In this document: in pieces, positions 1 to 64,000 of the stretch
Numbering within the stretch: the stretch's first letter is position 1
Layout: each line of letters starts with the position of its first letter
Assembly (NCBI GenBank): GCA_053919585.1
Contig: CM132816.1
DNA from: Euprymna scolopes
Taxonomy: Eukaryota
Reading direction: 5' to 3' (one strand)
DNA length: 64,000 nucleotides
The notes under the pieces: generated by a model
Told to the model about the DNA's origin: nothing
The model's database searches: none
What the model saw: the letters and a program-made list of their open reading frames with translations, nothing else
Made by a program: the position numbers and the translations under genes

Positions 1-44
1 TTTCACTGGAGCACCTAAAAACGTTCTCTGCACGTCACTTAATA

Positions 45-238
45 TGAGCGATAAATTACGCATGGATCTGAAATTACCCTAGCATATTACATTGATTCAT
101 TTTAGTCAACATAAATATCCGAAAGTCCTCGTAACTTACAACTGCATTAAGAAACTAAACAATTTGGAAATGGAATTTGATCGATTCATAAACTACTTAT
201 GAAAATCATAGCTTGACATTCGGCAATTTGCTAAAATT
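45..238 (+). repeat. Dispersed repeat copy, diverged homolog of 1583-1769
   Basis: Collinear matches: attttagtcaacataaatatccgaaa vs attttagtcagcgtaaatatccgaaa; aatttggaaatggaatttgatcg vs aattttgaaatgtaatttgatcg; agcttgacattcggcaatttgctaaa vs agcttgacaatcggtaatttgctaaa. Confidence 0.75.
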
Positions 239-679
239 GAGCTGCCTCATGGTCGAGTCGTCGGCGACTAAACCGGCTCCCTCGTCCGGGGTAACCTGGG
301 TGAGAAGGGTGTGGGGACACCCAGCAGGACCAAAAACAAGACCTATCAAAGGTCGGATGAGCTTCTTATGACCCAACGGCCATCTCATGCAGCCAGAGTC
401 GGTAACAACGTATCGACTTTATCTTTCCTTGGGTTCTACCGGCTCTGGTCAAGTTCCACTCGTGCCGCTTGAGCAACGCACGAGTTTCTTCGCCCAGGCT
501 CTCGCAACGGTGGGAGATAGATACGAGTTAAAAGTCTGGTCAAATTGACGTTGCGACCAGGCGCTTCGGATCCTCCGCAACGGCGGGAGGGGCTATTTAG
601 CCCCAGTGGGTGGTTACCGCCCGCCTCAAACCAGGCAGCCCCTGGTCAGTAAGGTGCTACTCCGTCACGTCCGCCGCTT
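239..679 (+). mobile_element. GC-rich, highly structured segment, probably the 5' UTR of an RTE-clade non-LTR retrotransposon with no ORF attached
   Basis: Sharp GC rise against AT-rich flanks and at least 10 hairpins (agtcg-tcgg-cgact, ccggg-gtaa-cctgg, gggtgt-gggg-acaccc, gacct-atcaa-aggtc, actcgtgc...gcacgagt, ggggcta-tt-tagcccc, gggtgg-tta-ccgccc). The RTE call rests on recalled similarity of cacccagcaggac...acaagacc...ggatgagc...caacggcc and ggcagcccctggtcagtaaggtgct to RTE 5' UTRs and is unverified. Confidence 0.5.
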
Positions 680-743
680 TTAATTTCATAAGTTTTTTTT
701 CCTTCAGTTTATCAATAAGCACCAATAATGATATTTAAAATTT

Positions 744-1182
744 GGCGCTTCTACACTATTGGGACGAAATTTCGGAAATCATAAAACTGAATTTCACATG
801 TAAATGGTATCTACGTATTCCTCGTATTTTTAAGATGATTATATCCGAAAAATTACGAAAATCGATAAGGTAGAAAATTATTTATTAAAAAAAATAAAAA
901 AAATAGAATTTAATAAAAACGATCGTAAGACACAGGAGAGTTCAAAAGGAAAGTAATTTTCCGTTTTGATCCAAGCAAGATGGTGGCAATTTTTCACCTG
1001 CTAACACGATTAAAGTTTTGTTTAATATTTCAGTAATATTCAGTTAATTTCAACTGCATAATTTGGAAGCTACCATTGTAACTTATTAGAATTGACAAAA
1101 AATCAGTTGAAACCATTGTTTTTTTTATCTGAAAATTCCATTTATCGACTACAAAATCTCGTCCCAATTCTACAGAAGCGCC
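744..1182 (+). mobile_element. MITE (~440 bp), copy 1, GG...CC termini
   Basis: Imperfect TIRs ggcgcttctacactattgggacga / tcgtcccaattctacagaagcgcc; flanks aaaattt / caaattt resemble a TSD; a full-length inverted second copy lies at 4447-4897. Confidence 0.85.
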
Positions 1183-1220
1183 CAAATTTTTTTCTTTCAA
1201 ATTTTCAGATCTTAACCTAC

Positions 1221-1634
1221 CCATCTAGATAATACTACATTGAAGTATTTCGTGTGTAGTCATACGTTATCACCTTTCACGCATGCATTTTTAAAAAGTT
1301 GAGATTGCCCAATCAGCAAGAATTGTGATTGGTGATTTATAGGGCTAGGACAACAGCATATTCTTTTCATTGTTTTAAGTCTCGAGTGTGTATCCGTTGA
1401 TATCTTATATGCTTTTATATAGAGTGATGTGGTTCTCGGTTGATTAACTGTGTCTAACTATGTCGGATATATACTCGAGAGTCAAAACAACGATAAGGAT
1501 ATGCTGTTGCCATAGCCCTAGTGGTTTAAGGTACAAAATTCTGATGTTATCTATTTTAAAATGAAGTGTTGTAAGAGTGCAAGGTGATAACGTACGCACG
1601 GACATGAAATTGCTGTAGTTTATTATATCGATGG
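1221..1634. mobile_element. Fold-back (palindromic) element with nested inverted repeats
   Basis: 1340-1396 is an ~80% identical inverted repeat of 1464-1520; perfect 14-bp IR tacgttatcacctt (1263-1276) / aaggtgataacgta (1581-1594); weaker outer IR ccatctagataatactaca / tgtagtttattatatcgatgg. Outer limits approximate. Confidence 0.7.
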
Positions 1635-1840
1635 AATTTTAGTCAGCGTAAATATCCGAAAATGCCCTACAAATATATAAAGTAACCAGACAATTTTGAA
1701 ATGTAATTTGATCGCTCAATAGACGATGAACAAAATTGCAGCTTGACAATCGGTAATTTGCTAAATTTGTTACGCAAACAAAATATTTGGTTCATTTATT
1801 TAAATATTTCGATTTTATCATTTTCTTTTTTATTTATATA

Positions 1841-3660
1841 CTAGCGGTGGGTACCCGGCGTTGCCCGTGTGTTTGTAGGTGTGTGTGTTGAAAAAAAACG
1901 TTAAAAGAAAAAAATGAAAGTTTTAGTGGGAAGATCGGATTGAACCCCGAAGCCTTGACGCGAAGGTGGAAACTAAAGGGGAAAAATAGGCAACCACCTA
2001 GGAATTGAGAAGCGTGTTAAATTAAGGGTTAAAAAGTCGCAGAGGTTTGATTGACAGTTGGCCACTTAATGAGGTCATCGCGGGGTCGTTACGATGACGT
2101 GTAAATTTTTTTTTAATTACTCGGGGCAGTTTTTTGGCGCTTATTTACTTTGTTTCAATGCGGGTCAGTTTTGGCTTCCCGAAGATGATGGGGGAAGAAA
2201 CCAGCTCCCCATTAAAAGGGGATATTCCAATCGGACGTTCGCGGTGATCGCACCGCGAACGATGCCTAGCTGTATTTATTCCCCCCCCCCGGCAAAAACT
2301 GCGAACCAAAAGTGAAAGTGAATTCCCGTTAAGCACGGATCGGGCGAGACCGGCAATCATGGGTGTCAATCGAGCAGCGTCGTAACAGACGCAGAGTACT
2401 TGTAAAAAAACAAAACAAAACAAATCGAAAAAAAAAAAATCCCAATGCAAATAAACCCCAAAAAGAAACTTGAAGAAACCTACCTTGTAAATTCCAATAT
2501 GTTTAATATATTTTAGTATGTAATTTTTCGGGTGTTTTTTTTTTTTTTTTTTTTTTTTGACAAATATTTACCCGTAGTTTTTTTTTTTTTTTTTTGTATT
2601 TTTTGTGCTTATTTTCCAATTCGTTTCGTTTCGTTTCGTAGATTATAAATATCGGCTACAGACGGTATTTATCGCTGTCATAGTAGCTTTCCAGTTAAGA
2701 AAATAAATAATGAATAAATAACTAATCTAATAAAAATTCACCCCTCCACCTTAGTATAACTTCAAAAGTAACTGTGGACATAGCCGACGGAAAGAAATAT
2801 AACTAAAATAAGAAAAATATATGTCGAGTATCTCTTTAAAAATAGCTGTAAACATAACCAAAGGGAAAAAGAAAATTAATAAAATAAGGAAACTATAAAG
2901 TGGAGTAATCGTATGAACATATGAACAACGGTCGATAGTGACACCGATGATTGCCGGTGTCGCCCGATCCATATCTGACCGTAAATAGTCGCAGTTGGTA
3001 AAGGAAAACAAAAAACTCATGAAACACAGAGAAAATAAAACTCCATGGTGGAAAAGAAAGGAACGTTGCATAAATACAGTTGGATACACAAGTAGTAGTT
3101 GTCGACTGTAAGAGTTTGTTGTAAAACATGGAATCCATGGTTAGTTCGTTTCGTTTATTTATTTTTTTTTTAATAAACGCGATTTTCTCTGTGTAAGCTG
3201 TAAACGATAATGAGTAAAAAAAAAAAAACAATAAAATAAAAACCAAAAAAGGGAAATATGGCGTAAGTACCCATTGGATTAGGTAATAAAAGAAAAAGAA
3301 CAATAAATAAATAAATAAATAATAAATGTAAAAAAAAAGAAAAAAGAAAAGAAAATGGAATAAGTAACCGTTAGAATAGCTGTATGCCAATCCACTTTTT
3401 TTTAAGCAACTACGAACGCAAATCGGTGTTTTCTCGTAATTTTCTGCTGTGAACGTTCAAGTCCGGTGTAAAAGCGATTTTTGCAGCGAACTCTCACCAG
3501 ATGAAATATAGGAATCTACGATCAGCGACGTTATAGAAAGCCTATAACACACCTCAGATACTGTGCTGCAGCTTGTCTGTTGCATGTAATGTCTCGATTT
3601 TTAATTCTATTAAGGTCAAACTCAGACTGGAAAAAAATGAGTTAATTTTATTTATATAGA
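1841..3660 (-). mobile_element. Non-autonomous Helitron (~1.8 kb)
   Basis: Minus-strand 3' end: hairpin acacgggcaacgccgggt then CTAG|T (plus 1840-1870). Minus-strand 5' end: A|TCTATATAAATAAAA (plus 3646-3661). Pairing these two ends into one element is inferred. Confidence 0.65.
2337..2970. repeat. 32-bp inverted repeat pair (2337-2368 / 2939-2970)
   Basis: ggatcgggcgagaccggcaatcatgggtgtca vs reverse complement of tgacaccgatgattgccggtgtcgcccgatcc, 30/32 identical. Confidence 0.9.
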
Positions 3661-3679
3661 TAGAAGAATAGAATAGAAG

Positions 3680-3711
<32 letters not shown>

Positions 3712-3757
3712 AGATAAATAGAAGAATAGATAGATAGTAGATAGAAGATAGAAGAGA
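3657..3757 (+). repeat. (GATA)n / (AGAAGAT)n compound microsatellite
   Basis: Directly visible; abuts the putative Helitron 5' end. Confidence 0.9.
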
Positions 3758-3867
3758 TGTTGTTTTGAACTTGTGTATTTTTGTTATGGTAGACAGTATG
3801 TGATACATTAAGCATTTATTTTTTTCCAGTATAGTGTGTTTTTTAATTTTTTAATTTTGTTTTTTAA

Positions 3868-4317
3868 CTAGCGAGGAGCGAGGAGAGCGCCCGGCTTTGC
3901 CCGGTCGTAAAATACGCTTAAATATGATATTTTAATTTGTCCAGATTTCGTATATTTTATTATAGAGTCGTGATTTCAAAACTAAAAAAAAAAAGTATTT
4001 AATTGCCATCAGCTAGAATCGAAACCGAAAGCAAAACTGTAGCCTTCAAAGCTGGTGACGTTACCACTGTACCAAGAAGACACGCATATGAACTGATTAA
4101 AAATAAACTAAGATGAATGTATAAAATGTATAACGATTTTTTTTTCATTTTTGACCCCTTAAAACTATTTTAACCGGCTAAAGACCCATAAAATAAAGAC
4201 CCATAAAAAACCCCAACCATTTGAGGCCCCTAGAGCCGCTCTGCGACTTTTAGTTTCGGAATAGAGTTTGAAAATATGGAGACAAACAGACAGACAGACA
4301 TAGTGCATTTTATATAT
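3868..4317 (-). mobile_element. Non-autonomous Helitron (~450 bp), 5' terminus slightly eroded
   Basis: Plus-strand a|ctag at 3868 followed by hairpin cccggctttgcccgg; the far end has (GACA)n then ttttatatat, the mirror of the TC-TATATA...(TGTC)n start at 9558; tttgacccctt matches aaggggtcaaa of that element in reverse. Confidence 0.7.
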
Positions 4318-4446
4318 CAACGTCCAATACGTTTTTTTGTGAACTTGTAATGTAACCATTACTTTTTTCTGTGTCGTTACACTTCAAACCTCTCCGACTC
4401 ACACGCTGTCTGGTACCACCGAAAGGAACAAACAAACAAGGGAAAG

Positions 4447-4897
4447 GGCACTTCTACAGAATTGGGACGAGATTTTGTAGTCGATACATCGAGTTTTCAG
4501 ATAAAAACAATGGTTTCAACTGATTTTTTTGTTGTTGTCAATTCTAATAACTTACAATGGCCGCTTCCAAATTATGAAATCGAAATTACCTGAATATTAC
4601 TGAATTATTAAAAAATAAAAACAAACAAAAAACAACTTTAATCGTGTTAGCAGGTGAAAAGTTGCCGCCATTTTGTTTAAATCAAAACGGGAAACTACTT
4701 TCCTTTCGAACTCTCCTGTGTCTTACGATCGTTTTCATTAAATTCTATTTTTTATTTTCTTTAATAAATAATTTTCTACCTTATCGATTTTCGTAATTTT
4801 TGGTAATAATCAACGAGAAATATATAGATACCATTGTTTTCATGTGAAATTCAGTATTACGATTTCCAACATTTTGTCCCAATAGTGTAGAAGCGCC
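4447..4897 (-). mobile_element. MITE copy 2 (inverted copy of 744-1182)
   Basis: Reverse complement aligns over the full length (e.g. ctctcctgtgtcttacgatcgtttt vs aaaacgatcgtaagacacaggagag); flanks agggaaag / aaggaaag are a near 8-bp TSD. Confidence 0.85.
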
Positions 4898-4972
4898 AAG
4901 GAAAGAAATTAAAATCCGACTCGGCATTTTTAAATTCAAATAAAATTCATTTATTCGTTGTTCCTCTAAAAA

Positions 4973-5308
4973 CATGGGTCTCCAAACCTTTCGAACAGGA
5001 AGCCATCTTGTTGACCTTTTAGAGCTACGCGGGCCAAAATATTTTTTTTTAATTACCTGAACGTGTTTTATACTCTTTTGCTTATGAGCTTTGCTTTTTA
5101 GTAAAACTTGTTCTTCAAAATCTCATCTTTTAAAACTATTTTCGAAACAAAAAAAGAAGAAGAAAAAAAAAAGAAAAACCATTACACTATTTATACACAT
5201 TTCCATTTTTAAAATATTTCCTGAATATTTTTATATCTTCTATAAGAGCCGGATTAAAGGCTTTAGCGGACCGGATCTGGCCCAAGGGCCGTAGTTTGGA
5301 GACTCCTG
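4973..5308. mobile_element. hAT (Charlie-like) non-autonomous element
   Basis: TIRs catgggtctccaaac / gtttggagactcctg; subterminal ggcccaagggccgtagttt and cgcgggcc motifs typical of Charlie-type hATs; flanks ctctaaaa / ttctaaga resemble a decayed NTCTAGAN target. Confidence 0.8.
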
Positions 5309-5753
5309 TTCTAAGACAATGCACTTCATTGTATTTCTAAAGTCCTTTCGCACACACATGTGCTAACGGAATTTTGGGGTTGTCACCAAAATCCGCTTTT
5401 TAAGGTAACAAAATAAAGGAAGGGGAAAAAAAAAAAAGGAAAAATTAAACACGCAAAGGGAAATTAGTTGGCGAAAATGCTGGCATCCCACTACTTGCCT
5501 TCTGCACTGTTCTTGGCGACGTTGATCAAGTAAAATTCCGACAGTGCTTTTTAAAAGTCTCTGTCTCCCCGTCACCTCGTGTTTATACGCCCATCTTTCC
5601 CGGCGTGTATTTTTTCTTCTCTTGTCGACCACGTGGAGTATTTTTCTCTGGTTTTAGTATGACGCAAGCTCGCGCACACTTGTTAATTTGCATACGTGCT
5701 TCAACGGCTACAGAGTACAAAATAGACTTCGTGGCTTAGTGGGGGATACCCTT

Positions 5754-6150
5754 TTTTCTTCCCTGCAACCTCTGTCCCACAGAAGAGACGTTGCGAGCCT
5801 GTCTTTGTTTTAATCGTTATTTCCATGACAAGTGCTCAAGAATTTGTTTACGTTGGACTTGAAGATATCCAAGTTGTAGTCAGGTGGGAAACAGGCAAAC
5901 GGAAGAGAGTTCCACAGGCGTGCACTTCTAAGAAAGACGCTTTGTTCATGGAATCTATATTTTGATTTAGGCACAGATAATTGTGGGGAAAATTTTTGAC
6001 AGTGGTTTCAGCTAGACTGATGTTTTTCGATAAAGATAGGCGAGGGGGACCAGAGATTGGAACTCGGACGAGCACTTGACATGGAAGTAACGATAAAAAA
6101 AGACAGGCTCGCAAGTCTCTCCTGTGGGAGAGAGGTTGCAGGGAAGAAAA
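5754..6150. mobile_element. MITE with ~84-bp TIRs
   Basis: 5754-5837 (ttttcttccctgcaacctctgtcccacagaagagacgttgcgagcctgtc...ccatgacaagtgctc) is a close inverted repeat of 6070-6150. Confidence 0.8.
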
Positions 6151-6548
6151 TTTTAAAAGAAAAAATTATAAGAAAATTATAAGTAGCTTTTTTTTTCTTT
6201 TTTTTTTACACCACTTATCAACGCCCAGAGGCCACTCAAGGATAAGAGTTTAAGAGTGTGCAGTAGTCAAAGTTTTGTAACTATACTCCGTACAAGCAAT
6301 CACAATTGTTACGTATATCAAAAAAAAAAGTGGTCATAAGAAAAATATGAAGATACCCCCCTCCCTCTCGTGATATTTTCTGTGGGATTTTTTTTTTCAC
6401 TGTTTTATTTTTAATTTTGGGTTCAATCCAAGCAAGGAAATCCTAAAATAGAAAAAGAAAAGGAAAAGGAAATTTAAAAAAAAAAAGAAACGGAAGAAAA
6501 GAAAAAAAAAAAACGAAAATCACTTTTTAATCACGTGATGTTATTTAA

Positions 6549-6582
6549 CCTTTTGACTAAAATCAAAGTGTCGTATCTGTTT
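6549..6582 (+). pseudogene. U2 snRNA 5' fragment (degenerate)
   Basis: ccttttgactaaaatcaaagtgtcgtatctgtt vs U2 ccttttggctaagatcaaagtgtagtatctgtt (3 mismatches). Confidence 0.7.
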
Positions 6583-6659
6583 TGATACTACATTTCGTAT
6601 GCCGATGAATAAGGATACACTTACTTACGACATTTTTTTTAATATGTTGAGTTCAGTCA

Positions 6660-7170
6660 AAACAAGGAATATCGAAAATAGAAAAAAGAAACCGGAAACT
6701 AATTTTGAAAAATCAGAAAGAGGAAAAGGAAAGAAACGAAAAAAGGCAGGAAAATTAAAGAAAAAAAGATAATGACTTGAAAGAGAAGAAAATGAAGAAA
6801 AAAAAAGAAAAAAAAACAAATATCGAAACGTAAGTATAAAAGTAAAAAAGGAGAAAGAGAAAATTGGAAGAAAAGAAAACTAAGAAAAAACGGGAAAGAA
6901 AAGAAAAAAGAAAAAGAGGAACAGGAAAAAGAGCAAAAAAAAAATAAAGAATAGGAATGGAAAGAAAAAACGAAACGGCAAAAAGGGAGAAGTAAAACAA
7001 AGTAAGCAGAAAAGAAAAAAGAAAAAGGAAGAAAAATAACAGGAAGAAAAGGGAAAGTGAGAAAGAGAAAAGTAAAGAAAAGAAAAAAAAAAGAAAACGA
7101 AAAGAAAAAGAAAAAGAAGCAGAAAAGAAAAAAAAAAGAAAAATTTAACGGAAAAAGAAGGGAAAAAAAT
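6660..7170 (+). repeat. Polypurine (A/G-rich) low-complexity tract
   Basis: ~500 bp almost entirely A/G on the plus strand; explains the F-rich and K-rich ORFs here. Confidence 0.9.
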
Positions 7171-7212
7171 TCTTACAGATCTACAACTCGTTATCTGCTT
7201 TTTCACACACCT

Positions 7213-7213
<1 letters not shown>

Positions 7214-7245
<32 letters not shown>

Positions 7246-7291
7246 CAACAGTAACAACAACAACAACAACAACAGCAGCAAAAATAACAAC
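7214..7291 (+). repeat. (CAA)n microsatellite
   Basis: Directly visible. Confidence 0.95.
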
Positions 7292-7990
7292 AGACGTTAA
7301 ACAATGGATGCGTCCGTAAACAAGCCGATGGCACGCCCGAAATCGTTTCGACAATCAAAAATTAGGATATCAACGGCGCACGAGTCCATCCTTTGAGGAA
7401 AGAACATCAAAATTTTCATGAATATTAAACATTTTCAAATTCTTGTGTAAAATCACCAACGTTTTACGCAGTATCTGCTACGTCATCATTTTGTGTCTAA
7501 CTTAAATTATGTGGGAAATTTTACGCATGACCAAATACGTTAAAATGATTAATGCAAACAAAGTTTCTTTGCAATAGTTTGGTGTTGATTTTATTAATTA
7601 GATGCTTCAGTAGATTATTTTAAAAATAGACACTAAAATTAAGTTGATCACCCTCTTCTAGAAACACAAATATTTTAACAATTCAAATAATCTTAAGTTG
7701 ACTTGGCTATTTTAAAATTGCCAATAGTCAGTTTTGAAAATATTATTTTTTTAAATTGGAGGCCTTACTCAAAAAACTATGTTTAAAACTTTAATAGCAG
7801 AATACTGAAATTTTATTTGATTTAAACCTTTTGAAAATTATTATTTTTTTAAATTCTGTTTTGTTTTTGTTTTGTTTTTTTAAATATATAATTAAGAAAA
7901 TTATATTAGGGAGAGGGTACGCTTAAGTGCATTTAAACGATTTTAATCGACTTTTCAATGAATTCACTAAATGCAATTTTTTAATTCATC

Positions 7991-8034
7991 ACTCGCCTGA
8001 AGACGACTTAAAAAAAATCGAAAACGTTCGTGGC
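7991..8034 (+). ncRNA. Minimal type I hammerhead ribozyme-like motif of a Penelope-like pLTR
   Basis: cgc-CTGAAGA-c-gactt(a..)aaatc-GAAA-acgt-tc-gtg: both core boxes, imperfect stem II, palindromic stem III; immediately upstream of a PLE ORF N-terminus. Confidence 0.6.
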
Positions 8035-8040
8035 TATAGA

Positions 8041-8144
8041 GAATTTCTTTTTACACTTGAACAGAACGTTCGAACGTTGGCCCGCCAAATGGAAAAGATG
8101 GATTGCAAGAGAAATAAACCCGAATTATTCGTGCTGTTCAATTG

Positions 8145-8150
<6 letters not shown>
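8041..8150 (+). pseudogene. Penelope-like element ORF N-terminal fragment (copy 1), truncated at (TA)n
   Basis: EFLFTLEQNVRTLARQMEKMDCKRNKPELFVLFN*TY; shares the R.MEK...V.FN pattern with 8987-9148. Confidence 0.65.

Positions 8151-8213
<63 letters not shown>
8148..8213. repeat. (TA)n microsatellite
   Basis: Directly visible. Confidence 0.97.
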
Positions 8214-8215
<2 letters not shown>

Positions 8216-8484
8216 CTACTTCATTCCAAAATAAAAAAAAAACACTGAATGAAAACAACCCTAGCAAACAAATACTGGGAACTCAAAGAAAGCGGACGTT
8301 CATCGGTAGCTGAATGAAAAATAATAAGCCAAAAAACACATGTATGGACCTAAACGATCCATGTACATTATGCCTTGGCAAAAAAATTGCTATCCTATAC
8401 TTTAAAGAACCCCAAGATCTATCAAACTGTAGGAGAGAAATAGCCAACAACTGTGTTCACAGAACAAATTTTACTCTAGGATAG
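8212..8484 (+). pseudogene. Penelope-like element GIY-YIG endonuclease C-terminal fragment (frameshifted)
   Basis: Manual translation across frameshifts: TSFQNKK...TTLANKYWELKESGRSSVAE*KIISQK...DPCTLCLGKKIAILYFKEPQDLSNCRREIANNCVHRTNFTLG*; fits the PLE pattern SF..T.L...W.LK..W.I..CxLCLxEK..LNxRxE...CxH. Confidence 0.75.
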
Positions 8485-8559
8485 CGATACAAAATAACTT
8501 TAAAATTAACAATAACAATAGAAAATAAATAAATAAAAAAACATACATATACATAAATT

Positions 8560-8562
<3 letters not shown>

Positions 8563-8597
<35 letters not shown>
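8563..8597. repeat. (TA)n microsatellite
   Basis: Directly visible. Confidence 0.97.
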
Positions 8598-8602
<5 letters not shown>

Positions 8603-8776
8603 ACATAAAAACATATTTAACCTAGTTTAAAATAGGTCAGAACGCTAGATATCTACAGCCCCCGCTAAAATAGCACACACAAAGGAAGGGGAAAACCAGA
8701 GGTCAACTAGGCTTTTGTCCTGTAAGTGCCTGCTGGTTGGTTGATTAGGAAGGGTGCGTTGGAAACTAGTAAGCTA

Positions 8777-8870
8777 ATTGGCTCAATAGAATGTGCATAT
8801 ATAAAAATGCGAGACTACCACAACTCCTCGCATAAGCCTGATGAACCCTAGCGTGGATAGAACGCTGAAT
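8777..8870 (+). promoter_or_regulatory. Putative PLE pLTR promoter (inverted CCAAT, TATA box) followed by a degenerate hammerhead core
   Basis: attgg 8777-8781, TATATAAAA 8798-8806, CTGATGA 8838-8844 with a decayed GAAA box (tagaacg); upstream of PLE N-terminus copy 2. Confidence 0.4.
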
Positions 8871-8908
8871 ATTCTGTGTAGCTTAATTGCTATATATATT
8901 TTATAACT

Positions 8909-8911
<3 letters not shown>

Positions 8912-8988
<77 letters not shown>
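8912..8988. repeat. (TA)n microsatellite
   Basis: Directly visible. Confidence 0.97.
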
Positions 8989-8991
<3 letters not shown>

Positions 8992-9140
8992 TGCACAACA
9001 AATTTTGGGCGTCATTTTATACAACATGCCAGCTAAAATAAAAAAGACTGTTCGGCGAATGGAAAAGATATTCAGAAAAAACGGAAAAAAAGAATAACTC
9101 CGTCGTGTTCAATCAGATATGCTTAAAGAATGACTTGCTG

Positions 9141-9148
<8 letters not shown>
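8987..9148 (+). pseudogene. Penelope-like element ORF N-terminal fragment (copy 2), truncated at (TA)n
   Basis: MAAQQILGVILYNMPAKIKKTVRRMEKIFRK, then after a frameshift in an A-run KNNSVVFNQICLKNDLLPIY; FNxxCLxxxLLPxY is a motif I recognise from PLE N-termini. Confidence 0.7.

Positions 9149-9209
<61 letters not shown>
9144..9209. repeat. (TA)n microsatellite
   Basis: Directly visible. Confidence 0.97.
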
Positions 9210-9214
<5 letters not shown>

Positions 9215-9557
9215 CATATATCTTTCATTCTGTTCTCTTGGTCTTATTGAATTCCAGTACAATAATCTATCTAGTCTGGTGTAGTATCCAGCTTCATGCA
9301 GTTACTTGAGGTAACATCACTTGGAGAAGGTGCACAATACCTTGTAAAAGTAATGTTGGTTAGCTATAGCGAGAGATCTTATTTGGGCAGCAAATACAAA
9401 ATGTGATTTTGAATATTTGGTCAAGATTTACTTCCAGAGAAAAGTATCCTCATGCCAGGTTGTTTTGACAAACCGCGTCCACGGAGAGACTTTAGAGACT
9501 CGAGGATAGTGTCTAGTAAGCATTTAAGTTCTCTCTGGCATTCAAGTTCTCTACCAA

Positions 9558-9976
9558 TCTATATATCTATAAAAGTGAACGTGTCTGTCTGTCTGTCTGT
9601 GTACATTTCCCTACGCAATAACTCTGTCAATTTTTAGTCTATAGACTCGAAATTTGAAATACCGGGTACTGAGATTTGGGAAAATCGATGTGACGGGTGT
9701 CAGCCAGAAATTTGGCTGTTAAGGGGTCAAATTTCAACGATTGACTTTTAAGAACTCTACCAAACTCCTCCGACAATTTTGGGTCTAGACACTTGAAATT
9801 TTAGATATAGGTTCCTTGAACCTGGATCTAACTTAATAAAGTGATTTGAGCCCGAAACTATAAATTTTAAGGGGTCATAATAGGGGTCAAATTAAAAAAA
9901 AATTTACTCTTTTTTTTTTTTTTTTTGCTCAGCATACACCTCCAAACACCCGGGCAACGCCGGGCTGAAATGCTAG
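9558..9976 (+). mobile_element. Complete non-autonomous Helitron (419 bp)
   Basis: A|TC-tatatatctataaaa 5' end, internal (TGTC)n, 3' hairpin cccgg-gcaacg-ccggg (9949-9964), terminal CTAG|T, no TSD. Confidence 0.9.
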
Positions 9977-10011
9977 TAATATATAAACAAGAAATTGAAA
10001 TGTAGCATCTG

Positions 10012-10052
10012 AAGAACAGATATTACACTTTGATCTTGGCCAAAAGGCCAAG
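10012..10052 (-). pseudogene. U2 snRNA 5' fragment
   Basis: Minus strand cttggccttttggccaagatcaaagtgtaatatctgttctt vs invertebrate-type U2 ctcggccttttggctaagatcaaagtgtagtatctgttctt (38/41). Confidence 0.85.
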
Positions 10053-10491
10053 GAAAACAAATAATTTTTATTAGCTTTGCCTTAAAAGTGACACCGAATT
10101 TTTTGTTGTTTAATTGAGGAATTGGAAAATTCCACTTTCCTTTTTTAGGGGTGCACAGCATGATAACGGCCGAAGCAAATTACGATATTAATATAAAGAT
10201 AAGATATAAATATATAATAGAAAGTTGAAAGATGTGAAGAGGGAAATGTCAATGAACAGTTCTTTAAACAGGAGAGGAAATGCATTATTGGAAAGGAGGA
10301 TACAATCAACCTTTCGGAAAGGCTTTACATATAAATTTCATTATACAATACGATGGGACAACACGAAGATATATACTTAAAAGACAAAACGCATTTGGTT
10401 GAAATGACGAACGAACACAAAAGGCTTACATAACAAATAAAAGACATTTATTTTTCCAGCTGGTGATGAGAATTCGATGCCTGGCTAATTT

Positions 10492-10535
10492 GCTACAACG
10501 TTTCGTCTTTGTCTCCCCTTCACTTCGTAAGGAGT
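10492..10535 (-). ncRNA. Degenerate PLE-type hammerhead remnant at the satellite junction
   Basis: Minus strand c-CTTACGA-agtgaaggggagacaaagac-GAAACGTTG-tagc: one change from CTGACGA and an intact GAAACGTT, but poor stems I and II; AATAAA follows on the minus strand (plus 10447-10452). Confidence 0.4.
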
Positions 10536-10548
10536 TTCGGCTAACTCT

Positions 10549-13500
10549 CTGCTGAACTAATTTGGACTGTTCTCTGTGACTGCTTAAAACTATCTCCTTT
10601 ACTGAACTGAATTCAAGTGTATATATTAATTCTATGTGACGTCAACATGCGGCCCAAATAAGCGCGTCCTGCTGGACTAACTTGGACTGTTCTCTGTGAC
10701 TGCTTCAAACTATTTCCCTGACTGAACTGAATTCAAGTGTATATATTAATTCTATGTGACGTCAACATGCGGCCCAAATAAGCGCGTCCTGCTGGACTAA
10801 CTTGGGCTGTTCTCTGTGACTGCTTCAAACTATTTCCCTGACTGAACTGAATTCAAGTGTATATATTAATTCTATGTGACGTCAACATGCGGCCCAAATA
10901 AGTCTGTACTGCTGGACTAACGTGGACTGTTCTCTGTGACTGCTTAAAACTATTTCCCTGACTGAACTGAATTCAAGTGTATATATTAATTCTATGTGAC
11001 GTCAACATGCGGCCCAAATAAGCGCGTCCTGCTGGACTAACGTGGACTGTTCTCTGTGACTGCTTAAAACTATTTCCCTGACTGAACTGAATTCAAGTGT
11101 ATATATTAATTCTATGTGACGTCAACATGCGGCCCAAATAAGTCTGTACTGCTGGACTAACTTGGACTGTTCTCTGTGACTGCTTCAAACTATTTCCCTG
11201 ACTGAACTGAATTCAAGTGTATATATTAATTCTATGTGACGTCAACATGCGGCCCAAATATGCGCGTCCTGCTGGACTAACGTGGACTGTTCTCTGTGAC
11301 TGCTTAAAACTATTTCCCTGACTGAACTGAATTCAAGTGTATATATTAATTATATGTGACGTCAACATGCGGCCCAAATATGCGCGTCCTGCTGGACTAA
11401 CGTGGACTGTTCTCTGTGACTGCTTCAAACTATTTCCCTGACTGAACTGAATTCAAGTGTATATATTAATTCTATGTGACGTCAACATGCGGCCCAAATA
11501 TGCGCGTCCTGCTGGACTAACGTGGACTGTTCTCTGTGACTGCTTCAAACTATCTCCCTGACTGAACTGAATTCAAGTGTATATATTAATTATATGTGAC
11601 GTCAACATGCGGCCCAAATATGCGCGTCCTGCTGGACTGACGTGGACTGTTCTCTGTGACTGCTTAAAACTATTTCCCTGACTGAACTGAATTCAAGTGT
11701 ATATATTAATTCTATGTGACGTCAACATGCGGCCCAAATAAGTCTGTACTGCTGGACTAACTTGGACTGTTCTCTGTGACTGCTTCAAACTATTTCCCTG
11801 ACTGAACTGAATTCAAGTGTATATATTAATTATATGTGACGTCAACATGCGGCCCAAATATGCGCGTCCTGCTGGACTAACTTGGACTGTTCTCTGTGAC
11901 TGCTTAAAACTATTTCCCTGACTGAACTGAATTCAAGTGTATATATTAATTCTATGTGACGTCAACATGCGGCCCAAATATGCGCGTCCTGCTGGACTAA
12001 CTTGGACTGTTCTCTGTGACTGCTTAAAACTATTTCCCTGACTGAACTGAATTCAAGTGTATATATTAATTCTATGTGACGTCAACATGCGGCCCAAATA
12101 AGTCTGTACTGCTGGACTAACGTGGACTGTTCTCTGTGACTGCTTAAAACTATTTCCCTGACTGAACTGAATTCAAGTGTATATATTAATTCTATGTGAC
12201 GTCAACATGCGGCCCAAATAAGTCTGTACTGCTGGACTAACGTGGACTGTTCTCTGTGACTGCTTAAAACTATTTCCCTGACTGAACTGAATTCAAGTGT
12301 ATATATTAATTCTATGTGACGTCAACATGCGGCCAAAACAAGTCTGTACTGCTGGACTAACTTGGACTGTTCTCTGTGACTGCTTAAACTATTTCCCTGA
12401 CTGAACTGAATTCAAGTGTATATATTAATTATATGTGACGTCAACATGCGGCCCAAATATGCGCGTCCTGCTGGACTAACGTGGACTGTTCTCTGTGACT
12501 GCTTAAAACTATTTCCCTGACTGAACTGAATTCAAGTGTATATATTAATTCTATGTGACGTCAACATGCGGCCCAAATAAGTTTGTACTGCTGGACTAAC
12601 GTGGACTGTTCTCTGTGACTGCTTCAAACTATTTCCCTGACTGAACTGAATTCAAGTGTATATATTAATTCTATGTGACGTCAACATGCGGCCCAAATAA
12701 GTCTGTACTGCTGGACTAACTTGGACTGTTCTCTGTGACTGCTTAAAACTATTTCCCTGACTGAACTGAATTCAAGTGTATATATTAATTATATGTGACG
12801 TCAACATGCGGCCCAAATATGCGCGTCCTGCTGGACTAACGTGGACTGTTCTCTGTGACTGCTTAAAACTATTTCCCTGACTGAACTGAATTCAAGTGTA
12901 TATATTAATTCTATGTGACGTCAACATGCGGCCCAAATAAGTCTGTACTGCTGGACTAACTTGGACTGTTCTCTGTGACTGCTTAAAACTATTTCCCTGA
13001 CTGAACTGAATTCAAGTGTATATATTAATTATATGTGACGTCAACATGCGGCCCAAATATGCGCGTCCTACTGGACTAACGTGGACTGTTCTCTGTGACT
13101 GCTTAAAACTATTTCCCTGACTGAACTGAATTCAAGTGTATATATTAATTCTATGTGACGTCAACATGCGGCCCAAATATGCGCGTCCTGCTGGACTAAC
13201 GTGGACTGTTCTCTGTGACTGCTTCAAACTATTTCCCTGACTGAACTGAATTCAAGTGTATATATTAATTATATGTGACGTCAACATGCGGCCCAAATAT
13301 GCGCGTCCTGCTTGACTAACGTGGACTGTTCTCTGTGACTGCTTCAAACTATTTCCCTGACTGAACTGAATTCAAGTGTATATATTAATTCTATGTGACG
13401 TCAACATGCGGCCCAAATAAGTCTGTACTGCTGGACTAACGTGGACTGTTCTCTGTGACTGCTTAAAACTATTTCCCTGACTGAACTGAATTCAAGTGTA

Positions 13501-16500
13501 TATATTAATTCTATGTGACGTCAACATGCGGCCCAAATAAGTCTGTACTGCTGGACTAACTTGGACTGTTCTCTGTGACTGCTTCAAACTATTTCCCTGA
13601 CTGAACTGAATTCAAGTGTATATATTAATTCTATGTGACGTCAACATGCGGCCCAAATATGCGCGTCCTGCTGGACTAACTTGGACTGTTCTCTGTGACT
13701 GCTTAAAACTATTTCCCTGACTGAACTGAATTCAAGTGTATATATTAATTCTATGTGACGTCAACATGCGGCCCAAATATGCGCGTCCTGCTGGACTAAC
13801 GTGGACTGTTCTCTGTGACTGCTTCAAACTATCTCCCTGACTGAACTGAATTCAAGTGTATATATTAATTATATGTGACGTCAACATGCGGCCCAAATAT
13901 GCGCGTCCTGCTTGACTAACGTGGACTGTTCTCTGTGACTGCTTAAAACTATTTCCCTGACTGAACTGAATTCAAGTGTATATATTAATTCTATGTGACG
14001 TCAACATGCGGCCCAAATAAGTCTGTACTGCTGGACTAACGTGGACTGTTCTCTGTGACTGCTTAAAACTATTTCCCTGACTGAACTGAATTCAAGTGTA
14101 TATATTAATTCTATGTGACGTCAACATGCGGCCCAAATAAGTCTGTACTGCTGGACTAACTTGGACTGTTCTCTGTGACTGCTTCAAACTATTTCCCTGA
14201 CTGAACTGAATTCAAGTGTATATATTAATTCTATGTGACGTCAACATGCGGCCCAAATATGCGCGTCCTGCTGGACTAACGTGGACTGTTCTCTGTGACT
14301 GCTTAAAACTATTTCCCTGACTGAACTGAATTCAAGTGTATATATTAATTATATGTGACGTCAACATGCGGCCCAAATATGCGCGTCCTGCTTGACTAAC
14401 GTGGACTTTTCTCTGTGACTGCTTAAAACTATTTCCCTGACTGAACTGAATTCAAGTGTATATATTAATTCTATGTGACGTCAACATGCGGCCCAAATAA
14501 GTCTGTACTGCTGGACTAACTTGGACTGTTCTCTGTGACTGCTTCAAACTATTTCCCTGACTGAACTGAATTCAAGTGTATATATTAATTCTATGTGACG
14601 TCAACATGCGGCCCAAATAAGTCTGTACTGCTGGACTAACTTGGACTGTTCTCTGTGACTGCTTCAAACTATTTCCCTGACTGAACTGAATTCAAGTGTA
14701 TATATTAATTCTATTTGACGTCAACATGCGGCCCAAATATGCGCGTCCTGCTGGACTAACTTGGACTGTTCTCTGTGACTGCTTAAAACTATTTCCCTGA
14801 CTGAACTGAATTCAAGTGTATATATTAATTCTATGTGACGTCAACATGCGGCCCAAATATGCGCGTCCTGCTGGACTAACGTGGACTGTTCTCTGTGACT
14901 GCTTCAAACTATTTCCCTGACTGAACTGAATTCAAGTGTATATATTAATTATATGTGACGTCAACATGCGGCCCAAATATGCGCGTCCTGCTTGACTAAC
15001 GTGGACTGTTCTCTGTGACTGCTTAAAACTATTTCCCTGACTGAACTGAATTCAAGTGTATATATTAATTCTATGTGACGTCAACATGCGGCCCAAATAA
15101 GTCTGTACTGCTGGACTAACTTGGACTGTTCTCTGTGACTGCTTCAAACTATTTCCCTGACTGAACTGAATTCAAGTGTATATATTAATTCTATGTGACG
15201 TCAACATGCGGCCCAAATATGCGCGTCCTGCTGGACTAACTTGGACTGTTCTCTGTGACTGCTTCAAACTATTTCCCTGACTGAACTGAATTCAAGTGTA
15301 TATATTAATTCTATGTGACGTCAACATGCGGCCCAAATATGCGCGTCCTGCTGGACTAACGTGGACTGTTCTCTGTGAATGCTTAAAACTATTTCCCTGA
15401 CTGAACTGAATTCAAGTGTATATATTAATTCTATGTGACGTCAACATGCGGCCCAAATATGCGCGTCCTGCTGGACTAACTTGGACTGTTCTCTGTGACT
15501 GCTTAAAACTATTTCCCTGACTGAACTGAATTCAAGTGTATATATTAATTATATGTGACGTCAACATGCGGCCCAAATATGCGCGTCCTGCTGGACTAAC
15601 TTGGACTGTTCTCTGTGACTGCTTAAAACTATTTCCCTGACTGAACTGAATTCAAGTGTATATATTAATTCTATGTGACGTCAACATGCGGCCCAAATAT
15701 GCGCGTCCTGCTGGACTAACTTGGACTGTTCTCTGTGACTGCTTAAAACTATTTCCCTGACTGAACTGAATTCAAGTGTATATATTAATTCTATGTGACG
15801 TCAACATGCGGCCCAAATATGCGCGTCCTGCTGGACTAACTTGGACTGTTCTCTGTGACTGCTTAAAACTATTTCCCTGACTGAACTGAATTCAAGTGTA
15901 TATATTAATTATATGTGACGTCAACATGCGGCCCAAATAAGTCTGTACTGCTGGACTAACTTGGACTGTTCTCTGTGACTGCTTCAAACTATTTCCCTGA
16001 CTGAACTGAATTCAAGTGTATATATTAATTCTATGTGACGTCAACATGCGGCCCAAATATGCGCGTCCTGCTGGACTAACTTGGACTGTTCTCTGTGACT
16101 GCTTCAAACTATTTCCCTGACTGAACTGAATTCAAGTGTATATATTAATTATATGTGACGTCAACATGCGGCCCAAAAAAGTCTGTACTGCTGGACTAAC
16201 TTGAACTGTTCTCTGTGACTGCTTAAAACTATTTCCCTGACTGAACTGAATTCAAGTGTATATATTAATTATATGTGACGTCAACATGCGGCCCAAATAT
16301 GCGCGTCCTGCTTGACTAACGTGGACTTTTCTCTGTGACTGCTTAAAACTATTTCCCTGACTGAACTGAATTCAAGTGTATATATTAATTCTATGTGACG
16401 TCAACATGCGGCCCAAATAAGTCTGTACTGCTGGACTAACTTGGACTGTTCTCTGTGACTGCTTCAAACTATTTCCCTGACTGAACTGAATTCAAGTGTA

Positions 16501-19500
16501 TATATTAATTCTATGTGACGTCAACATGCGGCCCAAATAAGTCTGTACTGCTGGACTAACTTGGACTGTTCTCTGTGACTGCTTCAAACTATTTCCCTGA
16601 CTGAACTGAATTCAAGTGTATATATTAATTCTATGTGACGTCAACATGCGGCCCAAATATGCGCGTCCTGCTGGACTAACTTGGACTGTTCTCTGTGACT
16701 GCTTAAAACTATTTCCCTGACTGAACTGAATTCAAGTGTATATATTAATTCTATGTGACGTCAACATGCGGCCCAAATATGCGCGTCCTGCTGGACTAAC
16801 GTGGACTGTTCTCTGTGACTGCTTCAAACTATTTCCCTGACTGAACTGAATTCAAGTGTATATATTAATTATATGTGACGTCAACATGCGGCCCAAATAT
16901 GCGCGTCCTGCTTGACTAACGTGGACTGTTCTCTGTGACTGCTTAAAACTATTTCCCTGACTGAACTGAATTCAAGTGTATATATTAATTCTATGTGACG
17001 TCAACATGCGGCCCAAATAAGTCTGTACTGCTGGACTAACTTGGACTGTTCTCTGTGACTGCTTAAAACTATTTCCCTGACTGAACTGAATTCAAGTGTA
17101 TATATTAATTCTATGTGACGTCAACATGCGGCCCAAATAAGTCTGTACTGCTGGACTAACTTGGACTGTTCTCTGTGACTGCTTAAAACTATTTCCCTGA
17201 CTGAACTGAATTCAAGTGTATATATTAATTCTATGTGACGTCAACATGCGGCCCAAATATGCGCGTCCTGCTGGACTAACTTGGACTGTTCTCTGTGACT
17301 GCTTAAAACTATTTCCCTGACTGAACTGAATTCAAGTGTATATATTAATTCTATGTGACGTCAACATGCGGCCCAAATATGCGCGTCCTGCTGGACTAAC
17401 GTGGACTGTTCTCTGTGAATGCTTCAAACTATTTCCCTGACTGAACTGAATTCAAGTGTATATATTAATTCTATGTGACGTCAACATGCGGCCCAAATAT
17501 GCGCGTCCTGCTGGACTAACTTGGACTGTTCTCTGTGACTGCTTAAAACTATTTCCCTGACTGAACTGAATTCAAGTGTATATATTAATTATATGTGACG
17601 TCAACATGCGGCCCAAATATGCGCGTCCTGCTGGACTAACTTGGACTGTTCTCTGTGACTGCTTCAAACTATTTCCCTGACTGAACTGAATTCAAGTGTA
17701 TATATTAATTCTATGTGACGTCAACATGCGGCCCAAATATGCGCGTCCTGCTGGACTAACTTGGACTGTTCTCTGTGACTGCTTAAAACTATTTCCCTGA
17801 CTGAACTGAATTCAAGTGTATATATTAATTCTATGTGACGTCAACATGCGGCCCAAATATGCGCGTCCTGCTGGACTAACTTGGACTGTTCTCTGTGACT
17901 GCTTAAAACTATTTCCCTGACTGAACTGAATTCAAGTGTATATATTAATTATATGTGACGTCAACATGCGGCCCAAATAAGTCTGTACTGCTGGACTAAC
18001 TTGGACTGTTCTCTGTGACTGCTTCAAACTATTTCCCTGACTGAACTGAATTCAAGTGTATATATTAATTCTATGTGACGTCAACATGCGGCCCAAATAT
18101 GCGCGTCCTGCTGGACTAACTTGGACTGTTCTCTGTGACTGCTTCAAACTATTTCCCTGACTGAACTGAATTCAAGTGTATATATTAATTATATGTGACG
18201 TCAACATGCGGCCCAAAAAAGTCTGTACTGCTGGACTAACTTGAACTGTTCTCTGTGACTGCTTAAAACTATTTCCCTGACTGAACTGAATTCAAGTGTA
18301 TATATTAATTCTATGTGACGTCAACATGCGGCCCAAATATGCGCGTCCTGCTGGACTAACTTGGACTGTTCTCTGTGACTGCTTAAAACTATTTCCCTGA
18401 CTGAACTGAATTCAAGTGTATATATTAATTCTATGTGACGTCAACATGCGGCCCAAATATGCGCGTCCTGCTGGACTAACTTGGACTGTTCTCTGTGACT
18501 GCTTAAAACTATTTCCCTGACTGAACTGAATTCAAGTGTATATATTAATTCTATGTGACGTCAACATGCGGCCCAAATATGCGCGTCCTGCTGGACTAAC
18601 GTGGACTGTTCTCTGTGAATGCTTAAAACTATTTCCCTGACTGAACTGAATTCAAGTGTATATATTAATTCTATGTGACGTCAACATGCGGCCCAAATAT
18701 GCGCGTCCTGCTGGACTAACTTGGACTGTTCTCTGTGACTGCTTAAAACTATTTCCCTGACTGAACTGAATTCAAGTGTATATATTAATTATATGTGACG
18801 TCAACATGCGGCCCAAATATGCGCGTCCTGCTGGACTAACTTGGACTGTTCTCTGTGACTGCTTCAAACTATTTCCCTGACTGAACTGAATTCAAGTGTA
18901 TATATTAATTCTATGTGACGTCAACATGCGGCCCAAATATGCGCGTCCTGCTGGACTAACTTGGACTGTTCTCTGTGACTGCTTCAAACTATTTCCCTGA
19001 CTGAACTGAATTCAAGTGTATATATTAATTCTATGTGACGTCAACATGCGGCCCAAATATGCGCGTCCTGCTGGACTAACTTGGACTGTTCTCTGTGACT
19101 GCTTAAAACTATTTCCCTGACTGAACTGAATTCAAGTGTATATATTAATTATATGTGACGTCAACATGCGGCCCAAATAAGTCTGTACTGCTGGACTAAC
19201 TTGGACTGTTCTCTGTGACTGCTTCAAACTATTTCCCTGACTGAACTGAATTCAAGTGTATATATTAATTCTATGTGACGTCAACATGCGGCCCAAATAT
19301 GCGCGTCCTGCTGGACTAACTTGGACTGTTCTCTGTGACTGCTTCAAACTATTTCCCTGACTGAACTGAATTCAAGTGTATATATTAATTATATGTGACG
19401 TCAACATGCGGCCCAAAAAAGTCTGTACTGCTGGACTAACTTGAACTGTTCTCTGTGACTGCTTAAAACTATTTCCCTGACTGAACTGAATTCAAGTGTA

Positions 19501-22500
19501 TATATTAATTCTATGTGACGTCAACATGCGGCCCAAATATGCGCGTCCTGCTGGACTAACTTGGACTGTTCTCTGTGACTGCTTAAAACTATTTCCCTGA
19601 CTGAACTGAATTCAAGTGTATATATTAATTCTATGTGACGTCAACATGCGGCCCAAATAAGTCTGTACTGCTGGACTAACGTGGACTGTTCTCTGTGACT
19701 GCTTAAAACTATTTCCCTGACTGAACTGAATTCAAGTGTATATATTAATTCTATGTGACGTCAACATGCGGCCCAAATAAGTCTGTACTGCTGGACTAAC
19801 GTGGACTGTTCTCTGTGACTGCTTAAAACTATTTCCCTGACTGAACTGAATTCAAGTGTATATATTAATTCTATGTGACGTCAACATGCGGCCAAAACAA
19901 GTCTGTACTGCTGGACTAACTTGGACTGTTCTCTGTGACTGCTTAAACTATTTCCCTGACTGAACTGAATTCAAGTGTATATATTAATTATATGTGACGT
20001 CAACATGCGGCCCAAATATGCGCGTCCTGCTGGACTAACGTGGACTGTTCTCTGTGACTGCTTAAAACTATTTCCCTGACTGAACTGAATTCAAGTGTAT
20101 ATATTAATTCTATGTGACGTCAACATGCGGCCCAAATAAGTTTGTACTGCTGGACTAACTTGGACTGTTCTCTGTGACTGCTTCAAACTATTTCCCTGAC
20201 TGAACTGAATTCAAGTGTATATATTAATTCTATGTGACGTCAACATGCGGCCCAAATAAGTCTGTACTGCTGGACTAACTTGGACTGTTCTCTGTGACTG
20301 CTTAAAACTATTTCCCTGACTGAACTGAATTCAAGTGTATATATTAATTATATGTGACGTCAACATGCGGCCCAAATATGCGCGTCCTGCTGGACTAACG
20401 TGGACTGTTCTCTGTGACTGCTTAAAACTATTTCCCTGACTGAACTGAATTCAAGTGTATATATTAATTCTATGTGACGTCAACATGCGGCCCAAATAAG
20501 TCTGTACTGCTGGACTAACTTGGACTGTTCTCTGTGACTGCTTAAAACTATTTCCCTGACTGAACTGAATTCAAGTGTATATATTAATTATATGTGACGT
20601 CAACATGCGGCCCAAATATGCGCGTCCTACTGGACTAACGTGGACTGTTCTCTGTGACTGCTTAAAACTATTTCCCTGACTGAACTGAATTCAAGTGTAT
20701 ATATTAATTCTATGTGACGTCAACATGCGGCCCAAATATGCGCGTCCTGCTGGACTAACGTGGACTGTTCTCTGTGACTGCTTAAAACTATTTCCCTGAC
20801 TGAACTGAATTCAAGTGTATATATTAATTATATGTGACGTCAACATGCGGCCCAAATATGCGCGTCCTGCTTGACTAACGTGGACTGTTCTCTGTGACTG
20901 CTTCAAACTATTTCCCTGACTGAACTGAATTCAAGTGTATATATTAATTCTATGTGACGTCAACATGCGGCCCAAATAAGTCTGTACTGCTGGACTAACT
21001 TGGACTGTTCTCTGTGACTGCTTCAAACTATTTCCCTGACTGAACTGAATTCAAGTGTATATATTAATTCTATGTGACGTCAACATGCGGCCCAAATATG
21101 CGCGTCCTGCTGGACTAACTTGGACTGTTCTCTGTGACTGCTTCAAACTATTTCCCTGACTGAACTGAATTCAAGTGTATATATTAATTATATGTGACGT
21201 CAACATGCGGCCCAAATATGCGCGTCCTGCTGGACTAACGTGGACTGTTCTCTGTGACTGCTTCAAACTATTTCCCTGACTGAACTGAATTCAAGTGTAT
21301 ATATTAATTCTATGTGACGTCAACATGCGGCCCAAATAAGTCTGTACTGCTGGACTAACTTGGACTGTTCTCTGTGACTGCTTAAAACTATTTCCCTGAC
21401 TGAACTGAATTCAAGTGTATATATTAATTCTATGTGACGTCAACATGCGGCCCAAATAAGTCTGTACTGCTGGACTAACTTGGACTGTTCTCTGTGACTG
21501 CTTCAAACTATTTCCCTGACTGAACTGAATTCAAGTGTATATATTAATTCTATGTGACGTCAACATGCGGCCCAAATATGCGCGTCCTGCTGGACTAACT
21601 TGGACTGTTCTCTGTGACTGCTTAAAACTATTTCCCTGACTGAACTGAATGCAAGTGTATATATTAATTCTATGTGACGTCAACATGCGGCCCAAATATG
21701 CGCGTCCTGCTGGACTAACGTGGATTGTTCTCTGTGACTGCTTCAAACTATTTCCCTGACTGAACTGAATTCAAGTGTATATATTAATTCTATGTGACGT
21801 CAACATGCGGCCCAAATATGCGCGTCCTGCTGGACTAACGTGGACTGTTCTCTGTGACTGCTTCAAACTATTTCCCTGACTGAACTGAATTCAAGTGTAT
21901 ATATTAATTCTACGTGACGTCAACATGCGGCCCAAATATGCGCGTCCTGCTTGACTAACGTGGACTGTTCTCTGTGACTGCTTCAAACTATTTCCCTGAC
22001 TGAACTGAATTCAAGTGTATATATTAATTATATGTGACGTCAACATGCGGCCCAAAAAAGTCTGTACTGCTGGACTAACTTGAACTGTTCTCTGTGACTG
22101 CTTAAAACTATTTCCCTGACTGAACTGAATTCAAGTGTATATATTAATTCTATGTGACGTCAACATGCGGCCCAAATATGCGCGTCCTGCTGGACTAACT
22201 TGGACTGTTCTCTGTGACTGCTTAAAACTATTTCCCTGACTGAACTGAATTCAAGTGTATATATTAATTCTATGTGACGTCAACATGCGGCCCAAATAAG
22301 TCTGTACTGCTGGACTAACGTGGACTGTTCTCTGTGACTGCTTAAAACTATTTCCCTGACTGAACTGAATTCAAGTGTATATATTAATTCTATGTGACGT
22401 CAACATGCGGCCCAAATAAGTCTGTACTGCTGGACTAACGTGGACTGTTCTCTGTGACTGCTTAAAACTATTTCCCTGACTGAACTGAATTCAAGTGTAT

Positions 22501-25500
22501 ATATTAATTCTATGTGACGTCAACATGCGGCCAAAACAAGTCTGTACTGCTGGACTAACTTGGACTGTTCTCTGTGACTGCTTAAACTATTTCCCTGACT
22601 GAACTGAATTCAAGTGTATATATTAATTATATGTGACGTCAACATGCGGCCCAAATATGCGCGTCCTGCTGGACTAACGTGGACTGTTCTCTGTGACTGC
22701 TTAAAACTATTTCCCTGACTGAACTGAATTCAAGTGTATATATTAATTCTATGTGACGTCAACATGCGGCCCAAATAAGTTTGTACTGCTGGACTAACTT
22801 GGACTGTTCTCTGTGACTGCTTCAAACTATTTCCCTGACTGAACTGAATTCAAGTGTATATATTAATTCTATGTGACGTCAACATGCGGCCCAAATAAGT
22901 CTGTACTGCTGGACTAACTTGGACTGTTCTCTGTGACTGCTTAAAACTATTTCCCTGACTGAACTGAATTCAAGTGTATATATTAATTATATGTGACGTC
23001 AACATGCGGCCCAAATATGCGCGTCCTGCTGGACTAACGTGGACTGTTCTCTGTGACTGCTTAAAACTATTTCCCTGACTGAACTGAATTCAAGTGTATA
23101 TATTAATTCTATGTGACGTCAACATGCGGCCCAAATAAGTCTGTACTGCTGGACTAACTTGGACTGTTCTCTGTGACTGCTTAAAACTATTTCCCTGACT
23201 GAACTGAATTCAAGTGTATATATTAATTATATGTGACGTCAACATGCGGCCCAAATATGCGCGTCCTACTGGACTAACGTGGACTGTTCTCTGTGACTGC
23301 TTAAAACTATTTCCCTGACTGAACTGAATTCAAGTGTATATATTAATTCTATGTGACGTCAACATGCGGCCCAAATATGCGCGTCCTGCTGGACTAACGT
23401 GGACTGTTCTCTGTGACTGCTTAAAACTATTTCCCTGACTGAACTGAATTCAAGTGTATATATTAATTATATGTGACGTCAACATGCGGCCCAAATATGC
23501 GCGTCCTGCTTGACTAACGTGGACTGTTCTCTGTGACTGCTTCAAACTATTTCCCTGACTGAACTGAATTCAAGTGTATATATTAATTCTATGTGACGTC
23601 AACATGCGGCCCAAATAAGTCTGTACTGCTGGACTAACTTGGACTGTTCTCTGTGACTGCTTCAAACTATTTCCCTGACTGAACTGAATTCAAGTGTATA
23701 TATTAATTCTATGTGACGTCAACATGCGGCCCAAATATGCGCGTCCTGCTGGACTAACTTGGACTGTTCTCTGTGACTGCTTCAAACTATTTCCCTGACT
23801 GAACTGAATTCAAGTGTATATATTAATTATATGTGACGTCAACATGCGGCCCAAATATGCGCGTCCTGCTGGACTAACGTGGACTGTTCTCTGTGACTGC
23901 TTCAAACTATTTCCCTGACTGAACTGAATTCAAGTGTATATATTAATTCTATGTGACGTCAACATGCGGCCCAAATAAGTCTGTACTGCTGGACTAACTT
24001 GGACTGTTCTCTGTGACTGCTTAAAACTATTTCCCTGACTGAACTGAATTCAAGTGTATATATTAATTCTATGTGACGTCAACATGCGGCCCAAATAAGT
24101 CTGTACTGCTGGACTAACTTGGACTGTTCTCTGTGACTGCTTCAAACTATTTCCCTGACTGAACTGAATTCAAGTGTATATATTAATTCTATGTGACGTC
24201 AACATGCGGCCCAAATATGCGCGTCCTGCTGGACTAACTTGGACTGTTCTCTGTGACTGCTTAAAACTATTTCCCTGACTGAACTGAATGCAAGTGTATA
24301 TATTAATTCTATGTGACGTCAACATGCGGCCCAAATATGCGCGTCCTGCTGGACTAACGTGGATTGTTCTCTGTGACTGCTTCAAACTATTTCCCTGACT
24401 GAACTGAATTCAAGTGTATATATTAATTCTATGTGACGTCAACATGCGGCCCAAATATGCGCGTCCTGCTGGACTAACGTGGACTGTTCTCTGTGACTGC
24501 TTCAAACTATTTCCCTGACTGAACTGAATTCAAGTGTATATATTAATTCTACGTGACGTCAACATGCGGCCCAAATATGCGCGTCCTGCTTGACTAACGT
24601 GGACTGTTCTCTGTGACTGCTTAAAACTATTTCCCTGACTGAACTGAATTCAAGTGTATATATTAATTCTATGTGACGTCAACATGCGCCCCAAATATGC
24701 GCGTCCTGCTGGACTAACTTGGACTGTTCTCTGTGACTGCTTAAAACTATTTCCCTGACTGAACTGAATTCAAGTGTATATATTAATTCTATGTGACGTC
24801 AACATGCGGCCCAAATATGCGCGTCCTGCTGGACTAACGTGGACTGTTCTCTGTGACTGCTTAAAACTATTTCCCTGACTGAACTGAATTCAAGTGTATA
24901 TATTAATTATATGTGACGTCAACATGCGGCCCAAATATGCGCGTCCTGCTTGACTAACGTGGACTTTTCTCTGTGACTGCTTAAAACTATTTCCCTGACT
25001 GAACTGAATTCAAGTGTATATATTAATTCTATGTGACGTCAACATGCGGCCCAAATAAGTCTGTACTGCTGGACTAACTTGGACTGTTCTCTGTGACTGC
25101 TTCAAACTATTTCCCTGACTGAACTGAATTCAAGTGTATATATTAATTTTATGTGACGTCAACATGCGGCCCAAATAAGTCTGTACTGCTGGACTAACTT
25201 GGACTGTTCTCTGTGACTGCTTCAAACTATTTCCCTGACTGAACTGAATTCAAGTGTATATATTAATTCTATGTGACGTCAACATGCGGCCCAAATATGC
25301 GCGTCCTGCTGGACTAACTTGGACTGTTCTCTGTGACTGCTTAAAACTATTTCCCTGACTGAACTGAATTCAAGTGTATATATTAATTCTATGTGACGTC
25401 AACATGCGGCCCAAATATGCGCGTCCTGCTGGACTAACGTGGACTGTTCTCTGTGACTGCTTCAAACTATTTCCCTGACTGAACTGAATTCAAGTGTATA

Positions 25501-28500
25501 TATTAATTATATGTGACGTCAACATGCGGCCCAAATATGCGCGTCCTGCTTGACTAACGTGGACTGTTCTCTGTGACTGCTTAAAACTATTTCCCTGACT
25601 GAACTGAATTCAAGTGTATATATTAATTCTATGTGACGTCAACATGCGGCCCAAATAAGTCTGTACTGCTGGACTAACTTGGACTGTTCTCTGTGACTGC
25701 TTAAAACTATTTCCCTGACTGAACTGAATTCAAGTGTATATATTAATTCTATGTGACGTCAACATGCGGCCCAAATATGCGCGTCCTGCTGGACTAACTT
25801 GGACTGTTCTCTGTGACTGCTTCAAACTATTTCCCTGACTGAACTGAATTCAAGTGTATATATTAATTATATGTGACGTCAACATGCGGCCCAAATATGC
25901 GCGTCCTGCTGGACTAACGTGGACTGTTCTCTGTGAATGCTTCAAACTATTTCCCTGACTGAACTGAATTCAAGTGTATATATTAATTCTATGTGACGTC
26001 AACATGCGGCCCAAATATGCGCGTCCTGCTGGACTAACTTGGACTGTTCTCTGTGACTGCTTAAAACTATTTCCCTGACTGAACTGAATTCAAGTGTATA
26101 TATTAATTATATGTGACGTCAACATGCGGCCCAAATATGCGCGTCCTGCTAGACTAACTTGGACTGTTCTCTGTGACTGCTTCAAACTATTTCCCTGACT
26201 GAACTGAATTCAAGTGTATATATTAATTCTATGTGACGTCAACATGCGGCCCAAATATGCGCGTCCTGCTGGACTAACTTGGACTGTTCTCTGTGACTGC
26301 TTAAAACTATTTCCCTGACTGAACTGAATTCAAGTGTATATATTAATTCTATGTGACGTCAACATGCGGCCCAAATATGCGCGTCCTGCTGGACTAACTT
26401 GGACTGTTCTCTGTGACTGCTTAAAACTATTTCCCTGACTGAACTGAATTCAAGTGTATATATTAATTATATGTGACGTCAACATGCGGCCCAAATAAGT
26501 CTGTACTGCTGGACTAACTTGGACTGTTCTCTGTGACTGCTTCAAACTATTTCCCTGACTGAACTGAATTCAAGTGTATATATTAATTCTATGTGACGTC
26601 AACATGCGGCCCAAATATGCGCGTCCTGCTGGACTAACTTGGACTGTTCTCTGTGACTGCTTCAAACTATTTCCCTGACTGAACTGAATTCAAGTGTATA
26701 TATTAATTATATGTGACGTCAACATGCGGCCCAAAAAAGTCTGTACTGCTGGACTAACTTGAACTGTTCTCTGTGACTGCTTAAAACTATTTCCCTGACT
26801 GAACTGAATTCAAGTGTATATATTAATTCTATGTGACGTCAACATGCGGCCCAAATATGCGCGTCCTGCTGGACTAACTTGGTATGTTCTCTGTGACTGC
26901 TTAAAACTATTTCCCTGACTGAACTGAATTCAAGTGTATATATTAATTCTATGTGACGTCAACATGCGGCCCAAATATGCGCGTCCTGCTGGACTAACTT
27001 GGACTGTTCTCTGTGACTGCTTAAAACTATTTCCCTGACTGAACTGAATTCAAGTGTATATATTAATTATATGTGACGTCAACATGCGGCCCAAATATGC
27101 GCGTCCTGCTGGACTAACGTGGACTGTTCTCTGTGACTGCTTAAAACTATTTCCCTGACTGAACTGAATTCAAGTGTATATATTAATTCTATGTGACGTC
27201 AACATGCGGCCCAAATAAGTCTGTACTGCTGGACTAACTTGGACTGTTCTCTGTGACTGCTTAAAACTATTTCCCTGACTGAACTGAATTCAAGTGTATA
27301 TATTAATTCTATGTGACGTCAACATGCGGCCCAAATATGCGCGTCCTGCTGGACTAACGTGGACTGTTCTCTGTGACTGCTTAAAACTATTTCCCTGACT
27401 GAACTGAATTCAAGTGTATATATTAATTATATGTGACGTCAACATGCGGCCCAAATATGCGCGTCCTGCTTGACTAACGTGGACTTTTCTCTGTGACTGC
27501 TTAAAACTATTTCCCTGACTGAACTGAATTCAAGTGTATATATTAATTCTATGTGACGTCAACATGCGGCCCAAATAAGTCTGTACTGCTGGACTAACTT
27601 GGACTGTTCTCTGTGACTGCTTCAAACTATTTCCCTGACTGAACTGAATTCAAGTGTATATATTAATTCTATGTGACGTCAACATGCGGCCCAAATAAGT
27701 CTGTACTGCTGGACTAACTTGGACTGTTCTCTGTGACTGCTTCAAACTATTTCCCTGACTGAACTGAATTCAAGTGTATATATTAATTCTATGTGACGTC
27801 AACATGCGGCCCAAATATGCGCGTCCTGCTGGACTAACTTGGACTGTTCTCTGTGACTGCTTAAAACTATTTCCCTGACTGAACTGAATTCAAGTGTATA
27901 TATTAATTCTATGTGACGTCAACATGCGGCCCAAATATGCGCGTCCTGCTGGACTAACGTGGACTGTTCTCTGTGACTGCTTCAAACTATTTCCCTGACT
28001 GAACTGAATTCAAGTGTATATATTAATTATATGTGACGTCAACATGCGGCCCAAATATGCGCGTCCTGCTTGACTAACGTGGACTGTTCTCTGTGACTGC
28101 TTAAAACTATTTCCCTGACTGAACTGAATTCAAGTGTATATATTAATTCTATGTGACGTCAACATGCGGCCCAAATAAGTCTGTACTGCTGGACTAACTT
28201 GGACTGTTCTCTGTGACTGCTTAAAACTATTTCCCTGACTGAACTGAATTCAAGTGTATATATTAATTCTATGTGACGTCAACATGCGGCCCAAATAAGT
28301 CTGTACTGCTGGACTAACTTGGACTGTTCTCTGTGACTGCTTCAAACTATTTCCCTGACTGAACTGAATTCAAGTGTATATATTAATTCTATGTGACGTC
28401 AACATGCGGCCCAAATATGCGCGTCCTGCTGGACTAACTTGGACTGTTCTCTGTGACTGCTTAAAACTATTTCCCTGACTGAACTGAATTCAAGTGTATA

Positions 28501-30420
28501 TATTAATTCTATGTGACGTCAACATGCGGCCCAAATATGCGCGTCCTGCTAGACTAACGTGGACTGTTCTCTGTGAATGCTTAAAACTATTTCCCTGACT
28601 GAACTGAATTCAAGTGTATATATTAATTCTATGTGACGTCAACATGCGGCCCAAATATGCGCGTCCTGCTGGACTAACTTGGACTGTTCTCTGTGACTGC
28701 TTAAAACTATTTCCCTGACTGAACTGAATTCAAGTGTATATATTAATTATATGTGACGTCAACATGCGGCCCAAATATGCGCGTCCTGCTGGACTAACTT
28801 GGACTGTTCTCTGTGACTGCTTCAAACTATTTCCCTGACTGAACTGAATTCAAGTGTATATATTAATTCTATGTGACGTCAACATGCGGCCCAAATATGC
28901 GCGTCCTGCTGGACTAACTTGGACTGTTCTCTGTGACTGCTTAAAACTATTTCCCTGACTGAACTGAATTCAAGTGTATATATTAATTCTATGTGACGTC
29001 AACATGCGGCCCAAATATGCGCGTCCTGCTGGACTAACTTGGACTGTTCTCTGTGACTGCTTAAAACTATTTCCCTGACTGAACTGAATTCAAGTGTATA
29101 TATTAATTATATGTGACGTCAACATGCGGCCCAAATAAGTCTGTACTGCTGGACTAACTTGGACTGTTCTCTGTGACTGCTTCAAACTATTTCCCTGACT
29201 GAACTGAATTCAAGTGTATATATTAATTCTATGTGACGTCAACATGCGGCCCAAATATGCGCGTCCTGCTGGACTAACTTGGACTGTTCTCTGTGACTGC
29301 TTCAAACTATTTCCCTGACTGAACTGAATTCAAGTGTATATATTAATTATATGTGACGTCAACATGCGGCCCAAAAAAGTCTGTACTGCTGGACTAACTT
29401 GAACTGTTCTCTGTGACTGCTTAAAACTATTTCCCTGACTGAACTGAATTCAAGTGTATATATTAATTCTATGTGACGTCAACATGCGGCCCAAATATGC
29501 GCGTCCTGCTGGACTAACTTGGACTGTTCTCTGTGACTGCTTAAAACTATTTCCCTGACTGAACTGAATTCAAGTGTATATATTAATTCTATGTGACGTC
29601 AACATGCGGCCCAAATATGCGCGTCCTGCTGGACTAACTTGGACTGTTCTCTGTGACTGCTTAAAACTATTTCCCTGACTGAACTGAATTCAAGTGTATA
29701 TATTAATTATATGTGACGTCAACATGCGGCCCAAATATGCGCGTCCTGCTGGACTAACGTGGACTGTTCTCTGTGACTGCTTAAAACTATTTCCCTGACT
29801 GAACTGAATTCAAGTGTATATATTAATTCTATGTGACGTTAACATGCGGCCCAAATAAGTCTGTACTGCTGGACTAACTTGGACTGTTCTCTGTGACTGC
29901 TTAAAACTATTTCCCTGACTGAACTGAATTCAAGTGTATATATTAATTCTATGTGACGTCAACATGCGGCCCAAATATGCGCGTCCTGCTGGACTAACTT
30001 GGACTGTTCTCTGTGACTGCTTAAACTATTTCCCTGACTGAACTGAATTCAAGTGTATATATTAATTCTATGTGACGTAAACATGCGGCCCAAATAAGTC
30101 TGTACTGCTGGACTAACTTGGACTGTTCTCTGTGACTGCTTCAAACTATTTCCCTGACTGAACTGAATTCAAGTGTATATATTAATTCTATGTGACGTCA
30201 ACATGCGGCCAAAATATGCGCGTCCTGCTGGACTAACTTGGACTGTTCTCTGTGACTGCTTCAAACTATTTCCCTGACTGAACTGAATTCAAGTGTATAT
30301 ATTAATTCTATGTGACGTCAACATGCGGCCCAAATATGCGCGTCCTGCTGGACTAACGTGGACTGTTCTCTGTGACTGCTTAAAACTATTTCCCTGACTG
30401 AACTGAATTCAAGTGTATAT
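10549..30420. repeat. Satellite variant domain A
   Basis: ctGgact allele with alternating aaatatgcgcgtcc / aaataagtctgtac, cGtgg/cTtgg, ttAaaac/ttCaaac and attAta/attCta. Confidence 0.85.
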
Positions 30421-33400
30421 ATTAATTCTATGTGACGTCAACATGCGGCCCAAATAAGCGCGTCCTGCTAGACTAACTTGGACTGTTCTCTGTGACTGCT
30501 TCAAACTATTTCCTTGACTGAACTGAATTCAAGTGTATATATTAATTCTATGTGACGTCAACATGCGGCCCAAATAAGCGCGTCCTGCTAGACTAACTTG
30601 GACTGTTCTCTGTGACTGCTTCAAACTATTTCCCTGACTGAACTGAATTCAAGTGTATATATTAATTCTATGTGACGTCAACATGCGGCCCAAACAAGTC
30701 TGTACTGCTGGACTAACTTGGACTGTTCTCTGTGACTGCTTCAAACTATTTCCCTGACTGAACTGAATTCAAGTGTATATATTAATTCTATGTGACGTCA
30801 ACATGCGGCCCAAATAAGCGCGTCCTGCTGGACTAACTTGGACTGTTCTCTGTGACTGCTTAAAACTATTTCCCTGACTGAACTGAATTCAAGTCTATAT
30901 ATTAATTCTATGTGACGTCAACATGCGGCCCAAATAAGCGCGTCCTGCTAGACTAACTTGGACTGTTCTCTGTGACTGCTTCAAACTATTTCCCTGACTG
31001 AACTGAATTCAAGTGTATATATTAATTCTATGTGACGTCAACATGCGGCCCAAATATGCGCGTCCTGCTAGACTAACTTGGACTGTTCTCTGTGACTGCT
31101 TAAAACTATTTCCCTGACTGAACTGAATTCAAGTCTATATATTAATTCTATGTGACGTCAACATGCGGCCCAAATAAGCGCGTCCTGCTAGACTAACTTG
31201 GACTGTTCTCTGTGGGTGCTTCAAACTATTTCCTTGACTGAACTGAATTCAAGTCTATATATTAATTCTATGTGACGTCAACATGCGGCCCAAATAAGCG
31301 CGACCTGCTAGACTAACTTGGACTGTTCTCTGTGAGTGCTTCAAACTATTTCCTTGACTGAACTGAATTCAAGTGTATATATTAATTCTATGTGACGTCA
31401 ACATGCGGCCCAAATAAGCGCGTCCTGCTAGACTAACTTGGACTGTTCTCTGTGACTGCTTAAAACTATTTCCCTGACTGAACTGAATTCAAGTGTATAT
31501 ATTAATTCTATGTGACGTCAACATGCGGCCCAAATATGCGCGTCCTGCTAGACTAACTTGGACTGTTCTCTGTGACTGCTTAAAACTAGTTCCCTGACTG
31601 AACTGAATTCAAGTGTATATATTAATTCTATGTGACGTCAACATGCGGCCCAAATAAGCGCGTCCTGCTAGACTAACTTGGACTGTTCTCTGTGGGTGCT
31701 TCAAACTATTTCCTTGACTGAACTGAATTCAAGTCTATATATTAATTCTATGTGACGTCAACATGCGGCCCAAATAAGCGCGTCCTGCTAGACTAACTTG
31801 GACTGTTCTCTGTGAGTGCTTCAAACTATTTCCTTGACTGAACTGAATTCAAGTGTATATATTAATTCTATGTGACGTCAACATGCGGCCCAAATAAGCG
31901 CGTCCTGCTAGACTAACTTGGACTGTTCTCTGTGACTGCTTCAAACTATTTCCCTGACTGAACTGAATTCAAGTGTATATATTAATTCTATGTGACGTCA
32001 ACATGCGGCCCAAATAAGCGCGTCCTGCTAGACTAACTTGGACTGTTCTCTGTGACTGCTTCAAACTATTTCCCTGACTGAACTGAATTCAAGTGTATAT
32101 ATTAATTCTATGTGACGTCAACATGCGGCCCAAATAAGCGCGTCCTGCTAGACTAACTTGGACTGTTCTCTGTGACTGCTTCAAACTATTTCCTTGACTG
32201 AACTGAATGCAATGTATATATTAAATCTCTGTGACGTCAACATGCGGCCCAAATAAGCGCGTCCTGCTAGACTAACTTGGACTGTTCTCTGTGACTTCTT
32301 CAAACTATCTCCCAGACTTAACTGAATTCAAGTGTATATATTAATGCTATGTGACGTCAACATGCGGCCCAAATAAGCGCGTCCTGCTGGACTGACTTGG
32401 ACTGTTCTCTGTGACTGCTTCAAACTATTTCCCTGACTGAACTGAATTCAAGTGTATATATTAATTCTATGTGACGTCAGCATGCGGCCCAAATAAGCGC
32501 GTCCTGCTAGACTAACTTGGACTGTTCTCTGTGACTGCTTCAAACTATTTCCCTGACTGAACTGAATTCAAGTGTATATATTAATTCTATGTGACGTCAA
32601 CATGCGGCCCAAATAAGCGCGTCCTGCTAGACTAACTTGGACTGTTCTCTGTGAGTGCTTCAAACTATTTCCTTGACTGAACTGAATTCAAGTGTATATA
32701 TTAATTCTATGTGACGTCAACATGCGGCCCAAATAAGCGCGTCCTGCTAGACTAACTTGGACTGTTCTCTGTGACTGCTTCAAACTATTTCCTTGACTGA
32801 ACTGAATTCAAGTGTATATATTAATTCTATGTGACGTCAACATGCGGCCCAAATAAGCGCGTCCTGCTAGACTAACTTGGACTGTTCTCTGTGAGTGCTT
32901 CAAACTATTTCCTTGACTGAACTGAATTCAAGTGTATATATTAATTCTATGTGACGTCAGCATGCGGCCCAAATAAGCGCGTCCTGCTAGACTAACTTGG
33001 ACTGTTCTCTGTGACTGCTTCAAACTATTTCCCTGACTGAACTGAATTCAAGTGTATATATTAATTCTATGTGACGTCAGCATGCGGCCCAAATAAGCGC
33101 GTCCTGCTAGACTAACTTGGACTGTTCTCTGTGACTGCTTCAAACTATTTCCCTGACTGAACTGAATTCAAGTGTATATATTAATTCTATGTGACGTCAG
33201 CATGCGGCCCAAATAAGCGCGTCCTGCTAGACTAACTTTGACTGTTCTCTTTGGGTGCTTCAAACTATTTCCTTGACTGAACTGAATTCAAGTGTATATA
33301 TTAATTCTATGTGACGTCAACATGCGGCCCAAATAAGTCCGTCCTGCTAGACTAACTTGGACTGTTCTCTGTGACTGCTTCAAACTATTTCCCTGACTGA

Positions 33401-36235
33401 ACTGAATTCAAGTGTATATATTAATTCTATGTGACGTCAACATGCGGCCCAAATAAGCGCGTCCTGCTAGACTAACTTGGACTGTTCTCTGTGGGTGCTT
33501 CAAACTATTTCCTTGACTGAACTGAATTCAAGTGTATATATTAATTCTATGTGACGTCAGCATGCGGCCCAAATAAGCGCGTCCTGCTAGACTAACTTGG
33601 ACTGTTCTCTGTGGGTGCTTCAAACTATCTCCCAGACTTAACTGAATTCAAGTGTATATATTAATGCTATGTGACGTCAACATGCGGCCCAAATAAGCGC
33701 GTCCTGCTGGACTGACTTGGACTGTTCTCTGTGACTGCTTCAAACTATTTCCCTGACTGAACTGAATTCAAGTGTATATATTAATTCTATGTGACGTCAG
33801 CATGCGGCCCAAATAAGCGCGTCCTGCTAGACTAACTTGGACTGTTCTCTGTGACTGCTTCAAACTATTTCCCTGACTGAACTGAATTCAAGTGTATATA
33901 TTAATTCTATGTGACGTCAACATGCGGCCCAAATAAGCGCGTCCTGCTAGACTAACTTGGACTGTTCTCTGTGAGTGCTTCAAACTATTTCCTTGACTGA
34001 ACTGAATTCAAGTGTATATATTAATTCTATGTGACGTCAACATGCGGCCCAAATAAGCGCGTCCTGCTAGACTAACTTGGACTGTTCTCTGTGACTGCTT
34101 CAAACTATTTCCTTGACTGAACTGAATTCAAGTGTATATATTAATTCTATGTGACGTCAACATGCGGCCCAAATAAGCGCGTCCTGCTAGACTAACTTGG
34201 ACTGTTCTCTGTGAGTGCTTCAAACTATTTCCTTGACTGAACTGAATTCAAGTGTATATATTAATTCTATGTGACGTCAGCATGCGGCCCAAATAAGCGC
34301 GTCCTGCTAGACTAACTTGGACTGTTCTCTGTGACTGCTTCAAACTATTTCCCTGACTGAACTGAATTCAAGTGTATATATTAATTCTATGTGACGTCAG
34401 CATGCGGCCCAAATAAGCGCGTCCTGCTAGACTAACTTGGACTGTTCTCTGTGACTGCTTCAAACTATTTCCCTGACTGAACTGAATTCAAGTGTATATA
34501 TTAATTCTATGTGACGTCAGCATGCGGCCCAAATAAGCGCGTCCTGCTAGACTAACTTTGACTGTTCTCTTTGGGTGCTTCAAACTATTTCCTTGACTGA
34601 ACTGAATTCAAGTGTATATATTAATTCTATGTGACGTCAACATGCGGCCCAAATAAGTCCGTCCTGCTAGACTAACTTGGACTGTTCTCTGTGACTGCTT
34701 CAAACTATTTCCCTGACTGAACTGAATTCAAGTGTATATATTAATTCTATGTGACGTCAACATGCGGCCCAAATAAGCGCGTCCTGCTAGACTAACTTGG
34801 ACTGTTCTCTGTGGGTGCTTCAAACTATTTCCTTGACTGAACTGAATTCAAGTGTATATATTAATTCTATGTGACGTCAGCATGCGGCCCAAATAAGCGC
34901 GTCCTGCTAGACTAACTTGGACTGTTCTCTGTGGGTGCTTCAAACTATTTCCCTGACTGAACTGAATTCAAGTGTATATATTAATTCTATGTGACGTCAA
35001 CATGCGGTCCAAATAAGCGCGTCCTGCTAGACTAACTTGGACTGTTCTCTGTGACTGCTTCAAACTATTTCCCTGACTGAACTGAATTCAAGTGTATATA
35101 TTAATTCTATGTGACGTCAGCATGCGGCCCAAATAAGCGCGTCCTGCTGGACTAACTTGGACTGTTCTCTGTGAGTGCTTCAAACTATTTCCCTGACTGA
35201 ACTGAATTCAAGTGTATATATTAATTCTATGTGACGTCAGCATGCGGCCCAAATAAGCGCGTCCTGCTAGACTAACTTGGACTGTTCTCTGTGACTGCTT
35301 CAAACTATTTCCCTGACTGAACTGAATTCAAGTGTATATATTAATTCTATGTGACGTCAGCATGCGGCCCAAATAAGCGCGTCCTGCTAGACTAACTTGG
35401 ACTGTTCTCTGTGGGTGCTTCAAACTATTTCCTTGACTGAACTGAATTCAAGTGTATATATTAATTCTATGTGACGTCAACATGCAGCCCAAATAAGCAC
35501 GTCCTGCTAGACTAACTTGGACTGTTCTCTGTGACTGCTTCAAACTATTTCCCTGACTGAACTGAATTCAAGTGTATATATTAATTCTATGTGACGTCAA
35601 CATGCGGCCCAAATAAGCGCGTCCTGCTAGACTAACTTGGACTGTTCTCTGTGGGTGCTTCAAACTATTTCCTTGACTGAACTGAATTCAAGTGTATATA
35701 TTAATTCTATGTGACGTCAGCATGCGGCCCAAATAAGCGCGTCCTGCTAGACTAACTTGGACAGTTCTCTGTGGGTGCTTCAAACTATTTCCCTGACTGA
35801 ACTGAATTCAAGTGTATATATTAATTCTATGTGACGTCAACATGCGGCCCAAATATGCGCGTCCTGCTAGACTAACTTGGACTGTTCTCTGTGACTGCTT
35901 AAAACTATTTCCCTGACTGAACTGAATTCAAGTGTATATATTAATTCTATGTGACGTCAACATGCGGCCCAAATAAGAGCGTCCTGCTAAACTAACTTGG
36001 ACTGTTCTCTGTGGGTGCTTCAAACTATTTCCTTGACTGAACTGAATTCAAGTCTATATATTAATTCTATGTGACGTCAACATGCGGCCCAAATAAGCGC
36101 GTCCTGCTAGACTAACTTGGACTGTTCTCTGTGAGTGCTTCAAACTATTTCCTTGACTGAACTGAATTCAAGTGTATATATTAATTCTATGTGACGTCAA
36201 CATGCGGCCCAAATAAGCGCGTCCTGCTAGACTAA
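30421..36235. repeat. Satellite variant domain B (first block)
   Basis: ctAgact and aaataagcgc predominate, with ccTtgac, gtgaGtg/gtgGGtg and gtcaG variants. Confidence 0.85.
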
Positions 36236-39200
36236 CGTGGACTGTTCTCTGTGACTGCTTCAAACTATTTCCCTGACTGAACTGAATTCAAGTGTATATA
36301 TTAATTCTATGTGACGTCAACATGCGGCCCAAATATGCGCGTCCTGCTTGACTAACGTGGACTGTTCTCTGTGACTGCTTAAAACTATTTCCCTGACTGA
36401 ACTGAATTCAAGTGTATATATTAATTCTATGTGACGTCAACATGCGGCCCAAATATGCGCGTCCTGCTGGACTAACTTGGACTGTTCTCTGTGACTGCTT
36501 AAAACTATTTCCCTGACTGAACTGAATTCAAGTGTATATATTAATTCTATGTGACGTAAACATGCGGCCCAAATATGCGCGTCCTGCTGGACTAACGTGG
36601 ACTGTTCTCTGTGACTGCTTAAAACTATTTCCCTGACTGAACTGAATTCAAGTGTATATATTAATTATATGTGACGTCAACATGCGGCCCAAATATGCGC
36701 GTCCTGCTTGACTAACGTGGACTTTTCTCTGTGACTGCTTAAAACTATTTCCCTGACTGAACTGAATTCAAGTGTATATATTAATTCTATGTGACGTCAA
36801 CATGCGGCCCAAATAAGTCTGTACTGCTGGACTAACTTGGACTGTTCTCTGTGACTGCTTCAAACTATTTCCCTGACTGAACTGAATTCAAGTGTATATA
36901 TTAATTCTATGTGACGTCAACATGCGGCCCAAATAAGTCTGTACTGCTGGACTAACTTGGACTGTTCTCTGTGACTGCTTCAAACTATTTCCCTGACTGA
37001 ACTGAATTCAAGTGTATATATTAATTCTATGTGACGTCAACATGCGGCCCAAATATGCGCGTCCTGCTGGACTAACTTGGACTGTTCTCTGTGACTGCTT
37101 AAAACTATTTCCCTGACTGAACTGAATTCAAGTGTATATATTAATTCTATGTGACGTCAACATGCGGCCCAAATATGCGCGTCCTGCTGGACTAACGTGG
37201 ACTGTTCTCTGTGACTGCTTCAAACTATTTCCCTGACTGAACTGAATTCAAGTGTATATATTAATTATATGTGACGTCAACATGCGGCCCAAATATGCGC
37301 GTCCTGCTTGACTAACGTGGACTGTTCTCTGTGACTGCTTAAAACTATTTCCCTGACTGAACTGAATTCAAGTGTATATATTAATTCTATGTGACGTCAA
37401 CATGCGGCCCAAATAAGTCTGTACTGCTGGACTAACTTGGACTGTTCTCTGTGACTGCTTCAAACTATTTCCCTGACTGAACTGAATTCAAGTGTATATA
37501 TTAATTCTATGTGACGTCAACATGCGGCCCAAATAAGCGCGTCCTGCTGGACTAACTTGGACTGTTCTCTGTGACTGCTTCAAACTATTTCCCTGACTGA
37601 ACTGAATTCAAGTGTATATATTAATTCTATGTGACGTCAACATGCGGCCCAAATATGCGCGTCCTGCTGGACTAACGTGGACTGTTCTCTGTGAATGCTT
37701 AAAACTATTTCCCTGACTGAACTGAATTCAAGTGTATATATTAATTCTATGTGACGTCAACATGCGGCCCAAATATGCGCGTCCTGCTGGACTAACTTGG
37801 ACTGTTCTCTGTGACTGCTTAAAACTATTTCCCTGACTGAACTGAATTCAAGTGTATATATTAATTATATGTGACGTCAACATGCGGCCCAAATATGCGC
37901 GTCCTGCTGGACTAACTTGGACTGTTCTCTGTGACTGCTTCAAACTATTTCCCTGACTGAACTGAATTCAAGTGTATATATTAATTCTATGTGACGTCAA
38001 CATGCGGCCCAAATATGCGCGTCCTGCTGGACTAACTTGGACTGTTCTCTGTGACTGCTTAAAACTATTTCCCTGACTGAACTGAATTCAAGTGTATATA
38101 TTAATTCTATGTGACGTCAACATGCGGCCCAAATATGCGCGTCCTGCTGGACAAACTTGGACTGTTCTCTGTGACTGCTTAAAACTATTTCCCTGACTGA
38201 ACTGAATTCAAGTGTATATATTAATTATATGTGACGTCAACATGCGGCCCAAATAAGTCTGTACTGCTGGACTAACTTGGACTGTTCTCTGTGACTGCTT
38301 CAAACTATTTCCCTGACTGAACTGAATTCAAGTGTATATATTAATTCTATGTGACGTCAACATGCGGCCCAAATATGCGCGTCCTGCTGGACTAACTTGG
38401 ACTGTTCTCTGTGACTGCTTAAAACTATTTCCCTGACTGAACTGAATTCAAGTGTATATATTAATTCTATGTGACGTCAACATGCGGCCCAAATAAGTCT
38501 GTACTGCTGGACTAACTTGGACTGTTCTCTGTGACTGCTTCAAACTATTTCCCTGACTGAACTGAATTCAAGTGTATATATTAATTCTATGTGACGTCAA
38601 CATGCGGCCCAAATATGCGCGTCCTGCTGGACTAACTTGGACTGTTCTCTGTGACTGCTTAAAACTATTTCCCTGACTGAACTGAATTCAAGTGTATATA
38701 TTAATTCTATGTGACGTCAACATGCGGCCCAAATATGCGCGTCCTGCTGGACTAACTTGGACTGTTCTCTGTGACTGCTTCAAACTATTTCCCTGACTGA
38801 ACTGAATTCAAGTGTATATATTAATTCTATGTGACGTCAACATGCGGCCCAAATATGCGCGTCCTGCTGGACTAACTTGGACTGTTCTCTGTGACTGCTT
38901 CAAACTATTTCCCTGACTGAACTGAATTCAAGTGTATATATTAATTCTATGTGACGTCAACATGCGGCCCAAATATGCGCGTCCTGCTGGACTAACTTGG
39001 ACTGTTCTCTGTGACTGCTTAAAACTATTTCCCTGACTGAACTGAATTCAAGTGTATATATTAATTATATGTGACGTCAACATGCGGCCCAAATATGCGC
39101 GTCCTGCTGGACTAACGTGGACTGTTCTCTGTGACTGCTTAAAACTATTTCCCTGACTGAACTGAATTCAAGTGTATATATTAATTCTATGTGACGTCAA

Positions 39201-39780
39201 CATGCGGCCCAAATAAGTCTGTACTGCTGGACTAACTTGGACTGTTCTCTGTGACTGCTTAAAACTATTTCCCTGACTGAACTGAATTCAAGTGTATATA
39301 TTAATTCTATGTGACGTCAACATGCGGCCCAAATATGCGCGTCCTGCTGGACTAACTTGGACTGTTCTCTGTGACTGCTTCAAACTATTTCCCTGACTGA
39401 ACTGAATTCAAGTGTATATATTAATTCTATGTGACGTCAACATGCGGCCCAAATAAGTCTGTACTGCTGGACTAACTTGGACTGTTCTCTGTGACTGCTT
39501 CAAACTATTTCCCTGACTGAACTGAATTCAAGTGTATATATTAATTCTATGTGACGTCAACATGCGGCCAAAATATGCGCGTCCTGCTGGACTAACTTGG
39601 ACTGTTCTCTGTGACTGCTTCAAACTATTTCCCTGACTGAACTGAATTCAAGTGTATATATTAATTCTATGTGACGTCAACATGCGGCCCAAATATGCGC
39701 GTCCTGCTGGACTAACGTGGACTGTTCTCTGTGACTGCTTAAAACTATTTCCCTGACTGAACTGAATTCAAGTGTATATA
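36236..39780. repeat. Satellite domain A block recurring inside domain B
   Basis: Abrupt return of A alleles including the rare markers acttttct (36721) and gtgaatgc (37691). Confidence 0.85.
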
Positions 39781-42700
39781 TTAATTCTATGTGACGTCAA
39801 CATGCGGCCCAAATAAGCGCGTCCTGCTAGACTAACTTGGACTGTTCTCTGTGACTGCTTCAAACTATTTCCTTGACTGAACTGAATTCAAGTGTATATA
39901 TTAATTCTATGTGACGTCAACATGCGGCCCAAATAAGCGCGTCCTGCTAGACTAACTTGGACTGTTCTCTTTGACTGCTTCAAACTATTTCCCTGACTGA
40001 ACTGAATTCAAGTGTATATATTAATTCTATGTGACGTCAACATGCGGCCCAAACAAGTCTGTACTGCTGGACTAACTTGGACTGTTCTCTGTGACTGCTT
40101 CAAACTATTTCCCTGACTGAACTGAATTCAAGTGTATATATTAATTCTATGTGACGTCAACATGCGGCCCAAATAAGCGCGTCCTGCTGGACTAACTTGG
40201 ACTGTTCTCTCTGACTGCTTAAAACTATTTCCCTGACTGAACTGAATTCAAGTCTATATATTAATTCTATGTGAGGTCAACATGCGGCCCAAATAAGCGC
40301 GTCCTGCTAGACTAACTTGGACTGTTCTCTGTGACTGCTTCAAACTATTTCCCTGACTGAACTGAATTAAAGTGTATATATTAATTCTATGTGACGTCAA
40401 CATGCGGCCCAAATATGCGCGTCCTGCTAGACTAACTTGGACTGTTCTCTGTGACTGCTTAAAACTATTTCCCTGACTGAACTGAATTCAAGTCTATATA
40501 TTAATTCTATGTGACGTCAACATGCGGCCCAAATAAGCGCGTCCTGCTAGACTAACTTGGACTGTTCTCTGTGGGTGCTTCAAACTATTTCCTTGACTGA
40601 ACTGAATTCAAGTCTATATATTAATTCTATGTGACGTCAACATGCGGCCCAAATAAGCGCGTCCTGCTAGACTAACTTGGACTGTTCTCTGTGACTGCTT
40701 CAAACTATTTCCTTGACTGAACTGAATGCAAGTGTATATATTAAATCTCTGTGACGTCAACATGCGGCCCAAATAAGCGCGTCCTGCTAGACTAACTTGG
40801 ACTGTTCTCTGTGACTGCTTCAAACTATCTCCCAGACTTAACTGAATTCAAGTGTATATATTAATGCTATGTGACGTCAACATGCGGCCCAAATAAGCGC
40901 GTCCTGCTGGACTAACTTGGACTGTTCTCTGTGACTGCTTCAAACTATTTCCCTGACTGAACTGAATTCAAGTGTATATATTAATTCTATGTGACGTCAG
41001 CATGCGGCCCAAATAAGCGCGTCCTGCTAGACTAACTTGGACTGTTCTCTGTGGGTGCTTCAAACTATTTCCTTGACTTAACTGAATTCAAGTGTATATA
41101 TTAATTCTATGTGACGTCAACATGCGGCCCAAATAAGCGCGTCCTGCTAGACTAACTTGGACTGTTCTCTGTGACTGCTTAAAACTATTTCCCTGACTGA
41201 ACTGAATTCAAGTGTATATATTAATTCTATGTGACGTCAACATGCGGCCCAAATAAGCGCGTCCTGCTAGACTAACTTGGACTGTTCTCTGTGAGTGCTT
41301 CAAACTATTTCCTTGACTGAACTGAATTCAAGTGTATATATTAATTCTATGTGACGTCAACATGCGGCCCAAATAAGCGCGTCCTGCTAGACTAACTTGG
41401 ACTGTTCTCTGTGACTGCTTCAAACTATTTCCTTGACTGAACTGAATTCAAGTGTATATATTAATTCTATGTGACGTCAACATGCGGCCCAAATAAGCGC
41501 GTCCTGCTAGACTAACTTGGACTGTTCTCTGTGAGTGCTTCAAACTATTTCCTTGACTGAACTGAATTCAAGTGTATATATTAATTCTATGTGACGTCAG
41601 CATGCGGCCCAAATAAGCGCGTCCTGCTAGACTAACTTGGACTGTTCTCTGTGACTGCTTCAAACTATTTCCCTGACTGAACTGAATTCAAGTGTATATA
41701 TTAATTCTATGTGACGTCAGCATGCGGCCCAAATAAGCGCGTCCTGCTAGACTAACTTGGACTGTTCTCTGTGACTGCTTCAAACTATTTCCCTGACTGA
41801 ACTGAATTCAAGTGTATATATTAATTCTATGTGACGTCAGCATGCGGCCCAAATAAGCGCGTCCTGCTAGACTAACTTGGACTGTTCTCTTTGGGTGCTT
41901 CAAACTATTTCCTTGACTGAACTGAATTCAAGTGTATATATTAATTCTATGTGACGTCAACATGCGGCCCAAATAAGCGCGTCCTGCTAGACTAACTTGG
42001 ACTGTTCTCTGTGACTGCTTCAAACTATTTCCCTGACTGAACTGAATTCAAGTGTATATATTAATTCTATGTGACGTCAACATGCGGCCCAAATAAGCGC
42101 GTCCTGCTAGACTAACTTGGACTGTTCTCTGTGGGTGCTTCAAACTATTTCCTTGACTGAACTGAATTCAAGTGTATATATTAATTCTATGTGACGTCAG
42201 CATGCGGCCCAAATAAGCGCGTCCTGCTAGACTAACTTGGACTGTTCTCTGTGGGTGCTTCAAACTATTTCCCTGACTGAACTGAATTCAAGTGTATATA
42301 TTAATTCTATGTGACGTCAACATGCGGTCCAAATAAGCGCGTCCTGCTAGACTAACTTGGACTGTTCTCTGTGACTGCTTCAAACTATTTCCCTGACTGA
42401 ACTGAATTCAAGTGTATATATTAATTCTATGTGACGTCAGCATGCGGCCCAAATAAGCGCGTCCTGCTGGACTAACTTGGACTGTTCTCTGTGAGTGCTT
42501 CAAACTATTTCCCTGACTGAACTGAATTCAAGTGTATATATTAATTCTATGTGACGTCAGCATGCGGCCCAAATAAGCGCGTCCTGCTAGACTAACTTGG
42601 ACTGTTCTCTGTGACTGCTTCAAACTATTTCCCTGACTGAACTGAATTCAAGTGTATATATTAATTCTATGTGACGTCAGCATGCGGCCCAAATAAGCGC

Positions 42701-45700
42701 GTCCTGCTAGACTAACTTGGACTGTTCTCTGTGGGTGCTTCAAACTATTTCCTTGACTGAACTGAATTCAAGTGTATATATTAATTCTATGTGACGTCAA
42801 CATGCAGCCCAAATAAGCGCGTCCTGCTAGACTAACTTGGACTGTTCTCTGTGACTGCTTAAAACTATTTCCCTGACTGAACTGAATTCAAGTGTATATA
42901 TTAATTCTATGTGACGTCAACATGCGGCCCAAATAAGCGCGTCCTGCTAGACTAACTTGGACTGTTCTCTGTGGGTGCTTCAAACTATTTCCTTGACTGA
43001 ACTGAATTCAAGTGTATATATTAATTCTATGTGACGTCAGCATGCGGCCCAAATAAGCGCGTCCTGCTAGACTAACTTGGACAGTTCTCTGTGGGTGCTT
43101 CAAACTATTTCCCTGACTGAACTGAATTCAAGTGTATATATTAATTCTATGTGACGTCAACATGCGGCCCAAATATGCGCGTCCTGCTAGACTAACTTGG
43201 ACTGTTCTCTGTGACTGCTTAAAACTATTTCCCTGACTGAACTGAATTCAAGTCTATATATTAATTCTATGTGACGTCAACATGCGGCCCAAATAAGCGC
43301 GTCCTGCTAGACTAACTTGGACTGTTCTCTGTGGGTGCTTCAAACTATTTCCTTGACTAAACTGAATTCAAGTCTATATATTAATTCTATGTGACGTCAA
43401 CATGCGGCCCAAATAAGCGCGTCCTGCTAGACTAACTTGGACTGTTCTCTGTGAGTGCTTCAAACTATTTCCTTGACTGAACTGAATTCAAGTGTATATA
43501 TTAATTCTATGTGACGTCAACATGCGGCCCAAATAAGCGCGTCCTGCTAGACTAACTTGGACTGTTCTCTGTGACTGCTTCAAACTATTTCCCTGACTGA
43601 ACTGAATTCAAGTGTATATATTAATTCTATGTGACGTCAACATGCGGCCCAAATAAGCGCGTCCTGCTAGACTAACTTGGACTGTTCTCTGTGACTGCTT
43701 CAAACTATTTCCCTGACTGAACTGAATTCAAGTGTATATATTAATTCTATGTGACGTCAACATGCGGCCCAAATAAGCGCGTCCTGCTAGACTAACTTGG
43801 ACTGTTCTCTGTGACTGCTTCAAACTATTTCCTTGACTGAACTGAATGCAAGTGTATATATTAAATCTCTGTGACGTCAACATGCGGCCCAAATAAGCGC
43901 GTCCTGCTAGACTAACTTGGACTGTTCTCTGTGACTGCTTCAAACTATCTCCCAGACTGAACTGAATTCAAGTGTATATATTAATGCTATGTGACGTCAA
44001 CATGCGGCCCAAATATGCGCGTCCTGCTGGACTAACTTGGACTGTTCTCTGTGACTGCTTCAAACTATTTCCCTGACTGAACTGAATTCAAGTGTATATA
44101 TTAATTCTATGTGACGTCAGCATGCGGCCCAAATAAGCGCGTCCTGCTAGACTAACTTGGACTGTTATCTGTGGGTGCTTCAAACTATTTCCTTGACTGA
44201 ACTGAATTCAAGTGTATATATTAATTCTATGTGACGTCAACATGCGGCCCAAATAAGCGCGTCCTGCTAGACTAACTTGGACTGTTCTCTGTGACTGCTT
44301 CAAACTATTTTCCTGACTGAACTGAATTCAAGTGTATATATTAATTCTATGTGACGTCAACATGCGGCCCAAATAAGCGCGTCCTGCTAGACTAACTTGG
44401 ACTGTTCTCTGTGAGTGCTTCAAACTATTTCCTTGACTGAACTGAATTCAAGTGTATATATTAATTCTATGTGACGTCAACATGCGGCCCAAATATGCGC
44501 GTCCTGCTAGACTAACTTGGACTGTTCTCTGTGACTGCTTCAAACTATTTCCTTGACTGAACTGAATTCAAGTGTATATATTAATTCTATGTGACGTCAG
44601 CATGCGGCCCAAATAAGCGCGTCCTGCTAGACTGACTTGGACTGTTCTCTGTGACTGCTTCAAACTATTTCCCTGACTGAACTGAATTCAAGTGTATATA
44701 TTAATTCTATGTGACGTCAGCATGCGGCCCAAATAAGCGCGTCCTGCTAGACTAACTTGGACTGTTCTCTGTGACTGCTTCAAACTATTTCCCTGACTGA
44801 ACTGAATTCAAGTGTATATATTAATTCTATGTGACGTCAGCATGCGGCCCAAATAAGCGCGTCCTGCTAGACTAACTTGGACTGTTCTCTGTGGGTGCTT
44901 CAAACTATTTCCTTGACTGAACTGAATTCAAGTGTATATATTAATTCTATGTGACGTCAGCATGCGGCCCAAATAAGCGCGTCCTGCTAGACTCACTTGG
45001 ACTGTTCTCTGTGGGTGCTTCAAACTATTTCCCTGACTGAACTGAATTCAAGTGTATATATTAATTCTATGTGACGTCAACATGCGGCCCAAATAAGCGC
45101 GTCCTGCTAGACTAACTTGGACTGTTCTCTGTGGGTGCTTCAAACTATTTCCCTGACTGAACTGAATTCAAGTGTATATATTAATTCTATGTGACGTCAG
45201 CATGCGGCCCAAATAAGCGCGTCCTGCTGGACTAACTTGGACTGTTCTCTGTGAGTGCTTCAAACTATTTCCCTGACTGAACTGAATTCAAGTGTATATA
45301 TTAATTCTATGTGACGTCAGCATGCGGCCCAAATAAGCGCGTCCTGCTAGACTAACTTGGACTGTTCTCTGTGAGTGCTTCAAACTATTTCCTTGACTGA
45401 ACTGAATTCAAGTGTATATATTAATTCTATGTGACGTCAGCATGCGGCCCAAATAAGCGCGTCCTGCTAGACTAACTTGGACTGTTCTCTGTGGGTGCTT
45501 CAAACTATTTCCTTGACTGAACTGAATTCAAGTGTATATATTAATTCTATGTGACGTCAACATGCGGCCCAAATAAGCGCGTCCTGCTAGACTAACTTGG
45601 ACTGTTCTCTGTGACTGCTTCAAACTATTTCCCTGACTGAACTGAATTCAAGTGTATATATTAATTCTATGTGACGTCAACATGCGGCCCAAATAAGCGC

Positions 45701-48700
45701 GTCCTGCTAGACTAACTTGGACTGTTCTCTGTGACTGCTTCAAACTATTTCCCTTACTGAACTGAATTCAAGTGTATATATTAATTCTATGTGACGTCAA
45801 CATGCGGCCCAAATAAGCGCGTCCTGCTAGACTAACTTGGACTGTTCTCTGTGACTGCTTCAAACTATTTCCTTGACTGAACTGAATTCAAGTGTATATA
45901 TTAATTCTATGTGACGTCAACATGCGGCCCAAATAAGCGCGTCCTGCTAGACTAACTTGGACTGTTCTCTGTGACTGCTTCAAACTATTTCCTTGACTGA
46001 ACTGAATTCAAGTGTATATATTAATTCTATGTGACGTCAACATGCGGCCCAAATAAGCGCGTCCTGCTAGACTAACATGGACTGTTCTCGGTGAGTGCTT
46101 CAAACTATTTCCTTGACTGAACTGAATTCAAGTGTATATATTAATTCTATGTGACGTCAACATGCGGCCCAAATAAGCGCGTCCTGCTAGACTAACTTGG
46201 ACTGTTCTCTGTGACTGCTTCAAACTATTTCCTTGACTGAACTGAATTCAAGTGTATATATTAATTCTATGTGACGTCAACATGCGGCCCAAATAAGCGC
46301 GTCCTGCTAGACTAACTTGGACTGTTCTCTGTGACTGCTTCAAACTATTTCCCTGACTGAACTGCATTCAAGTGTATATATTAATTCTATGTGACGTCAA
46401 CATGCGGCCCAAATAAGCGCGTCCTGCTAGACTAACTTGGACTGTTCTCTGTGACTGCTTCAAACTATCTCCCAGACTGAACTGAATTCAAGTGTATATA
46501 TTAATTCTATGTGACGTCAACATGCGGCCCAAATAAGCGCGTCCTGCTAGACTAACTTGGACTGTTCTCTGTGACTGCTTCAAACTATTTCCCTGACTGA
46601 ACTGAATTCAAGTGTATATATTAATTCTATGTGACGTCAACATGCGGCCCAAATAAGCGCGTCCTGCTAGACTAACTTGGACTGTTCTCTGTGACTGCTT
46701 CAAACTATCTCCCAGACTGAACTGAATTCAAGTGTATATATTAATTCTATGTGACGTCAACATGCGGCCCAAATAAGCGCGTCCTGCTAGACTAACTTGG
46801 ACTGTTCTCTGTGACTGCTTCAAACTATTTCCCTGACTGAACTGAATTCAAGTGTATATATTAATTCTATGTGACGTCAACATGCGGCCCAAATAAGCGC
46901 GTCCTGCTAGACTAACTTGGACTGTTCTCTGTGACTGCTTCAAACTATCTCCCAGACTGAACTGAATTCAAGTGTATATATTAATTCTATGTGACGTCAA
47001 CATGCGGCCCAAATAAGCGCGTCCTGCTAGACTAACTTGGACTGTTCTCTGTGACTGCTTCAAACTATTTCCCTGACTGAACTGAATTCAAGTGTATATA
47101 TTAATTCTATGTGACGTCAACATGCGGCCCAAATAAGCGCGTCCTGCTAGACTAACTTGGACTGTTCTCTGTGACTGCTTCAAACTATCTCCCAGACTGA
47201 ACTGAATTCAAGTGTATATATTAATTCTATGTGACGTCAACATGCGGCCCAAATAAGCGCGTCCTGCTAGACTAACATGGACTGTTCTCTGTGACTGCTT
47301 CACACTATTTCCTTGACTGAACTGAATTCAAGTGTATATATTAATTCTATGTGACGTCAACATGCGGCCCAAATAAGCGCGTCCTGCTAGACTAACTTGG
47401 ACTGTTCTCTGTGACTGCTTCAAACTATTTCCTTGACTGAACTGAATTCAAGTCTATATATTAATTCTATGTGACGTCAACATGCGGCCCAAATAAGCGC
47501 GTCCTGCTAGACTAACTTGGACTGTTCTCTGTGGGTGCTTAAAACTATTTCCTTGACTGAACTGAATTCAAGTGTATATATTAATTCTATGTGACGTCAA
47601 CATGCGGCCCAAATAAGCGCGTCCTGCTAGACTAACTTGGACTGTTCTCTGTGACTGATACAAACTATTTCCCTGACTGAACTGAATTCAAGTGTATATA
47701 TTAATTCTATGTGACGTCAACATGCGGCCCAAATAAGCGCGTCCTGCTAGACTAACTTGGACTGTTTTCTGTGACGGCTTCAAACTATTTCCCTGACTGA
47801 ACTGAATTCAAGTGTATATATTAATTCTATGTGACGTCAACATGCGGCCCAAATAAGCGCGTCCTGCTAGACTAACTTGGACTGTTCTCTGTGACTGCTT
47901 CAAACTATTTCCTTGACTGAACTGAATTCAAGTGTATATATTAATTCTATGTGACGTCAACATGCGGCCCAAATAAGCGCGTCCTGCTAGACTAACTTGG
48001 ACTGTTCTCTGTGACTGCTTCAAACTATTTCCTTGACTGAACTGAATTCAAGTGTATATATTAATTCTATGTGACGTCAACATGCGGCCCAAATAAGCGC
48101 GTCCTGCTAGACTAACTTGGACTGTTCTCTGTGACTGCTTCAAACTATTTCCCTGACTGAACTGAATTCAAGTGTATATATTAATTCTATGTGACGTCAA
48201 CATGCGGCCCAAATAAGCGCGTCCTGCTAGACTAACTTGGACTGTTCTCTGTGACTGCTTCAAACTATTTCCTTGACTGAACTGATTTCAAGTGTATATA
48301 TTAATTCTATGTGACGTCAACATGCGGCCCAAATAAGCGCGTCCTGCTAGACTAACTTGGACTGTTCTCTGTGAGTGCTTCAAACTATTTCCTTGACTGA
48401 ACTGAATTCAAGTCTATATATTAATTCTATGTGACGTCAACATGCGGCCCAAATAAGCGCGTCCTGCTAGACTAACTTGGACTGTTCTCTGTGGGTGCTT
48501 CAAACTATTTCCTTGACTGAACTGAATTCAAGTGTATATATTAATTCTATGTGACGTCAACATGCGGCCCAAATATGCGCGTCCTGCTGGACTAACTTGG
48601 ACTGTTCTCTGTGACTGCTTCAAACTATTTCCTTGACTGAACTGAATTCAAGTGTATATATTAATTCTATGTGACGTCAACATGCGGCCCAAATAAGCGC

Positions 48701-51700
48701 GTCCTGCTAGACTAACTTGGACTGTTCTCTGTGGGTGCTTCAAACTATTTCCCTGACTGAACTGAATTCAAGTGTATATATTAATTCTATGTGACGTCAA
48801 CATGCGGCCCAAATAAGCGCGTCCTGCTAGACTAACTTGGACTGTTCTCTGTGAGTGCTTCAAACTATTTCCTTGACTGAACTGAATTCAAGTGTATATA
48901 TTAATTCTATGTGACGTCAACATGCGGCCCAAATAAGCGCGTCCTGCTAGACTAACTTGGACTGTTCTCTGTGAGTGCTTCAAACTATTTCCTTGACTGA
49001 ACTGAATTCAAGTCTATATATTAATTCTATGTGACGTCAACATGCGGCCCAAATAAGCGCGTCCTGCTGGACTAACTTGGACTGTTCTCTGTGACTGCTT
49101 CAAACTATTTCCTTGACTGAACTGAATTCAAGTGTATATATTAATTCTATGTGACGTCAACATGCGGCCCAAATAAGCGCGTCCTGCTAGACTAACTTGG
49201 ACTGTTCTCTGTGGGTGCTTCAAACTATTTCCCTGACTGAACTGAATTCAAGTGTATATATTAATTCTATGTGACGTCAACATGCGGCCCAAATAAGCGC
49301 GTCCTGCTAGACTAACTTGGACTGTTCTCTGTGAGTGCTTCAAACTATTTCCTTGACTGAACTGAATTCAAGTCTATATATTAATTCTATGTGACGTCAA
49401 CATGCGGCCCAAATAAGCGCGTCCTGCTGGACTAACTTGGACTGTTCTCTGTGACTGCTTCAAACTATTTCCTTGACTGAACTGAATTCAAGTGTATATA
49501 TTAATTCTATGTGACGTCAACATGCGGCCCAAATAAGCGCGTCCTGCTAGACTAACTTGGACTGTTCTCTGTGGGTGCTTCAAACTATTTCCCTGACTGA
49601 ACTGAATTCAAGTGTATATATTAATTCTATGTGACGTCAACATGCGGCCCAAATAAGCGCGTCCTGCTAGACTAACTTGGACTGTTCTCTGTGAGTGCTT
49701 CAAACTATTTCCTTGACTGAACTGAATTCAAGTGTATATATTAATTCTATGTGACGTCAACATGCGGCCCAAATAAGCGCGTCCTGCTAGACTAACTTGG
49801 ACTGTTCTCTGTGAGTGCTTCAAACTATTTCCTTGACTGAACTGAATTCAAGTCTATATATTAATTCTATGTGACGTCAACATGCGGCCCAAATAAGCGC
49901 GTCCTGCTGGACTAACTTGGACTGTTCTCTGTGACTGCTTCAAACTATTTCCTTGACTGAACTGAATTCAAGTGTATATATTAATTCTATGTGACGTCAA
50001 CATGCGGCCCAAATAAGCGCGTCCTGCTAGACTAACTTGGACTGTTCTCTGTGGGTGCTTCAAACTATTTCCCTGACTGAACTGAATTCAAGTGTATATA
50101 TTAATTCTATGTGACGTCAACATGCGGCCCAAATAAGCGCGTCCTGCTAGACTAACTTGGACTGTTCTCTGTGAGTGCTTCAAACTATTACCTTGACTGA
50201 ACTGAATTCAAGTCTATATATTAATTCTATGTGACGTCAACATGCGGCCCAAATAAGCGCGTCCTGCTGGACTAACTTGGACTGTTCTCTGTGACTGCTT
50301 CAAACTATTTCCTTGACTGAACTGAATTCAAGTGTATATATTAATTCTATGTGACGTCAACATGCGGCCCAAATAAGCGCGTCCTGCTAGACTAACTTGG
50401 ACTGTTCTCTGTGGGTGCTTCAAACTATTTCCCTGACTGAACTGAATTCAAGTGTATATATTAATTCTATGTGACGTCAACATGCGGCCCAAATAAGCGC
50501 GTCCTGCTAGACTAACTTGGACTGTTCTCTGTGAGTGCTTCAAACTATTTCCTTGACTGAACTGAATTCAAGTGTATATATTAATTCTATGTGACGTCAA
50601 CATGCGGCCCAAATAAGCGCGTCCTGCTAGACTAACTTGGACTGTTCTCTGTGAGTGCTTCAAACTATTTCCTTGACTGAACTGAATTCAAGTCTATATA
50701 TTAATTCTATGTGACGTCAACATGCGGCCCAAATAAGCGCGTCCTGCTAGACTAACTTGGACTGTTCTCTGTGGGTGCTTCAAACTATTTCCCTGACTGA
50801 ACTGAATTCAAGTGTATATATTAATTCTATGTGACGTCAACATGCGGCCCAAATAAGCGCGTCCTGCTAGACTAACTTGGACTGTTCTCTGTGGGTGCTT
50901 CAAACTATTTCCTTGACTGAACTGAATTCAAGTGTATATATTAATTCTATGTGACGTCAACATGCGGCCCAAATAAGCGCGTCCTGCTAGACTAACTTGG
51001 ACTGTTCTCTGTGGGTGCTTCAAACTATTTCCCTGACTGAACTGAATTCAAGTGTATATATTAATTCTATGTGACGTCAAAATGCGGCCCAAATAAGCGC
51101 GTCTTGCTAGACTAACTTGGACTGTTCTCTGTGAGTGCTTCAAACTATTTCCTTGACTGAACTGAATTCAAGTGTATATATTAATTCTATGTGACGTCAA
51201 CATGCGGCCCAAATAAGCGCGTCCTGCTAGACTAACTTGGACTGTTCTCTGTGGGTGCTTCAAACTATTTCCCTGACTGAACTGAATTCAAGTGTATATA
51301 TTAATTCTATGTGACGTCAACATGCGGCCCAAATAAGCGCGTCCTGCTAGACTAACTTGGACTGTTCTCTGTGAGTGCTTCAAACTATTTCCTTGACTGA
51401 ACTGAATTCAAGTGTATATATTAATTCTATGTGACGTCAACATGCGGCCCAAATAAGCGCGTCCTGCTAGACTAACTTGGACTGTTCTCTGTGAGTGCTT
51501 CAAACTATTTCCTTGACTGAACTGAATTCAAGTGTATATATTAATTCTATGTGACGTCAACATGTGGCCCAAATAAGCGCGTCCTGCTAGACTAACTTGG
51601 ACTGTTCTCTGTGGGTGCTTCAAACTATTTCCTTGACTGAACTGAATTCAAGTGTATATATTAATTCTATGTGACGTCAACATGCGGCCCAAATAAGCGC

Positions 51701-54700
51701 GTCCTGCTAGACTAACTTGGACTGTTCTCTGTGAGTGCTTCAAACTATTTCCCTTACTGAACTGAATTCAAGTGTATATATTAATTCTATGTGACGTCAA
51801 CATGCGGCCCAAACAAGTCTGTACTGCTGGACTAACTTGGACTGTTCTCTGTGAGTGCTTCAAACTATTTCCCTGACTGAACTGAATTCAAGTGTATATA
51901 TTAATTCTATGTGACGTCAACATGCGGCCCAAATAAGCGCGTCCTGCTAGACTAACTTGGACTGTTCTCTGTGAGTGCTTCAAACTATTTCCTTGACTGA
52001 ACTGAATTCAAGTGTATATATTAATTCTATGTGACGTCAACATGCGGCCCAAATAAGCGCGTCCTGCTAGACTAACTTGGACTGTTCTCTGTAACTGCTT
52101 AAAACTATTTCCTTGACTGAACTGAATTCAAGTGTATATATTAATTCTATGTGACGTCAACATGCGGCCCAAATAAGCGCGTCCTGCTAGACTAACTTGG
52201 ACTGTTCTCTGTGACTGCTTCAAACTATTTCCTTGACTGAACTGAATTCAAGTGTATATATTAATTCTATGTGACGTCAACATGCGGCCCAAATAAGCGC
52301 GTCCTGCTAGACTAACTTGGACTGTTCTCTGTGAGTGCTTCAAACTATTTCCTTGACTGAACTGAATTCAAGTCTATATATTAATTCTATGTGACGTCAA
52401 CATGCGGCCCAAATAAGCGCGTCCTGCTAGACTAACTTGGACTGTTCTCTGTGAGTGCTTCAAACTATTTCCTTGACTGAACTGAATTCAAGTCTATATA
52501 TTAATTCTATGTGACGTCAACATGCGGCCCAAATAAGCGCGTCCTGCTAGACTAACTTGGACTGTTCTCTGTGAGTGGTTCAAACTATTTCCTTGACTGA
52601 ACTGAATTCAAGTCTATATATTAATTCTATGTGACGTCAACATGCGGCCCAAATAAGCGCGTCCTGCTAGACTAACTTGGACTGTTCTCTGTGAGTGCTT
52701 CAAACTATTTCCTTGACTGAACTGAATTCAAGTGTATATATTAATTCTATGTGACGTCAACATGCGGCCCAAATAAGCGCGTCCTGCTAGACTAACTTGG
52801 ACTGTTCTCTGTGAGTGCTTCAAACTATTTCCTTGACTGAACTGAATTCAAGTGTATATATTAATTCTATGTGACGTCAACATGCGGCCCAAATAAGTCT
52901 GTACTGCTAGACTAACTTGGACTGTTCTCTGTGACTGCTTAAAACTATTTCCCTGACTGAACTAAATTCAAGTGTATATATTAATTCTATGTGACGTCAA
53001 CATGCGGCCCAAATAAGTCTGTACTGCTAGACTAACTTGGACTGTTCTCTGTGACTGCTTAAAACTATTTCCCTGACTGAACTAAATTCAAGTGTATATA
53101 TTAATTCTATGTGACGTCAACATGCGGCCCAAATAAGCGCGTCCTGCTAGACTAACTTGGACTGTTCTCTGTGACTGCTTCAAACTATTTCCCTGACTGA
53201 ACTGAATTCAAGTGTATATATTAATTCTATGTGACGTCATCATGCGGTCCAAATAAGCGCGTCCTGCTAGACTAACTTGGACTGTTCTCTGTGACTGCTT
53301 CAAACTATTTCCTTGACTGAACTGAATTCAAGTGTATATATTAATTCTATGTGACGTCAACATGCTGTCCAAATAAGCGCGTCCTGCTAGACTAACTTGG
53401 ACTGTTCTCTGTGACTGCTTCAAACTATTTCCCTGACTGAACTGAATTCAAGTGTATATATTAATTCTATGTGACGTCAACATGCGGTCCAAATAAGCGC
53501 GTCCTGCTAGACTAACTTGGACTGTTCTCTGTGACTGCTTCGAACTATTTCCTTGACTGAACTGAATTCAAGTGTATATATTAATTCTATGTGACGTCAA
53601 CATGCGGTCCAAATAAGCGCGTCCTGCTAGACTAACTTGGACTGTTCTCTGTGACTGCTTCAAACTATTTCCTTGACTGAACTGAATTCAAGTGTATATA
53701 TTAATTCTATGTGACGTCAACATGCGGCCCAAATAAGCGCGTCCTGCTAGACTAACTTGGACTGTTCTCTGTGAGTGCTTCAAACTATTTCCTTGACTGA
53801 ACTGAATTCAAGTGTATATATTAATTCTATGTGACGTCAACATGCGGTCCAAATAAGCGCGTCCTGCTAGACTAACTTGGACTGTTCTCTGTGACTGCTT
53901 CAAACTATTTCCTTGACTGAACTGAATTCAAGTGTATATATTAATTCTATGTGACGTCAACATGCGGTCCAAATAAGCGCGTCCTGCTAGACTAACTTGG
54001 ACTGTTCTCTGTGACTGCTTCAAACTATTTCCCTGACTGAACTGAATTCAAGTCTATATATTAATTCTATGTGACGTCAACATGCGGCCCAAATAAGCGC
54101 GTCCTGCTAGACTAACTTGGACTGTTCTCTGTGAGTGCTTCAAACTATTTCCCTTACTGAACTGAATTCAAGTGTATATATTAATTCTATGTGACGTCAA
54201 CATGCGGCCCAAATAAGCGCGTCCTGCTAGACTAACTTGGACTGTTCTCTGTGAGTGCTTCAAACTATTTCCTTGACTGAACTGAATTCAAGTGTATATA
54301 TTAATTCTATGTGACGTCAACATGCGGCCCAAATAAGCGCGTCCTGCTAGACTAACTTGGACTGTTCTCTGTGAGTGCTTCAAACTATTTCCTTGACTGA
54401 ACTGAATTCAAGTGTATATATTAATTCTATGTGACGTCAACATGCGGCCCAAATAAGCGCGTCCTGCTAGACTAACTTGGACTGTTCTCTGTGAGTGCTT
54501 CAAACTATTTCCTTGACTGAACTGAATTCAAGTGTATATATTAATTCTATGTGACGTCAACATGCGGCACAAATAAGCGCGTCCTGCTAGACTAACTTGG
54601 ACTGTTCTCTGTGACTGCTTCAAACTATTTCCCTTACTGAACTGAATTCAAGTGTATATATTAATTCTATGTGACGTCAACATGCGGCCCAAATAAGTGC

Positions 54701-57700
54701 GTCCTGCTAGACTAACTTGGACTGTTCTCTGTGACTGCTTCAAACTATTTCCTTGACTGAACTGAATTCAAGTGTATATATTAATTCTATGTGACGTCAA
54801 CATGCGGCCCAAATAAGCGCGTCCTGCTAGACTAACTTGGACTGTTCTCTGTGACTGCTTCAAACTATTTCCCTGACTGAACTGAATTCAAATGAATATA
54901 TTAATTCTATGTGACGTCAACATGCGGCCCAAATAAGCGCGTCCTGCTAGACTAACTTGGACTGTTCTCTGTGAGTGCTTCAAACTATTTCCTTGACTGA
55001 ACTGAATTCAAGTGTATATATTAATTCCATGTGACGTCAACATGCGGCCCAAATAAGCGCGTCCTGCTAGACTAACTTGGACTGTTCTCTGTGAGTGCTT
55101 CAAACTATTTCCTTGACTGAACTGAATTCAAGTGTATATATTAATTCTATGTGACGTCAACATGCGGCCCAAATAAGCGCGTCCTGCTAGACTAACTTGG
55201 ACTGTTCTCTGTGAGTGCTTCAAACTATTTCCTTGACTGAACTGAATTCAAGTGTATATATTAATTCTATGTGACGTCAACATGCGGTCCAAATAAGCGC
55301 GTCCTGCTAGACTAACTTGGACTGTTCTCTGTGACTGCTTCAAACTATTTCCTTGACTGAACTGAATTCAAGTGTATATATTAATTCTATGTGACGTCAA
55401 CATGCGGCCCAAATAAGCGCGTCCTGCTAGACTAACTTGGACTGTTCTCTGTGACTGCTTCAAACTATTTCCCTGACTGAACTGAATTCAAGTGTATATA
55501 TTAATTCTATGTGACGTCAACATGCGGTCCAAATAAGCGCGTCCTGCTAGACTAACTTGGACTGTTCTCTGTGACTGCTTCAAACTATTTCCCTGACTGA
55601 ACTGAATTCAAGTGTATATATTAATTCTATGTGACGTCAACATGCGGTCCAAATAAGCGCGTCCTGCTAGACTAACTTGGACTGTTCTCTGTGACTGCTT
55701 CAAACTATTTCCTTGACTGAACTGAATTCAAGTGTATATATTAATTCTATGTGACGTCAACATGCGGTCCAAATAAGCGCGTCCTGCTAGACTAACTTGG
55801 ACTGTTCTCTGTGACTGCTTCAAACTATTTCCCTGACTGAACTGAATTCAAGTGTATATATTAATTCTATGTGACGTCAACATGCGGTCCAAATAAGCGC
55901 GTCCTGCTAGACTAACTTGGACTGTTCTCTGTGACTGCTTCAAACTATTTCCTTGACTGAACTGAATTCAAGTGTATATATTAATTCTATGTGACGTCAA
56001 CATGCGGCCCAAATAAGCGCGTCCTGATAGACTAACTTGGACTGTTCTCTGTGAGTGCTTCAAACTATTTCCTTGACTGAACTGAATTCAAGTGTATATA
56101 TTAATTCTATGTGACGTCAACATGCTGTCCAAATAAGCGCGTCCTGCTAGACTAACTTGGACTGTTCTCTGTGACTGCTTCAAACTATTTCCCTGACTGA
56201 ACTGAATTCAAGTGTATATATTAATTCTATGTGACGTCAACATGCGGTCCAAATAAGCGCGTCCTGCTAGACTAACTTGGACTGTTCTCTGTGACTGCTT
56301 CGAACTATTTCCTTGACTGAACTGAATTCAAGTGTATATATTAATTCTATGTGACGTCAACATGCGGTCCAAATAAGCGCGTCCTGCTAGACTAACTTGG
56401 ACTGTTCTCTGTGACTGCTTCAAACTATTTCCTTGACTGAACTGAATTCAAGTGTATATATTAATTCTATGTGACGTCAACATGCGGCCCAAATAAGCGC
56501 GTCCTGCTAGACTAACTTGGACTGTTCTCTGTGAGTGCTTCAAACTATTTCCTTGACTGAACTGAATTCAAGTGTATATATTAATTCTATGTGACGTCAA
56601 CATGCGGTCCAAATAAGCGCGTCCTGCTAGACTAACTTGGACTGTTCTCTGTGACTGCTTAAAACTATTTCCTTGACTGAACTGAATTCAAGTGTATATA
56701 TTAATTCTATGTGACGTCAACATGCGGTCCAAATAAGCGCGTCCTGCTAGACTAACTTGGACTGTTCTCTGTGACTGCTTCAAACTATTTCCCTGACTGA
56801 ACTGAATTCAAGTCTATATATTAATTCTATGTGACGTCAACATGCGGCCCAAATAAGCGCGTCCTGCTAGACTAACTTGGACTGTTCTCTGTGAGTGCTT
56901 CAAACTATTTCCCTTACTGAACTGAATTCAAGTGTATATATTAATTCTATGTGACGTCAACATGCGGCCCAAATAAGCGCGTCCTGCTAGACTAACTTGG
57001 ACTGTTCTCTGTGAGTGCTTCAAACTATTTCCTTGACTGAACTGAATTCAAGTGTATATATTAATTCTATGTGACGTCAACATGCGGCCCAAATAAGCGC
57101 GTCCTGCTAGACTAACTTGGACTGTTCTCTGTGAGTGCTTCAAACTATTTCCTTGACTGAACTGAATTCAAGTGTATATATTAATTCTATGTGACGTCAA
57201 CATGCGGCCCAAATAAGCGCGTCCTGCTAGACTAACTTGGACTGTTCTCTGTGAGTGCTTCAAACTATTTCCTTGACTGAACTGAATTCAAGTGTATATA
57301 TTAATTCTATGTGACGTCAACATGCGGCACAAATAAGCGCGTCCTGCTAGACTAACTTGGACTGTTCTCTGTGACTGCTTCAAACTATTTCCCTTACTGA
57401 ACTGAATTCAAGTGTATATATTAATTCTATGTGACGTCAACATGCGGCCCAAATAAGTGCGTCCTGCTAGACTAACTTGGACTGTTCTCTGTGAGTGCTT
57501 CAAACTATTTCCTTGACTGAACTGAATTCAAGTGTATATATTAATTCTATGTGACGTCAACATGCGGCCCAAATAAGCGCGTCCTGCTAGACTAACTTGG
57601 ACTGTTCTCTGTGACTGCTTCAAACTATTTCCTTGACTGAACTGAATTCAAGTGTATATATTAATTCTATGTGACGTCAACATGCGGCCCAAATAAGCGC

Positions 57701-60700
57701 GTCCTGCTAGACTAACTTGGACTGTTCTCTGTGACTGCTTCAAACTATTTCCCTGACTGAACTGAATTCAAGTGTATATATTAATTCTATGTGACGTCAA
57801 CATGCGGTCCAAATAAGCGCGTCCTGCTAGACTAACTTGGACTGTTCTCTGTGACTGCTTCAAACTATTTCCTTGACTGAACTGAATTCAAGTGTATATA
57901 TTAATTCTATGTGACGTCAACATGCGGCCCAAATAAGCGTGTCCTGCTAGACTAACTTGGACTGTTCTCTGTGACTGCTTCAAACTATTTCCCTGACTGA
58001 ACTGAATTCAAGTGTATATATTAATTCTATGTGACGTCAACATGCGGCCCAAATAAGCGCGTCCTGCTAGACTAACTTGGACTGTTCTCTGTGACTGCTT
58101 CAAACTATTTCCCTGACTGAACTGAATTCAAATGAATATATTAATTCTATGTGACGTCAACATGCGGCCCAAATAAGCGCGTCCTGCTAGACTAACTTGG
58201 ACTGTTCTCTGTGAGTGCTTCAAACTATTTCCTTGACTGAACTGAATTCAAGTGTATATATTAATTCCATGTGACGTCAACATGCGGCCCAAATAAGCGC
58301 GTCCTGCTAGACTAACTTGGACTGTTCTCTGTGAGTGCTTCAAACTATTTCCTTGACTGAACTGAATTCAAGTGTATATATTAATTCTATGTGACGTCAA
58401 CATGCGGCCCAAATAAGCGCGTCCTGCTAGACTAACTTGGACTGTTCTCTGTGAGTGCTTCAAACTATTTCCTTGACTGAACTGAATTCAAGTGTATATA
58501 TTAATTCTATGTGACGTCAACATGCGGTCCAAATAAGCGCGTCCTGCTAGACTAACTTGGACTGTTCTCTGTGACTGCTTCAAACTATTTCCTTGACTGA
58601 ACTGAATTCAAGTGTATATATTAATTCTATGTGACGTCAACATGCGGCCCAAATAAGCGCGTCCTGCTAGACTAACTTGGACTGTTCTCTGTGACTGCTT
58701 CAAACTATTTCCCTGACTGAACTGAATTCAAGTGTATATATTAATTCTATGTGACGTCAACATGCGGTCCAAATAAGCGCGTCCTGCTAGACTAACTTGG
58801 ACTGTTCTCTGTGACTGCTTCAAACTATTTCCCTGACTGAACTGAATTCAAGTGTATATATTAATTCTATGTGACGTCAACATGCGGTCCAAATAAGCGC
58901 GTCCTGCTAGACTAACTTGGACTGTTCTCTGTGACTGCTTCAAACTATTTCCTTGACTGAACTGAATTCAAGTGTATATATTAATTCTATGTGACGTCAA
59001 CATGCGGTCCAAATAAGCGCGTCCTGCTAGACTAACTTGGACTGTTCTCTGTGACTGCTTCAAACTATTTCCCTGACTGAACTGAATTCAAGTGTATATA
59101 TTAATTCTATGTGACGTCAACATGCGGTCCAAATAAGCGCGTCCTGCTAGACTAACTTGGACTGTTCTCTGTGACTGCTTCAAACTATTTCCTTGACTGA
59201 ACTGAATTCAAGTGTATATATTAATTCTATGTGACGTCAACATGCGGCCCAAATAAGCGCGTCCTGCTAGACTAACTTGGACTGTTCTCTGTGAGTGCTT
59301 CAAACTATTTCCTTGACTGAACTGAATTCAAGTGTATATATTAATTCTATGTGACGTCAACATGCGGCCCAAATAAGCGCGTCCTGCTAGACTAACTTGG
59401 ACTGTTCTCTGTGACTGCTTCAAACTATTTCCCTGACTGAACTGAATTCAAGTCTATATATTAATTCTATGTGACGTCAACATGCGGTCCAAATAAGCGC
59501 GTCCTGCTAGACTAACTTGGACTGTTCTCTGTGACTGCTTCAAACTATTTCCCTGACTGAACTGAATTCAAGTGTATATATTAATTCTATGTGACGTCAA
59601 CATGCGGCCCAAATAAGCGCGTCCTGCTAGACTAACTTGGACTGTTCTCTGTGACTGCTTCAAACTATTTCCTTGACTGAACTGAATTCAAGTGTATATA
59701 TTAATTCTATGTGACGTCAACATGCGGCCCAAATAAGCGCGTCCTGCTAGACTAACTTGGACTGTTCTCTGTGACTGCTTCAAACTATTTCCCTGACTGA
59801 ATTGAATTCAAGTGTATATATTAATTCTATGTGACGTCAACATGCGGCCCAAATAAGCGCGTCCTGCTAGACTAACTTGGACTGTTCTCTGTGACTGCTT
59901 CAAACTATTTCCTTGACTGAACTGAATTCAAGTGTATATATTAATTCTATGTGACGTCAACATGCGGCCCAAATAAGCGCGTCCTGCTAGACTAACTTGG
60001 ACTGTTCTCTGTGAGTGCTTCAAACTATTTCCTTGACTGAACTGAATTCAAGTGTATATATTAATTCTATGTGACGTCAACATGCGGCCCAAATAAGCGC
60101 GTCCTGCTAGACTAACTTGGACTGTTCTCTGTGGGTGCTTCAAACTATTTCCTTGACTGAACTGAATTCAAGTCTATATATTAATTCTATGTGACGTCAA
60201 CATGCGGCCCAAATAAGCGCGTCCTGCTAGACTAACTTGGACTGTTCTCTGTGACTGCTTCAAACTATTTCCCTGACTGAACTGAATTCAAGTGTATATA
60301 TTAATTCTATGTGACGTCAACATGCGGCCCAAATAAGCGCGTCCTGCTAGACTAACTTGGACTGTTCTCTGTGACTGCTTCAAACTATTTCCCTGACTGA
60401 ACTGAATTCAAGTGTATATATTAATTCTATGTGACGTCAACATGCGGCCCAAATAAACGCGTCCTGCTAGACTAACTTGGACTGTTCTCTGTGACTGCTT
60501 CAAACTATTTCCCTGACTGAATTGCATTCAAGTGTATATATTAATTCTATGTGACGTCAACATGCGGCCCAAATAAGCGCGTCCTGCTAGACTAACTTGG
60601 ACTGTTCTCTGTGATTGCTTCAAACTATTTCCCTGACTGAACTGAATTCAAGTGTATATATTAATTCTATGTGACGTCAACATGCGGCCCAAATAAACGC

Positions 60701-63700
60701 GTCCTGCTAGACTAACTTGGACTGTTCTCTGTGACTGCTTCAAACTATTTCCCTGACTGAACTGAATTCAAGTGTATATATTAATTCTATGTGACGTCAA
60801 CATGCGGCCCAAATAAACGCGTCCTGCTAGACTAACTTGGACTGTTCTCTGTGATTGCTTCAAACTATTTCCCTGACTGAATTGCATTCAAGTGTATATA
60901 TTAATTCTATGTGACGTCAACATGCGGCCCAAATAAGCGCGTCCTGCTAGACTAACTTGGACTGTTCTCTGTGACTGCTTCAAACTATTTCCCTGACTGA
61001 ACTGAATTCAAGTGTATATATTAATTCTATGTGACGTCAACATGCGGCCCAAATAAGCGCGTCCTGCTAGACTAACTTGGACTGTTCTCTGTGATTGCTT
61101 CAAACTATTTCCCTGACTGAACTGAATTCAAGTGTATATATTAATTCTATGTGACGTCAACATGCGGCCCAAATAAGCGCGTCCTGCTAGACTAACTTGG
61201 ACTGTTCTCTGTGACTGCTTCAAACTATTTCCCTGACTGAACTGAATTCAAGTGTATATATTAATTCTATGTGACGTCAACATGCGGCCCAAATAAGCGC
61301 GTCCTGCTGGACTAACTTGGACTGTTCTCTGTGATTGCTTCAAACTATTTCCCTGACTGAATTGCATTCAAGTGTATATATTAATTCTATGTGACGTCAA
61401 CATGCGGCCCAAATAAGCGCGTCCTGCTAGACTAACTTGGACTGTTCTCTGTGACTGCTTCAAACTATTTCCCTGACTGAACTGAATTCAAGTGTATATA
61501 TTAATTCTATGTGACGTCAACATGCGGCCCAAATAAGCGCGTCCTGCTAGACTAACTTGGACTGTTCTCTGTGACTGCTTCAAACTATTTCCCTGACTGA
61601 ATTGCATTCAAGTGTATATATTAATTCTATGTGACGTCAACATGCGGCCCAAATAAGCGCGTCCTGCTAGACTAACTTGGACTGTTCTCTGTGACTGCTT
61701 CAAACTATTTCCCTGACTGAATTGCATTCAAGTGTATATATTAATTCTATGTGACGTCAACATGCGGCCCAAATAAACGCGTCCTGCTAGACTAACTTGG
61801 ACTGTTCTCTGTGACTGCTTCAAACTATTTCCCTGACTGAACTGAATTCAAGTGTATATATTAATTCTATGTGACGTCAACATGCGGCCCAAATAAGCGC
61901 GTCCTGCTAGACTAACTTGAACTGTTCTCTGTGACTGCTTCAAACTATTTCCCTGACTGAACTGAATTCAAGTGTATATATTAATTCTATGTGACGTCAA
62001 CATGCGGCCCAAATAAGCGCGTCCTGCTAGACTAACTTGGACTGTTCTCTGTAACTGCTTCAAACTATTTCCCTGACTGAATTGCATTCAAGTGTATATA
62101 TTAATTCTATGTGACGTCAACATGCGGCCCAAATAAGCGCGTCCTGCTAGACTAACTTGGACTGTTCTCTGTGACTGCTTCAAACTATTTCCCTGACTGA
62201 ATTGCATTCAAGTGTATATATTAATTCTATGTGACGTCAACATGCGGCCCAAATAAACGCGTCCTGCTAGACTAACTTGGACTGTTCTCTGTGACTGCTT
62301 CAAACTATTTCCCTGACTGAATTGCATTCAAGTGTATATATTAATTCTATGTGACGTCAACATGCGGCCCAAATAAGCGCGTCCTGCTAGACTAACTTGG
62401 ACTGTTCTCTGTGACTGCTTCAAACTATTTCCCTGACTGAATTGCATTCAAGTGTATATATTAATTCTATGTGACGTCAACATGCGGCCCAAATAAGCGC
62501 GTCCTGCTAGACTAACTTGGACTGTTCTCTGTGACTGCTTCAAACTATTTCCCTGACTGAATTGCATTCAAGTGTATATATTAATTCTATGTGACGTCAA
62601 CATGCGGCCCAAATAAGCGCGTCCTGCTAGACTAACTTGGACTGTTCTCTGTGACTGCTTCAAACTATTTCCCTGACTGAATTGCATTCAAGTGTATATA
62701 TTAATTCTATGTGACGTCAACATGCGGCCCAAATAAACGCGTCCTGCTAGACTAACTTGGACTGTTCTCTGTGACTGCTTCAAACTATTTCCCTGACTGA
62801 ATTGCATTCAAGTGTATATATTAATTCTGTGTGACGTCAACATGCGGCCCAAATAAGCGCGTCCTGCTAGACTAACTTGGACTGTTCTCTGTGACTGCTT
62901 CAAACTATTTCCCTGACTGAATTGCATTCAAGTGTATATATTAATTCTATGTGACGTCAACATGCGGCCCAAATAAACGCGTCCTGCTAGACTAACTTGG
63001 ACTGTTCTCTGTGACTGCTTCAAACTATTTCCCTGACTGAATTGCATTCAAGTGTATATATTAATTCTATGTGACGTCAACATGCGGCCCAAATAAGCGC
63101 GTCCTGCTAGACTAACTTGGACTGTTCTCTGTGACTGCTTCAAACTATTTCCCTGACTGAATTGCATTCAAGTGTATATATTAATTCTATGTGACGTCAA
63201 CATGCGGCCCAAATAAACGCGTCCTGCTAGACTAACTTGGACTGTTCTCTGTGACTGCTTCAAACTATTTCCCTGACTGAATTGCATTCAAGTGTATATA
63301 TTAATTCTATGTGACGTCAACATGCGGCCCAAATAAGCGCGTCCTGCTAGACTAACTTGGACTGTTCTCTGTGACTGCTTCAAACTATTTCCCTGACTGA
63401 ATTGCATTCAAGTGTATATATTAATTCTATGTGACGTCAACATGCGGCCCAAATAAACGCGTCCTGCTAGACTAACTTGGACTGTTCTCTGTGACTGCTT
63501 CAAACTATTTCCCTGACTGAATTGCATTCAAGTGTATATATTAATTCTGTGTGACGTCAACATGCGGCCCAAATAAGCGCGTCCTGCTAGACTAACTTGG
63601 ACTGTTCTCTGTGACTGCTTCAAACTATTTCCCTGACTGAATTGCATTCAAGTGTATATATTAATTCTATGTGACGTCAACATGCGGCCCAAATAAGCGC

Positions 63701-64000
63701 GTCCTGCTAGACTAACTTGGACTGTTCTCTGTGACTGCTTCAAACTATTTCCCTGACTGAATTGCATTCAAGTGTATATATTAATTCTATGTGACGTCAA
63801 CATGCGGCCCAAATAAGCGCGTCCTGCTAGACTAACTTGGACTGTTCTCTGTGACTGCTTCAAACTATTTCCCTGACTGAATTGCATTCAAGTGTATATA
63901 TTAATTCTATGTGACGTCAACATGCGGCCCAAATAAGCGCGTCCTGCTAGACTAACTTGGACTGTTCTCTGTGACTGCTTCAAACTATTTCCCTGACTGA
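39781..64000. repeat. Satellite domain B and derived sub-domains
   Basis: B alleles throughout; ggTcc enriched ~53200-59500; aTtgCattca rises from ~60500 and is present in every monomer from ~62080. Confidence 0.85.

What the first reader, a model, noticed from the sequence alone, without database searches (positions are those of the whole stretch)
10440..10700. Satellite may be a tandemly amplified promoter of a Penelope-like retroelement
Seen: read on the minus strand, the array runs straight out of its last monomer into a hammerhead-like remnant (CTTACGA...GAAACGTTG) and then AATAAA, with only ~15 bp between array and remnant. On that strand each monomer has TGACGTCA, then TAATATATA ~10 bp later, then TCAGTT/TCAGTC ~20-30 bp downstream. 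Known: PLE pLTRs carry a promoter followed by a minimal hammerhead; TGACGTCA is the CREB/ATF site; TCAGT is an Inr-type motif; satellites can arise from TE segments. The same TATA-then-hammerhead order appears at 8798-8844. Inference: the monomer is the promoter part of a pLTR expanded in place, giving ~445 tandem promoter modules facing the flank. The hammerhead is degenerate, so this is a hypothesis.
Basis: partly seen in the sequence, partly recalled or inferred. Interest (0 to 1): 0.75.

Follow-up and report, generated by a model that had tools for sequence, protein, structure and literature searches.

The report
Satellite grown from retrotransposon LTR promoter
A 57.6-kb block of 480 copies of a 120-base unit, found at only one place in this 5.9-Gb mollusc genome, grew out of the promoter-bearing middle of one old retrotransposon end-repeat (LTR); it is not a Penelope element and has no hammerhead ribozyme, so it is a clean example of a known way that satellites arise.

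Summary
A 120-bp tandem array starts at window 10549/10550. On the minus strand every unit carries TGACGTCA, then a TATA-like box, and AATAAA lies in the flank. The array has 480 units (57,596 bp), ends 4,144 bp past the window, and is the only such array in the assembly.

The unit is a promoter-like piece of a mobile element, amplified in place. Both halves of one parent copy still flank the array in register.

The parent is not a Penelope pseudo-LTR. It belongs to an ~850-bp dispersed family (at least 1,733 candidates) with these features:
- TGTTG...CAACA ends and exact 4-bp target duplications in 5 of 8 full copies.
- A polypurine tract and a shared non-coding internal region on one side.
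- One LTR-internal-LTR copy.

This fits a long terminal repeat of an old LTR retrotransposon. No coding region was found in the internal DNA read, so it may be non-autonomous.

No hammerhead exists here. Rfam finds none in the window or in 13 family loci, although the genome has at least 73 true ones. The "remnant" comes from substitutions private to this copy.

Whether the 480 modules are transcribed could not be tested. This scan earlier found a similar single-locus satellite born inside a dead retroelement elsewhere in this genome.

The parts
10210..10548 (-). Left flank of the array: the downstream half of the parent LTR copy (rest of R plus part of U5, read on the minus strand). It is truncated at about 10210.
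   Evidence: Dispersed repeat, 893 first-look candidates at 75-83% identity. Left flank + one unit + right flank aligns as one colinear match to full family copies, reference positions 88-760 of 854.
10447..10452 (-). AATAAA, the likely poly(A) signal of the LTR.
   Evidence: Column conservation 0.957 against an LTR mean of 0.746 in 39 copies. The surrounding 20-nt window is the most conserved of the whole LTR.
10497..10531 (-). GAAACGTTG). It is not a ribozyme.
   Evidence: No Rfam hammerhead at E<=10. The family majority here is CTTAGGA and GACGACAAAATG. No CTGANGA..GAAA. Fold z=+1.05.
10549..64000 (-). 120-bp tandem array, 445.5 units in the window. The whole array has 480 units (57,596 bp) and ends at L021:4144 (C34:1432144). 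Each unit is the parent LTR's U3/R border segment.
   Evidence: Whole-genome count of the unit-to-unit junction is 408 forward, 0 reverse, the same 408 counted inside this array.
10740..10749 (-). TATA-like box (TTAATATATA on the minus strand) in unit 2, as an example. It recurs every 120 bp.
   Evidence: Present in 477/480 units. Family column conservation 0.931.
10757..10764 (.). TGACGTCA palindrome (CRE/ATF-type site) in unit 2, as an example. It recurs every 120 bp.
   Evidence: Present in 476/480 units. Family column conservation 0.885, and the losses in dispersed copies look like CpG decay.

Best explanation
One old, end-truncated copy of an ~850-bp long terminal repeat (LTR) suffered a tandem duplication of a 120-bp internal segment. 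The array then grew to 480 units (57.6 kb), probably by repeated unequal exchange.

Shown:
- The array sits inside a single LTR copy, in register, with the two halves of that copy on either side.
- It is the only such array in the assembly.
- The parent family behaves like an LTR: TGTTG..CAACA ends, 4-bp target duplications, a polypurine tract, a shared internal region of at least ~1.3 kb read without coding potential, and one copy with LTR-internal-LTR in direct order.
- The array evolved by block duplications. Blocks of about 20 units recur, one region is a 3-unit higher-order repeat, and the right end is a very homogeneous run.

Inferred:
- The LTR's sense strand is the window's minus strand.
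- On that reading the amplified segment is the U3/R border. It holds about 25 nt upstream sequence, a CRE-type palindrome, a TATA box, the likely start site and roughly the first 45 nt of R. The array is then about 480 copies of an LTR core promoter, the last of which reads into the remaining R-U5 and its AATAAA.
- The array is most likely a neutral by-product, with no demonstrated function.
For: Array anatomy:
- Array ends and size.
- Far-end flank (L021:4145-4335) continues the family sequence exactly where the unit stops.
- Collapsed parent (left flank + one unit + right flank) aligns colinearly with 7 full copies.
- Single locus: 408 junction matches genome-wide, all forward, equal to the 408 in this array.
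- Block structure of the array.

LTR nature of the parent:
- Defined ends, and TSDs TAAA, AAAG, ATTT, ATAT, CATA in 5 of 8 full copies.
- 11-13 of 100 listed right ends are followed by the same pyrimidine tract, a polypurine tract on the minus strand.
- That tract leads into an internal region shared by L060-L072.
- L070 has two LTR pieces in direct order around this internal region.

Orientation and promoter reading:
- The TATA block (0.93), CRE (0.885) and AATAAA (0.957) are among the best conserved parts of the LTR, whose mean is 0.746. Only 9.5% of 20-nt windows are as conserved as the TATA-to-CRE block.
- The polypurine tract lies on the side predicted by that orientation.
Against: - No coding region (gag/pol) was found. 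At least ~1.3 kb of shared internal region, and up to ~2 kb read in single copies, is non-coding. The autonomous partner and superfamily are unknown.
- No tRNA-type primer-binding site is visible next to the LTR in L070.
- The two LTR pieces of L070 are only 79% alike, no closer than unrelated copies.
- The parent copy lacks both termini, so it has no target duplication of its own.
- The spacing from the TATA box to the TCAGT motifs (17-26 nt) is on the short side for a TATA-Inr pair.
Confidence: 0.8

Rival explanations
1. One reading: the unit is the promoter part of a Penelope-like element's pseudo-LTR, followed by a decayed minimal hammerhead.
For: The order CRE, TATA, short gap, CTTACGA...GAAACG, AATAAA exists on the minus strand. 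The genome does hold many real hammerheads and Penelope elements (notes).
Against: - No hammerhead by Rfam in the window or in 13 loci holding family copies and their flanks, while the same models find at least 73 hits above cut-off elsewhere in this genome.
- The family majority at those positions is CTTAGGA and GACGACAAAATG.
- TG..CA ends, 4-bp TSDs, a polypurine tract and an internal region point to an integrase-type LTR element.
- Neighbouring ORFs are LINE-type RT/APE, with no GIY-YIG.
Confidence: 0.03
2. The ~850-bp parent is a non-autonomous cut-and-paste DNA transposon with short inverted ends and 4-bp target duplications (for example Ginger-like, TGTNR...YNACA), not an LTR.
For: - The two ends are imperfect inverted repeats over about 16-18 nt.
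- Most copies seen are stand-alone units.
- No gag/pol or primer-binding site was found.
Against: - A recurrent polypurine tract and a shared internal region occur on one side only.
- There is a direct, not inverted, LTR pair in L070.
- A conserved TATA/CRE and AATAAA lie in one orientation. A passive DNA transposon does not need these.
Confidence: 0.07
3. The array is functional: about 480 tandem CRE+TATA modules are transcribed on the minus strand (satellite or small-RNA precursor), or act as a binding sink or enhancer block. Motif retention would then reflect selection.
For: Both motifs are kept in 99% of units, and none of the 17 polymorphic positions falls in them. The same motifs are among the most conserved in the parent family.
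Against: - Units are 97.4% identical overall, so retention is expected from recent amplification (chance probability about 0.06).
- The array is at a single locus.
- No expression data could be obtained.
Confidence: 0.12
4. The array, or its length, is an assembly artefact.
Against: There are 151 distinct unit variants arranged in ordered domains and recurring multi-unit blocks. Both junctions to unique flanks are in register.
Confidence: 0.04

Closest known systems
Satellites born from tandem sub-repeats inside LTR retrotransposons (Vondrak et al. 2020, PMC7004042; Macas et al. 2009 and Sharma et al. 2013, as cited in PMC10048060)
   Same: A short segment of an LTR retrotransposon is duplicated in tandem and occasionally expands into a long array, while the parent element is dispersed genome-wide.
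   Different: - The plant cases mostly start from pre-existing short tandem arrays in the 3' untranslated internal region and occur at many loci. Here dispersed copies carry exactly one unit, the source is the U3/R border of the LTR itself, and there is one locus only.
- The host is a mollusc.
Penelope-like element pseudo-LTRs with minimal hammerheads (Cervera and De la Pena 2014, PMC4209133)
   Same: A terminal repeat of a retroelement that would carry a promoter. Tandem arrangements are common.
   Different: No hammerhead, no RT/GIY-YIG partner, fixed 4-bp target duplications and TG..CA ends. Membership fails.
Animal non-LTR retrozymes / hammerhead tandem repeats (bioRxiv 10.64898/2026.07.22.740005; examples in this genome at C8:10432194 onward, period about 410 bp)
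   Same: Non-coding tandem units of a few hundred bases, derived from a retroelement.
   Different: Those units each hold a hammerhead and are dispersed by retrotransposition. This unit has none and exists at one locus.
Single-locus satellite born inside a dead retroelement's RNase H region, same genome (scan note s1-247308)
   Same: Same genome and same process: one short piece of a dead retroelement amplified hundreds of times at one place, with the parent readable on both sides.
   Different: That case has a 38-bp unit from coding sequence. This one has a 120-bp unit from the LTR's promoter region.

Membership tests
Penelope-like element pseudo-LTR | Hammerhead ribozyme motif in the terminal repeat (PMC4209133) | tested here: not met
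   Rfam at E<=10 finds none in window 1-12000 or in 13 family loci. Positive control: at least 73 hits above cut-off elsewhere in the genome. No CTGANGA..GAAA. The family majority lacks the core.
Penelope-like element pseudo-LTR | Repeats flank an ORF with a telomerase-like RT and a GIY-YIG endonuclease | tested here: not met
   No such ORF lies next to about 70 fetched copies. The adjoining internal region is non-coding. The nearby ORFs are RVT_1 plus an APE-type endonuclease, i.e. LINEs.
LTR of an LTR retrotransposon | TG...CA termini with short inverted repeat | tested here: met
   TGTTG(C/T)AT... and ...ATACAACA at the ends of full copies.
LTR of an LTR retrotransposon | Target-site duplication of fixed short length (4-6 bp) | tested here: met
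   Exact 4-bp duplications in 5 of 8 full copies: TAAA, AAAG, ATTT, ATAT, CATA. Chance is 1/256 each.
LTR of an LTR retrotransposon | Polypurine tract next to the 3' LTR, and direct LTRs around an internal region | tested here: met
   Recurrent GAGAAGGGAAGGGA-type tract abutting the LTR in 11-13 of 100 listed ends. Internal region shared by L060-L072. Two LTR pieces in direct order in L070.
LTR of an LTR retrotransposon | tRNA-complementary primer-binding site next to the 5' LTR | tested here: inconclusive
   The one junction read (L070) shows no TGG-type site. The copy is old and decayed.
LTR of an LTR retrotransposon | gag/pol coding region (autonomous element) | tested here: not met
   No ORF or Pfam domain in the internal DNA read: shared among copies for ~1.3-1.5 kb, up to ~2.2 kb in single loci. 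This fits a non-autonomous (LARD-like) element, or the coding part was not reached.
Hammerhead ribozyme, type I | Conserved core CUGANGA / GAAA / cleavage-site triplet around three helices | tested here: not met
   The core G is replaced (CUUACGA), there is no helix II, the fold is no better than shuffles, and there is no covariance-model hit.
Satellite DNA (classical sense) | Long head-to-tail arrays of a unit, usually at many loci or chromosomes | tested here: inconclusive
   The long array is met: 480 units, 57.6 kb, block-wise homogenisation. Multi-locus abundance is not met: one locus only.

The most novel reading that the evidence does not exclude
The block is a working battery of about 480 LTR core promoters (CRE + TATA). 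It fires on the minus strand to give repeat RNA or small-RNA precursors, or it soaks up CREB/ATF-type factors. Its motifs would then be kept by selection rather than by recent amplification alone.
Probability: 0.1. Interest if true: 0.6.

Novelty: new member of a known kind. Interest (0 to 1): 0.3.

Why it matters
The origin of a satellite can rarely be read directly. Here both halves of the parent LTR copy still flank the array in register, dispersed relatives carry exactly one unit, and the array exists at one locus. Source, breakpoints and growth pattern are therefore all visible.

It also shows that the amplified piece is the likely core promoter of the LTR. That gives a simple test case for whether tandem promoter arrays are transcribed or silenced in a cephalopod-type genome.

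It corrects a tempting misreading. In a genome full of real Penelope hammerheads, this flank only mimics one by chance substitutions.

Tried and rejected
- Hammerhead: Rfam permissive scans of the window and 13 family loci, a core-motif scan and a fold all came back negative.
- PLE partner: ORF scans of about 70 loci and Pfam on the 8 longest ORFs gave only LINE-type RT/APE.
I did not try to read them another way.
- Shared flanks directly next to the first 48 copies: none found, so those are solo units.
- Primer-binding site: a pattern search on the other LTR end gave no recurrent tRNA-type flank. It turned up an unrelated young repeat that shares 16 nt.
- Walking into the internal region reached about 2 kb without coding sequence, and I stopped there.
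- Selection on motifs within the array: not demonstrable.
- I printed a majority line for 240 nt of the LTR, only to check the motifs. No full-length consensus of the element was built.

Full report
**Observation**

TRF reports a 120-bp array from 10549 to the window end, with 445.5 copies at 96% matches. On the minus strand each unit reads TGACGTCA, 8 nt, TAATATATAC, then TCAGTT/TCAGTC. The flank holds CTTACGA (10531-10525), GAAACGTTG (10505-10497) and AATAAA (10452-10447).

**Extent and uniqueness**

The window is C34:1364001-1428000 of a 5.9-Gb assembly. The next 10 kb (L021) shows the array ending at L021:4144.
- In total there are 480 units, 57,596 bp: 475 units of 120 bp and 5 of 119 bp. 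Mean identity to the array consensus is 97.4%.
- A 29-nt pattern across the unit-to-unit junction, with up to 3 mismatches, occurs 408 times forward and 0 times reverse in the whole genome. Exactly 408 of those lie in this array. The satellite therefore exists at one locus only.
- A search with two units returned only single-unit matches (72-86%, locally up to 95%) scattered over many contigs.

**The unit is an internal piece of a dispersed element**

- The flank 10250-10560 is a dispersed repeat with 893 first-look candidates at 75-83% identity.
- In alignments of 19 and then 11 copies, each dispersed copy carries exactly one unit-like stretch and then continues with non-satellite sequence.
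- That same continuation follows the last unit of the array at L021:4145-4335.
- Left flank + one unit + right flank aligns as a single colinear match to seven full copies, at reference positions 88-760 of 854.
- The array is therefore an in-place expansion inside one copy. That copy has lost about 90 bp at each end.
- The breakpoints share at most 1-2 nt of microhomology (read).

**What the parent element is**

- Full copies are 810-855 bp. A full-copy query gives at least 1,733 candidates at 73-81% identity, so the family is old.
- The ends are TGTTG(C/T)AT... and ...ATACAACA. Five of eight full copies have exact 4-bp target duplications: TAAA, AAAG, ATTT, ATAT, CATA.
- The first 48 copies had no shared adjoining sequence, so they are solo units.
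- A whole-genome pattern search that printed 16-17 nt beyond the right end showed the same pyrimidine-rich flank in 11-13 of 100 listed ends. On the minus strand this is a polypurine tract abutting the LTR start.
- Fetched examples (L060-L062, then L063-L072) share an internal region from that tract for about 1.3-1.5 kb. The internal region itself has at least 1,669 candidates.
- L070 has two LTR pieces in direct order around this internal region. They are only 79% alike, no closer than unrelated copies, which fits an old burst.
- No ORF or domain was found in the internal DNA read, and no tRNA-type primer site is visible.
- I therefore file the parent as the LTR of an old LTR retrotransposon that looks non-autonomous. 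The superfamily is unknown.
- A DNA transposon with short inverted ends remains a minor rival.

**Orientation and the promoter reading**

Across 39 copies the mean column conservation is 0.746. The best conserved features are:

| Feature | Column conservation |
|---|---|
| AATAAA | 0.957 |
| 20-nt window around AATAAA (most conserved of the LTR) | 0.94 |
| TATA block | 0.931 |
| CRE palindrome | 0.885 |

Only 9.5% of 20-nt windows are as conserved as the TATA-to-CRE block. The stretch just downstream of the TATA box is the least conserved and is rich in indels.

All three signals read on the window's minus strand, and the polypurine tract lies on the side this orientation predicts. The amplified 120 bp is therefore most likely the U3/R border: about 25 nt upstream sequence, CRE, TATA, the start site and roughly the first 45 nt of R. 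This is inference from sequence. No expression data could be obtained.

**No hammerhead and no Penelope element**

- Rfam at E<=10 finds no hammerhead in window 1-12000 or in 13 family loci.
- The Hammerhead_1 model finds at least 73 hits above cut-off elsewhere in this genome, including arrays of about 410-bp period. The negative result is therefore meaningful.
- No CTGANGA...GAAA lies on either strand of 10100-10800 or at 8798-8844.
- The 91-nt stretch folds no better than shuffles, z=+1.05.
- In 34 family copies the majority at the 'remnant' is CTTAGGA and GACGACAAAATG. CTTACGA and GAAACG in the window are thus substitutions private to this copy.
- Penelope repeats are defined by hammerheads and an RT/GIY-YIG ORF (PMC4209133), and neither is present. 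The ORFs to the right of the array are LINE-type RT/APE.

**How the array grew**

Coding each unit by ten variable positions shows two domains:
- The left part is heterogeneous and is built from recurring multi-unit blocks. One block of about 20 units occurs twice in a row, and shorter strings recur many times.
- The right part is homogeneous. It includes a 3-unit higher-order stretch and a run of about 30 identical units.
- Mean identity to the consensus rises from 0.96 on the left to 0.986 on the right.

This is the usual picture of unequal exchange and block duplication.

The motifs are kept in 476-477 of 480 units. At 97.4% overall identity this does not show selection. None of the 17 polymorphic sites falls in the 18 motif positions, which has a chance probability of about 0.06.

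**Comparison and novelty**

Satellites that start from tandem sub-repeats inside LTR retrotransposons are known, mainly in plants (PMC7004042; further cases cited in PMC10048060). This scan already noted a single-locus satellite born in a dead retroelement's RNase H region in this same genome (note s1-247308).

The present case is a new member of that kind. What is distinctive is that the source is the LTR's own promoter region, dispersed copies hold a single unit, and both parent halves are preserved in register.

**Verdict**

- Observation: confirmed.
- Interpretation: partly supported. The TE-derived, promoter-bearing, in-place expansion holds. The Penelope and hammerhead readings are rejected.
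- Function: none shown.
- Interest: modest (0.3).

Noticed in passing
window 9881-10060 (-): A U2 snRNA-like sequence scores 44.8 bits, just under Rfam's 46-bit cut-off. Its 5' half is good and its 3' half is replaced by A/T runs. It is part of a dispersed repeat: window 9562-9985 matches L003:3226-2805 at 86%, with weaker pieces in L004, L012 and L015. It looks like a U2-headed SINE-type family.
   Followed up: partly
L020:2173-2549 and L065:2333-2490: Other copies of the same LTR family carry independent small tandem expansions of different segments: a 142-bp unit x about 3.5 (reference positions 158-300) and a 31-bp unit x 6 (positions 776-809). The family repeatedly seeds internal tandem repeats.
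   Followed up: partly
many contigs, e.g. C3:137619199(+)/137622302(-), C5:154296256(+)/154300651(-), C6:36086411(+)/36090214(-): A young, high-copy repeat has an invariant 35-nt string: GTGATGTCTCAGGTAGTTG followed by the 16-nt LTR end TGTTGCATTGTGGGGG. It made up about 40 of the first 100 pattern hits. It often occurs as inverted pairs 3.1-4.4 kb apart. It did not appear among the best matches to the LTR itself, so it shares only the terminal motif. Its nature is unknown.
   Followed up: no
G000 C8:10432194-10435515 and C3:89840417-89842627: Arrays of true type I hammerheads (53 and 48.6 bits) spaced about 410 bp apart, i.e. retrozyme-like tandem units. In C3 the array changes strand in the middle.
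   Followed up: no
L021:5082-6109 (-) and L021:6697-9087 (+), i.e. 1-5 kb right of the array: Two LINE-type fragments with RVT_1 domains (E 1e-22 and 7e-34), one with a 596-aa open frame. A second, truncated copy of the LTR family starts at L021:4462 with TGTTGCAT.
   Followed up: partly
L002:2088-2205 (+): A 5S rRNA match at 39.6 bits, above the 38-bit cut-off, beside an LTR copy on C26. It may be a 5S pseudogene or a 5S-derived SINE head.
   Followed up: no
L011/L017/L020 left flanks (C24:97.6-97.8 Mb): LTR copies are inserted into a repeat that ends in ...TTAGGTTGGTGCAAAA, a mariner-type terminal motif (recognised from memory). The region is duplicated within C24.
   Followed up: no
window 8148-8213, 8912-8988, 9144-9221: Three long (TA)n tracts of 33-40 repeats lie within 1.1 kb. 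They give spurious miRNA-family hits in Rfam.
   Followed up: no
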